A stretch of 62,412 nt of DNA, the filler included, from Dugesia japonica (taxonomy: Eukaryota): the NCBI GenBank assembly GCA_001938525.1. It is 4 parts of 4 records of this genome, joined end to end, with 100 filler letters (N's around TTAATTAATTAA, not from the genome) between each part and the next. Parts side by side here need not be neighbours in the genome. Positions count along the whole stretch, not along the records: positions 17,748 to 30,718 come from MQRL01580461.1; 3 more parts are not named here. One strand, given 5' to 3'. This document shows, in pieces, positions 1-62,412 of the stretch. Position 1 is the first letter of the stretch. Every line of letters starts with the position of its first letter. The notes beneath the pieces are model-generated. The model saw only the letters and a list, made by a program, of their open reading frames with translations. It made no database searches and was not told the origin of the DNA. The position numbers and the translations under genes are program-made.

Positions 1-1489
1 AAAATAATAATATTAATAATAATAATAATTTTAAAAAATATTTTTTATAAAAAAAAATTTAATAATAATAAAAATTAAATTGAATGAAATAATAGTAATT
101 TATGATAATTATAAATGAACAAAAAATTTTTAAAATTTCAAGTATAAAAAAATTATATAAAACAAATAACAAAATCCAACTAATAATTAAACATTTAAAA
201 GATTTTTCAATTTAACTAAAAATTTTGAGATTTAATTAAAAATAAAATTTATAATTTAAATAAACCAATCAAATTTTGATAAAATATAAAAAAATTTTTA
301 ACAATGTTCTATTATCGATTAAATCTATCCAAAAGTCATCATATTTCTGAAGAAGGCAATTGTCGACAATTTGAATATCTATAAAACAATTTATTTTGAT
401 CGAAGCTATTACTTTATTTTAATGAAATCTCAAATGTGATCAATGGTTAAATCCAACAATTATTCTCTCAATAATTGTAATTATAAAACATAGTATATGG
501 TCTAAAATGCTCAAATAACTAAATTTTTAATAAATTATATAATATAAATTTAAAATTAAAAAGTCTTAAAAAAGTATAAACATAATCTCATGTTTTAAAC
601 TAAACAAACATAATTAAAAAAATTAAATCAATTAAATCAAAATTATTTATGCAAAAATTTCATATTAATGTTGCGGCAAACCGTATAACGTTTGCATGTA
701 TTTTAGCATGTGAATGCATTAATTTCAATTTATTTTTTGAATAAAAATTACAAAGTATATTTAATATAAATTAGTTTAAAATTTATTGTTTTACAATATT
801 AATAAAATCATATTATACATGATTTGTTGTTTTTTTTTGGAATAAATTTATTTTAATTAATAATTGGATTTTATTTTAAAGTACAAAATAAAGTAATTAA
901 ATGTTAATAAATTCGAAAAATATATATTTCCATTTAAATGAATATTAATTTCCTAAACAATTAAGTAAATACAATCAATTTATTTATGAATATTTTTATT
1001 TGTGTCTATTTTCTAAAATATCAGTCAAAACTAAATCATTAAAATTTATTGATGTGTCCGACTTAAAATAATTTTTTTTCAAAACTCAATTTTATTATAA
1101 ACTAATCGGCAATATAAAATTTTTAAATATAGTTTTTGATTTGATAGTTTTGTATAATTATTAATCACATATCATATTATATTAATTTCATACAAANNNN
1201 NNNNNNNNNNNNNNNNNNNNNNNNNNNNNNNNNNNNNNNACTGAAATTATAGTTTAATTATGTATGTATTATGAGAATAAATACATAATTTATAAATATA
1301 ATTCTTACTTAATTTATAAATGGATAATGTATATTGATGTCCAATTTAATGTATTGTATTTGTCAGTAATTAAGTGTCACACCATTCATAGTAATTAAGT
1401 AACACACCATTGATACAAAATCAATAAGATTTGTATTACAATTTAGTTTTTGTTAGTTAGATACTAATTTTTGGACAGTTAGTAAATTG

Positions 1490-1660
1490 TCCCTTATTTT
1501 AGTAGGTTTTCCCTTAATTTAGTAAGTTTTCCCTTAATTTAGTAAAATTTCTCTTATTTTAGTAAAATTTTCCTTATTTAACTAAAAAATAAGAGAAATT
1601 TTCCCTTAGTTTAGTAAACTGGGGAAATGTTTACTAAAATAAGGGAAAGTTTACCATTTG
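1490..1660. repeat. ~20-bp minisatellite (TTTCCCTTATTTTAGTAAAA-like) with inverted units
   Basis: Direct units cccttattttagtagg/cccttaatttagtaag/ctcttattttagtaaa, then reverse-complement units actaaaaaataagagaaa and actaaaataagggaaa. Confidence 0.75.
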
Positions 1661-4099
1661 TCTTTAATTTTCGTTTATGTAAATTAAAATGTTAATAATT
1701 TTGATATGAAAAACTTAGTTTTTTTTCTAATTTAACTTGATCATATTTGATTTAATTAATTTTATATTAAAAGATAAATAAGAAACAGATAGAAAAAGGA
1801 AAGAATAATAAGAAATTATTGTAATCATTATATAAGAAACTTTAAGTTATGTACATAAATAAATGAAGATAGGTGTGTTTCATTTTAAATTATGAAGCTA
1901 CTTTTATATTTTTATAAGCTGAGTCATAAAAGAAATCATTTTTAAATTNATTTTATTTATTTTGAATTATGTTAATATTTTATCAAATCTTATATAAATG
2001 TCTTCTATCTTATGTCCACTGGTGATTATTATATGTGGTAGTTAATTATTTATTATTCTTTTAAATTTCATTTGAGATTTCATTAAATTAAAAGCTTCAA
2101 TCAAAATGTTGGTTTATTTCTTTTTATTTCTTTATCTTGTGTTTTTAATTAATTAATTTTTTTTATTTATTAAACAATTTTTTATAGTTAAATTTTTTAT
2201 AGTTTAATTGTTTTTTTCTAATAATTTTGTTATTAATGAAAGAGTTGAAGATTAGTGACATGCGTNATTNTTTTCCAATTTTATAATAAATTATTTGAAT
2301 AAACTCAGAAAAATAAATAATAAAAAAAATTAGAAGTATAAATTTGATTTTATTGTAAAAATTGAAATTTATTGCAACCAAGGTAATAAATCAAAATATG
2401 CTGTTGAAAAGTCATGTGTCAGAATCATGCTAATAAGTTCATTTATCATTTAAAATTAGTCAGAAAATTAACAGCTTCTTTCTTCTTCACGGACATTGAA
2501 TTTTTTTAATTTATGGCTAAGAATCTAGAAATATTTTAGTAATATTATTTTATATTTTTCATTATTCGTGTTTAAATTAATTAAAATAACTGTATTTTAT
2601 ATAAAACGTATATCTTGTGAATTGTATGTCAAAGTAGTAGGTTAAACAGGATCATCATTCACATCTCTTAATCTAAACTTCTCTTAATGTAAACGTGTCA
2701 AAACTGACACTTTTGTCGCCAATTTTCACACCTTTAAAAACAATTAATTTCACGTATTATTTTTTATTTTTATCCATGTGAATATTTACATCTTAATTTT
2801 TTCTATTGTTTCTTAAGCGTGAGAAATTTAAAACCTAATTATTTCTTATTAACATATAAAAATTCACATATAAATGTTTATAACCGTGAATAACCCAAAC
2901 CATGATGTTTTAAATATTTTATTGAAGAGTAGTATTCAAAAAATTTTATTATTATTGTTAATGTCAAACTTGATATTGTCGGATGCACAATGAAATGATG
3001 AACACAGTGGAGTAGTTTTAAATTTAGTCATTTTAAATATAAGGATAAAAAGATTTTAGAGATTTAAAATATTTGAAATTTTAAAATATCGAGATACATG
3101 AAAATCTTTCCATTACACTCATCAAGTCTTTTATACCACTTAATAGAAAATTAAAAGTAGAATATTACTTACTTAAAAATATTTAAATACAAATATTTTC
3201 CTAACAATGATATCGATGAAACAAAGTATTTAGATCTACGGTATTCAGTTCCAATATTTTGAGTTGAAACCTTCATCATCGGGATGAAGAACAATTTAGT
3301 AGGTAGTGGCGCACGGCACCACCTAAATTTATCAATTGTAAAATTGCAATTAAAACGAGTAGATAACAAACTTGAGAAACATAACTGATATCAAAATTTT
3401 AATCTCGTGTGTTAGTCACAAGTTATTAAAGATTTAAAATTTTAATATTTAAAAATCGTGTCCAGCCTCCAATTTTTATCATCAAGACTTGAATTTGATA
3501 CTATTGAGTAGGCATTTAAAAATTATATATCCATTGTCTAAAGAATCGGTCTCGACAAATGTATGCCTTACTAGAAAATCAAAGAAGAATAAACAAAGAA
3601 ATTTTAAAAAATATTTTAAAAAATATTTTACTATTTCTTAATCAAAATGCATCAAATCTGATATTATTAGAATGGTAATGAGATGATAAAGACATGTTTT
3701 TAAATCATTTTAACGAAGAGGTAGCGATATATTTGCTATTTAAATTTTAAAAATGAATAAATGTTTTATTTACAAATTGTAAATAGAAAAAATGTTATTT
3801 AAAAAAATTATGAAAAATTTAAAAGTGCATTTGTGTAGCTTCTATGTTGCACATGTAATATTTAATCAAAAAAATGAACACTATTATACGTTTCATTTGC
3901 TATTTAGTGATGTCATTCTATGTAATTTTTGAAATTTGCGTTGACTTCTATTTAATTTATTAAACGTTTCACCGACTTCTAATTAATTCTTTAAACATTT
4001 TAATGACCTATGTCATTTTCGAATTTGTTTAGCAACATCTATGTAAGACAACACACACAAGACAATTATAAGAAAAATTTATTTTAAACACGCGTTTTT

Positions 4100-4350
4100 A
4101 ATTACCTACATAAGAATCCAACCAATATGTTTTCATCAGTCATTTCGTTATCATTTATTTCCTTATTTGACAGCGTATCAATCATTCCATCATCAAATCA
4201 TACCCGTATATTAGGCATTACTTTATCAATAATATCATCCTTTGGAGGCATATTAGTTATTTCCTCATCAATAATGACATCATTTGGTTGAGTATTGTTC
4301 ATATCGTCTTCTGATAATGCATTTTTTCCAACTATTCTTACATTAGTTTC
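4100..4350 (-). pseudogene. Acidic-repeat accessory gene remnant, paralogue of 31191-31482
   Basis: Minus strand EDDMNNTQPNDVIIDEEITNMPPKDDIIDK; DNA similar to 31255-31450. Confidence 0.5.
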
Positions 4351-4391
4351 TAAATACCATTAAATAAGTATTTAGATTTAAGTTAGTTATT

Positions 4392-5105
4392 ATGATTATT
4401 CCGTCATTTAAAAATTTTAAAATAGATGACACTTATATTCAAAACGTATTGATTGAAACTATATTAAATTATAATAGTGGCAGTAAAAATATTTTTCTAG
4501 CAGCAATGGGTTATGAAACAGTAATAGATAGGATAAAGTCGATTAAATTACCTAAATTATTGGCTCTATATTATTTCTTGCAACTGGACTTTTTGGATCA
4601 ACCAAAATATATTAGTCCTGGTGTCAATGTCCAAATTTGATTGAAGAGACAAAACCCTAGATTTGGCTGGAATTGGCAACTGATGAACCAAAATATCAAA
4701 TAATTGATGCAAAATTAATGGTTAGACGTGTGTGTGTTGAACCTTTATTATTGGCTGGTCATTAAATAGGATTAACTAAAAGAATGCTATAATTCAATAC
4801 GCATTAAGAAGCTTGTTGGCATTGCAATTAGAATAAATGATGCATCTTTTTCTAATTAAAAAATCTTTGGAGATCTTCGTTTGTCTAGCTTTCTGTTGGT
4901 AATATTTCAAAATGAAGATCAATATAAAGGTGATTAAAATAATTCTAGTTCAACACTTCAACATTTAAATGTTACTTCCATCTCCTTAGCAAAAAACAGT
5001 GATTATCGATAGACATATACACAAAACTTTGAAAATGATAATTATAGCACAACATACATGCAATCTATTGTTCAAAATATGATATATTTGAATAAGAATA
5101 ATTTA
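4392..5105 (+). pseudogene. Polinton major capsid protein (PY/hexon-like) remnant
   Basis: LQLDFLDQPKYISPGVNVQI*LKR, IIDAKLMVRRVCVEPLLLAGH, QYKGD*NNSSSTLQHLNVTSISL, QNFENDNYSTTY match the Polinton MCP pattern; stops and frameshifts. Confidence 0.8.
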
Positions 5106-5229
5106 TGCAGTATTCAAAAAGGAAATTCAAATCAATGCCATTAGTGTAATCATTATTTTGTATAATTGATACATGTTATGGAGTGTATTATTGATTTTTT
5201 ATTTTATTAGTTCTATTAAGATTGATCAT

Positions 5230-5400
5230 ATCGGATCAAAGTGGTTTGGAGAGGTACATATCCATTAGACAAGATTCCATATATTCATGTTAATAAAGCC
5301 TTTATTGTCAATAGTAATACATCAAACCAAGGTAGATAACATTGGTTAGGTATTTACAATAAACCATCATGAAGCCTGTTCAAATTTATGGTCTTATGAG
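5230..5400 (+). pseudogene. Polinton adenain-like cysteine protease remnant
   Basis: WRGTYPLDKIP...AFIVNSNTSNQGR*HWLGIY matches GVYPxDxLP...IVNTDxSxxPGxHWVAI. Confidence 0.78.
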
Positions 5401-5414
5401 AAAAAGTATTTTTT

Positions 5415-5900
5415 ATTTGATTTTATATTACCCATAAGATACACTTTCCATTTTCTCTAACCAGTGCAACTTATCATTACTATTACTTCATGCTATTTTC
5501 TTTGATTTTATACTAAANAGTTGATGGATTTTCGAAACAATTCTAAATTTTTCGACTGCTACCTTTTCGTCATTATTATAGCAATCAACATATTTCTGAT
5601 GGTTGATACTGCTATTTTTCACTATTACACCTTTAGTTTTCAATGTTTCTCACTCAACAGGCTTTAGCACTTTGGTCTAAAAAATATCCATTCCAGATAC
5701 TTTTTTCTCCTTATTCTCATCTGTGAACTTTTGAATGACGGGATTAAAATGATTACTATAAATGGATTGTTTTTTACTATAATCAGACATATCTAATAAT
5801 TCATCTTTCTTCATCAATCCGATCACAAAAAGTTAAGCATGTCTGCTGTCAACCCTCTTTGAATCTAAAGATATTTTAAAAATTAAAAAATCGTTACTAT
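5415..5900 (-). pseudogene. Protein-primed PolB C-terminal remnant
   Basis: DELLDMSDYS...VIQKFTDENK..YLEWIFFRPKC*SLLSEK..KGV...KKIA*SNSNDK; paralogous to 50678-51178. Confidence 0.8.
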
Positions 5901-6084
5901 TTATGTAATTTTGACTAAAATACTAATTTTGATTACTTTATGTATAGTAGAACCTAGGCACAGAAATTTATGTATTTATTGTATGTTTTATTATTCTATT
6001 CTTTTCTTTTAGTAAAATAACTGTGGGTGTTTTAGAAAATAGCTTAAAATAAGAAGTGAAAAAGAAATTTTAGAAATAAACTTT

Positions 6085-6855
6085 ATTTTACCAATTTACC
6101 ACAAAAGTTTAAAATAATTTTAACAAAGATGAAAATTTAAACAAATTCGACTTTTTCCATTAATTCGTAAAAATTCAACCCAAATTGACAAACCCGAGGA
6201 GATAATTGACTAAATCTTACAAAAATTAACCAATTTAACCATACCAGAGGAAATAATTGATCAATATTGCCTAAACCGAGTAAATAATTTATCGAATCAC
6301 CCAAAAATTAACCAAATTTTCCATTCCAGAGGAAATAATTGATCCAATTGCTCCAAAATTACCCAAACATCCCAATCTCATTAAAATCAATCAATTTAAT
6401 AATTTCATTAAAATTCATCAAAATCATTTAAATTGAGAATAATTTCGTTAAAGTTTAGCATATTTATTTAAAGAATTNNNNNNNNNNNNNNNNNNNNNNN
6501 NTACGTTTAAAATAATTATTATTATATTATCTATTTTTACATGTATGAATAATTGTAAATATTATAATAATATCTCATTATGTTAGAATTTTTAACTCCA
6601 AAAAAAATGTCTATAGTGGGTTTAAAATTTTATATGCAGCCCGCGGAGTTATGATGCATTTCCAAAGTGGCCCACAAGATCATTTCGGTTCGCCACTCAT
6701 GGCTTAAACCGAGTAACTAATTAACCGAATCTTCCAAAAATTACCCAAACTGACCAAAACCGAGGAAATATTGGACTCAATCATCCAAAAATTACCAATC
6801 CCGAGTGAAAATTAGACCAATTTCACTTAAACCAGTCAAAAATTGACCACATTCG
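6085..6855. repeat. Degenerate tandem repeat (ccgaggaaataattgaccaaat...aaaattaaccaa), interrupted by a gap and a hAT-like end at ~6640-6702
   Basis: Recurrent gaggaaataattga / ccgagtaaataatt / aaaattacccaa motifs. Confidence 0.6.
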
Positions 6856-6952
6856 NNNNNNNNNNNNNNNNNNNNNNNNNNNNNNNNNNNNNNNNNNNNN
6901 NNNNNNNNNNNNNNNNNNNNNNNNNNNNNNNNNNNNNNNNNNNNNNNNNNNN

Positions 6953-7124
6953 CCAACTAAATACACAGGAATATTTAAAAAACAGTAACGTATTGCATCA
7001 TATTACCTAATATGATGCAATTTTTAAATTGCCAAATAAATACATTAGGATTATGTTTCGTTACATCACTAATCCTGGGGGGTACTACATGTGTGCTGTT
7101 CTTTACTGCTACTATCTACCTACT
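6953..7124. mobile_element. Polinton-like terminus, same family as 30819-31160
   Basis: Shares ccaactaaatacacaggaa and atgtgtgctgttctttactg with the 31 kb copy; ends ctactatctacctACT. Confidence 0.6.
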
Positions 7125-7899
7125 AATATCTCTAGTATTAATTAATTAATTAACTAGTTTCTAATAAATATTCTCAAGTAGCTTTTTTTAACATTAAAAG
7201 GTGTTTTACTTTATATCGTTTGGAATTAATATAGTACGTTTTTCATTGTTTATATATTGAATTAACAATATGGGTATTCTGTTGAAATTTGACTGAAATA
7301 ACTGTTCATAAATTTTTATCAAATTTATTGTTGTATAAACTATTATCATTACGTTTAAACAAGAAATTATGTGTATTAATTTTTTTAATGAAATTTTACG
7401 GTTTCAGCGCACTTGAAAGCATGATTAGGATTTATCATGTAAAACTACATGTCAGGTCAGCAGCCATATATGNGATGTTTTATTGCATGATCGATATTAC
7501 TTCTGTCGAAGATTATTTAAATTAAATAATGTAAAAAAGTGAAATTCAATTATCATTATTTGTGAAATAAAATTTTCTTATCGCAACAGAAAAAGATTTG
7601 TGATCAGGAAATTGCGCACATGAAAATCGCGCATGTGAGAATGATATTTGAATTGTTTGTTTTACAAATTTATACGCGCAATAAAAATATTTATAAAGTT
7701 TTTTAAATTTAAAATATTTCAAGAAAATANTTAAAATAATTATTGCATATATTAGTTTGAATATTAAAACTATTCTAATTCAGTTTTTCAATTTATAGAA
7801 TCTTTGTCTAAATAAATGTTTGGTGAGGATAGCGTTTCTCTTGCTAATGGCGCACATGAAAAATTCCGCACAATATGAATTTGTTACATGATTTCATTT

Positions 7900-8790
7900 A
7901 CCAATGTATTTTTTTTCAAAACCCAGTTATTTGATTTTAAAAATAATAAAAACCGGTTTTTGGACGGTTTTTTATTTATTTTTAAAAAAATGTAAACAAA
8001 AATTCTTTTGCTGGGATATTTTTTTATTCATTTAAATTTCAAAAAAAGTAATAAAAAGGTTAAGACAAATAACATAAACGTAACCATTCATATTAAAATT
8101 AGAAAATAAACAAAAATACTTCAAATAATTTTTTATCAGTCTTTTCAATATTTAAGGAACGCTTATTCATTTTCTAAATTAAAATAATAAAATAATTAAT
8201 TAATATTAACTAATTAATATTAATTAATAAAATAATTAATTATTCCACTTTTTAGTAAATAATTAAAAAAAAATTATTTCCTACTGGTGTAAAACAGGTT
8301 TTCGGTATTTTGAAGATATTTAGCTAGTGAAATCAAATTCTTATTTCGTCTATTTTCTAAACGGTTTTTTAATTGTTGTAGCAATATTTTTACTAATATC
8401 TGATTGCAGTTTATTAAGCTCATTGAATAAAAATAAAACTATTGCTTCAAAAAATATAACTGTAGCATCTCTTCTGCTTAAAGCTTTTATTTCTAGTCTA
8501 ATTGGTTTTAAAGTTTCAGAAAAATTTTCTAATATTTTTTTTGGTTATTACCTAAATTTTTCAAAGCTTTTGGAATCCATTTCATCAACAATAAAATTCT
8601 CAAAGTCATACGATCCATTGAATTTCATCTGGTTCAGCAGTCCAGAATTAAAGATCATTCTTTTCCTTTCTGTCCTTTTAAATATTTTTATCAGTTGTTT
8701 AAGTTTTGATTTTAGAGATAGAGTTGTCGATCTACCGAAGGGAAATATTCGGTAGTACTTAGTGTTTTCAACATTTTGCTGTGCAGATTT
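7900..8790 (-). mobile_element. hAT-type transposase remnant
   Basis: Minus strand LKPIRLEIKALSRRDATV..EAIVLFLFNELNKLQSDISKNI; subterminal aaaaccggttttt motif. Confidence 0.55.
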
Positions 8791-9882
8791 AAATTGAANG
8801 AATTATTATTATAATAAATTCATATTAATTTATATAATTCATCTAATAATTTCATATTGTGAACAATTTTCCATGTGCGCCATTTTCTTGTGTGCAATAT
8901 TTGTGTGAGCATTTTAACAGAACCAAAAAATTTATAGTAACAAACGATTTAAAAATCGTGCTTTTTAAACAAATACCAAATGAATTCAAAAGTTATTTTA
9001 TTTAAATGTGCACAAAGTGAGAAAATTACTAAAATTCATAGTTTAATTTAATTCTGCAAACTGAAAAATTTTGTTACAAGTCGATATCTTATTTGAAAAG
9101 TAAAATCTTAAATATTATTTTATTTTTTCTAAAAGAAATAAAGCTATAAAATGATTCTAATTCTGATTTTCAAATTATTTATTTATTTATTTACTTTCAA
9201 TTTTTAAGAATTACATTTTATATTATTTTCATTTTTTTCTTCAAATAATTTAAAATTATCAGGAGATTAAATTAATTTAATATTATGTTTACTTCTAAAA
9301 ATAAATTCAACGAAATAAATGATATTATAAAATTAAATTAAAGTAAAAATTTTTTTTTTGGTTTAACAATGGTAAATCCATTAACAAAAATTTCTAATTT
9401 ACTACTAGGTTTTATTACATCTAAATTTTAAAAGTTAAGTAAAATAAGTAGTTGAGTCTAGTAAAACTATTGACTATCTTTATGCTCCATAAATTCCATA
9501 AATTATTTTTCCAAGTAATGTCTGGTTAACATTAAATAATTTGTTGATTTTTAATAAATGCAAATATTATAGAAATAAATAATTTAATGAAAATTTTAAA
9601 CACGAAAAAACTTTTTAATAATTAATTTTGTTAATATATTTTCCTTATACTAACATATGTTTAATGGTTTTATTTTACATTAATATTTTTGTGTATATCA
9701 GTTTATAAATTTAATATTTCAAATGTAGTGAAATAAATTCTGGTTAGATTTTTTTTAGTTTATTTTTAATTAACCAATTTATTAATTATTTTGTTTTAAT
9801 AGATATATTGTTATGAAATTAAGTATTTATTTTAATATTTATCGAAATTTAACTAGTATTTTAAGTATTATTATTATTATTA

Positions 9883-10222
9883 TTAGGTTGACACATAAAT
9901 AATATTGTTTTTTAATAATCCATATTCAACCAATTAATAAATCATTTAAATATATTCAAACTATCTCTTTTTGGCAATTTTATGAAGCAAGTTTAATGCT
10001 TAAATATTTTTCGAGTAATTTGATGAATATGTATTAAATCTGTAGAAATGACAGACAAATGCTGAATGAAGTATATACATGCAATATTGTATAGCATCAT
10101 GAAATTACTTTTTAAATTGGCAGACATTGTAAAAAAACAATTAATTAATACACATGTTCTGCGTCATTTTCTGTTGTTTAAAGTTTTTCGTAAAAAATTA
10201 CATAACTTATGTGTCAACCTAA
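9883..10222. mobile_element. Mariner-type MITE (~340 bp)
   Basis: TIRs TTAGGTTGACACATAA ... TTATGTGTCAACCTAA, TA on both sides. Confidence 0.85.
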
Positions 10223-10314
10223 TATATTTAATATTATTATGTTTAAATGTATTACTTTCATTTATTTTTTTATTACTTAATATGATATGATATAAATAAC
10301 TACCATTATCTCAG

Positions 10315-10348
<34 letters not shown>

Positions 10349-11099
10349 GTTATGGAAACCACATGTTTATCCCTCATGGATAATAAACTACTCTTTATAT
10401 AAACTTTAGCAGCCCTATGAATTTTTATTTAAATAAAGCGGCAAAAAATCAAACTTTTTAATGTATAAATATCATATTTTTTCAATGCGGGTTCGTAAAA
10501 ATGTTACTAAGTATTCGAGATATGTGTTAAACAAACCCTAAATAACAGTAAATTTCTGTGATTTATGTAAATCAAACATAATTTTCTCAGTTCGAATGCG
10601 ACCCTTACAAATAGACTTTAACATAAAGTCTGTTTTTGTTATTTAAATTTTCATTTAAACAGAAAATATTTTTTTCTTAAATTCAGAATAGTCAATAAAA
10701 CAAAAATTTCTATATATTTGAAATGAAAGTGTTATTAAAACAGGGAAATAAGGTAATGAATAATGATTCAATAAATAATAGTTTCGACCAATAGAAATAG
10801 ATTTAAAAAAATTTTTAAATGAATTTCGTTCAACTGCTATATATTTATTTAATTATTTATCTCTGTTTATTGTGAACCAAATTATGTTTCAAATTGTGGT
10901 TTCGAAAATAAATTATATTTAGAAGATTTATATAACAGTTCTAGTATAAGTTTTCAAATTTTCAGTTACATTTATTGTTTCTATAGTCCTGATTTTGTTT
11001 CATATGTTTATTTATCTCATTCATTTCTCGAGTTGAGTACTTACATTACAAGAATTTTACATTTTCTTCTTTTTGTTTACAATTTCTCCAGTGGTTTCT

Positions 11100-11700
11100 C
11101 TCACTTNTTTTTATGTTTCCTTCATTTCTTAATATTTTCTTTTCTTTTAATAGTAATTTTTTTATTTATTTCCGGTCTCCTTCGACTTTTTTCCTTACTA
11201 TCGATTTGATGTATTTCTTATATTTCTCAACTTTTTCATTACACATTTACTTTTTTCTTTTACTGAATTTGGTTTCTTCTTTACATACTAGTCTTTCGGC
11301 TTCCTTCATTAATGCCTATCTTCCAATTTGTTCAATAGACTAATCTTTTTTCTGCAAGTATATACGTTAGTCTCAGGCGTTTGATTCTTTTATGTAGTTT
11401 TATTACTTTCAAACAACAAAACGAGATAAGCAGAAAGAAAGAGTCAGAAACATTTGATGATAAAAATGTAAAAAAAATAAGAAGTGGACGGATAAAAAAG
11501 AAACAAATTGAAGATCATAGAACCAGACGAAAAAGAATTAAATGGACCGTCATTCAAAAGTCTATACAACTAGTACAGAATAAACAAGAATAAAGGAATG
11601 CTTAATCATAGTACTAGAGAGCACAGGTAGCCGTTCTTAAACTGGACAGTCGTAAGATCAATAGGACCTTAGACCTGCCTCACAANGTCAGTGAGTTGAC
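11100..11700. mobile_element. Possible non-LTR retroelement C-terminal debris
   Basis: AQVAVLKLDSRKINRTLDL weakly resembles the QKAVLLxxARILR end of RLE-type LINEs. Confidence 0.25.
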
Positions 11701-13510
11701 TTAAGTGGTGATCTAAACGTCATAATTCATATCATTGAAATATTGATTTCCAGTGTGTGAATTTAAAATATTAATGTTGCTTGGGAGAAATTTCTGATGA
11801 AATGTATACTTGGAAAAAATAAGCTCGTTGAACGCATGTTGTGCGTTCATTCACATATCTCAACCCATTTTTTACTCATCTTAGTTTCGTATTAATGCAC
11901 TTCGCGCTATCATCACATCTCATTTTGAAGAGAAATATGATCGCTATCAACGCACTTTTTGCATACATATATTTACTTAAACAGTCTAGTCATCTATGTG
12001 CACTTGAAATGTGTTCATCGTCTTGTGGGATTACTTTCACCGTCCATGAAACCATTCCATGTTACTATCAACCGGTAAGATTACTTAATCATGTATGTGA
12101 ACACATTGTGCACATACTAATCAATGGGAGCATTTTAGTAATTCACGAGAGCATTTATCTATGTATTTATTTAACCATAATAACTGCTTACGCACTTTGT
12201 GAGTACTTGTTCATTTATAAATACTAATGTATTCAAGACGGATTCCATTGTCCAACGAACTCTAATATTTTTATCATACTTTAATATATTTGCATAAATT
12301 TATTGTGTATGTTTTATCAATTTCTTGGTCAGCATAAAGTTCTGTGTCAAATACTGTGTAATATGATAAAGTTCTATTTTTTTTTTATTTTTCGTGAATA
12401 AAAAGAATTATATTCGTCAATTCAAACAAAAAATTCATGAAATAATGTAATATCACTTAAAATTGAATTTTNNNNNNNNNNNNNNNNNNNNNNNNNNNNN
12501 NNACGAATTAAAGTTGCTATTTTTCATGTTATATCAATTACGTCATCGACGCATATCAATTATCAAATATATTGAATAAAAAAACCATCACTACAAAAAT
12601 TTCCAGATCAGTTATGTGATCAGCTAAACTGAAACTGATTGGTTGTCAGCTGGGGGAGGTGATACTCCCCATTAACTGCTTGAAATAACTGTTGAAATTT
12701 AAAGTAATTTAGAAATAACCTTTTGTAAAATCACAAATAACATGAGATACAACTTATATAAATATTCACAATGATATACTGAATAATATTAAAAGTTGCA
12801 AAAAAAATAATCGTAATATTTGTTATAATGAAATGATTTAATTTATTTAAATATATTTCAGTTGAAAAATCAGTTTATTGGTAATAATTTAATTTTCTCA
12901 ATCATATGATTATTGACAAATATCAAAAAGAATTTACAAGAAATAAAATCAATGAAAGAAAATAGTATAATATTAGAGTAAAGAAATCAGACTGAAATGT
13001 TTGATGAATCAAAAAGAAAATGTTACTTCTTACTTATTAATATCTTACTTATTATAGTGTGTGATAGGATTCTATTTTTTCTAACCAAATTAGGTTTCTT
13101 GTTTCGATTGGATTTGCTTTTAAATAAAAAAAATTGTGATTTATCTATTTAAATTAAAGTGAAATAAATTATTTCTAGAAGACAAAATCTTTAGAAAATG
13201 GACATTAAATAAAATACAACGTGAATATAACGCTAAATTGAGAAACAACGATAGAATAATCGATAGGTTTGCGTATAATTTATCAAGCTTTAGATTTTGA
13301 AATTAAAAAATGTAGTTGAAGTAGTAAATAAGTCGATCGGGAAAGAAAATTACTTAAACAGAAAAACAAATGAAAATTTATTTTGCTATGTGGCAGAATC
13401 ATTAGACAAATCAGTTGAAATGTATCTTCTTTATTTGCAAAAAAGGTAAATTCTAAAAAATAAATTTAAGAATAAATTGCAAAATATCCAAATAAATAAT
13501 TTCTTTTCAT

Positions 13511-13944
13511 TGTGACTATTAGGGGTTGGGTTACATACCCTACATTAAGAAAACTTTCTTCTGTGGACAACATTTATTTTCAAAAACAGTTGTTGATTAA
13601 TAAATAATTGAATAAAAATTCTATCTACAAAATTAAAATAATATTACAAAATATTATATCAAGATGTTAAAAATGTTTAATCTAAAAAATAATTATACAA
13701 AAATACTGTTCTTTATACAATTTTTAATTAATAAAAAAATCTATAAACCATACGTATTGATTTTTACCTAAGATGAATAAATTTCCTAAATAATACTTAA
13801 AAATTTAACTCCGTTTTTTAAAAAATCCGCCACAAATATTATTTAAACAAAAGTTTATAAAACTTCTCAATACACAAATAAAGCTTCTATCAATAATATA
13901 CTCATAAAAAATAAAAACATTTAAGAAAGATACATTTCTTCACA
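13511..13944 (-). repeat. 3' LTR of Gypsy element 1 (~434 bp)
   Basis: On minus strand begins TGTGA right after purine tract AAAAGCGGGGA and ends TCACA. Confidence 0.75.
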
Positions 13945-16900
13945 TCCCCGCTTTTAAGAATTTTTTAAGTTTTTCGACATTCCTTGTGAGTTTTTCCCCG
14001 TCTTGATCAACTAACACATATTTCCTGTCATGAACCTTCTCTATTATCTTGGAAGGGCCTTCATATCTATTTTTCGCTTTATCTCTCGCTTCAACCTCAA
14101 CCAAGACTTCTTCTCCCACCTCGAATTTCCTCCTTGTAAGAAACTTGTTGGAATTCTGTATTTCTAATTTCCTTGAATAGTCTTCTTTGTTATTTGACTG
14201 CCATCTTTCTCGACTAATCTGCCAACCAAAAACCATTTCTGTTGGACTCACTTGTGTTGTTTTTTGTTTAGTTGCATTTATTGCAAAACTCAATTTCTGG
14301 CAATAATTCCGCCCAATCTGATGTCCCCTATCTTGCATGGTGGCATTCATTAAGTCTCGCACTGTCCGGAACTGTCGTTCAATCTGACCATTAGTTTTGT
14401 GATGGTACGGACTAGCCAAATGCCAGACAATCTTTAACCTTTTTGTGAAATCCTTCATTTCCCTTGCTTCAAAAACTCTTCCACAATCCGATCTAACTTC
14501 TCTATGACATCCAAATCTCAATATCCATTCTGTCCACATATTCTCCCAAATTGTCGGTTTATCTTGTCTTCCCAACGCTATCAGTCTCACATATTTGGTA
14601 CATTGATCAATCATGCCCAGAATATATTTCTTTCTTCCTTTTGTTTCTTTNAAAGTTCCGCAAATATCAACAAAAATCACCTCAAACGGTTCAAAATTTT
14701 CCGACCAAACCGTAGCTTCTTTAACTCCCACCGTATTAGTTTTCGCTTTTTGACACTATATACAAGTGTGCACCGATTCTCTCGTCCTTTCTCTCAAAGG
14801 TTCTCCAGCATTTCTCGCACATATGTAGTCCTCCGTCTTTTCAGCTCCTGCATGACATAGAAATCTGTGAATCTCCCAAATTTGTTTATTTAACTCTTTC
14901 GCTGTTATCCACATTTTCATTTCATTTCCAAGAGTTACTCTTGCATAATTAATCTCAGTTTTAACCCCTAAAACACAGTTTTGAGTCTGCAACTACCTCG
15001 TCTTGGGCTTCTCTGTTTTTGCGTCCGCATGTTCTATCTGACATTGTGCACATTTTTTACAATTTCATCTGCTGAGTGTATCTATATTTCAACTTGATAA
15101 CCAGACTACTTAAAAAATTAAACCACGTTTGGAATTGGCTAGTAATAGGTTTCTTTGTACTTGACATAAACTTAATTGCTTTGTGATCCGTTTTCAGGGT
15201 GAAACGTTTAACATAGAGATAGTGTTTAAAATGTAATCAAAAAAATAAACTGCTAGCAATTCTTTCCTAGTTGTACAATAACCCTTCTTATGATTAGACA
15301 TTGCGTGTGAATCGTACGCAATCACCCTTTCTTTCCCATATTCGTCTTTTTGTGCCAACACTGCGCCAACCGTGCTAAAGCTTGCGCCCGTGTCTAAGAT
15401 GAATTCTCTCCGTAAATCTGGGAACCTCAACACTGGTGTTGTGGTTAGTGCTGTTTTCAATCCTTTGAAAATCTCCGACAACTCTGCAGACCAAACCAAT
15501 TTTGTGTTTCCCTGACCCCTGCATAATTGTTCCAGTTTTCTAGCCTTCATCGCATAATCTTTAATAAACTTTCTGTAGAAGTTGCTTATGGCAAGAAAAC
15601 TACGTAGTTTCTTCACACATTTTGTCTCTCCAAAATATTTGATTGCTTCTACTTTTATTGGATCTGTTTGAATTCCTCTCTCACTTATTATGTGTCCTAA
15701 ATATTTTATCTCCCGTTTCATAAAAGAGCATTTTTACGGATTGATTCTCAGACTTGCTTCCAAATTTCAGTCTAAAACCTTTTCTATAATCTTATAATGT
15801 TCCTCCCTTTACTTTGAAAACACCAATATGTCATCCAAGTATACCATTGCTCCTCGTATTCCTCTTATTACTTTAATCATCATCTCCTGAAAAGTTCCAG
15901 GAGCTGTCGCTATTCCAAATGGCATCCGGTTAAAACAGTACTGTCCCTGCTTTCTGGAGAACGCCGTCTTCTCTTGAGAGTTCTTGTCCAATTCTACCTG
16001 GTAATACGCATTGCCTAGGTGTATCAAACTAAAATTGGTTGTCTCACTCAATTTAGCAAACATTTCCTCAATATTTGTCATTGGGAATGCTTTTCTTTCT
16101 GTGATCTCGTTCAACCGTCTAAAATCCAGACATAATCTTATGTCTTTTTTCTCCTTAATCCACACACATAACAAAGGTGTGTTCCATGATGAATTACACC
16201 TTCAAATAATTTCATACTCGAACAGATTCTTAATTGCATNATCTATCTTATCTTCGAGATTCATCGGCTGTCTATATGGTTTTACATTAATAGGTCCACC
16301 TTTTATAACTTTTTTATGTTTGATTAAGTAAGTCCTGCCAACATCCCATTTATCCGTCATGAACACCTCCCTTCTCATTTTGCATATCTTTTTTAAACGA
16401 TTATCACCTTCTTATTTTATACTAGCACTCGCTCTCTGCCAGCGTTCGTCTTTATTAATCTGTGTACCAAAGGTTGCCTCAAAGTTACAGATATAACTTT
16501 TCCCTTAGCCTTTTTGTCGTTCTTCGTCGTTTTGGCCTTATTGAAATCCAAAAATATTTAAAAATTTTATTTCCTAATCATATCTGGCAGTACTCGACTT
16601 TCCATTTTGAAAACCATTAACTCCATCCTACCACATATCGTCACATTCAATCTCACTTTTCCTATCGTTTCCAACATGCTGTCGTTAGCACAGCGTAATT
16701 TTAAATCACATTCTTTCAATTGTTTACTTCCAAGTTTTTTCCAACTGTCCACACTCAATACATTAATTCCAGCTCCCGTATCCAGTAGACAGTGAATCCA
16801 CTTTCCTTCAACCTGAACACAAATACTCGGTCTACCCTGAAATTTATTATATTCTATTACCACTTGTTGACATGTTTCCAACACATTTACTGACTCCACA

Positions 16901-17647
16901 TTACCCACCTCTTTAAATAAGTCTCTGCATATGAATCTGAAAACTTTCTCTCCTACCTCATCCGCGTTCTCCTATCTCTCCATACCTCGAAGATATTCGG
17001 TAAAACTACGTTTTAATATATGGCTCCGACTAACTCACCTACTATAGGAGCCCTTGCCTTTGGGAATCTAGATTGATTGACTAGTCTAGTATCTTTAATC
17101 ACATTTGCAAAACTCATAACATTATCTGAATCCCCATTGACTTTTACTTTATCTAATAGAGTGAGTGTCTCTTTGATCTCTTCTACTTTCTGAACTTTAC
17201 GCAGTTCCACTTCTTCCTCAACCCTTTTATTTCCTCACACAGTACCAAGAGTTTTGTTGTTAACATTTTTCTTGTGAACTCTTTATTTAAGAATAACCTG
17301 TCCACAAGCTCTTTTACTTTTTCAATATACATATCAATATCTTCTTCTCGTCTCCTATATTCCATCATTTCTCTCACATATTTTAATATGCCCCTCTCTT
17401 TACTAAAAGCTCTACGCAACCGCCTTAGGAAACCTTCTGCTTTTCCTAACGTTTCGACAAATTTTCCCAGCAGATATTTTTCTATCATGCCGGTCACTAA
17501 TCTTTCTTGCTCTCTTTTTAGTTATTCCCTTGACTTCAAAGTATAAGTCACATTTTCTTATAAATTTTTCGACATCATCATGTCTTTCAAATACTTCGGG
17601 CATTAACCGGTCCGTTATGTAGTCCGTATTGACCGCTGCCATCATAT
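13511..17647 (-). mobile_element. Ty3/Gypsy LTR retrotransposon 1 (gag-PR-RT-RNaseH-INT, degenerate; 5' end cut by spacer)
   Basis: LLDTGA protease, RLCLDFRRLN/YLDD RT, FILDTGAS/TTRKELLA RNase H, SDCG/PYHHKTNGQIER integrase in Gypsy order; frameshifts. Confidence 0.95.
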
Positions 17648-17747
17648 NNNNNNNNNNNNNNNNNNNNNNNNNNNNNNNNNNNNNNNNNNNNTTAATTAAT
17701 TAANNNNNNNNNNNNNNNNNNNNNNNNNNNNNNNNNNNNNNNNNNNN
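17648..17747. other. Artificial assembly spacer
   Basis: 44 N + TTAATTAATTAA (stops in all six frames) + 44 N = 100 nt. Confidence 0.95.
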
Positions 17748-17879
17748 TAAGGAATCAGTTATGCAATAATATCTGAGCACTGAAATCATATACACATTCA
17801 AACAGTTAATCACGCATTCACCTATTATTACATACATATGTTAATTTAAGGTCAATATGAAAATATTGTATTATTTTTA

Positions 17880-18237
17880 GTTATATCTAAAATTGCCCCC
17901 GTTTAAAATTGTTTTAACCATTTAATATTTCTTATTATTTTTTTAATTATAATTTAAAACTCCTATAGTGTATTTATTCTATAATTATTGCTGGTCCTCA
18001 TATCTGTTTTCATATTTATATGGACTTTCTCTTTTAATTAAAACTTCGTCACCAATATTAAATTTTCTAGCTGTTTTATTCTTTTCTAAAATTTTGGACT
18101 TTTCATAGTTATTTAAATTGTTTATTATTCTTTTACGCGTTAGATTTCTTCTATTTACATTTTTTATCATTCTTAACAATCCATTCTTTGTGTAAATATT
18201 TCCCAAAAGGATTTCAGTTGGAGATATATTCGTCGTT
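17880..18237 (-). mobile_element. Gypsy element 2, integrase C-terminal part
   Basis: TTNISPTEILLG...RKFNIGDEVLIK...YENRYE; purine tract AAACGGGGG at ~17896. Confidence 0.85.
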
Positions 18238-19310
18238 AGTAGGGGGATAATGGCGCACTGGCACAATTTGGCAATGGGCCAAAATTATAGCACAATTTTT
18301 AAAAGCAGTTATCGCGGGACACCCTCCCCCAAGTGTCCCGCTCGAAAACACATTACGATTGTTCTATGATTTTTGTGCTATGATTTTTCGGTTAGTTTTT
18401 TTTTCTAAGATTTTTGGAATCAAAATTATTTTGATCGGATCAGTTTTTTTTATCCTGAAGGTGCGTGTGTGTATTTTAAAATTTTAAAATTTGTGTGCTT
18501 GGTTTGCTAAGGGAGATTTAAAAAAGTAGGTCAAGTTGAGTTTGTGTGTTTATGTGAGTGTGTGTGAAAGAAGGGATTTGGACTCGAGGAATAGCTGGAG
18601 ATCTTGGAAATAATTTTTTTACGATTTGATTGTGGATGGACAAAATTCGATCTATATATTGTCTAAAGAACTTATGGGGTGTAATGAATGAATTTTCCTA
18701 GAAGGGTAGTGGCGCACTGGCACAATTTTATGAGTAATATTGGGTGATTTTTTTTGGGAGGCTGTAGGTTTGTATGTAGTTGATGGTATTGGTTGGTTGA
18801 CGGGTTGTGGAAAAGATAATGTAATGGAGAAGATTTTGTGTGTCGAATGTGCTTTGATATTTTATTATAAGGGCTTCAATTTGTTTGGTTAAAATTTTTA
18901 AGTAGTTTAAGTGTGCAAAACGTTTTCGCGAGAAGGAGAGTGGTATGGGTGTAAAGAGAGTTAATTATCGGATATTATGATATTTATTTGACGTTTTTCT
19001 GCCGGGCAGATGTGACTAAATAATGTTTTGGAAGTTTTATATTTTTTACCCACGTAACCTATTATTAAGGTACCCACCAATTTATTTATGAGTGAGATGA
19101 GTTATTACTCACAACCTTGAGTAAATACCCTATTTTTACCAACGTAATGTGTTACCGCCATCCCTACCCTTTACTATTATTGAGTTGGGTAATTTTTATT
19201 ACCTATCTACTCACTATCTATATAAGTGGGTAGCTCGAAAACATGTTATGAGTTATTACCCACAACCTTGAGTAAATATACAGTATATTTGGCAGGAAAT
19301 TCAATTATTT
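18238..19310 (+). repeat. Left TIR of element A (~1.07 kb)
   Basis: Colinear reverse-complement similarity to 23384-24556. Confidence 0.9.
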
Positions 19311-19355
19311 CAAAAATCTGCTAATGATATGCAACTAGCAATCAAGTCAATGTTT

Positions 19356-19850
19356 AAACCAGATTTACACCAAAAAAAGACAATGCTGACATTTTGGTGG
19401 TCTATACCTGGAGTCATGCATTTTTCTTAGTTAGAAGAAGGTCAAACGTTTACCTCAGACAAATACTGTTCTGAAATTGAATTATTGTACAAACCTTTAT
19501 GCATTAAACAGCCTTTATGTGTCAATAGGAAAGGAATCATCCTCTTGCATTATAGTACCCAACTACATGTGGCAAAGAAGACGTCGACAGACTTAAAAAT
19601 TGAAACTTTGCCACATCCACCATATTTGCCCGACTTATCTCCGACAGATTATCATTTTTATAAGCATTTTGATAATTGTTTGGTAACAAAATCATTGCTG
19701 ATCGGAAGGATGTCAAAATGGCCATATCCAAAATCATAGACTCCAGAGAAAAAGATTTATTTGCTAAAAGTATTTTGAAACTAGTTTCTAGATGGCAAAA
19801 AGGTGTAGAATCTGATGGTGACTATTTTACTTAAATAAAATTTGATTTAT
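19356..19850 (+). mobile_element. Mariner transposase 3' fragment within element A
   Basis: KPDLHQKKTMLTFWWS, LPHPPYLPDLSPTDYHFY, SRWQKGVESDGDYF. Confidence 0.9.
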
Positions 19851-19876
19851 TGGACTTTTATTGATTTTGTTATCTT

Positions 19877-20269
19877 TTACGTAATCGGACATTTCATATG
19901 TGACAATCTAATAGTATCAAAAACTAATTTAATATCCGTACTTTCATATTCACCACTAAAATATGAAAGTCTCTTTAAACTTTCCTGATTTTCAAATAAT
20001 AAACTGTGGTATGCAATATCACTAGTAAAGACTAAAACATTTTTTTTCGATAATTGAATTATTGTTAATAATTCATAATCAATCCTAGATTGACTGTAAA
20101 TCGGCATGGCTGAATATACAAAGGTGAAATTCATCATGGCAACTTCCTATCTACCATCCATGTAAATTGGATTTTGAAGCTCAACAATGTAATTACTAGC
20201 AGTATTATTTGGAAAAAAAAGATGACTACTAGTACTAAGTAAAAGCGTATAGAAATTATTTGATTTCAT
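19877..20269 (-). pseudogene. Polinton minor capsid (penton-like) N-terminal remnant
   Basis: MKSNNFYTLLLSTSSHLFFPNNTASNYIVELQNPIYMDGR*EVAM matches FYxTLPSxSS..FPxNTxSxF..LxxPI.L.G.WEV. Confidence 0.7.
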
Positions 20270-21313
20270 CTGAATTTCCTTCCTGATTGACTATTTGTGT
20301 TGGTAATATCCAACCTGGTTTTTCGTATCCATACCACTTTACATAGTATTGTTTATTCTTTACTGATCCATTTGATTTGATTATTGTTTCTATTTTATCT
20401 ATCTCTGGTGGTGGAATGACTTATAATTCTTGCTCATAGAATTTTCCTTGCATTATATTGTCATCATAATCTTTAATAACATACATGACCGGATTTTGTT
20501 TCATGTTGACTTTTGTTATTTGAAACCTTTTATCACTCCAATTACTATTGAAATTCTTGATAAAAGGTGAAGCTGAAATTTCTGAGATTCTCACATGATC
20601 GCCAACTTTATACTTTGGTTTTTTATTTGCTTTTGAATGTTCACGCGATAACCATAATTTTAATTGATTATTTGCACTTACATTAACTGATCTTGCTACA
20701 TTTAATCCCTTATGGCGAGAATGATTGTAACTATGAATAAGTTTCGGTATAATATTTATCCAAGTCTTAATATCAACATGTACAAAGTATTTTTTCAATG
20801 CATCTCTCAATGTGTGATTAAATCTCTCTACATGTGCAGCTTTATAGTGAGAGAATACACTATAATGGTTTATGGATAGATGAAGTTGTTTTACCTTAGT
20901 ATTATAAAATTCCTTATCTAAATCCGTTTGTAAATTATGTGATGTCCATTTTTAAACATTGACTTGATTGCTGGTTGCATATCATTAGCAGATTTTGATT
21001 TAACAGGAACAGCTCTTGCAAATCTACTGAATACATCGATACATGTCAAAATATACTTGTAACCTTTATTAATTTTCAAATACGGAATAATCTCCATTAG
21101 ATCCATTTGCCATAAATCATCAATACCATATGTTTTATATGTTCTTGTTGGAAATCTTTTCCACATCGGCTTGTTCAAACTGTACGCTAGCTGTAGACAT
21201 AACCACCTTTTCATCTTTCTTTTCTTTTTTTGAGTTGCTTTCATCAATTTTTCTACTCCTCGAAAAACTGCTGAGTTTATTAGATCCGTCCAAATTGTCT
21301 TTAGTTTCCCCAT
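20256..21313 (-). pseudogene. Polinton retroviral-like integrase with C-terminal chromodomain-like region
   Basis: GIDDLWQMDL, YKYILTCIDVFSRFA, KAAHVERFNHTL, KPKYKVGDHVRIS, GKFYEQEL, KQYYVKWYGY. Confidence 0.92.
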
Positions 21314-21405
21314 TACAACAATTCAATGCAAATTTTGAGTCAAAAGTAGGTAATGATTGCAATTCCCCCATTATTTATTAATATATTAGTCAAAAGCGTA
21401 AATTG

Positions 21406-21728
21406 ATTATTTGAAATGAGTTAAGCCTAACGCGGCCAATACAATTGATAACAATGCTGTTGTTTTTCCACAACCTTGATTATTTCATATTGCTTTCTTC
21501 ATCAATCTCCTATATTTTGTATTTACAAGCGATAGTAAGATTTTTATGTTTTTTCAACGTTTCCTTTTTAGCGTTTCTCAAATTTACATTACTAAGAACA
21601 ATAATTATAATAATCTCAAGTAAATCATCCATGAAATATGGTGGAAATGAGTCCAAAATTCTCATTCTCATTAATTTTGAGGATTTAATCAAAGCAGTAA
21701 AAAACGGAATACTTCTTTCTAATTTCAT
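21406..21728 (-). pseudogene. Small conserved Polinton basic protein with hydrophobic C-terminal helix
   Basis: MKLERSIPFFTALIKSSK...DDLLEIII.IVLSNVNL...LKKHK...TALLSIVLAALG; homologue at 48582. Confidence 0.65.
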
Positions 21729-21759
21729 TTTTATTTCAATAACAAACAAATACTAGTTA

Positions 21760-22003
21760 ATTGTTTATAATGATATCTATTGTCCATTCATTAATCCCAT
21801 TTTTTCCAGTACTTTTTGCAAGTTTTTTTAAACTTATTCAATTGTTTTTTCTTATTTCCATACGTTTTCTTATGAGATTGTTTCTTATGGGATTTTTTCT
21901 TATTAGGTTGTTTCGTCTATTTTTTCAAAACCAGCCTTTTCCGGTGTTTAACAACATCACCATCAGTAACTGAATCAACTACAATTTTCTTAAACTTTGC
22001 CAT
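21760..22003 (-). pseudogene. Lys-rich small Polinton protein
   Basis: MAKFKKIVVD...KKQLNKFKK; homologue MAKFTKVIVD...NQLNKFKK at 48309. Confidence 0.65.
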
Positions 22004-22019
22004 TTTAAATAATATTATA

Positions 22020-22211
22020 AAAAGTACTTGTTTTGTTTAAATACTGTGATACCATTAAGGTTCAATATATCTGTTCTCACCCTACAATCATGTGGACATT
22101 GTTGTGTAAAGTCAAGAAATAGATATCCATGTGGTTTTCTGCTGTATCTTGAAATGTTGGGCTACTAGGCCAAACAATTTGATAGACTGCATCATTTCTA
22201 AATTTTTCCAT
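22020..22211 (-). pseudogene. Packaging ATPase remnant with large internal deletion
   Basis: MEKFRNDAVYQIVWPS joined almost directly to GYLFLDFTQQCPHDCRVRTDI; both ends match 47669-48284. Confidence 0.8.
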
Positions 22212-23383
22212 CTTGCGTTTTCTTTATTAATTCATAATTTTTTACATTGTTTATAATTGAAAGTTAATGCAGTATGTATGTAATATGTATGCAGCACTAG
22301 TGCAACACACATACACTGAAAATCATGTGACTAAGAATTTTTTATTAAACAATAAAATTCAGATGCTACACAGATGCAACACATAGGCAGCATACATGCA
22401 TTAAAAATCACATGCCTGTTAATTTTTAATAAATGCAATAGGTATGCAACTGAGATGCAACTGAGATGCAACTAAGATGCAACACAGATTCAACACACTT
22501 AAACATTAAAAATCACGTGCCTATGATTTTTAGACTGCCCATCTCATGCAAAATATAGAGTCTCCACATGTAAAATATCAAGACTGCCTCATCTCATATA
22601 TAAATATAAAGTCTTTTCAAAAGAATTTTAATTAAATTAAAAATTTCTCAAAAAATATATTTTTTTAAATTTCCCGCCGAAAATAATTTTTTAAATCTCC
22701 CTCCAAAAAATATTTTATTCAAAATTTTTATTCATGCAACACAAAAGCTGCATTCATGCAACACACAATCATTTTAGCTAAAATTTACTTTAGACAACCT
22801 TTAGACCGATTTTGATAGCAAACTCAAATATAATTTCAAAACCCGAAAATTATCACCCGTCACCCATTCGGTCGCGATTTTCATTAGAAAATTACATTTT
22901 GACGCACACACAAGCACCGTAACATAGGAATTACTAAACTTTTTTTAAGTATAACCTGTGTCCCATGTTCCTTTTTCATTCAAAGCAAAAATCATCTAAA
23001 TCCAAGAAATTGCAATACTGTTACTAAATAACTGAAATCTGAAAACACGTCACTGTAACCAACAAGAACATTTTTGTAAAAAATTATCTGTCATTTGATA
23101 CAGACTTAAAAACTCTATTCAAATACAACATTGAAACCCAATAAAAATAAAAAAATAATAAAAAAGATTAAAAAAAGATTAAGAAAAAAGATAATAAAAG
23201 ACAGAGGACATAAAAGAAGAAGAAATTTTTTTTTATATTTCCCGCCAAAACAAATTTGAAAATAAAATTCAAAAATTTTTTTTTTGAATTTTCCGCTAAA
23301 TTTATTTGTTAAGTAAAACAAAAAACAGAGTCGTGTGGTTAATAGGACAACATGCTATCACTGTTTTCTTTAAAATAAACAAA

Positions 23384-24556
23384 AATAATTGAATTTCCTG
23401 TCAAATATACTATATGGGTATTTACTCAAAGGTTGTTTGTCATAACTCATAACATGTTTTCGAGGTACCCACTTATATAGATAGTAAGTTACACAACTCA
23501 ATCATAGTAAATGGTAGGGATGGTGGTAACACATAATGAGTAGAAAAATATTACTCTACACGTGAGTAAATTAACCATGACCTTGAGTAAATTACACAAC
23601 ACAGTGAGTAAGTTTTAACCACTCCCTTATATAGATAGTGATTAGGTAGGAAATAAAAATTACCCAACTCAATTAAAGTAAAGGGTAGGGATGGCGGTAA
23701 CACATTACTCAAGGTTGTGGGTAATAACTCCACTCACTCAAATATAAATTGGTGGATATTTCGATAATATGTTAAGTGAGTAAAAAAGAATAAAGATTTC
23801 AAAACCTTATTATGTCACACCCGCCTGGCAGAAAAATTTCAAATAAATATCAAAAAATCTGATAATTAATTCTCTTTCCACCCTTACCACTCTGCCCCTC
23901 CGGAAAACTTTTTAAACACACTTATACTACTTACAAATATTGACAAATCAAATTGAAGCTCTTAATTTCAGAAATTAAATCATAATTGACATCGAAAAAA
24001 TTTTCCATCTCATTACCTTTCAAACAATCCATCTCCCAACAAAATCCAACTACACCCTAAAAACCTACAGCCTCCCTAAAAACATCCCACGATAAATCAT
24101 ACGACTGTTCTGTGGCACCACTACCCTTCTATTAAAATCCATCCATCCCACCCCATAAGTCTTTTAGACAATATATAGACCGAATTTTTGTCCAATAACA
24201 ACCAAATCTTAAAAACTTTAGAAAAAATATTTGGAAGATCTCCAGCTCTTCCTTCTTGTTTTTTCCTTCTTTCACACACACACTCACACATACACACAAA
24301 CTCAACTTCACCTACTTTTTAAAAACCTTTTTAGCAACCGAAAAATATAAATTTTAAAAATTAAAATTACATACACTCTTTCGGGGTCAAAAAAACTGAT
24401 CCTATCAAAAGTTTTTTTACCCCAAAAAATCTTAGAAAAAAAGAGTCACGGTAATTATGTCACAATCGTTATGTGTTTCTTGGGATAACTGCTTTAAAAC
24501 TGTGACTGAATTTTGGCCCATTGCTAAATTGTGAAAATGCGTCACTATCCCTTACT
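23384..24556 (-). repeat. Right TIR of element A (~1.17 kb)
   Basis: Reverse complement of left TIR, with an extra internal repeat unit near 23550-23740. Confidence 0.9.
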
Positions 24557-25610
24557 GTCGTTCTCTAAATTGTGGTGCTCATCATAAATTCTATTTCTAG
24601 TAAAATATCTGCCCAATCCTGGATTTTCTTATCCTATAAATTAATATGAATTGTATCTCTTATAGTTCGAAATTTTCTTTTAATTATTCCATAACTACTA
24701 TGATGATATTGACTTGAGTATTGGATTTCACAATTAAATTCCTTAGCTAATTGTTGGAAAAGATTTGATTAAAATGATTTCCTACGATCTGTATGTATAA
24801 TTCTCGGTATACCATATTTCAAAATATAATTATTTTTTAATATTTTTTCATCTTGATGTAAAACTGCATTGAAAGAAATAAGTCTACTGAATTTATTAAT
24901 TATAGCTAAAACCTTTTGTTTTTCATTTCAATATGAATGATTTCAAAGATGTCATAAACTGGAATACTAATAATTGACAATTTTTATTACTCTGAGTAAC
25001 CTCTTTTACCATTTCTTCTAGACCTTCCCTATCATAATTTTCTCTTATATGAGCTGCCTTTTATTCGAAATCCTATATGACACAATGATTAGCGTTCACT
25101 TCTTACAAATAATGTTCTGCATTCTAAAAGAATTTAAACTTTACTAGTATTTGTGATCATAATACCATTTAAAAACTTTTTAAAAATTTTGAATTCATTT
25201 CACTGTTTTTTAAGTTACCTGTTATAATATTAATATTAAGATTTTTGTTTTCATGTTCCATGTTTTCGTATTTTCATGATTTATTTGACATTGAATAAAC
25301 GTTTTGCAATTATTTCTAGACGTTGTATCAGCATTTTAATGATATTCCCCTTTTCTGCATTCCATAATCATATTCAAACTACTTAAAAATCGATCCATGT
25401 CTAAAATTGTAGAGTAATCGGTTTTTTTATTAATCATAAAAAATATGGCTGTTTGATCAGTTCGAAGTTTAAATCTTTCCACCTAAAAATAGTGTTTATA
25501 ATGTTTCGCAAAATAATATATTGCTAGAAGATCTTTTCTGGTTGTACAATAACTTAATTCATGCTTACTCATTGCTTTGAATCCATAATCTATAACTCGT
25601 TCATTAAGTT
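24557..25610 (-). mobile_element. Gypsy element 2, RNase H-integrase part
   Basis: YCTTRKDLLAIYYFAKHYKHYF, FKLRTDQTA, FEMVYREL, EIEFMMSTT continuing into 18237 once the insert and one TSD are removed. Confidence 0.85.
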
Positions 25611-25737
25611 GATATATTTTGATATATTTTTATATTTTAACACTTATTTAATTTGTTTTAATGCACTATAATTACATATATTACAATTTTATTTTTCATT
25701 TATCAATAATTAGCGGTTTTATATGAAAATTTTACAG

Positions 25738-25857
25738 GAGATGATGCAAATGAAAACGATAAAATTTTTACTAAAGTCCTTACTGTTCGAGATTTACAAG
25801 ACGTTGGATTTTACAATTTTATGGCCAATGTTGAAATAATAAATAAAAAAACTAACG
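25738..25857 (+). CDS. Host exon, CLCA-like (calcium-activated chloride channel regulator family), C-terminal region
   Basis: ag|..|gt, 120 nt, phase 1/1: DDANENDKIFTKVLTVRDLQDVGFYNF, cf. CLCA ADxxKxDGVYSRYF...GRY. Confidence 0.65.
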
Positions 25858-26369
25858 GTATTTGTATTGTTTGCATTCAATGATATTTATTTATATAGAT
25901 TGCATTTCCTTATATTTTATGTTACGGATAAATTACGCATTCATTTAATGTATACATGAATTTATTAATGCTTTCTCTAGATATTGCACACATTTTCACC
26001 AAAGCTTTAGTTACACTTGAGAGAACTCAATACTGCAACAAGTTAAATATAAATTGTTAAAAATAAAAATTCATTTATTATTTTTGGATAGCAAGACATA
26101 GAATATAAAGCAAATAAAACTAAATAAATTGATTCAATAACAATTATTGAAAAAATTGTCTAGATACAACAAGACGACGCTTAATGCGGAGTACACATTC
26201 CAATAAGTTCTAGTGCTAAATGAAACAGCGTTAAACGAGGTTATCTTAATACACAATTAATGGGGATAAATTAAATAGAACAGGATATAAGACAATATTT
26301 TAGAGGCTCATGGATTTCAAAAATACTGAAACAACGTTAAACTGGGTATTGTTAAGCGGGGTTTTACTG

Positions 26370-27366
26370 TATTATACCTATTATTTATTGCAATATAAAA
26401 TTATTTTTAATCAACCAATAAAAATATAAAATCAAATAAAAAATTACCAATTAAATTAGTGAGGTCATGATGACAAGTCTACTTACTTAAACTAGAGAGG
26501 CACTTAGAATTACAACGTATATTTTATTGCACACAGTAACATTTATTTAAATTTGTATTATTTAAGCCTCTTCCAGAATCTTGATTGTTGGCAATCAAAT
26601 TTAATAGAAATTATTAATCAGCAACGTCTCGACTAAAATTAGTTTCTCTGGGTAAATGCTGAATTGTAATCTTAAATAATGTATTTCCATAGTCACATTT
26701 TCTGTCTGAATTTGAAAAAACCTTCAAGGGTATAGGTACTATTATTGCTAGATTTGATTGAGCATCTTCTTTATCTCGATGAATATCCTGTTGAATTATG
26801 TTTCATCTGAGAAGATAGCATTATCCTAAAATGAACAAAAACCAAATTATGACAGGCAATAAAGACTTGTAAGAAAAATGGATAAGAAAATTAAAACGAC
26901 CATAAAACAAGGTGGTGTCACTGTTGGTATTCTTAAAAATTGTCTTAAAAAGTCTACAAAATAAGATAAATCGTAAAACGTTTAAATTAGGCCAAGCCAG
27001 CAATCCAAAGACACAGCAAGATGCAGCTAATAATACTTTGAAACCAATCAAAATAACTATACTCAAATAGCCTTCTCAGAATTCCGGTTTAAATCCAATC
27101 GAAATATTTGAGATTATATATGAAAGAAAATTGCTGAAAGACTTTTAAAGAAAGAGGGTATGGCAAATTTATTTTGAAATTATAGGAAGAAAAAAAATCA
27201 ATTGATTTATGAAAATCAGTTGTTAAATCAATAGCACAATTTTAGATGTTTTTCGAAAACATGGTGGTTTTATTAACTATTGATTTTAATTCACAGATTT
27301 TTTGAGTGGTAAAAAATAAACATTTTATTTAGAACAAAGTTTACAAGCTTATACAATAAAAAGTAT
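26370..27366 (+). mobile_element. Tc1-like remnant
   Basis: K*PSQNSGLNPIEI resembles Tc1 WPSQSPDLNPIE; lies in the CLCA-like intron. Confidence 0.55.
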
Positions 27367-27564
27367 AATAATAATACGGTTTGATTACGCTTTCATATGT
27401 TTAATAAGAATTGTTAAGTGATTTTTATTTGGAATACTATACATATATAACACATAATAAATAATACCTCAAATCAATTTTAATATAATAAGGAAATTAT
27501 TTTTAAATATTTGATGTGTTCATATTTGAATCATTTGCATACTGATATGGTGTTCTTTGTTTAG

Positions 27565-27744
27565 AATCAATANCAAGAACTGTAGAACTTGGCAGTTTGA
27601 GAATAAAGGACAAACAACAACAAAAAATTGTAGACAAAATTCCTCCTTCAAAAATTGACAGTTTACAAATAAAAAATGAGCCAAATACAAAAATATTAAA
27701 AATTATATTTACTGCTCCTGGAAATGATGGAATGAATGGAAATA
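27565..27744 (+). CDS. Host exon, CLCA-like
   Basis: ag|..|gtaag, 180 nt, in frame with the previous exon: RTVELGSL...DKIPPSKIDSL...IIFTAPGNDGMNG, cf. DxFPPxxITDL...WTAPGDD. Confidence 0.75.
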
Positions 27745-27929
27745 GTAAGTTTATTTGAACGAATTGATGAAATTTAGGAATTTTATTTTTTTAATTTTGA
27801 ACTATTTAATTTTACAAAAAGCAATTTGGAAATTAGAAAGATACGAGAGTGATTTCAAACGTACATAAAATGAAAAAATAAAACAAATTTATTTGTAAAT
27901 TTGTATTTATTTTTCTATACAATGATTAA

Positions 27930-28350
27930 TACATGTCTGTAAACGATGTGCCAAATTCATCATGCCATATTAAATGCAGTTTTCGCAAACCTTTCAAAAT
28001 ACTCATTTACCGATTGATGAAAGTATTCTTCAGTAGAAAAGCACTTTTCTCCAAGGAAAGTTTTAAACTTTCAGAATTGGTGAAAGTATAACTGTAACAA
28101 ATCAGGCAAAGTCATGAGATCTGAATTAGATCGTACTTCATATCATACAATTTTGTCAGTTATTTGTCCAGTGTATGGACGCGCTTTATAATTTAAATTG
28201 ATGTACAAGGATAAGTATTCAACGAATCTATTTGATAATTGAAATTTAATTGTATAGTATTGTATAGTAATTGTATAGTAATTGTGTTGTCTATTTCTAG
28301 TGAGAATATTTTGATTCTTTTCTATAATTATGTTCTCTAGGTGTCATTTC
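27930..28350 (-). mobile_element. Mariner transposase C-terminal remnant
   Basis: KFKTFLGEKCFSTEEYFHQSVNEYFE resembles the mariner C-terminus. Confidence 0.45.
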
Positions 28351-28489
28351 GCAAACTTTTCAAATCAATATCGTTAATTCAACACTTTAAAATTTAATAC
28401 CTGAAATTAAATTTTTTTTAATTGAATATAGGCATTGGATCACCCCCACTTGACAAAGAACTTTTATAACAAAGAGCATAAGTCATAAG

Positions 28490-28850
28490 TATGACTCATC
28501 GATGACTAGAACAAAGACAATGACTCATCTTTTTTATAGATCATGACTCATCGATTTAGTAGAACATGACTCATCGTTTTTATTCAAATTTTTTATATGT
28601 CAGTGATCCAGAATCCACGATTCTGATTGGTTGAAAATATAAATGATGACTCATCGATTTAGTAGAACATGATTCATCAATTTAGTAGAACATGACTCAT
28701 CGATTTAGTAGAACTTGACTCATCGATTTAGTAGAACATGGTTCATCGTTTCTCTGGATCACCCCCCCTAACAAAGAAAAATTTTCTAGATCATGACTCA
28801 TACATTTTCACGAACTTGACTCATACATTTTCACTATCATGACTCATGAA
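28490..28850. promoter_or_regulatory. 23-bp tandem array carrying TGACTCA (AP-1/TRE) sites
   Basis: Unit ATGACTCATCGATTTAGTAGAAC; 10 exact TGACTCA and 2 one/two-base variants; CTGATTGG (CCAAT box) at ~28623. Confidence 0.7.
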
Positions 28851-29007
28851 ATTTTTTTTTATTTTTTTTATTTATTTTTTTATCTTTTATTTAAATTTTT
28901 TTTAAAAATTTTTTTAAACAAATTTTTTTTTAGAATTAACACTTTTTTTTAAGGTTAACATTTATTTAAGAACAAAGTACAACTTATTAAAATAAAAAAA
29001 ATCAAAT

Positions 29008-29309
29008 TCATGGAATTCGTTCTAAAATAATGTCCCTCATTACCCAGTATGGACAGGGATTGGTTAAACACATTGATAATATTTCAAATTCGCTTTCGAA
29101 AAGGTCTAAAACTCTCTTGATATCAATCAAATCTTTTTCCAGAACGTAATGCCAATATTCTTCTTTTTCCAACAATTTGGATTTTCTTTCGCATTCTCGA
29201 TGCATTTCATTTATTATTCTTCTTGCAAGATCTGGGAAAAAGAATAAATAAATAATAATAATAAAAATTTACCTCTTTCGGATATTTCTTTTCCATTTCT
29301 TAAAAGCAT
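29008..29309 (-). CDS. Two-exon 86-aa microprotein beginning MLLRNGK
   Basis: Exons 29309-29273 and 29231-29008, 41-nt GT-AG intron, open frame MLLRNGKEISERDLARRIINEMHRECERK...LERIP*. Confidence 0.7.
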
Positions 29310-30005
29310 TTGAAATTATATGTGAACAGTAAAATAAATTGTTTTATCTACAAATTTGTTGTTGTAACACAACCTAACCCAATTAATTCAATCAATCACC
29401 AATATTTATTTGCTTTGTTTAACTGGCTACTGAATTGCATTTGAATTGCACTTATATTGTTTATACAAAGAAAAACCAATCAAAACATGATAATAATCAA
29501 ANNNNNNNNNNNNNNNNNNNNNNNNNNNNNNNNNNNNNNNNNNNNNNNNNNNNNNNNNNNNNNNNNNNNNNNNAAAGCAAAGATATTTAATAAATTATCA
29601 CTATTTTAACATGCAACAAACTTTCGGTTTAACAAAAGATAATGTTAGGACATTCGTGGTAGATTACTGAAAACCTTCAGAATTTCATGGAATTAAAATG
29701 AAATTTCTCTAGAGCTCAATTGTATATATGTTTCAAGTAATTTTATTTATTTTATTTTATTATTTAATATTTTCATTTAGGAACCTGTGTAGATACAACG
29801 ATCTGGAAAATTCGTGACATATTGTAAATGTTGTTATTGTAATAAATGTTATTATTTATAATTGTTTTGTAAAAAGTTAAATATCTATAAAAATTGATAA
29901 ACCCTCAAGTTAAATTAAATAAAAATTAAACCATATTAAATAAAAACTTTATGACAAATGACTAACAAAATAACTATATAAAAAAACAAATTTTAACAAT
30001 AAAAT

Positions 30006-30307
30006 TTATTGATTTACACTAATTATTAAGTCTTCCAAAAGTGTAACTCTACATCTGTAACTCTCGCAATGAGCATTAATATAAATCTTCTTGTAATATT
30101 GAACAAGAATAAACTCGATTTCTTCTTTTTTGAGCACGATTTTCCGTCGGAATAGAATTATCGCAGTAATATCTAAAATAAAAATTATAAGAATGAATAA
30201 TTTAAAAATTAAATATTACTTTTTTCATGAATAAGGTCCTCCTGACCATCAAAATCGGCCGATTCTACACCTGTTCTTCTGAATTTTTCAACACGGATCG
30301 AATTCAT
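30006..30307 (-). CDS. Two-exon 84-aa protein of unknown function
   Basis: Exons 30307-30220 and 30172-30006, 47-nt GT-AG intron, open frame MNSIRVEKFRRTGVESADFDGQEDLIHEKNITAIILFRRK...CESYRCRVTLLEDLIISVNQ*. Confidence 0.65.
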
Positions 30308-30475
30308 TTTTAAAATTAACAAATGATTAAAATGAAATATGTAATGTGTTATATGCAATTCTCTGTTTTACACAAATCGACCAATTAAAATCGTTTAATG
30401 AAAAAACAAGTAATTATCAAACAACGAAGTGCCTTGTTATACTTACATTCATATTGCATGATTCATGTTGTGAAA

Positions 30476-30718
30476 TTAATCAATAAAATTATACAAATCA
30501 GAAATTATATTATCCACATATCCTTAATAGTGTAAATCTTTTATACCGAGTATTACAATTTTGCGTGATGAAAATACTTTTACACATACAGGATCATACT
30601 TTGTAAGACGTAATGCTGAAAATAATTCTGGTTCAAACCAACATTTTGTTATTATTTTTTATAACTTGTCCCAAATTGATTACAAGTATTAATGATTGCA
30701 AACGAATATCTTTAATAT
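30476..30718 (-). pseudogene. TBP-like gene, C-terminal repeat (copy 2; 5' cut by spacer)
   Basis: IKDIRLQSLILVINLGQVI / KCWFEPELFSALRLTKYDPVCVKVFSSRKIVILGIK. Confidence 0.85.
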
Positions 30719-30818
30719 NNNNNNNNNNNNNNNNNNNNNNNNNNNNNNNNNNNNNNNNNNNNTTAATTAATTAANNNNNNNNNNNNNNNNNNNNNNNNNN
30801 NNNNNNNNNNNNNNNNNN
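30719..30818. other. Artificial assembly spacer
   Basis: 44 N + TTAATTAATTAA + 44 N. Confidence 0.95.
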
Positions 30819-31160
30819 AAAACAGTTACCGCTTAAAAAGCCTAAAAAAGTTTCCCAACTAAATACACAGGAAAATTTAAAAACAGTTAATCTTATTATA
30901 TAAAATTTCACCTATGAAATTAATCTCATGACATAATTTGTGTGCAAAATTTGTTCACCGCCTATTTACATTAGAAAAATTTAAAAACAGTTATGTAATA
31001 TTCTCGCGACAAGATTAAATACATAATGTAACGCACACTGATGTGTGCCGCCGCCTATTTACATTAGAAAAATTTTAAAACAGTTATGTCATAATCCGAT
31101 TGCGTCGGGGGGGGGAGGTACTGAATGTGTGCTGTTCTTTACTGTCACTATCTATCTACT
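30819..31160. mobile_element. Polinton-like terminus
   Basis: Internal repeats gcctatttacattagaaaa..aaaacagttatg; ends cactatctatctACT; same family as 6953-7124. Confidence 0.6.
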
Positions 31161-31190
31161 TCATTGGACTGTGAATCAGTCATTTCCTCA

Positions 31191-31482
31191 CCAATAATAT
31201 ATGTTTATTTGTACTTGTGTCTGGCATTCATCAGAAATGTCATCATTTGTCAGCATATCAATTATTTTCTCATCAATAATGACATCATTAGTTTGTGCAT
31301 CAATAATTTTTTCGGTAATAATATCATCATTTGGTTGAGTATCGTTCATGTCTTCCTTGGATGTTGCATATATTCCATCAATATCTATATCATTTTCTGG
31401 AAAATCATCTACTATTAAATAATTATTTAGATTAATATTAGTTATTATTACCTTGAACCGATGAAGTTATATGTTCAACCAT
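31191..31482 (-). pseudogene. Two-exon acidic-repeat small gene, truncated or decayed at the 3' end
   Basis: MVEHITSSVQ|VDDFPENDIDIDG...DMNDTQPNDDIITEKIIDAQTNDVIIDEKIID with ~40-nt GT-AG intron. Confidence 0.55.
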
Positions 31483-31601
31483 ATTGTCTATAATATATTT
31501 TACAAATGCATTACTAATCAGTTGCTAAGTTTATATCAATCCTTTGTTTATTTTACATTGTCGTTGCTTAACATATATTTATGATGCACACATGGATAAT
31601 T

Positions 31602-34600
31602 CAGTAGTGTATTGGGGCCGTAACGTTCCGAAACGGCGTTTCGGTACTTTTTTAAAGTAGGGAATTGTTTTTAATTTCAACTGAAAATTAAATTTTAATT
31701 GGCGAATTTGAAAAAATATTTCAAAAAATATGTTAATTAATAGAAAATATATCTTGCTTTGTTTCTTTTGTCTTTTCTCAAATAAATAAACAGCAAGTAT
31801 TCTGAGTTTGATATATTACATACCATACTATCAAACTGTTGGGCTAGAACACAATAAAAATGATTAAGCAATTAAAATTATGAATGAGAAAAATAATAAA
31901 GAACAACGAAAGAACTCGTAAGAAATGTGATCTGGACCAGAAAATTGATAAATATGTATAAAGTTATCATTATTATGTAATTATTTTTATTATTATAATT
32001 ATTTTGAATTATTTCAAAATATCGAAAAATGAAAAGCAGCGTTGAAGACCCATTTTTAGTGAAGAAGAAATAATAAATAGATGTATTAAGAAATAATGAG
32101 AGGATAAATAATAAAAATAAGCTACTATAATATAATAATATATTAAATATACCCTATTTCATTACTATAACCACGCTATTTAGCGTTTGATATTAAGTTT
32201 AATTAAGTTCAAAATTAACAAAATTTGTGAATCACCCTTAACCAGACAAGGAATTCCAGTAGTAAATAAAATCAGTAATCGGAGGTCACACGAGGTGACT
32301 GATGACAAGGGATGTAGTTTCGAGTTGGTGTGTCGAAATTGGTGAGACACAACTTACCAGAGATGAAGACTTACTGAGAAGAAAGCGATCAGAAGCCCAG
32401 ATGAAGAAAAACCTGAAGAAGATTCGCTGAATAATAGAGAGCTAAAATTTCATGATATAGATGGTAATAAAACCAGACTTCTCGAATGAAAAAAGGAGAA
32501 TAATTCTTAAATTTTTTTTATTGATTATCAAATTTTTGTGTGCATTACAAAGATAATTTTAAGCTAAGCTTAATTTGGAGTTCGACATCCCCAGAGAAAA
32601 GTAAAATTTATATTTGTTAATTTCAAGTTTTATAAAATCTTTTTATGTAAAATGATACTGAGTGTCACAAACATCGACAGATCGTGATCCCATGCCAAAA
32701 TTTTGTGTAGTAAAACGAGAATGAAAGATTATTGATTGAGTCGAGAAATTATGCTGCAAATTAAGACTATTAAGGAAACGAATGTAATCCAAAATTATTT
32801 TTGAGTAAAACGAGAATGAAAGATTACTGATTGAGACGAGAAATTATTCTGCAAATTGAGTAAGAAAATTTTATATATGAGTTATCATTATAATTGCAAT
32901 TGAATAAATTACTATGGTTTTTCATTCTAATTGGATTTTTATTAAATTTTTGTTGGAAATGGTTTAGTGAAATTCTTACCAAGGCTTCGAAGTGGTGAGA
33001 ACTAGAAAGGATGGCTTCTCTAGTGGACATCTTCTCTGGTTCGTATTACAAAAGGCGGGGAATTAGAGCAGATAGGCCACAGTCCGAAGAAACATTCACT
33101 GATTATTGTTATGATAATTGTTTTAAATTACATTTAATATTGTTAGCAGAAAATGAGATAATGTTTATTTAATTTAGAATGACAGCATATTTTAAACCGC
33201 ACATATCGCTTGTGCTCTCAAAGGATGGTGGTACAGGTACATTTTGGACCCCCTGAAGAAACGCAGTTGCGTTGTTAGATGACCAAAGCTGTTTATGAGA
33301 AAGAGAAGACAGAGATGCTCTATAAAGGTGGGCAATTGGTGGCGACATTTTGGAATTTGAAATTCCTTCAACTATTCCAACAGAAGAACTCGCATCTCCG
33401 ACAAGGACTCAAAATAGTCAAAAGAACTGCAGATGCGCTAATAAAACAGCGAATATAACATGGAGTTCTACTAGGTTAGCTCGAGAAACAGTTGTTAACA
33501 ATGGCATCCGCGGACTCAGAGGAGTGTGAATTGTAGCCAATGCTTATTATCGTGAAGGTATAATCTGTGGGTGGAGAGAAATAAATGATTTGCTTCGAGG
33601 ATTTTGTTATTTGCATTATTTGCCACAATTCGTTAAGTAATATAATTTTAACGTGATATGTATGTTACTTTGTTATTTGAACATTCTATAACTGCAGAGG
33701 CAGTAATAAGTTTAAATGATTTTTTTTCGATTTAGCCGTGGTAAAAGCGTAAATGCGGAGTAAATATTTATTACAGTAGTTCTCCAATAATTTTGTGTCC
33801 TTGATAAACGGTTTAATCTACAAAGATTACTTCCTATAATTGATTATGATCACTTATCTCAATTAAATCTATTATAATTAAATTATGACTAATTTATTTG
33901 TAGTGAATAAATTTACTGAAGAGAAGATGTTGAAATGGATGTAATGCAAGTGCAACAACGGTGGAATGATGATAAGCCCGATTTGCGGAACGAAATTCTA
34001 CAATTAAAGGAACAGCTGAACAGGTCTTCATCTTCGCACAGTTATAGAAGCAGGAGTTAACTCTTCAGCAGGCCAACCGCCTTATGGCCAAGGTGATTAA
34101 GATTTATGCCGACCGTAAGGTTACAATGTTCCACACTCTGCGAACATTATGCTTAAAATACCGAACAACCGAAGAATCGACCGAGACCATGGAACAGAGA
34201 GTCGATCTAGATGCCTAAGTCGGATGGCGAACTTGTAAATAGTTAAATAAATGGTAGTGGACATTAAAAGTGTGTTTTGAATTAAGATTTTATTTGTTAA
34301 AGTTAAATTACGAGATTAAAATTTTTAACTGAGCATGTGAAAATTATTACTAATTCGAACAAGTAAGACGCGATACCACAAAGTCACGATGAATCCGTGG
34401 AATAGAGGGACATGTCACAGAGGTGACACAAATGGTTGTGGTTTTTAGGTATGCCCCTAGACATGACGAGGAAAATATTAAAATGAAAGCGATATCCGAG
34501 AATTTACAGAGAGAATTAAACAACCAAATCCTAAAAACCCAACAAAACTACAAACTTCAACAATGGCGTTAAGGCGCCAATGCGAACCAGTGAACGTACG

Positions 34601-37600
34601 TTTGAATCCCGTCAATGACTATTTCATACCGCCACCCTCGTAAAGCCGTTGTTTAAATTATGTTGTTGTGTATATCTTTTGCTTGTTCATTATATATGTG
34701 AAGATCGTTTCATGAATTTCAAATAGCTGAGATTTTTTAATTATTATATATAATATTAAGATTGGTTTTTTAAAAATACAAATTAGTTGAATAAAGTCTA
34801 TATATTATATTTGACAAAATTTTAAAATTATAAAAATAATTTTGTAAAAGTATGTTAAAAAATAATCGAAAAAAAATGTATTTCAAAATTTTAAATTATT
34901 AAATAATAAAAATTATTTTGTAAAAATTAGATTTAAAAAATAATAAAGGTGTTTTAAAATTAAAGTCGATATTTAAATTATGTTAAATTATAAAATTATA
35001 AAAGTTATTTGGTAAAATTAGGTTTAAAAATAATTAAATATAAAAGTATTTTGGTATTTAAAAAATCAACATTTTTGAAAAATACTTTAAGATTTCTCAG
35101 ATTATTTGTTTGAAATTTTTGAATTGTTATTTCATATTTTTAATTTTAATAAAAGACTTGTAATAATCAATAAACAATTTATTGAGACTTGTGAGACTTT
35201 AAATTTAACTAATAATATATATACCATTAAAGGTTAAAATAAAGATATAAGTGATAAATATTTTTGAAGTCAATCATTTTCAAAATTTAATTTAGTTTAA
35301 TTATATTTTAGGAATTCATTTAAAACGATTAATTGTTATGTCCAACAATTATTCNCGCAATAATTGCAATTGTAAAACATATTTTAGGAACTTAAATAAA
35401 AGCATATATACAATTAATTATTGAAATATTATTTAATAAAATCTATAATAAAAATTAATTTTTTTATTTAAAGTTATAAATGAGAAAAACACGTAAACAA
35501 CCAACTTTGAACAGTATCTTCGATAGAAACTTGTTTGGACGGCAGATATGATCTTCGAAAAGAAAAAAATATACTTGGCTAAAATGCGATTCCGTAAAAT
35601 TAGGATGTCTGACTTGTTCGGCTATTCATACTTTAGGACCTTTAAAGACGCAGAGAGTAAGCATCTCAAAAAAATGGAGTAACACTAAGGTATGAGCTTA
35701 TGGAAAGGATCAAGCTTCACAACTAACTTCTTTGCGGAAAAAAATGTATGAACATTGTAAAAGCTTTTCACATACAACAGCTGAGAAAATCTTAAAAGAA
35801 GCAGACAAGCAAAGGCTCGAAGTTATTGTAGATAAAATGAATGATTCTTAAACTTTTAGCACCAGTAAAATTTTTTGAACTGCGTATTATATTGCTTATC
35901 ATTTTGATTTATTAAAACTTCAAGAAATGAATGCATCTATTATAGCTCACGGATTANGATCTAGATTAAGTGCTACAGAAATAATCAATCATATAGGAAT
36001 TCAAATGAAACCCAAAATTTGTCAACAAATATTAAAAATTCAAGGAAATTTATCTATTATCTGTACATATTATTTATTAAATATGCGAAACAGATAAAAT
36101 AAAAGATCCTCATTTAATTGAATTGCAGGATCAAACAGCTAAAACAATAACAGAATGTCTCTTAAAATGTTTGGAAAAAAATATTTTTGATGATAATTAT
36201 TTAAAGCATCATTTAATATCATTTACAAGAGACGGGGCCAGTTTTATGTTGTGAAGAAAATATGGAGTAGAAACAAAATTAAACCATAAAAATCCAAATC
36301 TAATCACATGGCATTGTCTAAACCACCGGCTTGAGTTATCAGTAGGAGATGCTTTTTTTGNGGTTAATGGGGTCAATCATTTTCAAATATTTATGAACAA
36401 GTTATACTTCTTATATAGTCAATCTCTGAAAAATCAAAAGGAAATTGAAAAATGTGCAAACGCCATCGGTGTAGAAATAAAAAGTATCGGTTGTATATTT
36501 AACGTCTGATGGGTGGCCAGCTCCTTTAAAACTGTATCAGCAGTTTAGCTGAATTGGCCATTTTTATGTCATCATTTCGAAACTGCGAGTAAAGACAACA
36601 ACCGCAATAAAACTGAACAATCCATGTTCAATGAGTTCTATAAAATAATATCATCTAAACAATTTATTCAAGATTTGGCCTTAATGTATGTTTTAAAATG
36701 TTTTATTCAAGCTATCTAATGTATCAGAAGCTTTGCAAAAAAGAGAAACTTCAATCGTATATAGATACAAATTTATTCATCGCACAATCAATTATTTAGA
36801 ATATTTAAAAAATCCACAGAAAGGAAAGAAGTTATTGGAATAANCTTGTGCTGTTGAAACAATGCAATTATCTTCAATTTTGTTGNCAGATAATAAAAAG
36901 TTAAAATTCATTCACAGAAATCAATTCTTAACCAGTATTATTTTAAAATGATGAATTGACTGAACACTACATCTGAAAATTGTTCTGGTTAAGACGAAAT
37001 TTTGAATTTCGACAGTTTCGATATTGTTAAAGAATTGAGAATTCTTGAACCAACCGAATGGCCATCCAAAATTAATATGGATTTTGGAGAAAAGGAAGTA
37101 GAATCTCTCTGCCAACTCTTTAATTTTTGCGTATGGTAACATTTTAAATGCCTTCATAGATTACTTGGCTTGTGGTGGTCATAACATTTCAGAAGATTTG
37201 GAAACTTTAAAATAATATTTCAAAATTATAGCTTGTAATTCTTTAGAATGTGAGCGTGGATTCAGCGGCATAAATTTAATTGTATCGGAAAGAAGATCAC
37301 GTATTTTAATTGATCATGTTGCAAATTTATTGTTTATAAAACTTTATGGACCACCCTTGGAATAATGGAATCAAATTTCTTACGTAAAAACCTGGTTGCG
37401 TTCCCATCGATCCGCTATTGACGAGCAAACTAAAAGAGCAGGGGCAAATNATAAAATTGTTTGTGATTCTATTTGGGAGTTTTTGTAAATTTTATAGTAT
37501 AATACATAATAATATCTTTAAGAATCTTATTATCTTTTTTTGAATTTAATTTTTTGTGTTTGTTAATATTTTGTATTTTTCGGAGTATGAATATAAAATT

Positions 37601-37986
37601 ATAATTTGTTTCTATTGAGATTAGCTAATAATTTATAATAAAGAACACTTTTTTAAATTCTAATTGTTTCGATTTTATATTTAAGCATTTTTAAGCCAGG
37701 CGTACTAATATTGAAATGCCAATATTTATTAGAAAATTAGAAACTCGGTTTTATTGCTGATAAAACTTTGACTATTTTTAGGATAAAGAATATATCATTT
37801 TTTAAAATACCAAAAAAGGCTTTTTCTCAATAGATTCGATAATTATAAAAAAGACAGACTTCGACGGTGCATTTCTTTGATAATCAGATTTGACCAGTGG
37901 TGTATTGGAGCTTGAACGGTGTTCCGATACTTTTTTAAGAAAGGGAACGGCGTTCTGGTACTTCTCATTTAACCAAAACATCACTG
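31602..37986 (+). mobile_element. hAT transposon (~6.4 kb) with KIAA1586/ZNF862-like transposase
   Basis: TIRs CAGTAGTGTATTGG ... CCAAAACATCACTG; flanks GGATAATT / GGATTAAT (6/8 TSD match). Confidence 0.65.
35480..37488 (+). pseudogene. hAT transposase, degenerate
   Basis: RDGASFML, WHCLNHRLELSVGD, WVASSFKTVSAV, NSLECERGFSGINLI, LLFIKLYGPPL. Confidence 0.9.
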
Positions 37987-38019
37987 GGATTAATATGTAT
38001 AAAATTTTAATATTCCCGG

Positions 38020-39830
38020 GGAGCCTTTAATATTATGTATATCATATAACTCTTTTGGGTTTATTGAGGGTATTTAATTGTATATAATAGGTTTATTCTA
38101 TGTACTTAATTACTCTATATGGTTTATTGTATGTATTTAACTGTATCTATTGGGTTTATTATATGTTTTAAATAGTTCAATTGAGTTATTTGTGTGAATA
38201 TAATGTTATCATTCGGTTTATTGTATATATTATATGACTATATTGAGTTTATTGTGTGTGTGTTACTTTATAGGAATTGTCGCATGTATTTAAATGACTT
38301 TATTGGTTGTATTATGTGTATTATATAACTCTATTTGGCTTATAGTGCGGATAAGACCTATTGGTTTCCTATGTATAAGTGTTTATATCATTCATAAGAC
38401 CTATTGGACTTATAGTGTATATAATATTCATTTGTTTAATGTATGTGTAAAAGACTCTATTGTGTATATTGCATGTATTATTTGACTTTATAGGGTTGAT
38501 TGTGTATGTATGATTTTCTTGGGATTTAATGTGTTTATCATATTACTCTATTAGATTTATTGTACGTGTATTAAGCAACTTTATATGATTTATTATATCT
38601 ATTATATGTTTTAATTAGATTTCTTATGTTTTATATGGCTCTGTTGGGTTTATAGTATGCTTTATAAAACACTTTATGATTTAATGTGTAAGACCAATTA
38701 GTTTTCTATGCATAAGATAATATTATGTTATTTATGTGTTTAAGTGACTTTATTAGGATATTTCTATGTATATTATATGACTATATTGAATTCGTTGTAA
38801 GTATTATAAAACTATATTAGGTTTATTGTGTGTATTTATTTATATATATTAGATTTATTCTGTGTATTTAAAAGAATTTATTTGGTTATTTATGGGTATA
38901 ATATGACGAGATTGAGTTAATTGTATGTATTATTTAACTATATGGTATATTGAGTCTATTTAAATGATTTTATTGGGTTAAATATATGTATTATATGACA
39001 TTATTTCGTGTATTATGCGTATTATATGACATTATTTCATCTATTGTGTGAATTATAGGCTAAAGTGTTTGCATTAAATGAATGCATAGAGTATATTATG
39101 TGTGCATTATATCACTATATTGGGTTAATTATGTGTACTTTATGACTTTATAGATCTTAATGCGTGTATTATAGTAACTTGTTGGGTTTATTGTATGAAT
39201 CTAGTGAATTTACATGGTTTACTATGTATAAGACTCAGTTAATTTACTGTGTATGAAGTTCTTTTGGGTTTTTGTTAGACTTCGTTGATATTTGTGTTGT
39301 TTGAAAAAATTATCCATTCAGCTATGTTATGTTTAACAATATTACAGACATATGTACTATGTTTGAGAATATAACATAGACATCTATGTTATGTTAGAAA
39401 ATATAGCATAGGCGTATATGCAATTTATTCAATATTTGTGTTATTTGTCCTATGTTTTACATAGGAATTTGTAAACGATTAGCGTTATATGTTATGTTGG
39501 AAAATATTAAATAGACAAATATACAATTTCAAAACATTTGATCAATAAGATCATATAAAATCATAAAAAAACATAATAATATCATATAAAACCCTATAAT
39601 TCTAATAGAAACTCGGTAAAAAAAACCAATATAAGACCATATAAAATCTTATAATAACCCTATAATAACCATATAAAACTCTATTAAAACCTTATAATTA
39701 CCTCATAATAACTATATAATTACCTTATAAAAAATATATATAATCACCATATAAAACTCTATGAAAGTATAATAAAACATACAAAACACTATGAAACAAT
39801 AAAATTACTTTATAAAAGCCTATGGTTGTG
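38020..39830. repeat. Degenerate ~30-bp satellite (ttgggtttattgtatgtattatatgactcta-like); orientation flips near 39550
   Basis: Recurrent gggtttattg/atatgact/ctatt motifs, then ataaaactctat/accatataaa motifs. Confidence 0.65.
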
Positions 39831-41299
39831 TTTTAATGACTATCTTCAGTGAATTGTAATGGATTATAATAGTAAACAATGAACTAAATTACTCCCTAGA
39901 TGTCTAATAATTTAGTGCTCATTTCAAAGAAATGGACGCATGTTAAAAAAGTAACTTATTAAAATGTGTACATAATTGTATGAAAATTTGATGTATTTTG
40001 ATAAAATTAATACAATAATTACTGAAATTGATTTATGAATTAATTAAGTTTGCTAGTAATTTATTGTAATTAGTATAAATTAATGAAATTTATAAGTAAA
40101 TAATTAGACTTGATGTATTTACCTTAATAAAATGACATGTAAATTGTGCGGATTATGAGAATTTGAGGTATTAAGATGTAGTTTAAAGGAATGTATTGGA
40201 TAAACTTAATGTATTGAGTTCTTTGTGTTTAATTTGTTTATTGACTTTTTAGAGCTTTATTAATGTATTTTATATACATATATATGTGTGTGTGTCTTTA
40301 ATAAAATTATTCTATATTTCAATTAATTTTTTATATATTTTAAAGAAATGGTTATAGAACTATTGGACATAGTGTGTATTTATTGAATTTTATGATTATA
40401 TTAATCAATGTTTGGTAAAGCTTCTTGGTTAACCTGCATCAGTATTACATATTCTTTGTTAAACTTGTAATAAAAATTTCAATTATTCATATGCACACTT
40501 CTCATTAAGTTCTATGTAATTTTTATGTGATGTAATTATTGAATGTATTGTGGATAATTTTATCAAAGGTTATATTTAGTGTATAGGTTTTTATGTATAT
40601 TGATCATTGATTTATCCTACTTCCATATGTATTACACATTAACTTATATTGGTGTAAATCTTTAGAAAGTTTTCTAAGTTTTATTTAAAGCTTACACATA
40701 ACTTAAGAGAATTAGCACGTGACTTGATTATTCTCTTAGGGAGTTGAAACCATAAATATCATTTATTTCAAAATTATTGAAATAACAGACATACACACAC
40801 AAAGATATTAGTTGCATATGAAATGTTTTTGTATTGTTTTACTATTGCATTTGTATTGAACATTGACTTTTACTTTGTGTAAGTCTATTTAAATATATTG
40901 TTTTTATGTCTTAAGAAAATTATTATAGTTTAATAGCTTATTTCATTGGTAACTATATTGAACGCAATCTAGGATTTCTTTGAATTTCAATGATTTATCT
41001 TATAAAATTAATNNNNNNNNNNNNNNNNNNNNNNNNNNNNNNNNNNNNNNNNNNNNNNNNNNNNNNNNNNNAATAATGAAATCCGTGTATATTTCTATGA
41101 AATTGATGTATCACTTAATGAAATTAAAGTATATTGATCTGAAATACTATATATTGTAATATATTTTATTGTAATTTGTAAAGAAAATACTAATATTATA
41201 AACCAAAGATATTAAAAAGAAATTTCAAAGTAAGAATATTTATTAAACTTAAAATTTTAATCTTCTGCGTATTTCAATCAATAACTATAATAAGAAACA

Positions 41300-41837
41300 T
41301 TAACCAATCATTGACAATTAAAGAATCAGGAACCTGTTATATCTTCAAATTTTTTCATATTTAAATTGGATCTGACATTTTTCATTTATGCATTTATCTG
41401 CATTAAATTTGTTTTTTGGAATAATTTTTGAATAATCTTTTGAATGAGAATTTCGATGTTTTGCAAACTATGCTGGAATCTTTGTCGATTTTCCTTTTCT
41501 TGGCGGATGGATAATCAAATGAAGTATATGCATATACTTCATTTATCACAGTTTCTTCTGTATCTGAAATAATTTGATTGTGAAAAAGTAAAATAATTTT
41601 ACCTCTTAAACTAGTGTCATCGAAAAAGCTCGGACTAGGCTCTAGATTTGCCATGTTTTCTAAACATTGAATATTCTGGTGACAAGAATTTTCTTCAGTT
41701 GAACAGAGTTCTTTATTAATATAAACTTGGAGACCGTCCTCATCTTCGGATATATATTCCCATCCATCATCTAGTATCGTTGAAATATTTAATAAATATT
41801 TTAATTAAATTAATAAATATTTAATACCTGAGTCATT
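41300..41837 (-). pseudogene. Acidic N-terminal small gene with NLS-like PSAKKRKID, probably a Polinton accessory gene
   Basis: DDGWEYISEDEDGLQ...MANLEPSPSFF...PSAKKRKIDK; ~1 kb inside the 42888 terminus. Confidence 0.45.
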
Positions 41838-42769
41838 TTCAAAAAATATAATGAAAAAGTATGAATTAAGTACTATATCAAATTCAATAGAAGATACACA
41901 TGCAAGGTTTTTTTAAAAAATACGTGAATTTAATAAATAATTCATTAGTTTCCTTAAAGTATGTATTATTGCATTTCAATGATTTGATTAAATTAATTTA
42001 TGAACTAAATGTATATTTATTGTATTTTATTTATTTATTAATAAAATCTGTATGTATTTATATGTCTAAATGAAATCTTTGATTATTTGAATGAAATTAA
42101 AGTATATTAATAGTAGANNNNNNNNNNNNNNNNNNNNNNNATAATGTATTTATGAAATTGATGCGTGTTTCAAATTGATGCAGTTAAACAAACTAATTAT
42201 TAATTACATTCTAAATTTTAAATTATTAGTGACATATATTGGAATTATTAATTAAAATTTTTTAAATTCATTGTTTGCATACAATGATAACGTTTCAAAT
42301 TCATTTTTAAGAAAAAATATTTTACAAAAGGATCAAATTGTAATCAAAGATGAAATATTACTAGAAGATAACATAACCGTTTTTGGTAATACATTTTGAT
42401 TATTAATATTTTAGTTATTACTTATTTCTTTTAAGATGATATCAAACTAGTACTGGAAGAGATAATTCCAGAGTTTGAAGAGAAATCGAAATCATGGAAA
42501 CAGAATTAGTATTTAAAAAACAAAAATGTTTTCCAGTTGTATATTCTCGATAAAGAGGATAGATAATTGATCTTTTACAATTTTTACAATTTTAATGATG
42601 AATTCATGTAAGTTGGATCAGTTATATCATAAGGGAGAAAATTATTTTGGAAAGATTTCCATGATTGTGTATGTGGTTTTAAATTATAGTTTGTTATTAA
42701 ATTAATGTTAGTTTAAATAGTATTTATCTTTATTATTGTATTTATTAATTCAAAAAAAAATTTCTTGTC

Positions 42770-42888
42770 GGGGGGGGGTGAGTCATGATCTATGAAAACG
42801 ATGAATCATGATCTATAAAATCATTGTCTTTGTTTTAAATGTTCTTTGTCTAAGGGGGGTTGATCTCGTGCGCTACTATCTACATACT
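42770..42888. mobile_element. Polinton-like terminus, family of arm D
   Basis: Ends gtgcgctactatctacatACT; contains TGAGTCA and gacaaagaac/acaaagacaatga blocks shared with 28437-28530. Confidence 0.65.
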
Positions 42889-45086
42889 CTCATTTATAAA
42901 ATCAAACGGTATCGCTAGCTCAAATAGTCGACGCTTATACTAGTTTTGGTACATTCGATATCAGAATTTAAGCTCTCTCCTCGTAAGTACATCAATGTGC
43001 AAGTGTCGTTAAAGCCTGGATTATAGTTTGTTAGAGATAACCGTAATATGAGTGTACATCACCTTGATTTAGTGTTTATATATGTTAGTCCTTTAAACTT
43101 CTCTGAGAGGTCTCTGACTTATTAATTTTTTGGCTTCTCAGGCATTACATATTCAAGAGTATTTGTATTCAGCTATACATTACTCTTATATTGGAAGGTG
43201 AAAATCATTAAAAGAACCTCGTCCTTTTATCTCATTACTTAGACAACATATCTACGCTATCCAACTGAATCATTTGGTTTATTGTTGGTGTTTCTCTGGC
43301 TTATGTTAGGCTTATACAACATGCACTGCAAAACAATTATTAATCAGTCTCCAGCAATCACTCCAATGAACCCACCAAACATACACCAATTACAATAACA
43401 ATGGCAAGAAATAACATCCTTCAACAAACTTGTAGCACAAAACAACCACAAATATCAATTTAAAAAAGACTAACATCAACAAAACAACAAACTCTCAATA
43501 ATCATGATCCCAACAATGAACAATCAGAGCAAATAATCATTCATTCTCAGATTAAATCAAACAATCCAAAACAAACTACTAATTATAACAAACAAATCTC
43601 CAGATTATATCAAACAGTCAAAAGAACCAATTTCTATTAACCTTGTATCCTGTACAAAGATACCAATATTTTGTGTTTGACAATATTATTATAAACCTTT
43701 TTGAATTATGTGATTACAGTTATACAATTTGTGTAGTCATTTTAATTATGNNNNNNNNNNNNNNNNNNNNNNNNNNNNNNNNNNNNNNNNNNNNNNNNNN
43801 NNNNNNNNNNNNNNNNNNNNNNNNNNNNNNNNNNNNNNNNNNNNNNTAAGACATTAAAACAAATAGTAATAATATAAATTTTATTTATTTTAAAATCTTG
43901 TAAATATTTTTATAAAAATTTTATAAATCAAAAATGTAATTTAAAAACTTATTTATATTATGATTTTATTTCATTTAAAAAATTAAATATTTTCAAAATT
44001 ACGAAAATAAACTAAGGAGTAGATCAAAAAGTTTCAATAATTTTTTGTTAAAGTAAAAAAAACTTTTTTAAAAACGTTTTTTATTTTTTCCAAATTTTTG
44101 ATTTTATCTTCTTCAGGATTTGTCATTTTTATTTTCAATTTCATTTGTTAAAAAATTTCAAAAAAAAAACATACTATATTTATTTTCTCAAAAATTAAAT
44201 ATTTCTTGAATGAAATAATTGATTTTGTCAATTTCAGTTTAGAAAAATATTTCATTTTTATTTTTTAGAAATTTTAATGTTTACGTTGCGGTATTTTAAC
44301 ATAGTATAAATACCAACACGAATTTCAGTTTATTTGCTTTTTCATTCTAATCGATTTGATCGTATCGCCTGAAACAGCTATAACTGAATAATCTGTCATT
44401 GTGAGTTGTCTATTCTTTTATTTGAATTAATTATTGAATTTTAACTTGCTATCATAATATATTTTATTAGGTGAATTTTACTTTTATTTAATATAAGAAA
44501 ATTGTATCAGTTATTTACAACTGTATATTCTATAAAATCAACAAAATAAAAATATTTCTGATCCGATAAGGAAAGGTTATATTAACAGCGAAGTCATTAT
44601 TACTATAATAATTAACCTAGCTTCATATTAAGTTTATTGTCATAGCGACGGTCTATTTAATCATTTGTTAGAGGATTTAATCTGCTGATTGGAAGCCCGA
44701 GCACTTAAATTAATGAAAATTGAGATGTTTATTGCGGCCATATTAACATGTATTGTTCAATGATTAAATATACTTTAAAATAATTACCCAATTAACTAAC
44801 TGACACTGAAACTTTTCAGTTAAACAAAATATTTTAAGCTTATAAATTTTATTAAGCTTATAAATTTTAAGCTTAAAAATCTTAAGCCTAAACTTAATTT
44901 ATAGGCCTAAAATTATCTAGTAATCTTGGAATTCCCTATGACTGACACACAATTCACTCACTGACTTAATCAGGCGTGTGGACATTTAGGTTGATATATT
45001 TAAGATAAACTAGGTATTCACTCATTGACTCACTCTAGCGTTGAAGTACAGATAATAATTTGTATAAGTGTGTTGGAATTAGCAAA

Positions 45087-45186
45087 NNNNNNNNNNNNNN
45101 NNNNNNNNNNNNNNNNNNNNNNNNNNNNNNTTAATTAATTAANNNNNNNNNNNNNNNNNNNNNNNNNNNNNNNNNNNNNNNNNNNN
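45087..45186. other. Artificial assembly spacer
   Basis: 44 N + TTAATTAATTAA + 44 N. Confidence 0.95.
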
Positions 45187-45659
45187 ATCCTTAAAACCAT
45201 TGAAAATTCTAGAAACCTTTATATTTAACCTCTTTGTCTAACTTGTATTCATATTGCATTTATATTGCACAAGTATGACTCATGCTCTTTATGTACTTGC
45301 ATTCGTGTTGCATTTTCCTTGTTTTCAGTGCATATATTTATATATAACTATGAGCCTATTTTAGTTAATGGTATTAATTTCCTCCCCAGGAAATATTTAA
45401 ANNNNNNNNNNNNNNNNNNNNNNNNNNNNNNNNNNNNNNNNNNNNNNNNNNNNNNNNNNNNNNNNNNNNNNNNNNNNNNNNNNNNNNNNNNNNNNNNNNN
45501 NNNNNNNNNNNNNNNNNNNNNNNNNNNNNNNNNNNNNNNNGTATTTTCTTTTTCAGCTTTACTTAACTGTTATAAACTGAAATACCCAATTATGGTTACA
45601 TTTTTTGATCATGGTCTAAAGAATAAATTACATTAGTAATACTGAAATTTGTTGCTAAA

Positions 45660-46767
45660 TTTTAACAGGATCAAACAATCGATAGCAAAACGGATGAAAA
45701 AGAAGAAAATTACATTTGGAATATTCATGCGAAATTCGAAAGAAAAATTAAAAAAGAGAGCGATTGACAAAAGCCTTAAATATTTTGAAGATTAAAGAGG
45801 ATCAACGGTTATTGAAAATAATTCGAAGTAAAGAAGATACTTTTATGGCATATAAATTGGATGCAGGATGCACAGGACAAGACACGAAATAATCACAAGT
45901 AATGAACCAATCAATCTAAAACCGTACAAACAACCAATGAATTTAGACTCTAAAATTGAAGGAGCTATCCAAAACCTTTTCGAGAATAATATTATCCGGA
46001 AATGCAACTCTCCATGGAATACCCCATTGATCTGTGTTTGGAAAAAGAAAAAGAAGAACAAAAGAATATGTTTGGATTTCAGACAATTGAATGCAGTAAC
46101 GAAAAGACAAGCCTTTCCAATACCTAATGTCGATAAAATGCTGGACAAGTTAAATGGAGCCAAATATTTCAGTTCAATAGATTTGGGAAACGCATACTAT
46201 CAGGTAGAGCTCGAAGAAGAATCTCAAGAAAAAACGGCGTTTTCAACGAAGCATGGCCAATATTGTTTTAATAGAATGTCATTTGGAATCGCAGCAGCAC
46301 CAGGTACATTTCAGGAGATGATGACAAAAGTGGTTGGCGGAATCAGTGGAGCCATGGTTTATCTTGATGATATTCTGATATTTACGAACAATAAAGATCA
46401 ATACTATGAAGTCATTGAAAAAGTATTGATGAAAATAATGAAGGTTGGTCTAAGAATTAATCCAGAGAAGTGTGAGTTTCTTCAAAGCGAAATCAAGTTT
46501 CTTGGANNNNNNNNNNNNNNNNNNNNNNNNNNNNNNNNNNNNNNNNNNNNNNNNNNNNNNNNNNNNNNNNNNNNNNNNNNNNNNNNNNNNNNNNNNNNAA
46601 GTTTCTTGGGAATTTGTAATTATTACAGGAAGTTTATAAAAAACTACGCAAGAAAGTCAAAGATATTAGAGCAGTTGTGTAGCGGATCAAGCCACAAGAA
46701 ATTAGAATGGACAGATGAAATAAACGATACTTTTGAGGGATATGAGAAAATAATTATTAATAAATAA
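45660..46767 (+). mobile_element. Gypsy element 3, RT fragment (related to element 1)
   Basis: SPWNTPL, RICLDFRQLN, IDLGNAYYQV, YLDD, FLGICNYYRKFI. Confidence 0.95.
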
Positions 46768-47184
46768 TTTCACCCAATAGGAATTGGGATATCTAAATAT
46801 TAATATTTAAATACTTGTATTTCATAATTATCATAAAATTGTTCTTCCAAAATATCTTTAACAATTTCTAGAAATCAATTAGTTTATTAATTAAAGTAAT
46901 TAAAAAAAATAAGCTTTTACTCTATCGATTTCATGAACATGATATTTATCTTTTATAGGTATCGTATATATACCGCATTCATTATGTTCTTAAAATATAT
47001 CATCATCACTAAAAACTGTATCCATATCTTTGTATTCAATAGTGTAACTCATAATTATCAATTTAATTTATGATCATTTTATTTATATATTTCTATAATT
47101 TAAATTTGTATGAGTCATCTTCTTTGTTCACATTTTGCCCTGTTCATGCTTCATGCATCTATTGATCTTGTCTTCTGCATTGAT

Positions 47185-47595
47185 TTAGTTTTTCATAATT
47201 AAATTATGCAAATCAGATATCATAACATCGACTTGAGGTTGTTTTCGATTTTAGACTGGATTGAATTTTATAAGTCGTAACCCAGGAAATAATTTAGATT
47301 CATACATGCATTTAGTTCTTCTCGCTAAATCATATAAATTGATTGAATATCTCAAATTTATAGCGACTGTAATCGACTGTAGTTGAATATCTTCGATATC
47401 ATATTGTAAATGTTTTCTTTTCAAGGGTCTTTCACATCCCATGATTCTAAATCTTCCGGATTTGAAGAATACTAAAGTATATTTTCCAGTTTTGTTGAAA
47501 ACATGCGATTGTCTGCCAACTGGAAAATTTATTTGTCTTGTAACCTCTTGTGAAACTTTGCCTCTGTAATTAATATTTGTAATTATAATTATGTC
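47185..47595 (-). pseudogene. TBP-like gene (copy 1; last beta-hairpin deleted, no clear ATG)
   Basis: ITNINYRG...YTLVFFKSGRFRIMGC...IQLQSITVAINLRYSINLYDLA...MYESKLFPGLRLIKFNPV; cf. TBP LIFSSGKMVCTGA, IQNMVGSCDVKFPIRLEGL, YEPELFPGL. Confidence 0.85.
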
Positions 47596-47668
47596 AATAA
47601 ATTTTTAAAAAGTTAATATATACATATACATAAACAATAATTTAATTGATACAATAAAACAAACAATA

Positions 47669-48284
47669 ATGGAATTAAGAAATGATGCTGTTTATCAAAT
47701 TGTCGGCCCAAGTAGAAGTGGAAAAACTCTTTTTGTGTGTAAATTATTCAAATCAAAATTATTCAAATCAAAATTCAACAAAATATATTGGCATATAGGA
47801 GCTGATGAGGAATATGTATTAACTCAATCCGAATTCTGTGATATAAAATAAAAATTATAAACGATTTTGATGAGAATTGAAGCAAGAGATTAACTAAAGG
47901 TGATGTGATTGTTGTTGATGATTTATACCAGGAAGCAAACAAGGAAAAGAACGTTAACAATTTATTCACCAAGATATCAAGACATTGTGATGTGACTGTA
48001 TTATTTATTACTCAGAATCTATTCCATCAAGGAGGTGGACATAGAACTCGCAATTTAAATGTACAATACTTGGTTCTATTTAAAACTTCAAGAGATTAAA
48101 GAGTTGTTGATTTTCTTGACAAGTATATCCAAACAATAGACAATTTCTTTTGGACTCTTTCAAAGATGCTACAGTAAATCCGAAGGGATATCTTTTTATA
48201 GACTTTACACAACGATTTCCAGATGAACTTAGAGTGAGAACTGATATTTTTAATCCAATCGGTGTTACCGTATATAAACAATAA
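47669..48284 (+). pseudogene. FtsK/A32-like packaging ATPase
   Basis: Walker A GPSRSGKT, Walker B IVVDD, LFTKISRH, FITQNLF, GYLFIDF, LRVRTDIF. Confidence 0.93.
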
Positions 48285-48308
48285 ACGTAATTTCTTATTT
48301 TATTACAA

Positions 48309-48536
48309 ATGGCGAAATTTACTAAAGTTATAGTTGATCAACTCAAGAATAAAATGATTAAACACGATAAAAATCCAAAAGATATTAAAACAATAAAAAC
48401 GACAACAAAGAAGTCGTCAGAGATTGTTATTAAAAAGAAGTCAACATAGAAGAAACAATCAAAAAACCAGTTGAACAAGTTCAAAAAATTATCAAAAAGC
48501 TTTGGAAAGAAACTAACAGATGCAAATGGAAAATAG
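48309..48536 (+). pseudogene. Lys-rich small Polinton protein
   Basis: Homologue of 21760-22003 in the same position after the ATPase. Confidence 0.65.
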
Positions 48537-48581
48537 ATTAAGTTATAAACAAATATCTAAGTTTTATATTTAATAAAAATT

Positions 48582-48780
48582 ATGAAATTTCAACAAAGTC
48601 TTCGGTATTTTAATATATTACTCAAGGCTTCTAAAGAGTCTAGAGCAAAGATGATGCAATCATTTCCATCATTCGTTGTTGATTATTTACTAGGGATTAT
48701 TGTAAACATAGTGCGTGGTTATGTAGTTATAAGCAAAGTTAGAAAATAAGCATTGGAAAAACATATTAAGTCATTGCATA
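48582..48780 (+). pseudogene. Small conserved Polinton basic protein, 3' truncated
   Basis: MKFQQSLRYFNILLKASKESRAKMMQSFPSFVVDYLLGIIVNIVRG; homologue of 21406-21728. Confidence 0.65.
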
Positions 48781-48789
48781 CCGACTACA

Positions 48790-51178
48790 AGCGAGAAATT
48801 TTTATTTTTGATTTCACACTATGGAGACGTAAACATAAAGTTTATCGATTCATATCAGTTTATTAATAGTTCATTAGATGCGGCTGTTAAAACAATTCAA
48901 TCAATTCCATTAAAATCTAAGTAGTTTAATGACAACAGAATCATCAAATCAAAAGGAATTTTNNCATATGATCTTGCTACAAGCCTGACAGTGTTGGAAG
49001 AAACTGAATGTATGCCACCAATATGGAATGGTGTCAACGAAGAATCGTATCAGAAGGCTCTGGAAATGTAGACTATTACTGGATGCAAGAATTTACTGGA
49101 TTACATGAAGATTTATCTAAAACTAGATGTATTCCTGCTAGCCAACTTTTTTCAACAATTTCGAACCAAGTTGCTAGCACACAACGGACTGAAACCATTA
49201 ACATTCTTTGGAATTCAAGGCATGAGCTTAACATCAGCATTGAGGACCCTAAAGGATCCCATCGAATTGCTTACANACAATGATATGTTCACATTTTTCG
49301 AGGGAGGAATCAGAGGTGGACTTACATTTGTCAACAAACATTATGTGATATTGGACGAAGACACTGAGCTTTTGTACATCAATATAAATAACTTATATGG
49401 ATGGGCATTAAGCCAGAAATGACGATATATGGATTTTCAATGGATACATACAGGATTAGAGCAAATATTGGAAGAGTGTAGAACATCGGATTTAGAATCA
49501 TTACCATATGGTTACACAGTAGAAGTTGACATTGAAATACCGGACGAGTTACACTATTATTTAAGCGATTTACCTGTTGGAGCCGAACATCAGAGCCCAC
49601 CTGGAAGTAAGGTAAAGAAGATGTTATTAACACATATTACCAAACTGAATTATGTTGTACATTGGCGATTATTACAACTGTACATGTAACTAGGTGTTAG
49701 GATTGCTAAAATACATAGAGGTGTAAATTTCATACATATATATTATATTTTCAAGAAGTATATAGATGAAAATACTGATCTAAGATCTAAACGTTTACAT
49801 CAGATCTAGATAAGAATTATTATAAGCTTTTAAACAACAGCTTGTATAGAAAAAAATATTAGAAAATCTAAAGAAAAGGATGAATCTCGGCTTGTGCAAT
49901 TCATCCAAAAAGCTTATTACATACGCTTTGAAGCCAAGCTTTAGGAAAACAATTAATATATTAGGTTGGAACATAAGTTCGTAGCGTTTTTAAACAGAAG
50001 TCATTTAACATTAAAAATAGAACAATATTTTGAATAAATATATATACATATATATATTTTCTGAAAGCTCTTGTTTGAACACATCAATTAAAAGTAAAAT
50101 TGATTTGATTTTATTAAAATTAAAATTATTTAATACTAATTTCAGATGAAAGATAAAACAATGCATTTCAGGCATATTATGTTATTTTATTATAAGAAAG
50201 GTAAAAATGCTTCGGAAACAAACAAAACAATTTGTTCCGTCTACGTAGATCATTCTGTAGCCGAAAGCATAGTCCGTAAGTGGTTTTCGCGGTTCAAAAT
50301 TAAAAGTTTTGGGTTAGAAGATAGAGATCGTTGTGGTAGGCCTTCTATTGTTGATGATGACCCAATCAAATCAATAATTGAAAATGATCCACATGAAACN
50401 ACAAGATCCATTCCAGAGAAACTACAATAATCTCATATGAGTGTCGGAAGACATTTGAAGAAACTGGGATGCATTAATCGTTATGATGTTTGGATACCTC
50501 ATAATTTGAATAGATAAGGATTTTTTTGCGGTATTGTTGAATATGGATAAAGTTTGTCTCAATTATCCTAGCTATAATGGTCAAACAGTGTTGGACTTGA
50601 GTAAGTTAAGAATTTATCAGTTCCAATACACCTAGCTTGAGAAATATAGGACAGATGAAAAATTTATCATAAATATAGTGGGAAGAGATACCGACCGCTA
50701 TTTCCTGGAGGTTAAAGGTATTAGATTGGAAAGATTGTTAAAACTGATGGTTCAGGATGAGTTGTTGGACACTTCAAATTATGATACAGAACATCCGCTT
50801 TACAACAACAACCTAAATTCAGTAGTAAGGAAATTCAAAAACAAAAGCAAGGGTGAGAGATACAAGGAATGGGGTTTTCTGAGACCGAAATTTTATAGTC
50901 GCCTTAGCGAAAAGACCAGCACGATGGCTAAGAGGATAACATTAAAGGATACCAACTTAACACACCAGTTGTATCTGGATTGTTACAATAACAATCAATC
51001 TGTATCAGTAGAACAATTTAGGATAGGTACAATAAACAACCAATTGTTTAGTTTTAAGAGATCAAAAATAGCATTAACCAACAATGATGAAAAGAGAGTA
51101 TGGACATACGAAAACACAAGTGTTCCATACGGGCATTGTAGTTTGACCGCAATAAATAAGACTTTGTATCAGCAATAG
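48790..51178 (+). pseudogene. Protein-primed family B DNA polymerase, 5' truncated, split by mariner
   Basis: KFIDSYQF, YLKLDVFLLA, GIRGG, NNLYGWALSQ, YKLLNNSLY, RDTD, FLRPKFYS. Confidence 0.93.
49961..50510 (+). mobile_element. Mariner 5' half (TIR + HTH) inserted at TA in pPolB
   Basis: TA|TTAGGTTGGAACATAAG; HFRHIMLFYYKKGKNASE, VRKWFSRF, WIPHNL; PolB resumes in register (KTINI|DKDFFAV). Confidence 0.9.
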
Positions 51179-51399
51179 AATGTATAGGTAATGAATTTAT
51201 TTGAACCTATTAAAAATGATTTTATTATATACAAATCAAACGAAGAATCTAAAAGAATTTACGTATTCCAACTAGATTTTATTAAACGGACATATATTGA
51301 ACTGACATTATTAACTGTTTGTTATTATACATAATAAATTTTCTCAAATGAGATTAGTGTCTTTATTTATAATTTTATTTTAATATTGTGAGCGATTAA

Positions 51400-51960
51400 T
51401 GCTAGTGTTAATATTACCATAAAAAATAAATATTAATAGGCCTGTGAACATCTAATGGCTGGAGCATTAAATAGTTTGTTCAGGGATCATCTAATGTCGG
51501 TTACAACCAAGAGTTCGTACCCATAGACATCTCATAGTTTGTACCCTTTAACAACTAATGTTACCAACCAACATCTCATTGTATGAACACAGAAACATCC
51601 ATTAGTATAGAACTTTAGCAATTAATGTTAATATTGCCCGGGGAATATTTAATGTTAATGTTGCCCGGGGGAATATTTTATGTTAATATTGTCGGGGAAA
51701 ATCACATTCCATAAATTCTTTTAATTTAAACAAACATAAGCTTTTCAAAAACTTTTCCATAAAGATACTCGAAATTAATAATTTCATTAAATATAAGCAA
51801 ATAATCATTTATTTCCATAAATTTAAACAAAGAATCATTAAAGCACTCAATTTAAACAAAACAAATAATTTGAACTCATTTCAACAAAAAAACCATAAAA
51901 AACAGTATGTGGCAGTGCGCTGCTGGGGAAAAAAGTATTTGCTGCAGTGCGCTACTATCT
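51400..51960. repeat. Right TIR region of element B with aatattgcccgggg repeats
   Basis: Three aatrttgyccgggg-like units at 51628-51700; terminal gcgctactatCT. Confidence 0.65.
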
Positions 51961-53439
51961 TTCTTAACTGATTCACTTCGTTCTTAAAATAATTAAACTT
52001 AATAGGATCATGTCCATTAACTGGTTCTTTATTTATAAAGAGGTGATTGTTATTTTTAAATGAATTTTTTTGCCTCTTCAGTCTTTGAAACGGTTGAAGC
52101 AATTTCCAATGCAATTCCTGCTGTGTACTTCCAATCTGGAAATATTGATTGGATCAATGCTGCTAATGGCAAAAGACCGCTTTTTTACCAACTCAATTAT
52201 GCTGACCATTTATTTTTATTGATATCGTCTTTCACATGTAATTCATTTGAATAATCTTTCTTCAATTGCTTCAAAGGCAAGCTTCGATACATTACTTTCA
52301 GTTCCTGAAATGTTTAATAAAAGTATTTTTATACAAATGTTTAATATATTATGTAAGGCATATATACCTCGGAATTATCTAAATTCTTACTAAACATAAT
52401 AAAGAAGTATTTTTAATATTTATTAAACAACAATTGTCAGGAGTTTTATTTGATTATTTTTAAGTTTTTGATAATTAGAAAATTATTAAGAAAATGTGTT
52501 TAAATAATTAAGTTGTTTAAATATTGAGTTCAGAAAAGTAGAATTAAAAAACGTTTTCATTTCAATTTCGAATCAAAGTTGAAAAAAAAGGTATCAAATT
52601 GCTTTTATATAATTATTTTTTTTCTAGCTATATTAGAGGTTTAAATGAATAAGTATGTTTGCTCAGAACCTAACATGGTGACAGTATTACTGTGATAGTA
52701 TATGGTGATAGTATTACAGGCCGTTTTTTGTCGGGTATCTACAGAAGACACAATTATCGAATTTGTTTATGCAACTGCGAAATGTTTTTTGGAGTCAAAT
52801 GGAATACACAATAATGAGATCAGGAACGTTTGGTAATACACCAAAATGATTTACCCACAAATTCTAATAAAATTGAAATATCTTGGAGTTAATAATAATA
52901 GAAAACTTTCTACCAAATTTGAACAAGAGTTATCGTTTAGTTTACAAGATAGAGATTTAAAGTTAAAAGATTTTAACATTGGTTCTTATGTGAGAAACTC
53001 GGGCATTAATGCAGATTACATGCGTTTTAACCCAAACATTTCGATGAAACTTACATGCATAAAGTTTAATATTTTATAAATATGTGTGCACAGGCCAGAA
53101 ATTATTGACCATAAAATTAAATAATATGCTTTAAATACGTATAATAATAGTAACCGTCATTTTCATAGATTTTATCATTTTATATTTGTAGGAGCAACGC
53201 TTGTCAAGTAATATCTTAACATTAATAATGTTACAAATAATCTTTTTTTTTATTTACAAGTCTATAATATACTTACAAATTTTACCTTTTTAATTAATAA
53301 GCAGTAGATTTAAACCATCATGAACATAATAAAGGTTGGACAATTAGTATTTTTTCAATAAAATATTTGTCGCCTGCCATCCCAAGACGTGCTTTAATTG
53401 ATTTTAATGAATAAACAATTAACATTTTGTCATTTAAAA

Positions 53440-53512
53440 CCAATGTAAAATGTCTGTTAGTATTCGCGAAGCTCATGGAGAGGGTGTGGCATTGCATCAA
53501 TATCTACCTACT
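53440..53512. mobile_element. Polinton-like terminus
   Basis: Ends atatctacctACT (reverse complement AGTAGGTAGATA). Confidence 0.45.
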
Positions 53513-53941
53513 ATTAGTATTTGATATGATTGTCTACATAATAGCGGTTGAATTACGAACAAATGAATTATAAACCATATTTATGAAATTTCATTTTTAA
53601 CCCACATTTGATTCCAAAAATTCCAATATACTAAATAAATTTAAAAAATTAATTGAAAATAATAAAAAAAAAGTTTTAATAATTAATATTTTTAATAAAT
53701 GAATTTTTATCACTCTGCTGAAAGTATAATATGTGTTAAATATCATTAAAATACAAATCTGATAATACTTTATTGGAATCTAATTGGCTATCTGTAATAT
53801 AACAAAAATCATTTAAAACTTACTAAAAGTGCTTATATTATAGAGAAAAGTTAGAAATAAAGCAGCAAGCAAAGATTTATATTAAAGATAAGATTAAAAA
53901 CTTACTAAACTTTTAACGTTGTATTTTTGAATAAATTTTAG

Positions 53942-54036
53942 GTATTTCTCCTGGCTGCAAAGATACTTATTTACATGAATATGACTGCCAGTGGATTGAT
54001 ATTACAGAAATTACTCCAGGAACATATACATTTCAA
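53942..54036 (+). CDS. Lysyl oxidase (LOX/LOXL) catalytic-domain exon
   Basis: (G)[31 protein letters not shown] between ag and gt; matches GxSPGCxDTY...DCQWIDIT. Confidence 0.9.
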
Positions 54037-54532
54037 GTAAAATCATTTTATAAATTTTAAGAATGTTTGTAGGTAAATAGGTCAGCATTGGCACAGGTCC
54101 CACTACCCACACCACTACCTAGCGAAAACACAACACTGCTTTTGATTTTTGGTATAAATTATCGTGGATTTTGAATTTTTAGAATTTTGATCGGATCAAA
54201 TTTTATTTTATTTTTGTTTTGAATAATGGATAACTTTTAATTTTTCAGTGGGTGGCGCAAAATATGAATCTTGTCTCCGGGCACCAAACACAGTAGCTAT
54301 TTTTTATGTAACTTTATCTAATATATGCCGTTTTNAATTCTGAGTTGAATGGTATCAAAAGATTTATGAAATATTATCATTATATTTTATCTCGAGAAAA
54401 ATACATTTTTCAATAGTGTTCATTTAGATTATGTATAAGTAACTTTTATTCTGAGTCGAATGATAACAAAATAATATCATTATATTATCATTATATATTA
54501 TCTTTTAAAGGAAGCGTTTTTTTGATTTAGAC

Positions 54533-56922
54533 CAGAGGTGCGCAAACTTTTCCGATCGTGGCCCCAGTTTTTAAATGAGGAAATTATTCAACCCCACTGG
54601 TATTTTTTGGTAGTATAGCAAAACCCGTTAAAAACTTTTGCAAATGTTATAAATCAAAAACATTTTTTAAAGCTAGGTTTGAGTATAAATATATTTATTA
54701 AAAAATAAAAATTAACATTAATTCACAATTATAAGCTTTTAAATTTTAAAATAAATAAATATTAACAGCTATAAGAATTAGACAAAATTTAAAATTTAAA
54801 GTCAACAATAATTTAAAATTACAAGCATTTTTAAAATATAATTAATGAGAAGGGTGGACTTTTATTTCGTGCAATATTTGCTCAATATTTGGTGAAATAT
54901 CTGATAGTGCTAATCTTATATCATCTTCAGGATTGTGTCTTGATCGCTGTTTAGTTTTGATAGCAGCTAGTTTTGAAAACCCGGTCTCACACAAATATGT
55001 AGAGGCAAATTGGTGCAATGTTAGTTTAGCTTTTACCAATAAATGTGGATATTTGTTTCGAAGAGACATCCAAACTTGGCACAAGATGAAGTATTAAAAC
55101 AAATACCTAATGTTTCATCAGTAGATATGTCGATAAGATGTTTTTTATCGATAGTATTAATTTCTGAACTTGAAAAAATTAAAAATGAAAACGGATCTCG
55201 AATCCAGCGCAACTCGGTTTTCTTCAAAACTTAGAATCGTTTAGAAAAGTTTTCCATTAGCCTTGTTATATGGGTAATAGTCATAATCTTTGTTTCTTGA
55301 AAATCTATATTATTATTAATAACAAACTTAGACACACCTGGAGATACTTCAATATTGTTATCTTCAATTTCACCTTTTCAAGTTTTTTTTAAAAGCCTCT
55401 ATTTTATCACCAAGAACTAATATATTTGTTTCTCTCCCCTGTAAGTTCAAATTCAAATCATTAAATTTTTCAAATATGTCAACAAAATAACAAAGATTTT
55501 GAACCCATTTTTTGTTTTTAAATAATTGGAGAAAGATAAAGATTTTTATCGGATAAAAACAATAAACCTCATCTTTGAGATCAAAAAGACGTCGCAATAT
55601 TTTACTTCAAGAAAGCTATCTTACTTCGGTATGTAAAAGAAGAGTTTTATAGCTAGAAGCCATCTCGTTGCAAAGTATAATAAAGAGTCTGCTATTTAGG
55701 CTTCTACTTTTTTAAAGTTAATCACGCTAACTGCATCATTTAATACTGCACATAAATCTTCCTGCATTTCTTTTGCTACTAATGCTTCTCTATGTATCAT
55801 ACAATGATTGAAAATTTTATCTGTTGCAATTTATTTTATTATACCTTTCAGCTTTTTTTTAATATCCAGCTACACCATCAGTACAAATAGAAACACAATT
55901 GGACCATGACAGTTTGTTTTACTTTAAAAAGTTATCAAGAAGCTCAAAGATTTTCTCACCAGTTATTCTTTCCACTAGAACCTTGCAAAATAGAAATTCT
56001 TCACAAATATCACCTGCGTGATTTGAGCAAAATTTGAAATATCTGTAAATTTATCTAATTGTATTGCAAAAACTTTACTATCATACAAACGGCTATGCAA
56101 AATTAATTTTAAATTCATCATGATACTAGTAATACGCCGTGAAACTATGTTTCTTGATAGAGAAATACTTTTTATACCGTTAGTATATGTTTCTCCATGC
56201 ATAATCGACACCATTTTTAATGCAGCAGGGAGAACAAAATATTCTCCAATGACGTGTGGCTTCATATTTTTTCCTATTAGTTACGATGCTTCCAAAGATG
56301 CCTTCAAAGCTTTTTGTGGAACTGTTATATGTTTCAATATAAAGGTTTTTTTGCTTTGTATATTACTGGCACATCTTTGAAAATAAGATTTATCCTTATT
56401 AATTAACTCGGGATGATTCGATTATAAATGTCTTTTTATTTTAACCGGCTTCATACTTTCGCTGGCTAGTTTTTCAGAACATATTACAAATAATGGACGT
56501 TGCTTATCATTGATAACGGTGTAAGTAAATCCATATTTCTGATTGAATTCCCTTTGAAGTATCAGTGTTTAAACTCTCCAATGATATTTTTCGAACTTTG
56601 CCGGGCTTTACAGCTTCAGAATCAGCAATTTCACTTTCATTTTGTTCTCACTACCCACTTATCCATAATTAGGGATTTTTTATCAAAATAAAGAAAATAA
56701 TTTACAATAAATGATTATTAATGATTATAAATAAATATTAATGATTAATATATATGTGAAAGAAAGATAATTCAGTACAATTTCTGTCATATTTTACTGA
56801 TTTTCAGTGAGATGTTCAATGACTTCTCTGGTCTGTTTAACGATAATTAATGTAACATGATTACATTAATTTTTTTTGCGACCCGCAAAAAATGTTACCG
56901 ATCCACACTTTGCGCTTCACGG
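54533..56922 (-). mobile_element. hAT (Buster/Charlie, ZBED5/SCAND3-like) transposon, degenerate, near full length
   Basis: ESMKPVKIKRHL, KPHVIGE, FAIQLD, HCMIHREAL, FASTYLCETGFS, QVHPSH-like end; TIR cagaggtgcgcaaact; flanks ATTTAGAC/CTTTAAAC. Confidence 0.92.
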
Positions 56923-56989
56923 CTTTAAACAATACATATGTAACTTTTTATTCTGAGTAGAATGGTAATAAACCTAATGAAAATTATAC

Positions 56990-58600
56990 CGGTTTATTAC
57001 ATTAATATTGCTCGGGGAGTAGCTATATTTTAATAAACTAATTTAATTTATTGGGTTTTACGAGGTTTTAATGGAATTGTTTTAAAATTTTATTATGTTA
57101 CCCGTGTATCATTTGTTTTAATAAATTATTACCTAATGTGTTTTAGATAAACTAGATGTGTTCCATAAAACAAGAGAAACACTAAAGAATTTCATTAAAA
57201 CCTTGACAAAACCCAATAAATTAAATTAATTCAAGTAATATGATTGAAATATAGCTAATTAAGTTAAGAAAAATTAAGCTAAGTAAAATTGAATTAAGTT
57301 TGTAAATGTTTAAACTAAGTTTGAAAATATTTAGGATAAGTTTGAGATATTTAAATTTACTTGTAAACCTTGTAAACCTTTTTTACCCATACACTAATTA
57401 AATTAATAAACTAAATATTATTTAACTTAACTATTAAACTTAATTATTAAACTTAATACTAATCAAAAATCAAATACGTTAAAAATTAGTTTTATAATGG
57501 GGTGCATCCAATATTAATATTGCTCGGGGGACATTAAAATTAATATTGATCGTTGTACCATTCATCATTAACTTTAATTTTACTCGGGAGAATATTCAAC
57601 ATTAATATTGTTCGGGGGAACATCTAATATCATAGGAAAATTATGTCTTTGTGTATATGATTTTAAAAATTTTTAAAAAAGTCTAATCTTAATTCTAACC
57701 CTAAAAAACACTTATAAAACCATATATGTCTTTATGGAATTATATAAATTTATTTTGCATTTTATTAAAAATTTCTATGGATTTATAAAATAACTAAGGG
57801 TTTGGGTTAGGGTTAGTATATCACTTTACATTTAATCACATTAAATTCTAAGACTGTATGTAAACCTTCTTAATCAACTATAGTACATCACACTAAAATT
57901 GTATTTCATTCACATAAATTTTTACTCTACTCATGAAAAGTAAACGTTCAATTATGAAAGAACGCGATTGAATCCTAATGGATCTTGATGGATACATTTA
58001 TACAGACTGTACATGTTGGAGGAGATAAAGTAATGTCATGGAATGAAAACAAGACTGTTATTGAAACATTGTATGAAAATAATTTTTAATGATATTATTG
58101 ATAATAATTTTATTTAGAATACAAATAATTTACAGATTTCATTAATTATACTATGACAAAGAATTTTTTCCTTAAATATATAAATATTAACAATGACTTT
58201 CCTCAAGAGAGCAACCGTTTCCTCGGGTGAGCAGCTAGTATTAATGTGCCAGGAAACTTAGCTTAACTATCTCAAATTTGAATATTTTGGTGAATTTAAA
58301 TAAAAATAGGCTTTTTCACTAATTGTCCATCAGGAAACTCATTAGAAAATCATTTATTTCACTTAATTTAAACAAACATCTCATGTAAATCTTTAAATAT
58401 TAATGTTACAGTTGAGCACTAATGGCAATATTAATATTGCCCGACTCTGCCAATATTAAACATAAATATTTCCCGGCTCGATTAATCTTAATATTAATAT
58501 TACCCGGAGCGAGAAACGTTAATATTTCCTGAATCCTTCTAATGCTAATATTGCCCTGGAAGAAATTCATTAAAAATTAAAAATGCTAATTATTTTAAAC
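56990..58600. repeat. Dispersed attaatattgc(t/c)cggg units, likely TIR debris of the element B family
   Basis: Same motif as 51628-51700 at ~57000, 57510-57620 and 58430-58560. Confidence 0.55.
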
Positions 58601-58649
58601 AAAAATTAGATTTTTTACCGATTTTCCGTGGATGGCATAAGCTTCAACG

Positions 58650-59200
58650 CCTGGATTTAGAAAAACAATCAAAATAAATAATGACTTCATTGAAGGGTTA
58701 CTCAATAAAGAAATCGTTTATTTGGTCTGACCAAGTTATATTGGACAAAAAGTGCTTGACTTAAGTAAGTTGAAAATGTACCAACTACAATGCACTGCGT
58801 TGGAAAATGATAGGAAACATAAAAATTGTGAGATCAATATGGTTTCTGGAAATACGGGTAGCTGTTTTTAGAAGTAGTAAAACATTAAGTTGGAAAAGCT
58901 ATCTGAATCAATGGTAAGAAAGAAATTATTATATGCTTCAAACTATAGCACAAGTCACACATTATATAATAACAACTTTAGTAGTAGGGATATTCAAAAA
59001 TGAGAATAAAGAAAAAGAATATAAGAAATGGGTTTTTCTGAGATCGAAACGTTAGTTTCTTTAGTAAAACTGATAGTACGAAGGCTGAAGGAGTAAGATT
59101 AAAAGAATCCAACTTAACATATCAGTCGTATCTTGACTTTTATAACAAGCATCCATCGGTCTCAGTGAACTAGTTTAGGATTAAAACAAATAACATTAGT
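58650..59200 (+). pseudogene. pPolB C-terminal remnant
   Basis: PSYIGQKVLDLSKLKMYQ, IFKNENK, KWVFLRSK, KAEGVRLK; paralogue of 50515-51100. Confidence 0.85.
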
Positions 59201-60480
59201 TTACCATTTGGGTATCTTTTAATCTCGTAATGAATAAAACTGTATTCAAGCATATGTGCAGAAACCCACTAACTAGCCAGCATTATCACATTGCTATTTT
59301 CTTATCTTGCCATTAAATTCAACGAGACCGCACTACAATTGTAGTAAAATAATTATTTCTGTCTTCACTAACACACAACGATTTGCTCTCCCTATTTATC
59401 AGCAGAAATAACCACGTTAAAAAGATAATATGAAAACGTCTCAATTAAACTTACGGTTAATTTTCCTCCCATCAATTCTTAACTGATGAAAATCAAAATA
59501 ATGCTCATTAGGCCGACTAAAACGAGTTGTATCACCAGCACCTCAAATTTAATGTTATTAACCCTAAAATTATATAGTCGAAAATACACACTAAAAAATT
59601 ACAGACACAATGTTAATAGCTTTAGAAGCATATAAAACCTTGAGAAACATTAACTTACCGATATTTGTTTTTCATCATCACCGTTGCAAAAATTCCAATA
59701 AAGAAGTAAGGATGTATCGAATTATAATTGATAATATTATTATAATTATATAAAGGGGAGTCATTGAGATATTTCTATTATCAAATATGAGTATGAAACG
59801 TTTTGAAAATTACTTCATAAGTGAGTAAATTTACTTTTAAATATCATAAAAGCATGGAACTTTTCCATAAAAAAATTAGCTAGGAACCTTTCTTTACAAA
59901 ATGATATAAGCATAAAACTTTACTATAAAAATCATAATAGTGTGGAATTTTTTCATATATATATATATATATATATAAACTTATAAGTAAATATTTTTAT
60001 GAATTTATAGGTGTTTTTAGTGTATTATTTGCACAGCAAACGTGTAATATAAGGTTGATGAGTGTTTATGGTTTATGAGTGTATTATTTACATAATAACA
60101 GTGTAATATTAACATACTAACAGTGAATTATTGGGTTTATGAGTATATAGGGTTTATGAGTGTGGAAAATGTTAATAAATATATCTAGGATTTTTTTTAA
60201 AAAAAAACTAAAATTATATTCTTGTAGAACGAAATAATTTGATGCAAACCCATTAGTCTTAAATAATCCCGTTAATTTCATTAATTCTAATAAAAAATAC
60301 ATAATTTATTTTAACGGATCAATTAAATTAACTCCATCAAAGCCCAATGTTCTTCATTATTTCAATAATTATGTTATTATTTCATCACAATTTCAAAATT
60401 ATTTTATAAAAAATTATTTTATATTAGAACAAAGAAAAAGTAAAATTATTATTTTGTTTTTTAATTATTAATTTTTTTAG

Positions 60481-60953
60481 GTTATTATGATTGAACTTAA
60501 TGCATGTTTATTAATAAGCTACAATAAGTTTCAATTGTTTCAATATTATCATCTCGAAAATAAAGACTATGTTAAAAACCTAATAAAGAAGAATTTGTTG
60601 GATACAATTACACAACTATTATATATTGTGAATGATATCAGTAAAATTGGTTATAATTTAATAGTTTCAGAAGTGAAAGAAACGGAAAATAAACATTTAG
60701 CGCTATGTTGTGCCCAATCGCTTTATCTAATAAATGTTTTTAGAGGCAAGAGAGGACGAACTCTTTATGATAAAAATGAAGAAATTATACTATTAAACAA
60801 GTCGCAATCAATTTAGCGTAGCATTTTGCCAAATTAAATTTTGATTTCATAGTTAATAAAGAATGTGAAAGAGAAGAAGAAAAACTATATGTCGATTCAT
60901 TACTTTCATTGACTATTGGACCTGATAATTATCAGTCAATTAAATATATACAG
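60481..60953 (+). other. Exon-like block of an unidentified host gene (frameshift/stop near 60816)
   Basis: tttttag acceptor, 111 open codons, second frame HFAKLNFDF...SIKYIQ ending at cag|gtaa. Confidence 0.4.
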
Positions 60954-61013
60954 GTAAAATATTTTATAGAAAACAAATTTAACAGAAGTATGGAGAAGTA
61001 TGTACATAAAGTA

Positions 61014-61232
61014 TGTTCGCCAGTTACAATACCATCTTGACACATTAGATAATAACAAGCTTTTCAAATATTTATTATAAAATAATTAATTAATATTTAA
61101 ACAATATTGTCTTATTGTTACTATATAACAATAAGATAATATTGTTTAAATATTCATTAATTATTTTATAATAAATATTTGAAAAGCTTGTTATTATCTA
61201 ATGTGTCTAGATGGTATTGTAACTGGCGAACA
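61014..61232. repeat. Near-perfect 219-bp palindrome
   Basis: ~107-bp arms, 3 mismatches by eye, ~5-nt centre. Confidence 0.92.
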
Positions 61233-62412
61233 CGCCGAAATAACAGTTCTCACAAAGAGTCAGCAGCAGATGAAAATTGTAGAATCATTGCCAAAGAATT
61301 TTCAAGAAACAATTTGTCCAATAATAAAAAAGTTTTTTGGCTAAAAGGAAGAAGATGCGAAGGAGTGGCTATAATCAATTGAAGATTTTGTAACCATCAA
61401 TTCTTAAAATTTATCTACAACATTCGATTTATTGCTGCACGTTGACACGAAGGAATTATGGATAGCCTTTAAAGAAAAAATAAAGATTCCCTCATATGAA
61501 AATACAAGAAATTAGTATAGTTCAGAGTACATCAAGTCGAAAACATTTTTGCAAAATATCGACGATTTGAGCCATGTTAATCAACGATCAAATGAGGTAT
61601 GAGAATTTTGCAGTTAGAGTGAAGAAGTTGATAAGAGAAGTTTTGTCGGTGAAGCAAACAGAAGACATGGTCGTGAAGGATATAATTTCAAAACGAATGT
61701 GCTCCGGCAAAGTAAAAGAGTCAATCGCAATGAACCCAGATATGTCCTTGGAAGAAATTGAGAAATTGACGATAAATTTTGAAATTTCAATGAGTATTGA
61801 AGAAAAGTCAGAATTTATTGCAATGGGATATAGCAAACGAGAATATAGGCCAACATACGCAGCAGTAACATGTATTAAAAGACCAATTAGACACAATATA
61901 CCACAAGTAATCAAACTATTGGTAAATAAACAAAGGAGACAGTATTCCAACTCAAATAGAGATCAGCAGATTTCAGAGAGAAGACAACATGTGGAGAGAT
62001 CGAGAAAATACGATAAGCCCCCAAAGAACTATGATTTCCATGAAGCATATAGCAAGAAGAGTATATAACAGAGCGAAAGGGTTACCTGAGCCCGAATTAA
62101 GACGACTTCAACCAGGGGAATGTTATTGTTGTGGTGAGTCCGGTCATAAACAACTGTTCATTGATTAAGTGTTGTTAGATATGAGGTAAAGACAATCATT
62201 TTTTTAATAATTGTAGCTTATTGCAAAATAACAGTGTATTCATGAAGAAAATAATTCAGGCGATCTAGCATATAGTTATGATGATATGAAACATGATGAA
62301 AGCAGAGATTTCAAATAGAAAGAGATTGGAGCTATTATATATGATCAAAACACAAACAGACAAGATCATAATTTAAACGACAGACGCTCCACGGCATACA
62401 TTTCGTCTGTGG
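61224..62412 (+). mobile_element. Gypsy element 4, PBS-like site and gag remnant
   Basis: TGGCGAACA PBS-like; gag-like ORF; CYCCGESGH zinc knuckle at ~62121. Confidence 0.7.

Follow-up and report, generated by a model that had tools for sequence, protein, structure and literature searches.

A decayed Polinton end in Dugesia japonica, probably the early region of a mini-TBP-carrying element

The E1 and E4 regions of adenoviruses place small spliced genes beside a genome terminus with bZIP-like sites. Among mobile elements, the closest described systems are the Polintons or Mavericks and the adintoviruses. AGT ends and 6-bp duplications are marks of Mavericks, whose intact vertebrate members are reported as intronless and whose virions have not been observed, according to the available portion of the source (PMC8097293). 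The Oncoid of adintoviruses is defined by LxCxE, CR1 and paired CxxC motifs (PMC8502044). In the accessible text of the adintovirus paper and its preprint, the sole mention of TBP is a label in the legend of a figure on MELD viruses, and the available part of the supplement holds an 'SSDBP' label and no TBP hit (PMC8502044); both genes may thus be drawn in the figures of that paper. The available text of a further account (10.1101/2023.08.22.554363) mentions neither TBP nor promoters, and the freely accessible literature searched, in part available as excerpts, held no account of an early/late promoter split. In a herpesvirus, the KSHV protein ORF24 turns on late genes through a modified TATA box, as described in the part of the source at hand (PMC6541308).

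The locus compared here with these systems occupies positions 28431-30718 of the window, by which the whole analysed stretch of 62,412 nucleotides from Dugesia japonica is meant. The window is AT-rich eukaryotic DNA (GC 14-38% per kb) in which four contigs are joined by linkers of the form N44-TTAATTAATTAA-N44 at 17648, 30719 and 45087, and the locus makes up the final 2.3 kb of contig 2. The original prediction described it as a candidate host-control arm, analogous to adenovirus E1/E4, and the five parts it named are present in the order it gave (array, MLLRNGK gene, plus-strand ORF, 84-aa gene, TBP), as is the gap of 72 N at 29502-29573. The features needed below are as follows.

18238-24556, minus strand: element A, a closed Polinton remnant with AGT..ACT ends, inverted ends of about 1.1 kb and a perfect 6-bp target-site duplication
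28431-28850, plus strand: subterminal array of repeats at a Polinton end, with 13 units built around ATGACTCAT at a 23-bp period
29008-29309, minus strand: MLLRNGK gene, 86 aa, with a 41-nt GT-AG intron (29232-29272) and no internal stop
29310-29610, no strand: divergent intergenic region with three CCAAT/ATTGG words, one YATAAAC (29465, minus strand) and the 72-N gap
29611-29861, plus strand: stop-containing SSB-like remnant, N block at 29683, C block at 29786, 44-nt GT-AG intron-like segment at 29737-29780
30006-30307, minus strand: 84-aa gene with a 47-nt GT-AG intron (30173-30219) and no internal stop
30476-30718, minus strand: mini-TBP gene, 3' part, truncated by the contig end; frame change near 30655, in-frame stop at 30526
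30719-30818, no strand: contig linker at the contig end, one of the three
42270-42888, minus strand: second copy of the element end, with an AGT cap at 42888, a shorter array and a decayed MLLRNGK-family gene pointing toward the array
46790-51969, plus strand: element B, with a spliced ORF and a mini-TBP gene (minus strand), ATPase, PX-like gene and pPolB remnants (plus strand) and an AGT-capped right end at 51969

The reading favoured here, at a probability of roughly two in three, is that 28431-30718 is the decayed end of a multi-copy mini-TBP Polinton/Maverick and likely its early region. This copy is broken in both its SSB and its TBP gene and is a dead fragment.

The repeat array consists of three blocks of 23-bp period, and its 13 units lie within two mismatches of ATGACTCAT, eight of them exactly. 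TGACTCA occurs ten times in the array and seven times in the other 61,057 bases, and 0.26% of the 23-mers of the window contain an AP-1 word. The ten AP-1 words in tandem are one amplified event, and column conservation within the array is biased because the units were anchored on the core. A homologue of the array lies on contig 3 at 42779-42837, with a blastn E of 9e-11 and a local score of 69, where 1000 shuffles reached 33 at most. Since this second copy adjoins the AGT-capped end at 42888, the array at 28431-28850 is read as terminal too. The cap is not recognisable in this copy itself, where 444 of 3000 random positions score equally well; the locus has one element end only, the other being missing, and the TIR-like character predicted for the array is a candidate feature. 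Termini like that at 42888 are found at 7124, at 31160, at 51969 (behind pPolB in element B) and at both ends of element A, and the 14 letters common to the contig 3 and element B termini are weak evidence alone (8 of 1000 shuffles). An independent MITE was rejected as the source of the array, the second copy being AGT-capped and carrying the same gene. Among the 84 TBP loci described below, the array has no blastn match below E 0.03. Tandem arrays of their own lie near TBP in three of these relatives (L020:5000-5164, L013:1095-1385 and L021:17-184), that of L020 being terminal with repeated ATGACGT words of TGACG type. Single occurrences of ATGACTCAT are found at 45275, at the start of contig 4, and at 47110, just upstream of the TATA word of the element B spliced ORF.

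At the opposite end of the locus, the TBP gene announced on the minus strand is present as a TBP-like 3' part, disrupted by the frame change and the stop and cut by the linker at 30719. The fragment matches Pfam TBP (PF00352) with E 0.0018 and 18.5 bits, against a curated cut-off of 22.9, and an intact relative by tblastn with E 2e-13; the mini-TBP of element B reaches E 5.6e-7 and 29.8 bits, and intact relatives reach 57-64 bits. Word-based searches with the element B protein returned nothing, and a full HMMER search with it found a family of 81 clusters at E <=0.001, mostly of 100-200 aa. The structure model of one intact relative (P0002, alignment A2; pLDDT 96.5) shows the two-repeat TBP fold with a reduced first repeat and aligns with TBP at Z 13.5 and an rmsd of 2.4-2.6 A over 145 residues, and the second repeat matches TBP by sequence at E 3e-21. 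Mini-TBP is accordingly modelled as carrying the two-repeat saddle of cellular and archaeal TBP (PF00352; PDB 2z8u, 7egb, 1cdw), with which the likeness extends over the whole fold of the predicted structure. It differs from these proteins in being about 30 residues shorter, in its reduced first repeat, in an identity of 18-26% and in being borne by a mobile element, and the copy in the window is broken.

A metagenome scan yielded 84 mini-TBP relatives, of which the best 80, some of them near-duplicates, were used for locus counts. Polinton core genes stand beside mini-TBP in 42 of these 80 loci and in 20 of the 22 that are at least 4 kb long, several of them nearly whole elements, and three loci (L008, L057, L059) join pPolB and rve integrase with mini-TBP. 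The core genes comprise ATPase, rve integrase, pPolB, an adenovirus-type protease and capsid-sized genes, the capsid labels resting on size, position, one Pfam Capsid_N hit at E 0.007 and one 29% pairwise match. Mini-TBP thus marks a Polinton lineage. Four viral-contig loci hit by the TBP profile were set aside, as they have full-length TBPs and no Polinton gene. Loci L054-L067 form a second, more GC-rich TBP-Polinton group in which TBP lies directly before ATPase and which carries a PLA2-like gene and zinc-finger, RING or KilA-N genes. Known Polintons and adintoviruses (PMC8097293, PMC8502044, 10.1101/2023.08.22.554363, each available in part) share with this material the AGT termini, the 6-bp duplication seen in element A, the core genes of the relatives and the small accessory genes; the mini-TBP lineage differs from them by a lineage-wide TBP of 145-165 aa, two classes of promoter word and early genes with predicted introns.

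The arm had also been expected to be transcribed away from a structural arm. Such a divergent layout exists in element B and in four of the 31 loci that have an ATPase, but in 25 of them TBP lies upstream of ATPase on the same strand, with TBP behind the virion genes in one of the remainder and convergent in another; the divergent arm is therefore one layout among several and not a fixed one. Within the window, no core gene is physically linked to the fragment, and 28431-30718, cut by the contig end, lacks ATPase, protease, capsid genes, pPolB and rve integrase. Element A, which contains a mariner fragment besides its ATPase, PX-like, integrase and penton-like remains, was considered as the missing structural arm, its core genes lying 6 kb to the left of the locus, and rejected: its perfect 6-bp duplication assigns its ATPase and integrase to a closed insertion with its own ends. 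Between element A and the locus lie Ty3 remnants and pieces which we take, by their motifs and with no Pfam support, to be Tc1/mariner and CLCA; a short ORF at 27546-27755 resembles a CLCA C-terminal motif and has no Pfam match. The spliced ORF predicted downstream of TBP in element B does exist, with a predicted 53-nt intron and one internal stop. Elsewhere in the window, a remnant at 4377-7124 combines a capsid-like gene (plus strand), a pPolB end (minus strand) and an AGT terminus in the layout of L008, the terminus at 31160 is related to that at 7124, and an acidic ORF is common to 4177-4296 and 31182-31301. Ty3/gypsy-type remnants occupy 13943-17500, 24550-26400, 45868-46767 and 61574-62165, one of them abutting element B; a pPolB C-terminal remnant lies at 58641-59200, and at 61014-61232 two arms of 107 bp, 97% complementary and 5 nt apart, are either MITE-like or an assembly fold-back.

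The plus-strand ORF between the gap and the 84-aa gene had been described as a decayed, spliced, Cys-rich gene. Decay is evident from three internal stops in 29611-29861, and the 44-nt intron is predicted, but the Cys-rich protein reading of exon 2 was rejected, since its frame differs from the conserved frame of the family to which the ORF is assigned here and the C block lies outside the cysteine frame. This family is a neighbour of mini-TBP, with 21 hits in 18 of the 80 loci, all beside TBP, 20 of them upstream and one downstream and convergent; locus L032 has the convergent layout of TBP and SSB-family gene found in 28431-30718. When blocks of the family were scored across about 124,700 six-frame windows, the N block scored best at 29683 (37.8, next 27.1) and the C block at 29786 (17.9, next 16.8, a lead of 1.1 points). 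The two lie on the same strand and in the right order with about 80 codons missing between them, only the two ends having been kept, and a whole-profile HMM search did not detect the remnant. Judged by these blocks, the ORF is a putative shortened remnant of the conserved TBP-neighbour gene. An open upstream exon and a phase-0 intron of 41-46 nt precede the N block in 16 of the 21 members. The family model (pLDDT 91.5) has as its top matches phage Enc34 SSB (Z 8.4), DUF2815 (8.3), T7 gp2.5 (8.1) and ASFV CP312R (7.0), with the next at 5.8, that is, three viral SSBs and one phage-related DUF2815 protein. The match to 5odk, with an rmsd of 2.8 over 103 aligned residues, is borderline at Z 8.4, a value near the level common among unrelated models; Foldseek ranks the same SSB proteins, none with E under 0.001, and sequence searches of the Atlas and PDB gave no match. 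The modelled fold makes a gp2.5-type, OB-fold ssDNA-binding protein the likely identity of the family. It aligns with T7 gp2.5, Enc34 and ASFV CP312R over 101-112 residues (Z 7.0-8.4) and differs from them in an identity of 8-10% and in its extra upstream exon.

What argues for an early region is the distribution of two short words upstream of the genes, both chosen after the data had been seen. In the first 100 nt upstream, YATAAAC is present at 62 of 73 virion or packaging genes (ATPase, PX, penton, capsid, protease and PLA2) and at one of 60 TBP genes, and in 52 of the 62 it stands at 33-50 nt; it precedes integrase in 7 of 11 cases and pPolB in none of 4. Clustering at 70% identity leaves the contrast in place, YATAAAC marking 34 of 42 virion/packaging genes against 0 of 38 TBP genes and the initiator-like TCAYW 5 of 42 against 29 of 38; because the loci are related, p-values for these words would overstate the case. 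Canonical TATA is mildly enriched at TBP genes (24/60 against 16/73), and CCAAT shows no enrichment there (17/60 against 13/73). In the window, all five core genes with a located ATG have YATAAAC, a count that leaves out two element A positions not at an ATG. The three small genes of the locus (MLLRNGK, plus-strand ORF, 84-aa) lack YATAAAC within 100 nt and all have TCAYW, against a background of 15% of 1069 ATGs; one YATAAAC lies 156 nt upstream of the MLLRNGK gene, most of the upstream region of the plus-strand ORF falls in the N gap, and the canonical TATA pattern is found at none of the three in this copy. By their upstream words, the small genes would fall in the TBP promoter class, and the idea that the locus is an early region is supported as likely. 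The element B TBP gene has neither word, and three SSB-family genes have YATAAAC upstream.

The two remaining genes are orphans. Both are minus-strand genes, as originally predicted, are open across predicted GT-AG introns and encode 86 and 84 residues. The MLLRNGK gene has one homologue, P0085 (74% over 65 aa), which is without the first exon, and a decayed one at 42270-42665, beside the contig 3 array and in the same orientation. The latter has a DNA score of 92, where 400 random stretches of the window gave 71 or less, its last 13 residues are the best match after the MLLRNGK gene itself, and its intron of 50 nt has the same phase; a second conserved block was not recovered from it. Array and MLLRNGK-family gene occur together in both copies seen, which supports this much of the proposed arm. 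Both this copy and the SSB remnant were missed by tblastn and tblastx and revealed by reading frames, DNA alignment and block scores. A spliced-looking orphan ORF with no Pfam match lies on the minus strand at 41406-41870, divergent from the contig 3 homologue. Viral contigs held no relative of MLLRNGK exon 2, for which Atlas scores were 0.76, nor one of exon 2 of the 84-aa gene, a gene for which no homologue was found. Neither orphan has a homologue in the 84 TBP loci.

The host-control arm holds that these two orphans reprogramme the cell as adenovirus E1A/E4 do, that the MLLRNGK peptide tethers to the nucleosome acidic patch and that the array couples activation to AP-1 stress signalling. 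The terminal position and the promoter class suit it, as do the open frame of the MLLRNGK gene, its 74% homologue and stranded reads from relatives. The M-x-L-R spacing at the MLLRNGK N-terminus moreover resembles the M6/L8/R9 contacts of LANA with the acidic patch, as given in the part of the source available (PMC9040877). The proposed chromatin peptide comes down, however, to a four-position resemblance of which the decayed contig 3 copy keeps only LR, and just one of 11,529 ATGs in the 80 related loci starts such a motif. Of the Oncoid motifs of adintoviruses, LxCxE is absent from seven exon readings of the genes in 28431-30718 and CR1 from every exon reading, two CxxC occur only in the plus-strand ORF frame that is not the family's, and the orphans gave no Pfam, PHROG or Atlas lead. 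With neither LxCxE nor CR1, and with LANA-like spacing not kept in the second copy, host control is unsupported; the genes that could be identified would instead serve the element's own replication (SSB-like fold) and transcription (TBP fold). Nothing found at 28431-30718 shows control of the host, and a host-control arm is considered unlikely.

It is also quite unlikely that the locus is a chimeric pile, whether with distinct insertions to the left and right of the gap or with a right half that is non-autonomous and was amplified on its own. The segment 28975-30718 (the part taken into the alignment, which did not include the array at 28431-28850) acts as a repeat family, with 3058 and 2907 aligned contigs in two public DNA runs, 247 and 192 of them at least 99% alike. 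Summed contig depth, which is not copy number, varies 1000-fold, from about 100 over exon 2 of the 84-aa gene, an exon rare among related copies, to more than 400,000 on the TBP side, where it is highest. No record among the listed pieces of the public runs bridges the gap, the contig is full of nested remnants, and beyond its MLLRNGK homologue the second copy has another gene, all as a pile would have it. Against this, contigs reach into the gap from both flanks with similar depth on each, both sides are Polinton-type and of one promoter class, and L032 repeats the convergent order of TBP and SSB-family gene. The introns of the locus are sequence predictions, for which the public-run alignment, with repeats skipped at two introns, listed no splice junctions. 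In RNA, a quarter of run X22 gave 474 aligned reads, none at 99% and four at 95-99% alike, with first mates mostly on the plus strand (up to 86 against 6 over MLLRNGK exon 2, 52 against 13 over TBP, 15 against 7 over the plus-strand ORF), and run X21 gave 38 reads. Assuming the usual library, the X22 reads mean minus-strand RNA from relatives, antisense to the plus-strand ORF, and are not evidence for this copy.

Very unlikely, finally, is a reading in which the array acts as a signal for replication or integration, or as a p53-family element, with mini-TBP a decoy or origin binder and YATAAAC a word for host TBP. In its favour, origins lie in terminal arrays, YATAAAC resembles a canonical TATA box, and 6 of the 13 units agree with a p53 half-site at all but one position. 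None agrees with it perfectly, however, against eight exact copies of ATGACTCAT, which makes the p53 reading of the array the weaker one by sequence; a single ATGACTCAT stands just upstream of the TATA word of the element B spliced ORF, and YATAAAC is avoided by the TBP gene.

On the favoured reading, of a decayed early region of a mini-TBP Polinton, intact relatives would work in two steps. Host RNA polymerase II with host factors would transcribe the small spliced genes, SSB and mini-TBP from initiator-type promoters, perhaps with help from a bZIP protein bound to the ATGACTCAT array. The SSB, to go by its fold, would cover the strand displaced as pPolB carries out protein-primed replication from the termini, and mini-TBP would bind YATAAAC some 33-50 nt upstream of where the ATPase, PX, capsid and protease genes begin to be translated and recruit host Pol II, the result being an early-to-late cascade akin to that of the viral TBP mimics of herpesviruses. 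The full form of this proposal is more tentative and is given somewhat less than an even chance: that the spliced early genes (SSB, a chromatin-tethering peptide, mini-TBP) are switched on by host-type promoters and by terminal arrays of bZIP sites, and that mini-TBP needs no partner to divert host Pol II to YATAAAC, a late promoter of the element's own that every virion gene carries. This would be a two-stage viral programme across a widespread lineage and a one-protein version of the herpesvirus late complex. As with the TATT late promoters of KSHV ORF24, the model pairs a TBP-like viral factor with an altered TATA word before virion genes, but ORF24 is large and acts in a six-protein complex, according to the portion of the source available (PMC6541308), whereas mini-TBP loci are without identified partner genes. 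Fold matches of mini-TBP to BcRF1/UL87 are weak (E 0.006-0.011). The locus shares with adenovirus E1/E4 small genes with predicted introns near a terminus with bZIP-like sites and differs in being without E1A motifs and in a gene order that is not fixed; the genes identified, as replication and late-transcription factors, would be closer in role to the E2 DBP.

The interest of these results is carried by the lineage-wide promoter split, the spliced SSB-like gene and mini-TBP, the locus itself being a dead fragment. A likely SSB and conserved predicted introns are now named in these Polintons. The split supplies a short word and a small protein for experiments and lets genes of unknown function be sorted into early and late by sequence; coupled to an element-encoded TBP, it would offer a direct handle on whether Polintons behave as viruses.

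Follow-up and report, generated by a model that had tools for sequence, protein, structure and literature searches.

Positions 30476 to 30718 of the window (the whole stretch analysed here, 62,412 nucleotides of Dugesia japonica DNA from assembly GCA_001938525.1) hold the C-terminal lobe of a pseudogene for a small protein related to the TATA-binding protein (TBP), which we call mini-TBP. Our main reading, to which we give a probability of about 0.6, is that a conserved mini-TBP gene with a role at promoters is carried by a lineage of Maverick/Polinton-like elements, and that what survives here is a dead fragment of it. Its basis is graded. We are highly confident that the sequence is TBP-like and that its history runs through two subfamilies and purifying selection to decay, and it is likely that these virus-like elements carry their own promoter-reading factor. 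The copy itself is dead, non-functional and partial; its interest rests with its family.

Two broken copies of one gene

The stretch under study (copy 2, minus strand) was identified by tblastn, Pfam, the family profile and alignment. It sits at the end of a contig of its own (29574-30718), as an earlier note on this DNA had stated, bounded by N gaps at 29502-29573 and 30719-30818. The second gap is written as N44, a 12-nt linker and N44, a count that does not give its true size, and the 5' part of the gene is lost in it. The peptide quoted in the earlier note is made of real residues on the minus strand, but its dots conceal a frameshift and an in-frame stop. Specifically, IKDIRLQSLILVINLG is read from 30716 and KCWFEPELFSALRLTKYDPVCVKVFSSRKIVILGIK...VDNIISDLYNFID in frame from 30718, that is, in two different frames; a frameshifting deletion at 30650-30668 (minus strand) shortens the spacing between aligned blocks to 19 nt, from the 33 of an intact relative; and a TAA (minus strand, read 30526-30524) precedes the terminal stop at 30478-30476. 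The E-P-E loop, an acidic stirrup of the TFIIB-binding type, is intact. On its own the fragment scores below the Pfam TBP (PF00352) cut-off of 22.9 bits (18.5 bits, E 0.0018), and 2 of its 15 near-invariant positions are changed, against a mean of 0.23 in intact members, only 4 of 119 of which have as many changes.

The other copy (copy 1, 47185-47586, minus strand) is also a mini-TBP pseudogene. It lacks a start codon where the family has one, contains a stop at 47253-47251 and has lost 48 nt internally, and it passes the Pfam cut-off (29.8 bits, E 5.6e-7). Four of its 19 near-invariant positions are changed (mean 0.29 in intact members), a number reached by none of the 119. Of the 69 nt that an intact relative has at this place, copy 1 retains 21, and the loss spans a strand hairpin that copy 2 keeps; to this extent copy 2 does supply what copy 1 lacks. 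It was said to supply the missing C-terminus, and this part does not stand: copy 1 keeps its final helix (8 of 12 residues identical to copy 2), so the missing part is internal.

That copy 2 is a second, diverged TBP-like copy is borne out by direct comparison within the window (tblastn E 6.6e-5) and by a profile of intact relatives, which finds copy 1 at iE 2e-37 and copy 2 at iE 2e-23, with the next best place in the window at 0.46 and thus no third TBP copy there by this profile. Across 144 aligned nt the two copies share 70% identity. A DNA-only alignment scored 119, against a maximum of 95 in 300 shuffles; one unrelated AT-rich window scored 120 in the same alignment, so the DNA alignment alone is weak.

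Each copy has its own closest relatives among intact proteins. Copy 2 is nearest to P0001 (46 of 57 and 12 of 16 residues identical) and copy 1 to P0012, P0013 and P0010 (61-65% identity). A tree of 63 rows, from a quick IQ-TREE search with two outgroups and with copy 2 filling 48% of the columns, assigns copy 2 to a clade of 12 rows (SH-aLRT 95) to which copy 1 does not belong, and unites both copies in a 17-row clade (SH-aLRT 99). This agrees with the claim that the gene is present in at least two subfamilies.

The same note had held that the gene was conserved under selection before these copies decayed, and the codon comparison supports purifying selection on the lineages that separate them. 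In the 48 codons that both copies share without gaps, 21 differences are synonymous (on 31.6 sites) and 22 are non-synonymous (on 112.4 sites), distributed 11/9/23 by codon position. The resulting pN/pS is 0.29 (bootstrap 0.17-0.48) and dN/dS is 0.14, the latter a rough value with dS close to saturation (pS 0.67). In simulations under neutrality, run with three kappa values, the medians were 0.84-1.16, and for every kappa 0 of 400 fell at or under the observed value. The note had also argued against a one-off capture; the evidence speaks against a recent, incidental capture, while a single ancient capture that was later fixed stays compatible with it. Copy 2 is further evidence that, within one genome, at least two subfamilies living side by side retained the gene under selection.

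Abundance separates the copies further. With contigs mapped at an 80% threshold, 1746-2735 contigs per run mapped to copy 2's contig, and depth summed over contigs (not a copy number) was 1e5-5e5 over the copy 2 gene; the same runs gave 1.6e3-7e3 for copy 1. Single-copy reference depth is about 10, as given by pieces of 646 nt (1 difference, depth 11) and 775 nt (no differences, depth 9) in runs X1/X2. This shows two separate multi-copy populations, of which copy 2's is much larger. Nearly all of the mapped depth differs from copy 2 at the listed gene positions, so many of its changes are private. In RNA run X24, 288 reads fall on copy 2's contig; 208 are less than 90% alike and none is at least 99% alike, so the reads derive from other copies.

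The intact family and its gene neighbours

The piece of copy 2 retrieved five intact proteins of 144-152 amino acids (73-79% identity), and an alignment of these five retrieved 481 proteins at E<=0.001, for which the details rest on the best 120 of 481. A representative search with copy 1 gave 81 proteins; a word-seeded search with copy 1 alone gave no matches, in a setting where the copy 2 piece and the alignment succeeded. Our alignment (A2) comprises 119 near-full-length proteins with a median length of 150 aa, and excludes fragments, long outliers and P0138-P0198. Intact relatives score well above the Pfam TBP cut-off (P0001 47.1 bits, P0012 61.1 bits), and the 35 distinct PDB sequences matched by the family profile are all TBPs or TBP fusions. 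Scans of viral contigs found no member of the mini-TBP family; one of them gave four giant-virus loci only.

A two-lobed TBP saddle is the predicted fold of the family. The AlphaFold (AF2) model of intact P0001 (pLDDT 95.9, pTM 0.84) aligns with yeast TBP in VIA over 148 residues (Z 13.2, rmsd 2.8), and 38 TBP entries rank ahead of the first unrelated fold (Z 6.5). According to the accessible text of PMC12529657, four intercalating phenylalanines and TFIIB-contacting acidic residues are features of TBP. Among the 119 aligned proteins, F41 and F116 are invariant and F100 is kept in 99%; by sequence register, the first of the four DNA-wedging sites is a proline in 98%, with the other three kept at 99-100%. 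The acidic stirrup of the C-lobe for TFIIB is likewise conserved (E96 in 96%, E98 in 100% of 119), and no part of the protein is better conserved across the family than its concave DNA face. For these positions we assume both a mapping of mini-TBP residues onto yeast TBP and the roles of the surfaces so assigned. The N-lobe is where the protein is reduced: its spacers have 22 and 20 residues, about 8 and 13 fewer than the 30 and 33 of two canonical giant-virus TBPs, and its basic helix H2 is missing (the P0001 model has no helix of at least four residues between 51 and 65). The C-lobe spacer, at 31 residues, equals that of the same two giant-virus proteins. The intact form is thus a conserved, reduced TBP-like protein of about 150 aa and not a canonical TBP, two of whose defining features fail in it.

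Cellular and archaeal TBPs (PF00352; PDB 7o4i_O, 1tbp, 1mp9) share the saddle along the full length of the model, and the mini-TBP C-lobe is almost canonical, with its E-P-E-x-F-P loop, F-x-x-G-K hairpin and three wedging phenylalanines. Mini-TBP differs from them in being only 20-25% identical, in its size, in an N-lobe that is shorter by about 8 and 13 residues and has no long basic helix, and in the proline at the first phenylalanine site. Several positions on the DNA face are, in our assumed yeast numbering, polar in mini-TBP and hydrophobic in cellular TBP. The TBPs of giant viruses (Nucleocytoviricota) and mirusviruses are viral homologues too and are the top BFVD matches (E 7e-8). Those of L011 and L012, however, are canonical (184-186 aa), lie on a long separate branch and belong to viruses far larger than Mavericks. 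Separately, at L010:869-2566 and L013:9683-11380 we observed a giant-virus protein of 566 aa in which a TBP-like domain lies internally.

Copy 1 lies among Maverick genes. It is head-to-head with a broken A32-type packaging ATPase (47669-48284, plus strand; Pfam and profile), followed by the remnant of a pX-like ORF and then by a broken protein-primed PolB (48600-51178, plus strand; PF03175 E 2e-11, PF17906 E 7.8e-18), which is split by a mariner fragment at 50140-50600. A third Maverick fragment (19740-22255, minus strand) has a deleted ATPase, a basic ORF, a pX-like ORF and an rve integrase, without a TBP remnant. Outside the window, nine metagenome loci bear mini-TBP relatives, and in two of them (L001 and L004) the gene is beside a Maverick-type ATPase. 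The breadth of the family, together with these two A32 neighbours, accords with the claim that TBP is a stable gene. In both loci mini-TBP is upstream of the ATPase in tandem, so the divergent layout of copy 1 is not general. L004 continues past the ATPase with a weakly pX-like ORF (E 0.019) and then the start of an integrase; its 3' end matches window positions 21316-21092 (rve E 1.3e-7), which belong to a fragment separate from either copy, and the copy 1 element repeats its ATPase and pX-like neighbours. L002 shares an ORF with L004, as judged by eye. In the other seven loci, L003 and L005-L009 among them, no hallmark Maverick gene was found on contigs of 1-3 kb with unannotated neighbours. 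Copy 2's own contig likewise showed no hallmark gene, PolB and ATPase included. Past 30718 the earlier note predicts a divergent ATPase; 30819-33500, across the gap of unspecified size, gave neither a Pfam match at E<=0.01 nor an ATPase match. We saw no mapped contig with sequence past 30718, and capsid proteins and an adenain-type protease had no Pfam match in the scanned stretches.

Gene content and state of preservation resemble those of known elements. Mavericks, Polintons and adintoviruses also have pPolB, A32/FtsK ATPase, rve integrase and a pX-like gene, as well as AGT-type termini like the candidate ends described below, and Maverick/Polinton copies are mostly degraded, with core genes under purifying selection; the eight core genes of vertebrate Mavericks, in contrast, do not include a TBP (accessible text of PMC8502044 and PMC8097293).

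Several smaller observations concern these neighbours. After the integrase of the third fragment (19740-20420, minus strand) we noted by eye a chromodomain-like stretch and what we take to be a penton-like motif (20100-20250), with no relevant Pfam match. Directly upstream of mini-TBP in a GC-richer subclade (L005:137-646 and L006:116-631) there is a DEDD-exonuclease-like ORF, also seen by eye and with no relevant Pfam match, which is perhaps the 'MAEL' gene of adintovirus maps. Summed depth over the ATPase (47604-48206) is 5e4-1.4e5, about tenfold or more above that over PolB (48609-51221; 1e3-1e4); the abundant subfamily may consist of non-autonomous derivatives, or its PolB may be more divergent. 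Oligo-dT reads of X24 lean antisense over the same ATPase interval, and sense over PolB and copy 2's TBP.

A positioned word and a proposed role of mini-TBP

In the interval -55 to -20, the word TATAAAC precedes 11 of 21 non-TBP gene starts (positions -32 to -50) and 0 of 10 TBP starts, in a set of starts chosen by eye in which the matches span about six gene types and are not 11 independent cases. The best 7-mer averaged 2.9 under a random-window null and 3.7 under a shuffled null, and 0 of 2000 reached 11. In one gene type the word overlaps the last codons of the ATPase. TATAAAC also differs little from the canonical TATA box and includes a core of forkhead type, which means that host factors might be its readers. 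Of the 12 TATAAACA sites in the window, 4 belong to its Maverick fragments, where they precede genes of this kind or stand in the place expected for them. Of two scans for Mavericks without a mini-TBP gene, intended as a control, the one by ATPase gave no match and the one by pattern a single phage.

On these grounds we lean slightly towards a promoter mechanism in which mini-TBP would read TATAAAC and recruit TFIIB and RNA polymerase II. Host TBP or other host machinery would first transcribe the mini-TBP gene, whose own start is without the word; mini-TBP would then bind TATAAAC ahead of the packaging and structural genes, and the bound protein would bring host TFIIB and RNA polymerase II to these genes. 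Without an N-lobe basic helix, mini-TBP might, to judge from TBP structure, escape several regulators of host TBP. More tentatively, and at clearly less than even odds, this Maverick lineage may run a one-protein late-gene switch, made up of a 150-aa TBP without the host-regulator surface, a retained TFIIB loop and a private TATAAAC promoter. If true, no smaller viral module for basal transcription would be known, and the timing of virion genes in Mavericks would be accounted for for the first time.

An unlikely alternative keeps the same protein as a conserved Maverick decoy or competitor, sequestering host TFIIB or occupying host TATA boxes, with host TBP or a forkhead factor reading the word. 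The resemblance of TATAAAC to host motifs would suit a decoy, as would a TFIIB-type acidic loop kept while one phenylalanine and the N-lobe helix were lost. Against it stand the DNA face, which is the best conserved surface, and the word's presence before 11 of 21 neighbours and no TBP start, which fits an ordered programme. It is more doubtful still that mini-TBP is no transcription factor and instead binds or bends element DNA (at termini or an origin) for replication or packaging. The gene does adjoin the packaging ATPase in copy 1, L001 and L004, and replication initiators also have TBP-like folds (Z about 6), but the E-P-E loop is kept and the shared word lies at promoter distance from start codons. 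That copy 2 goes back to a cellular TBP paralogue, of which a retrocopy or duplicate landed among repeats and decayed, is largely refuted and very improbable: the lack of a hallmark Maverick gene on its contig or across the gap (to 33500) would fit, but it is 81% identical to a 149-aa mini-TBP of a family only about 20% identical to cellular TBP, has thousands of related contigs per run and nests in the tree with copy 1, which abuts ATPase and PolB.

Reading of a private word by a viral TBP has precedents, and viral TBP mimics are already known in herpesviruses and giant viruses; the Maverick mini-TBP family is barely described. In the accessible text of PMC12529657, beta- and gammaherpesvirus TBP mimics read a private TATT word. 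These mimics (KSHV ORF24, EBV BcRF1) pair a viral TBP fold with a variant TATA word before structural genes and have a polar DNA face; mini-TBP resembles them in its fold and DNA face and in the word proposed as its target. ORF24 is nevertheless a large multidomain protein in a six-member complex, with four phenylalanines and without the TFIIB acidic residues, whereas mini-TBP is a bare 150-aa core that keeps these residues. For Polintons, the only literature trace of a TBP that we found is an abbreviation, used once in the Fig. 5 legend of PMC8502044 (also in its preprint), from which the bearing element and family are not evident; annotation in supplements, Repbase or subscription journals may be missed. 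In the accessible parts of these sources, TBP/TATA terms had no matches in PMC11071296, PMC11161782, 10.64898/2026.10.13.758929 and PMC6431247, and matched only the reference list of PMC12220804. In the available text of PMC10675990, TATA-binding proteins are named for elements that have no polymerase, no ATPase and no jelly-roll capsid. Within the accessible literature searched, we found no description of how Mavericks switch on their capsid and packaging genes. In this context, a conserved, selected mini-TBP and a positioned word form a directly testable pair (one small protein, one 7-mer), and the protein is a naturally minimal TBP in which the binding of DNA and TFIIB would be uncoupled from the helix that host regulators use.

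Arms, termini and setting

The window is AT-rich and gapped (GC 14-38% per kb) and is filled with decayed mariner elements and others that we take to be gypsy and hAT-like. Around copy 2 there are two arms. Beyond the gap, a repeated arm (30819-31160, minus strand) ends at 31160 in an AGTAG-type, Maverick-like terminus; its direct homologue ends at 7124, and its link to copy 2 is a candidate only. An AG/AGT-type end motif of this kind is described for Mavericks in the accessible text of PMC8097293. On the other side, a TIR-like arm (28438-29031, plus strand) carries 23-bp TGACTCAT tandem repeats, and its inverted homologue at 42641-42865 extends to an AGTA-type terminus near 42890. The two arms (28438 and 31160) do not match each other and probably come from different subfamilies or nested pieces. 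The same neighbourhood has multi-copy sequence downstream of copy 2 (29574-30475, minus strand), with a decayed, apparently spliced ORF from 30307, and an apparently spliced short ORF for which no family was found (29005-29309, minus strand); a database search (Atlas) with ORF 29011-29268 gave no usable match.

Further AGTAG(A/G)TAG words at 3298, 7124, 19211 and 53512 are possible Maverick-type termini. The 23-bp tandem repeats of the TIR-like arm (28492-28855 and 42779-42837) contain TGACTCA and GAACATGACT, presumably an AP-1-like and a p53-half-site-like word, respectively. Apparent GT-AG introns of 40-50 nt occur in the short ORFs at 29005-29309, 30120-30307, 31188-31500 and L004:478-1015. 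At 18244-24551, a mariner fragment and the third Maverick fragment lie inside a 6.3-kb unit with imperfect inverted arms of about 1 kb (GGG...CCC ends); this unit may be an element of foldback or MULE-like type that has taken up Maverick DNA. Finally, 61014-61232 is a near-perfect 107-nt inverted repeat (97%) with a 5-nt spacer.
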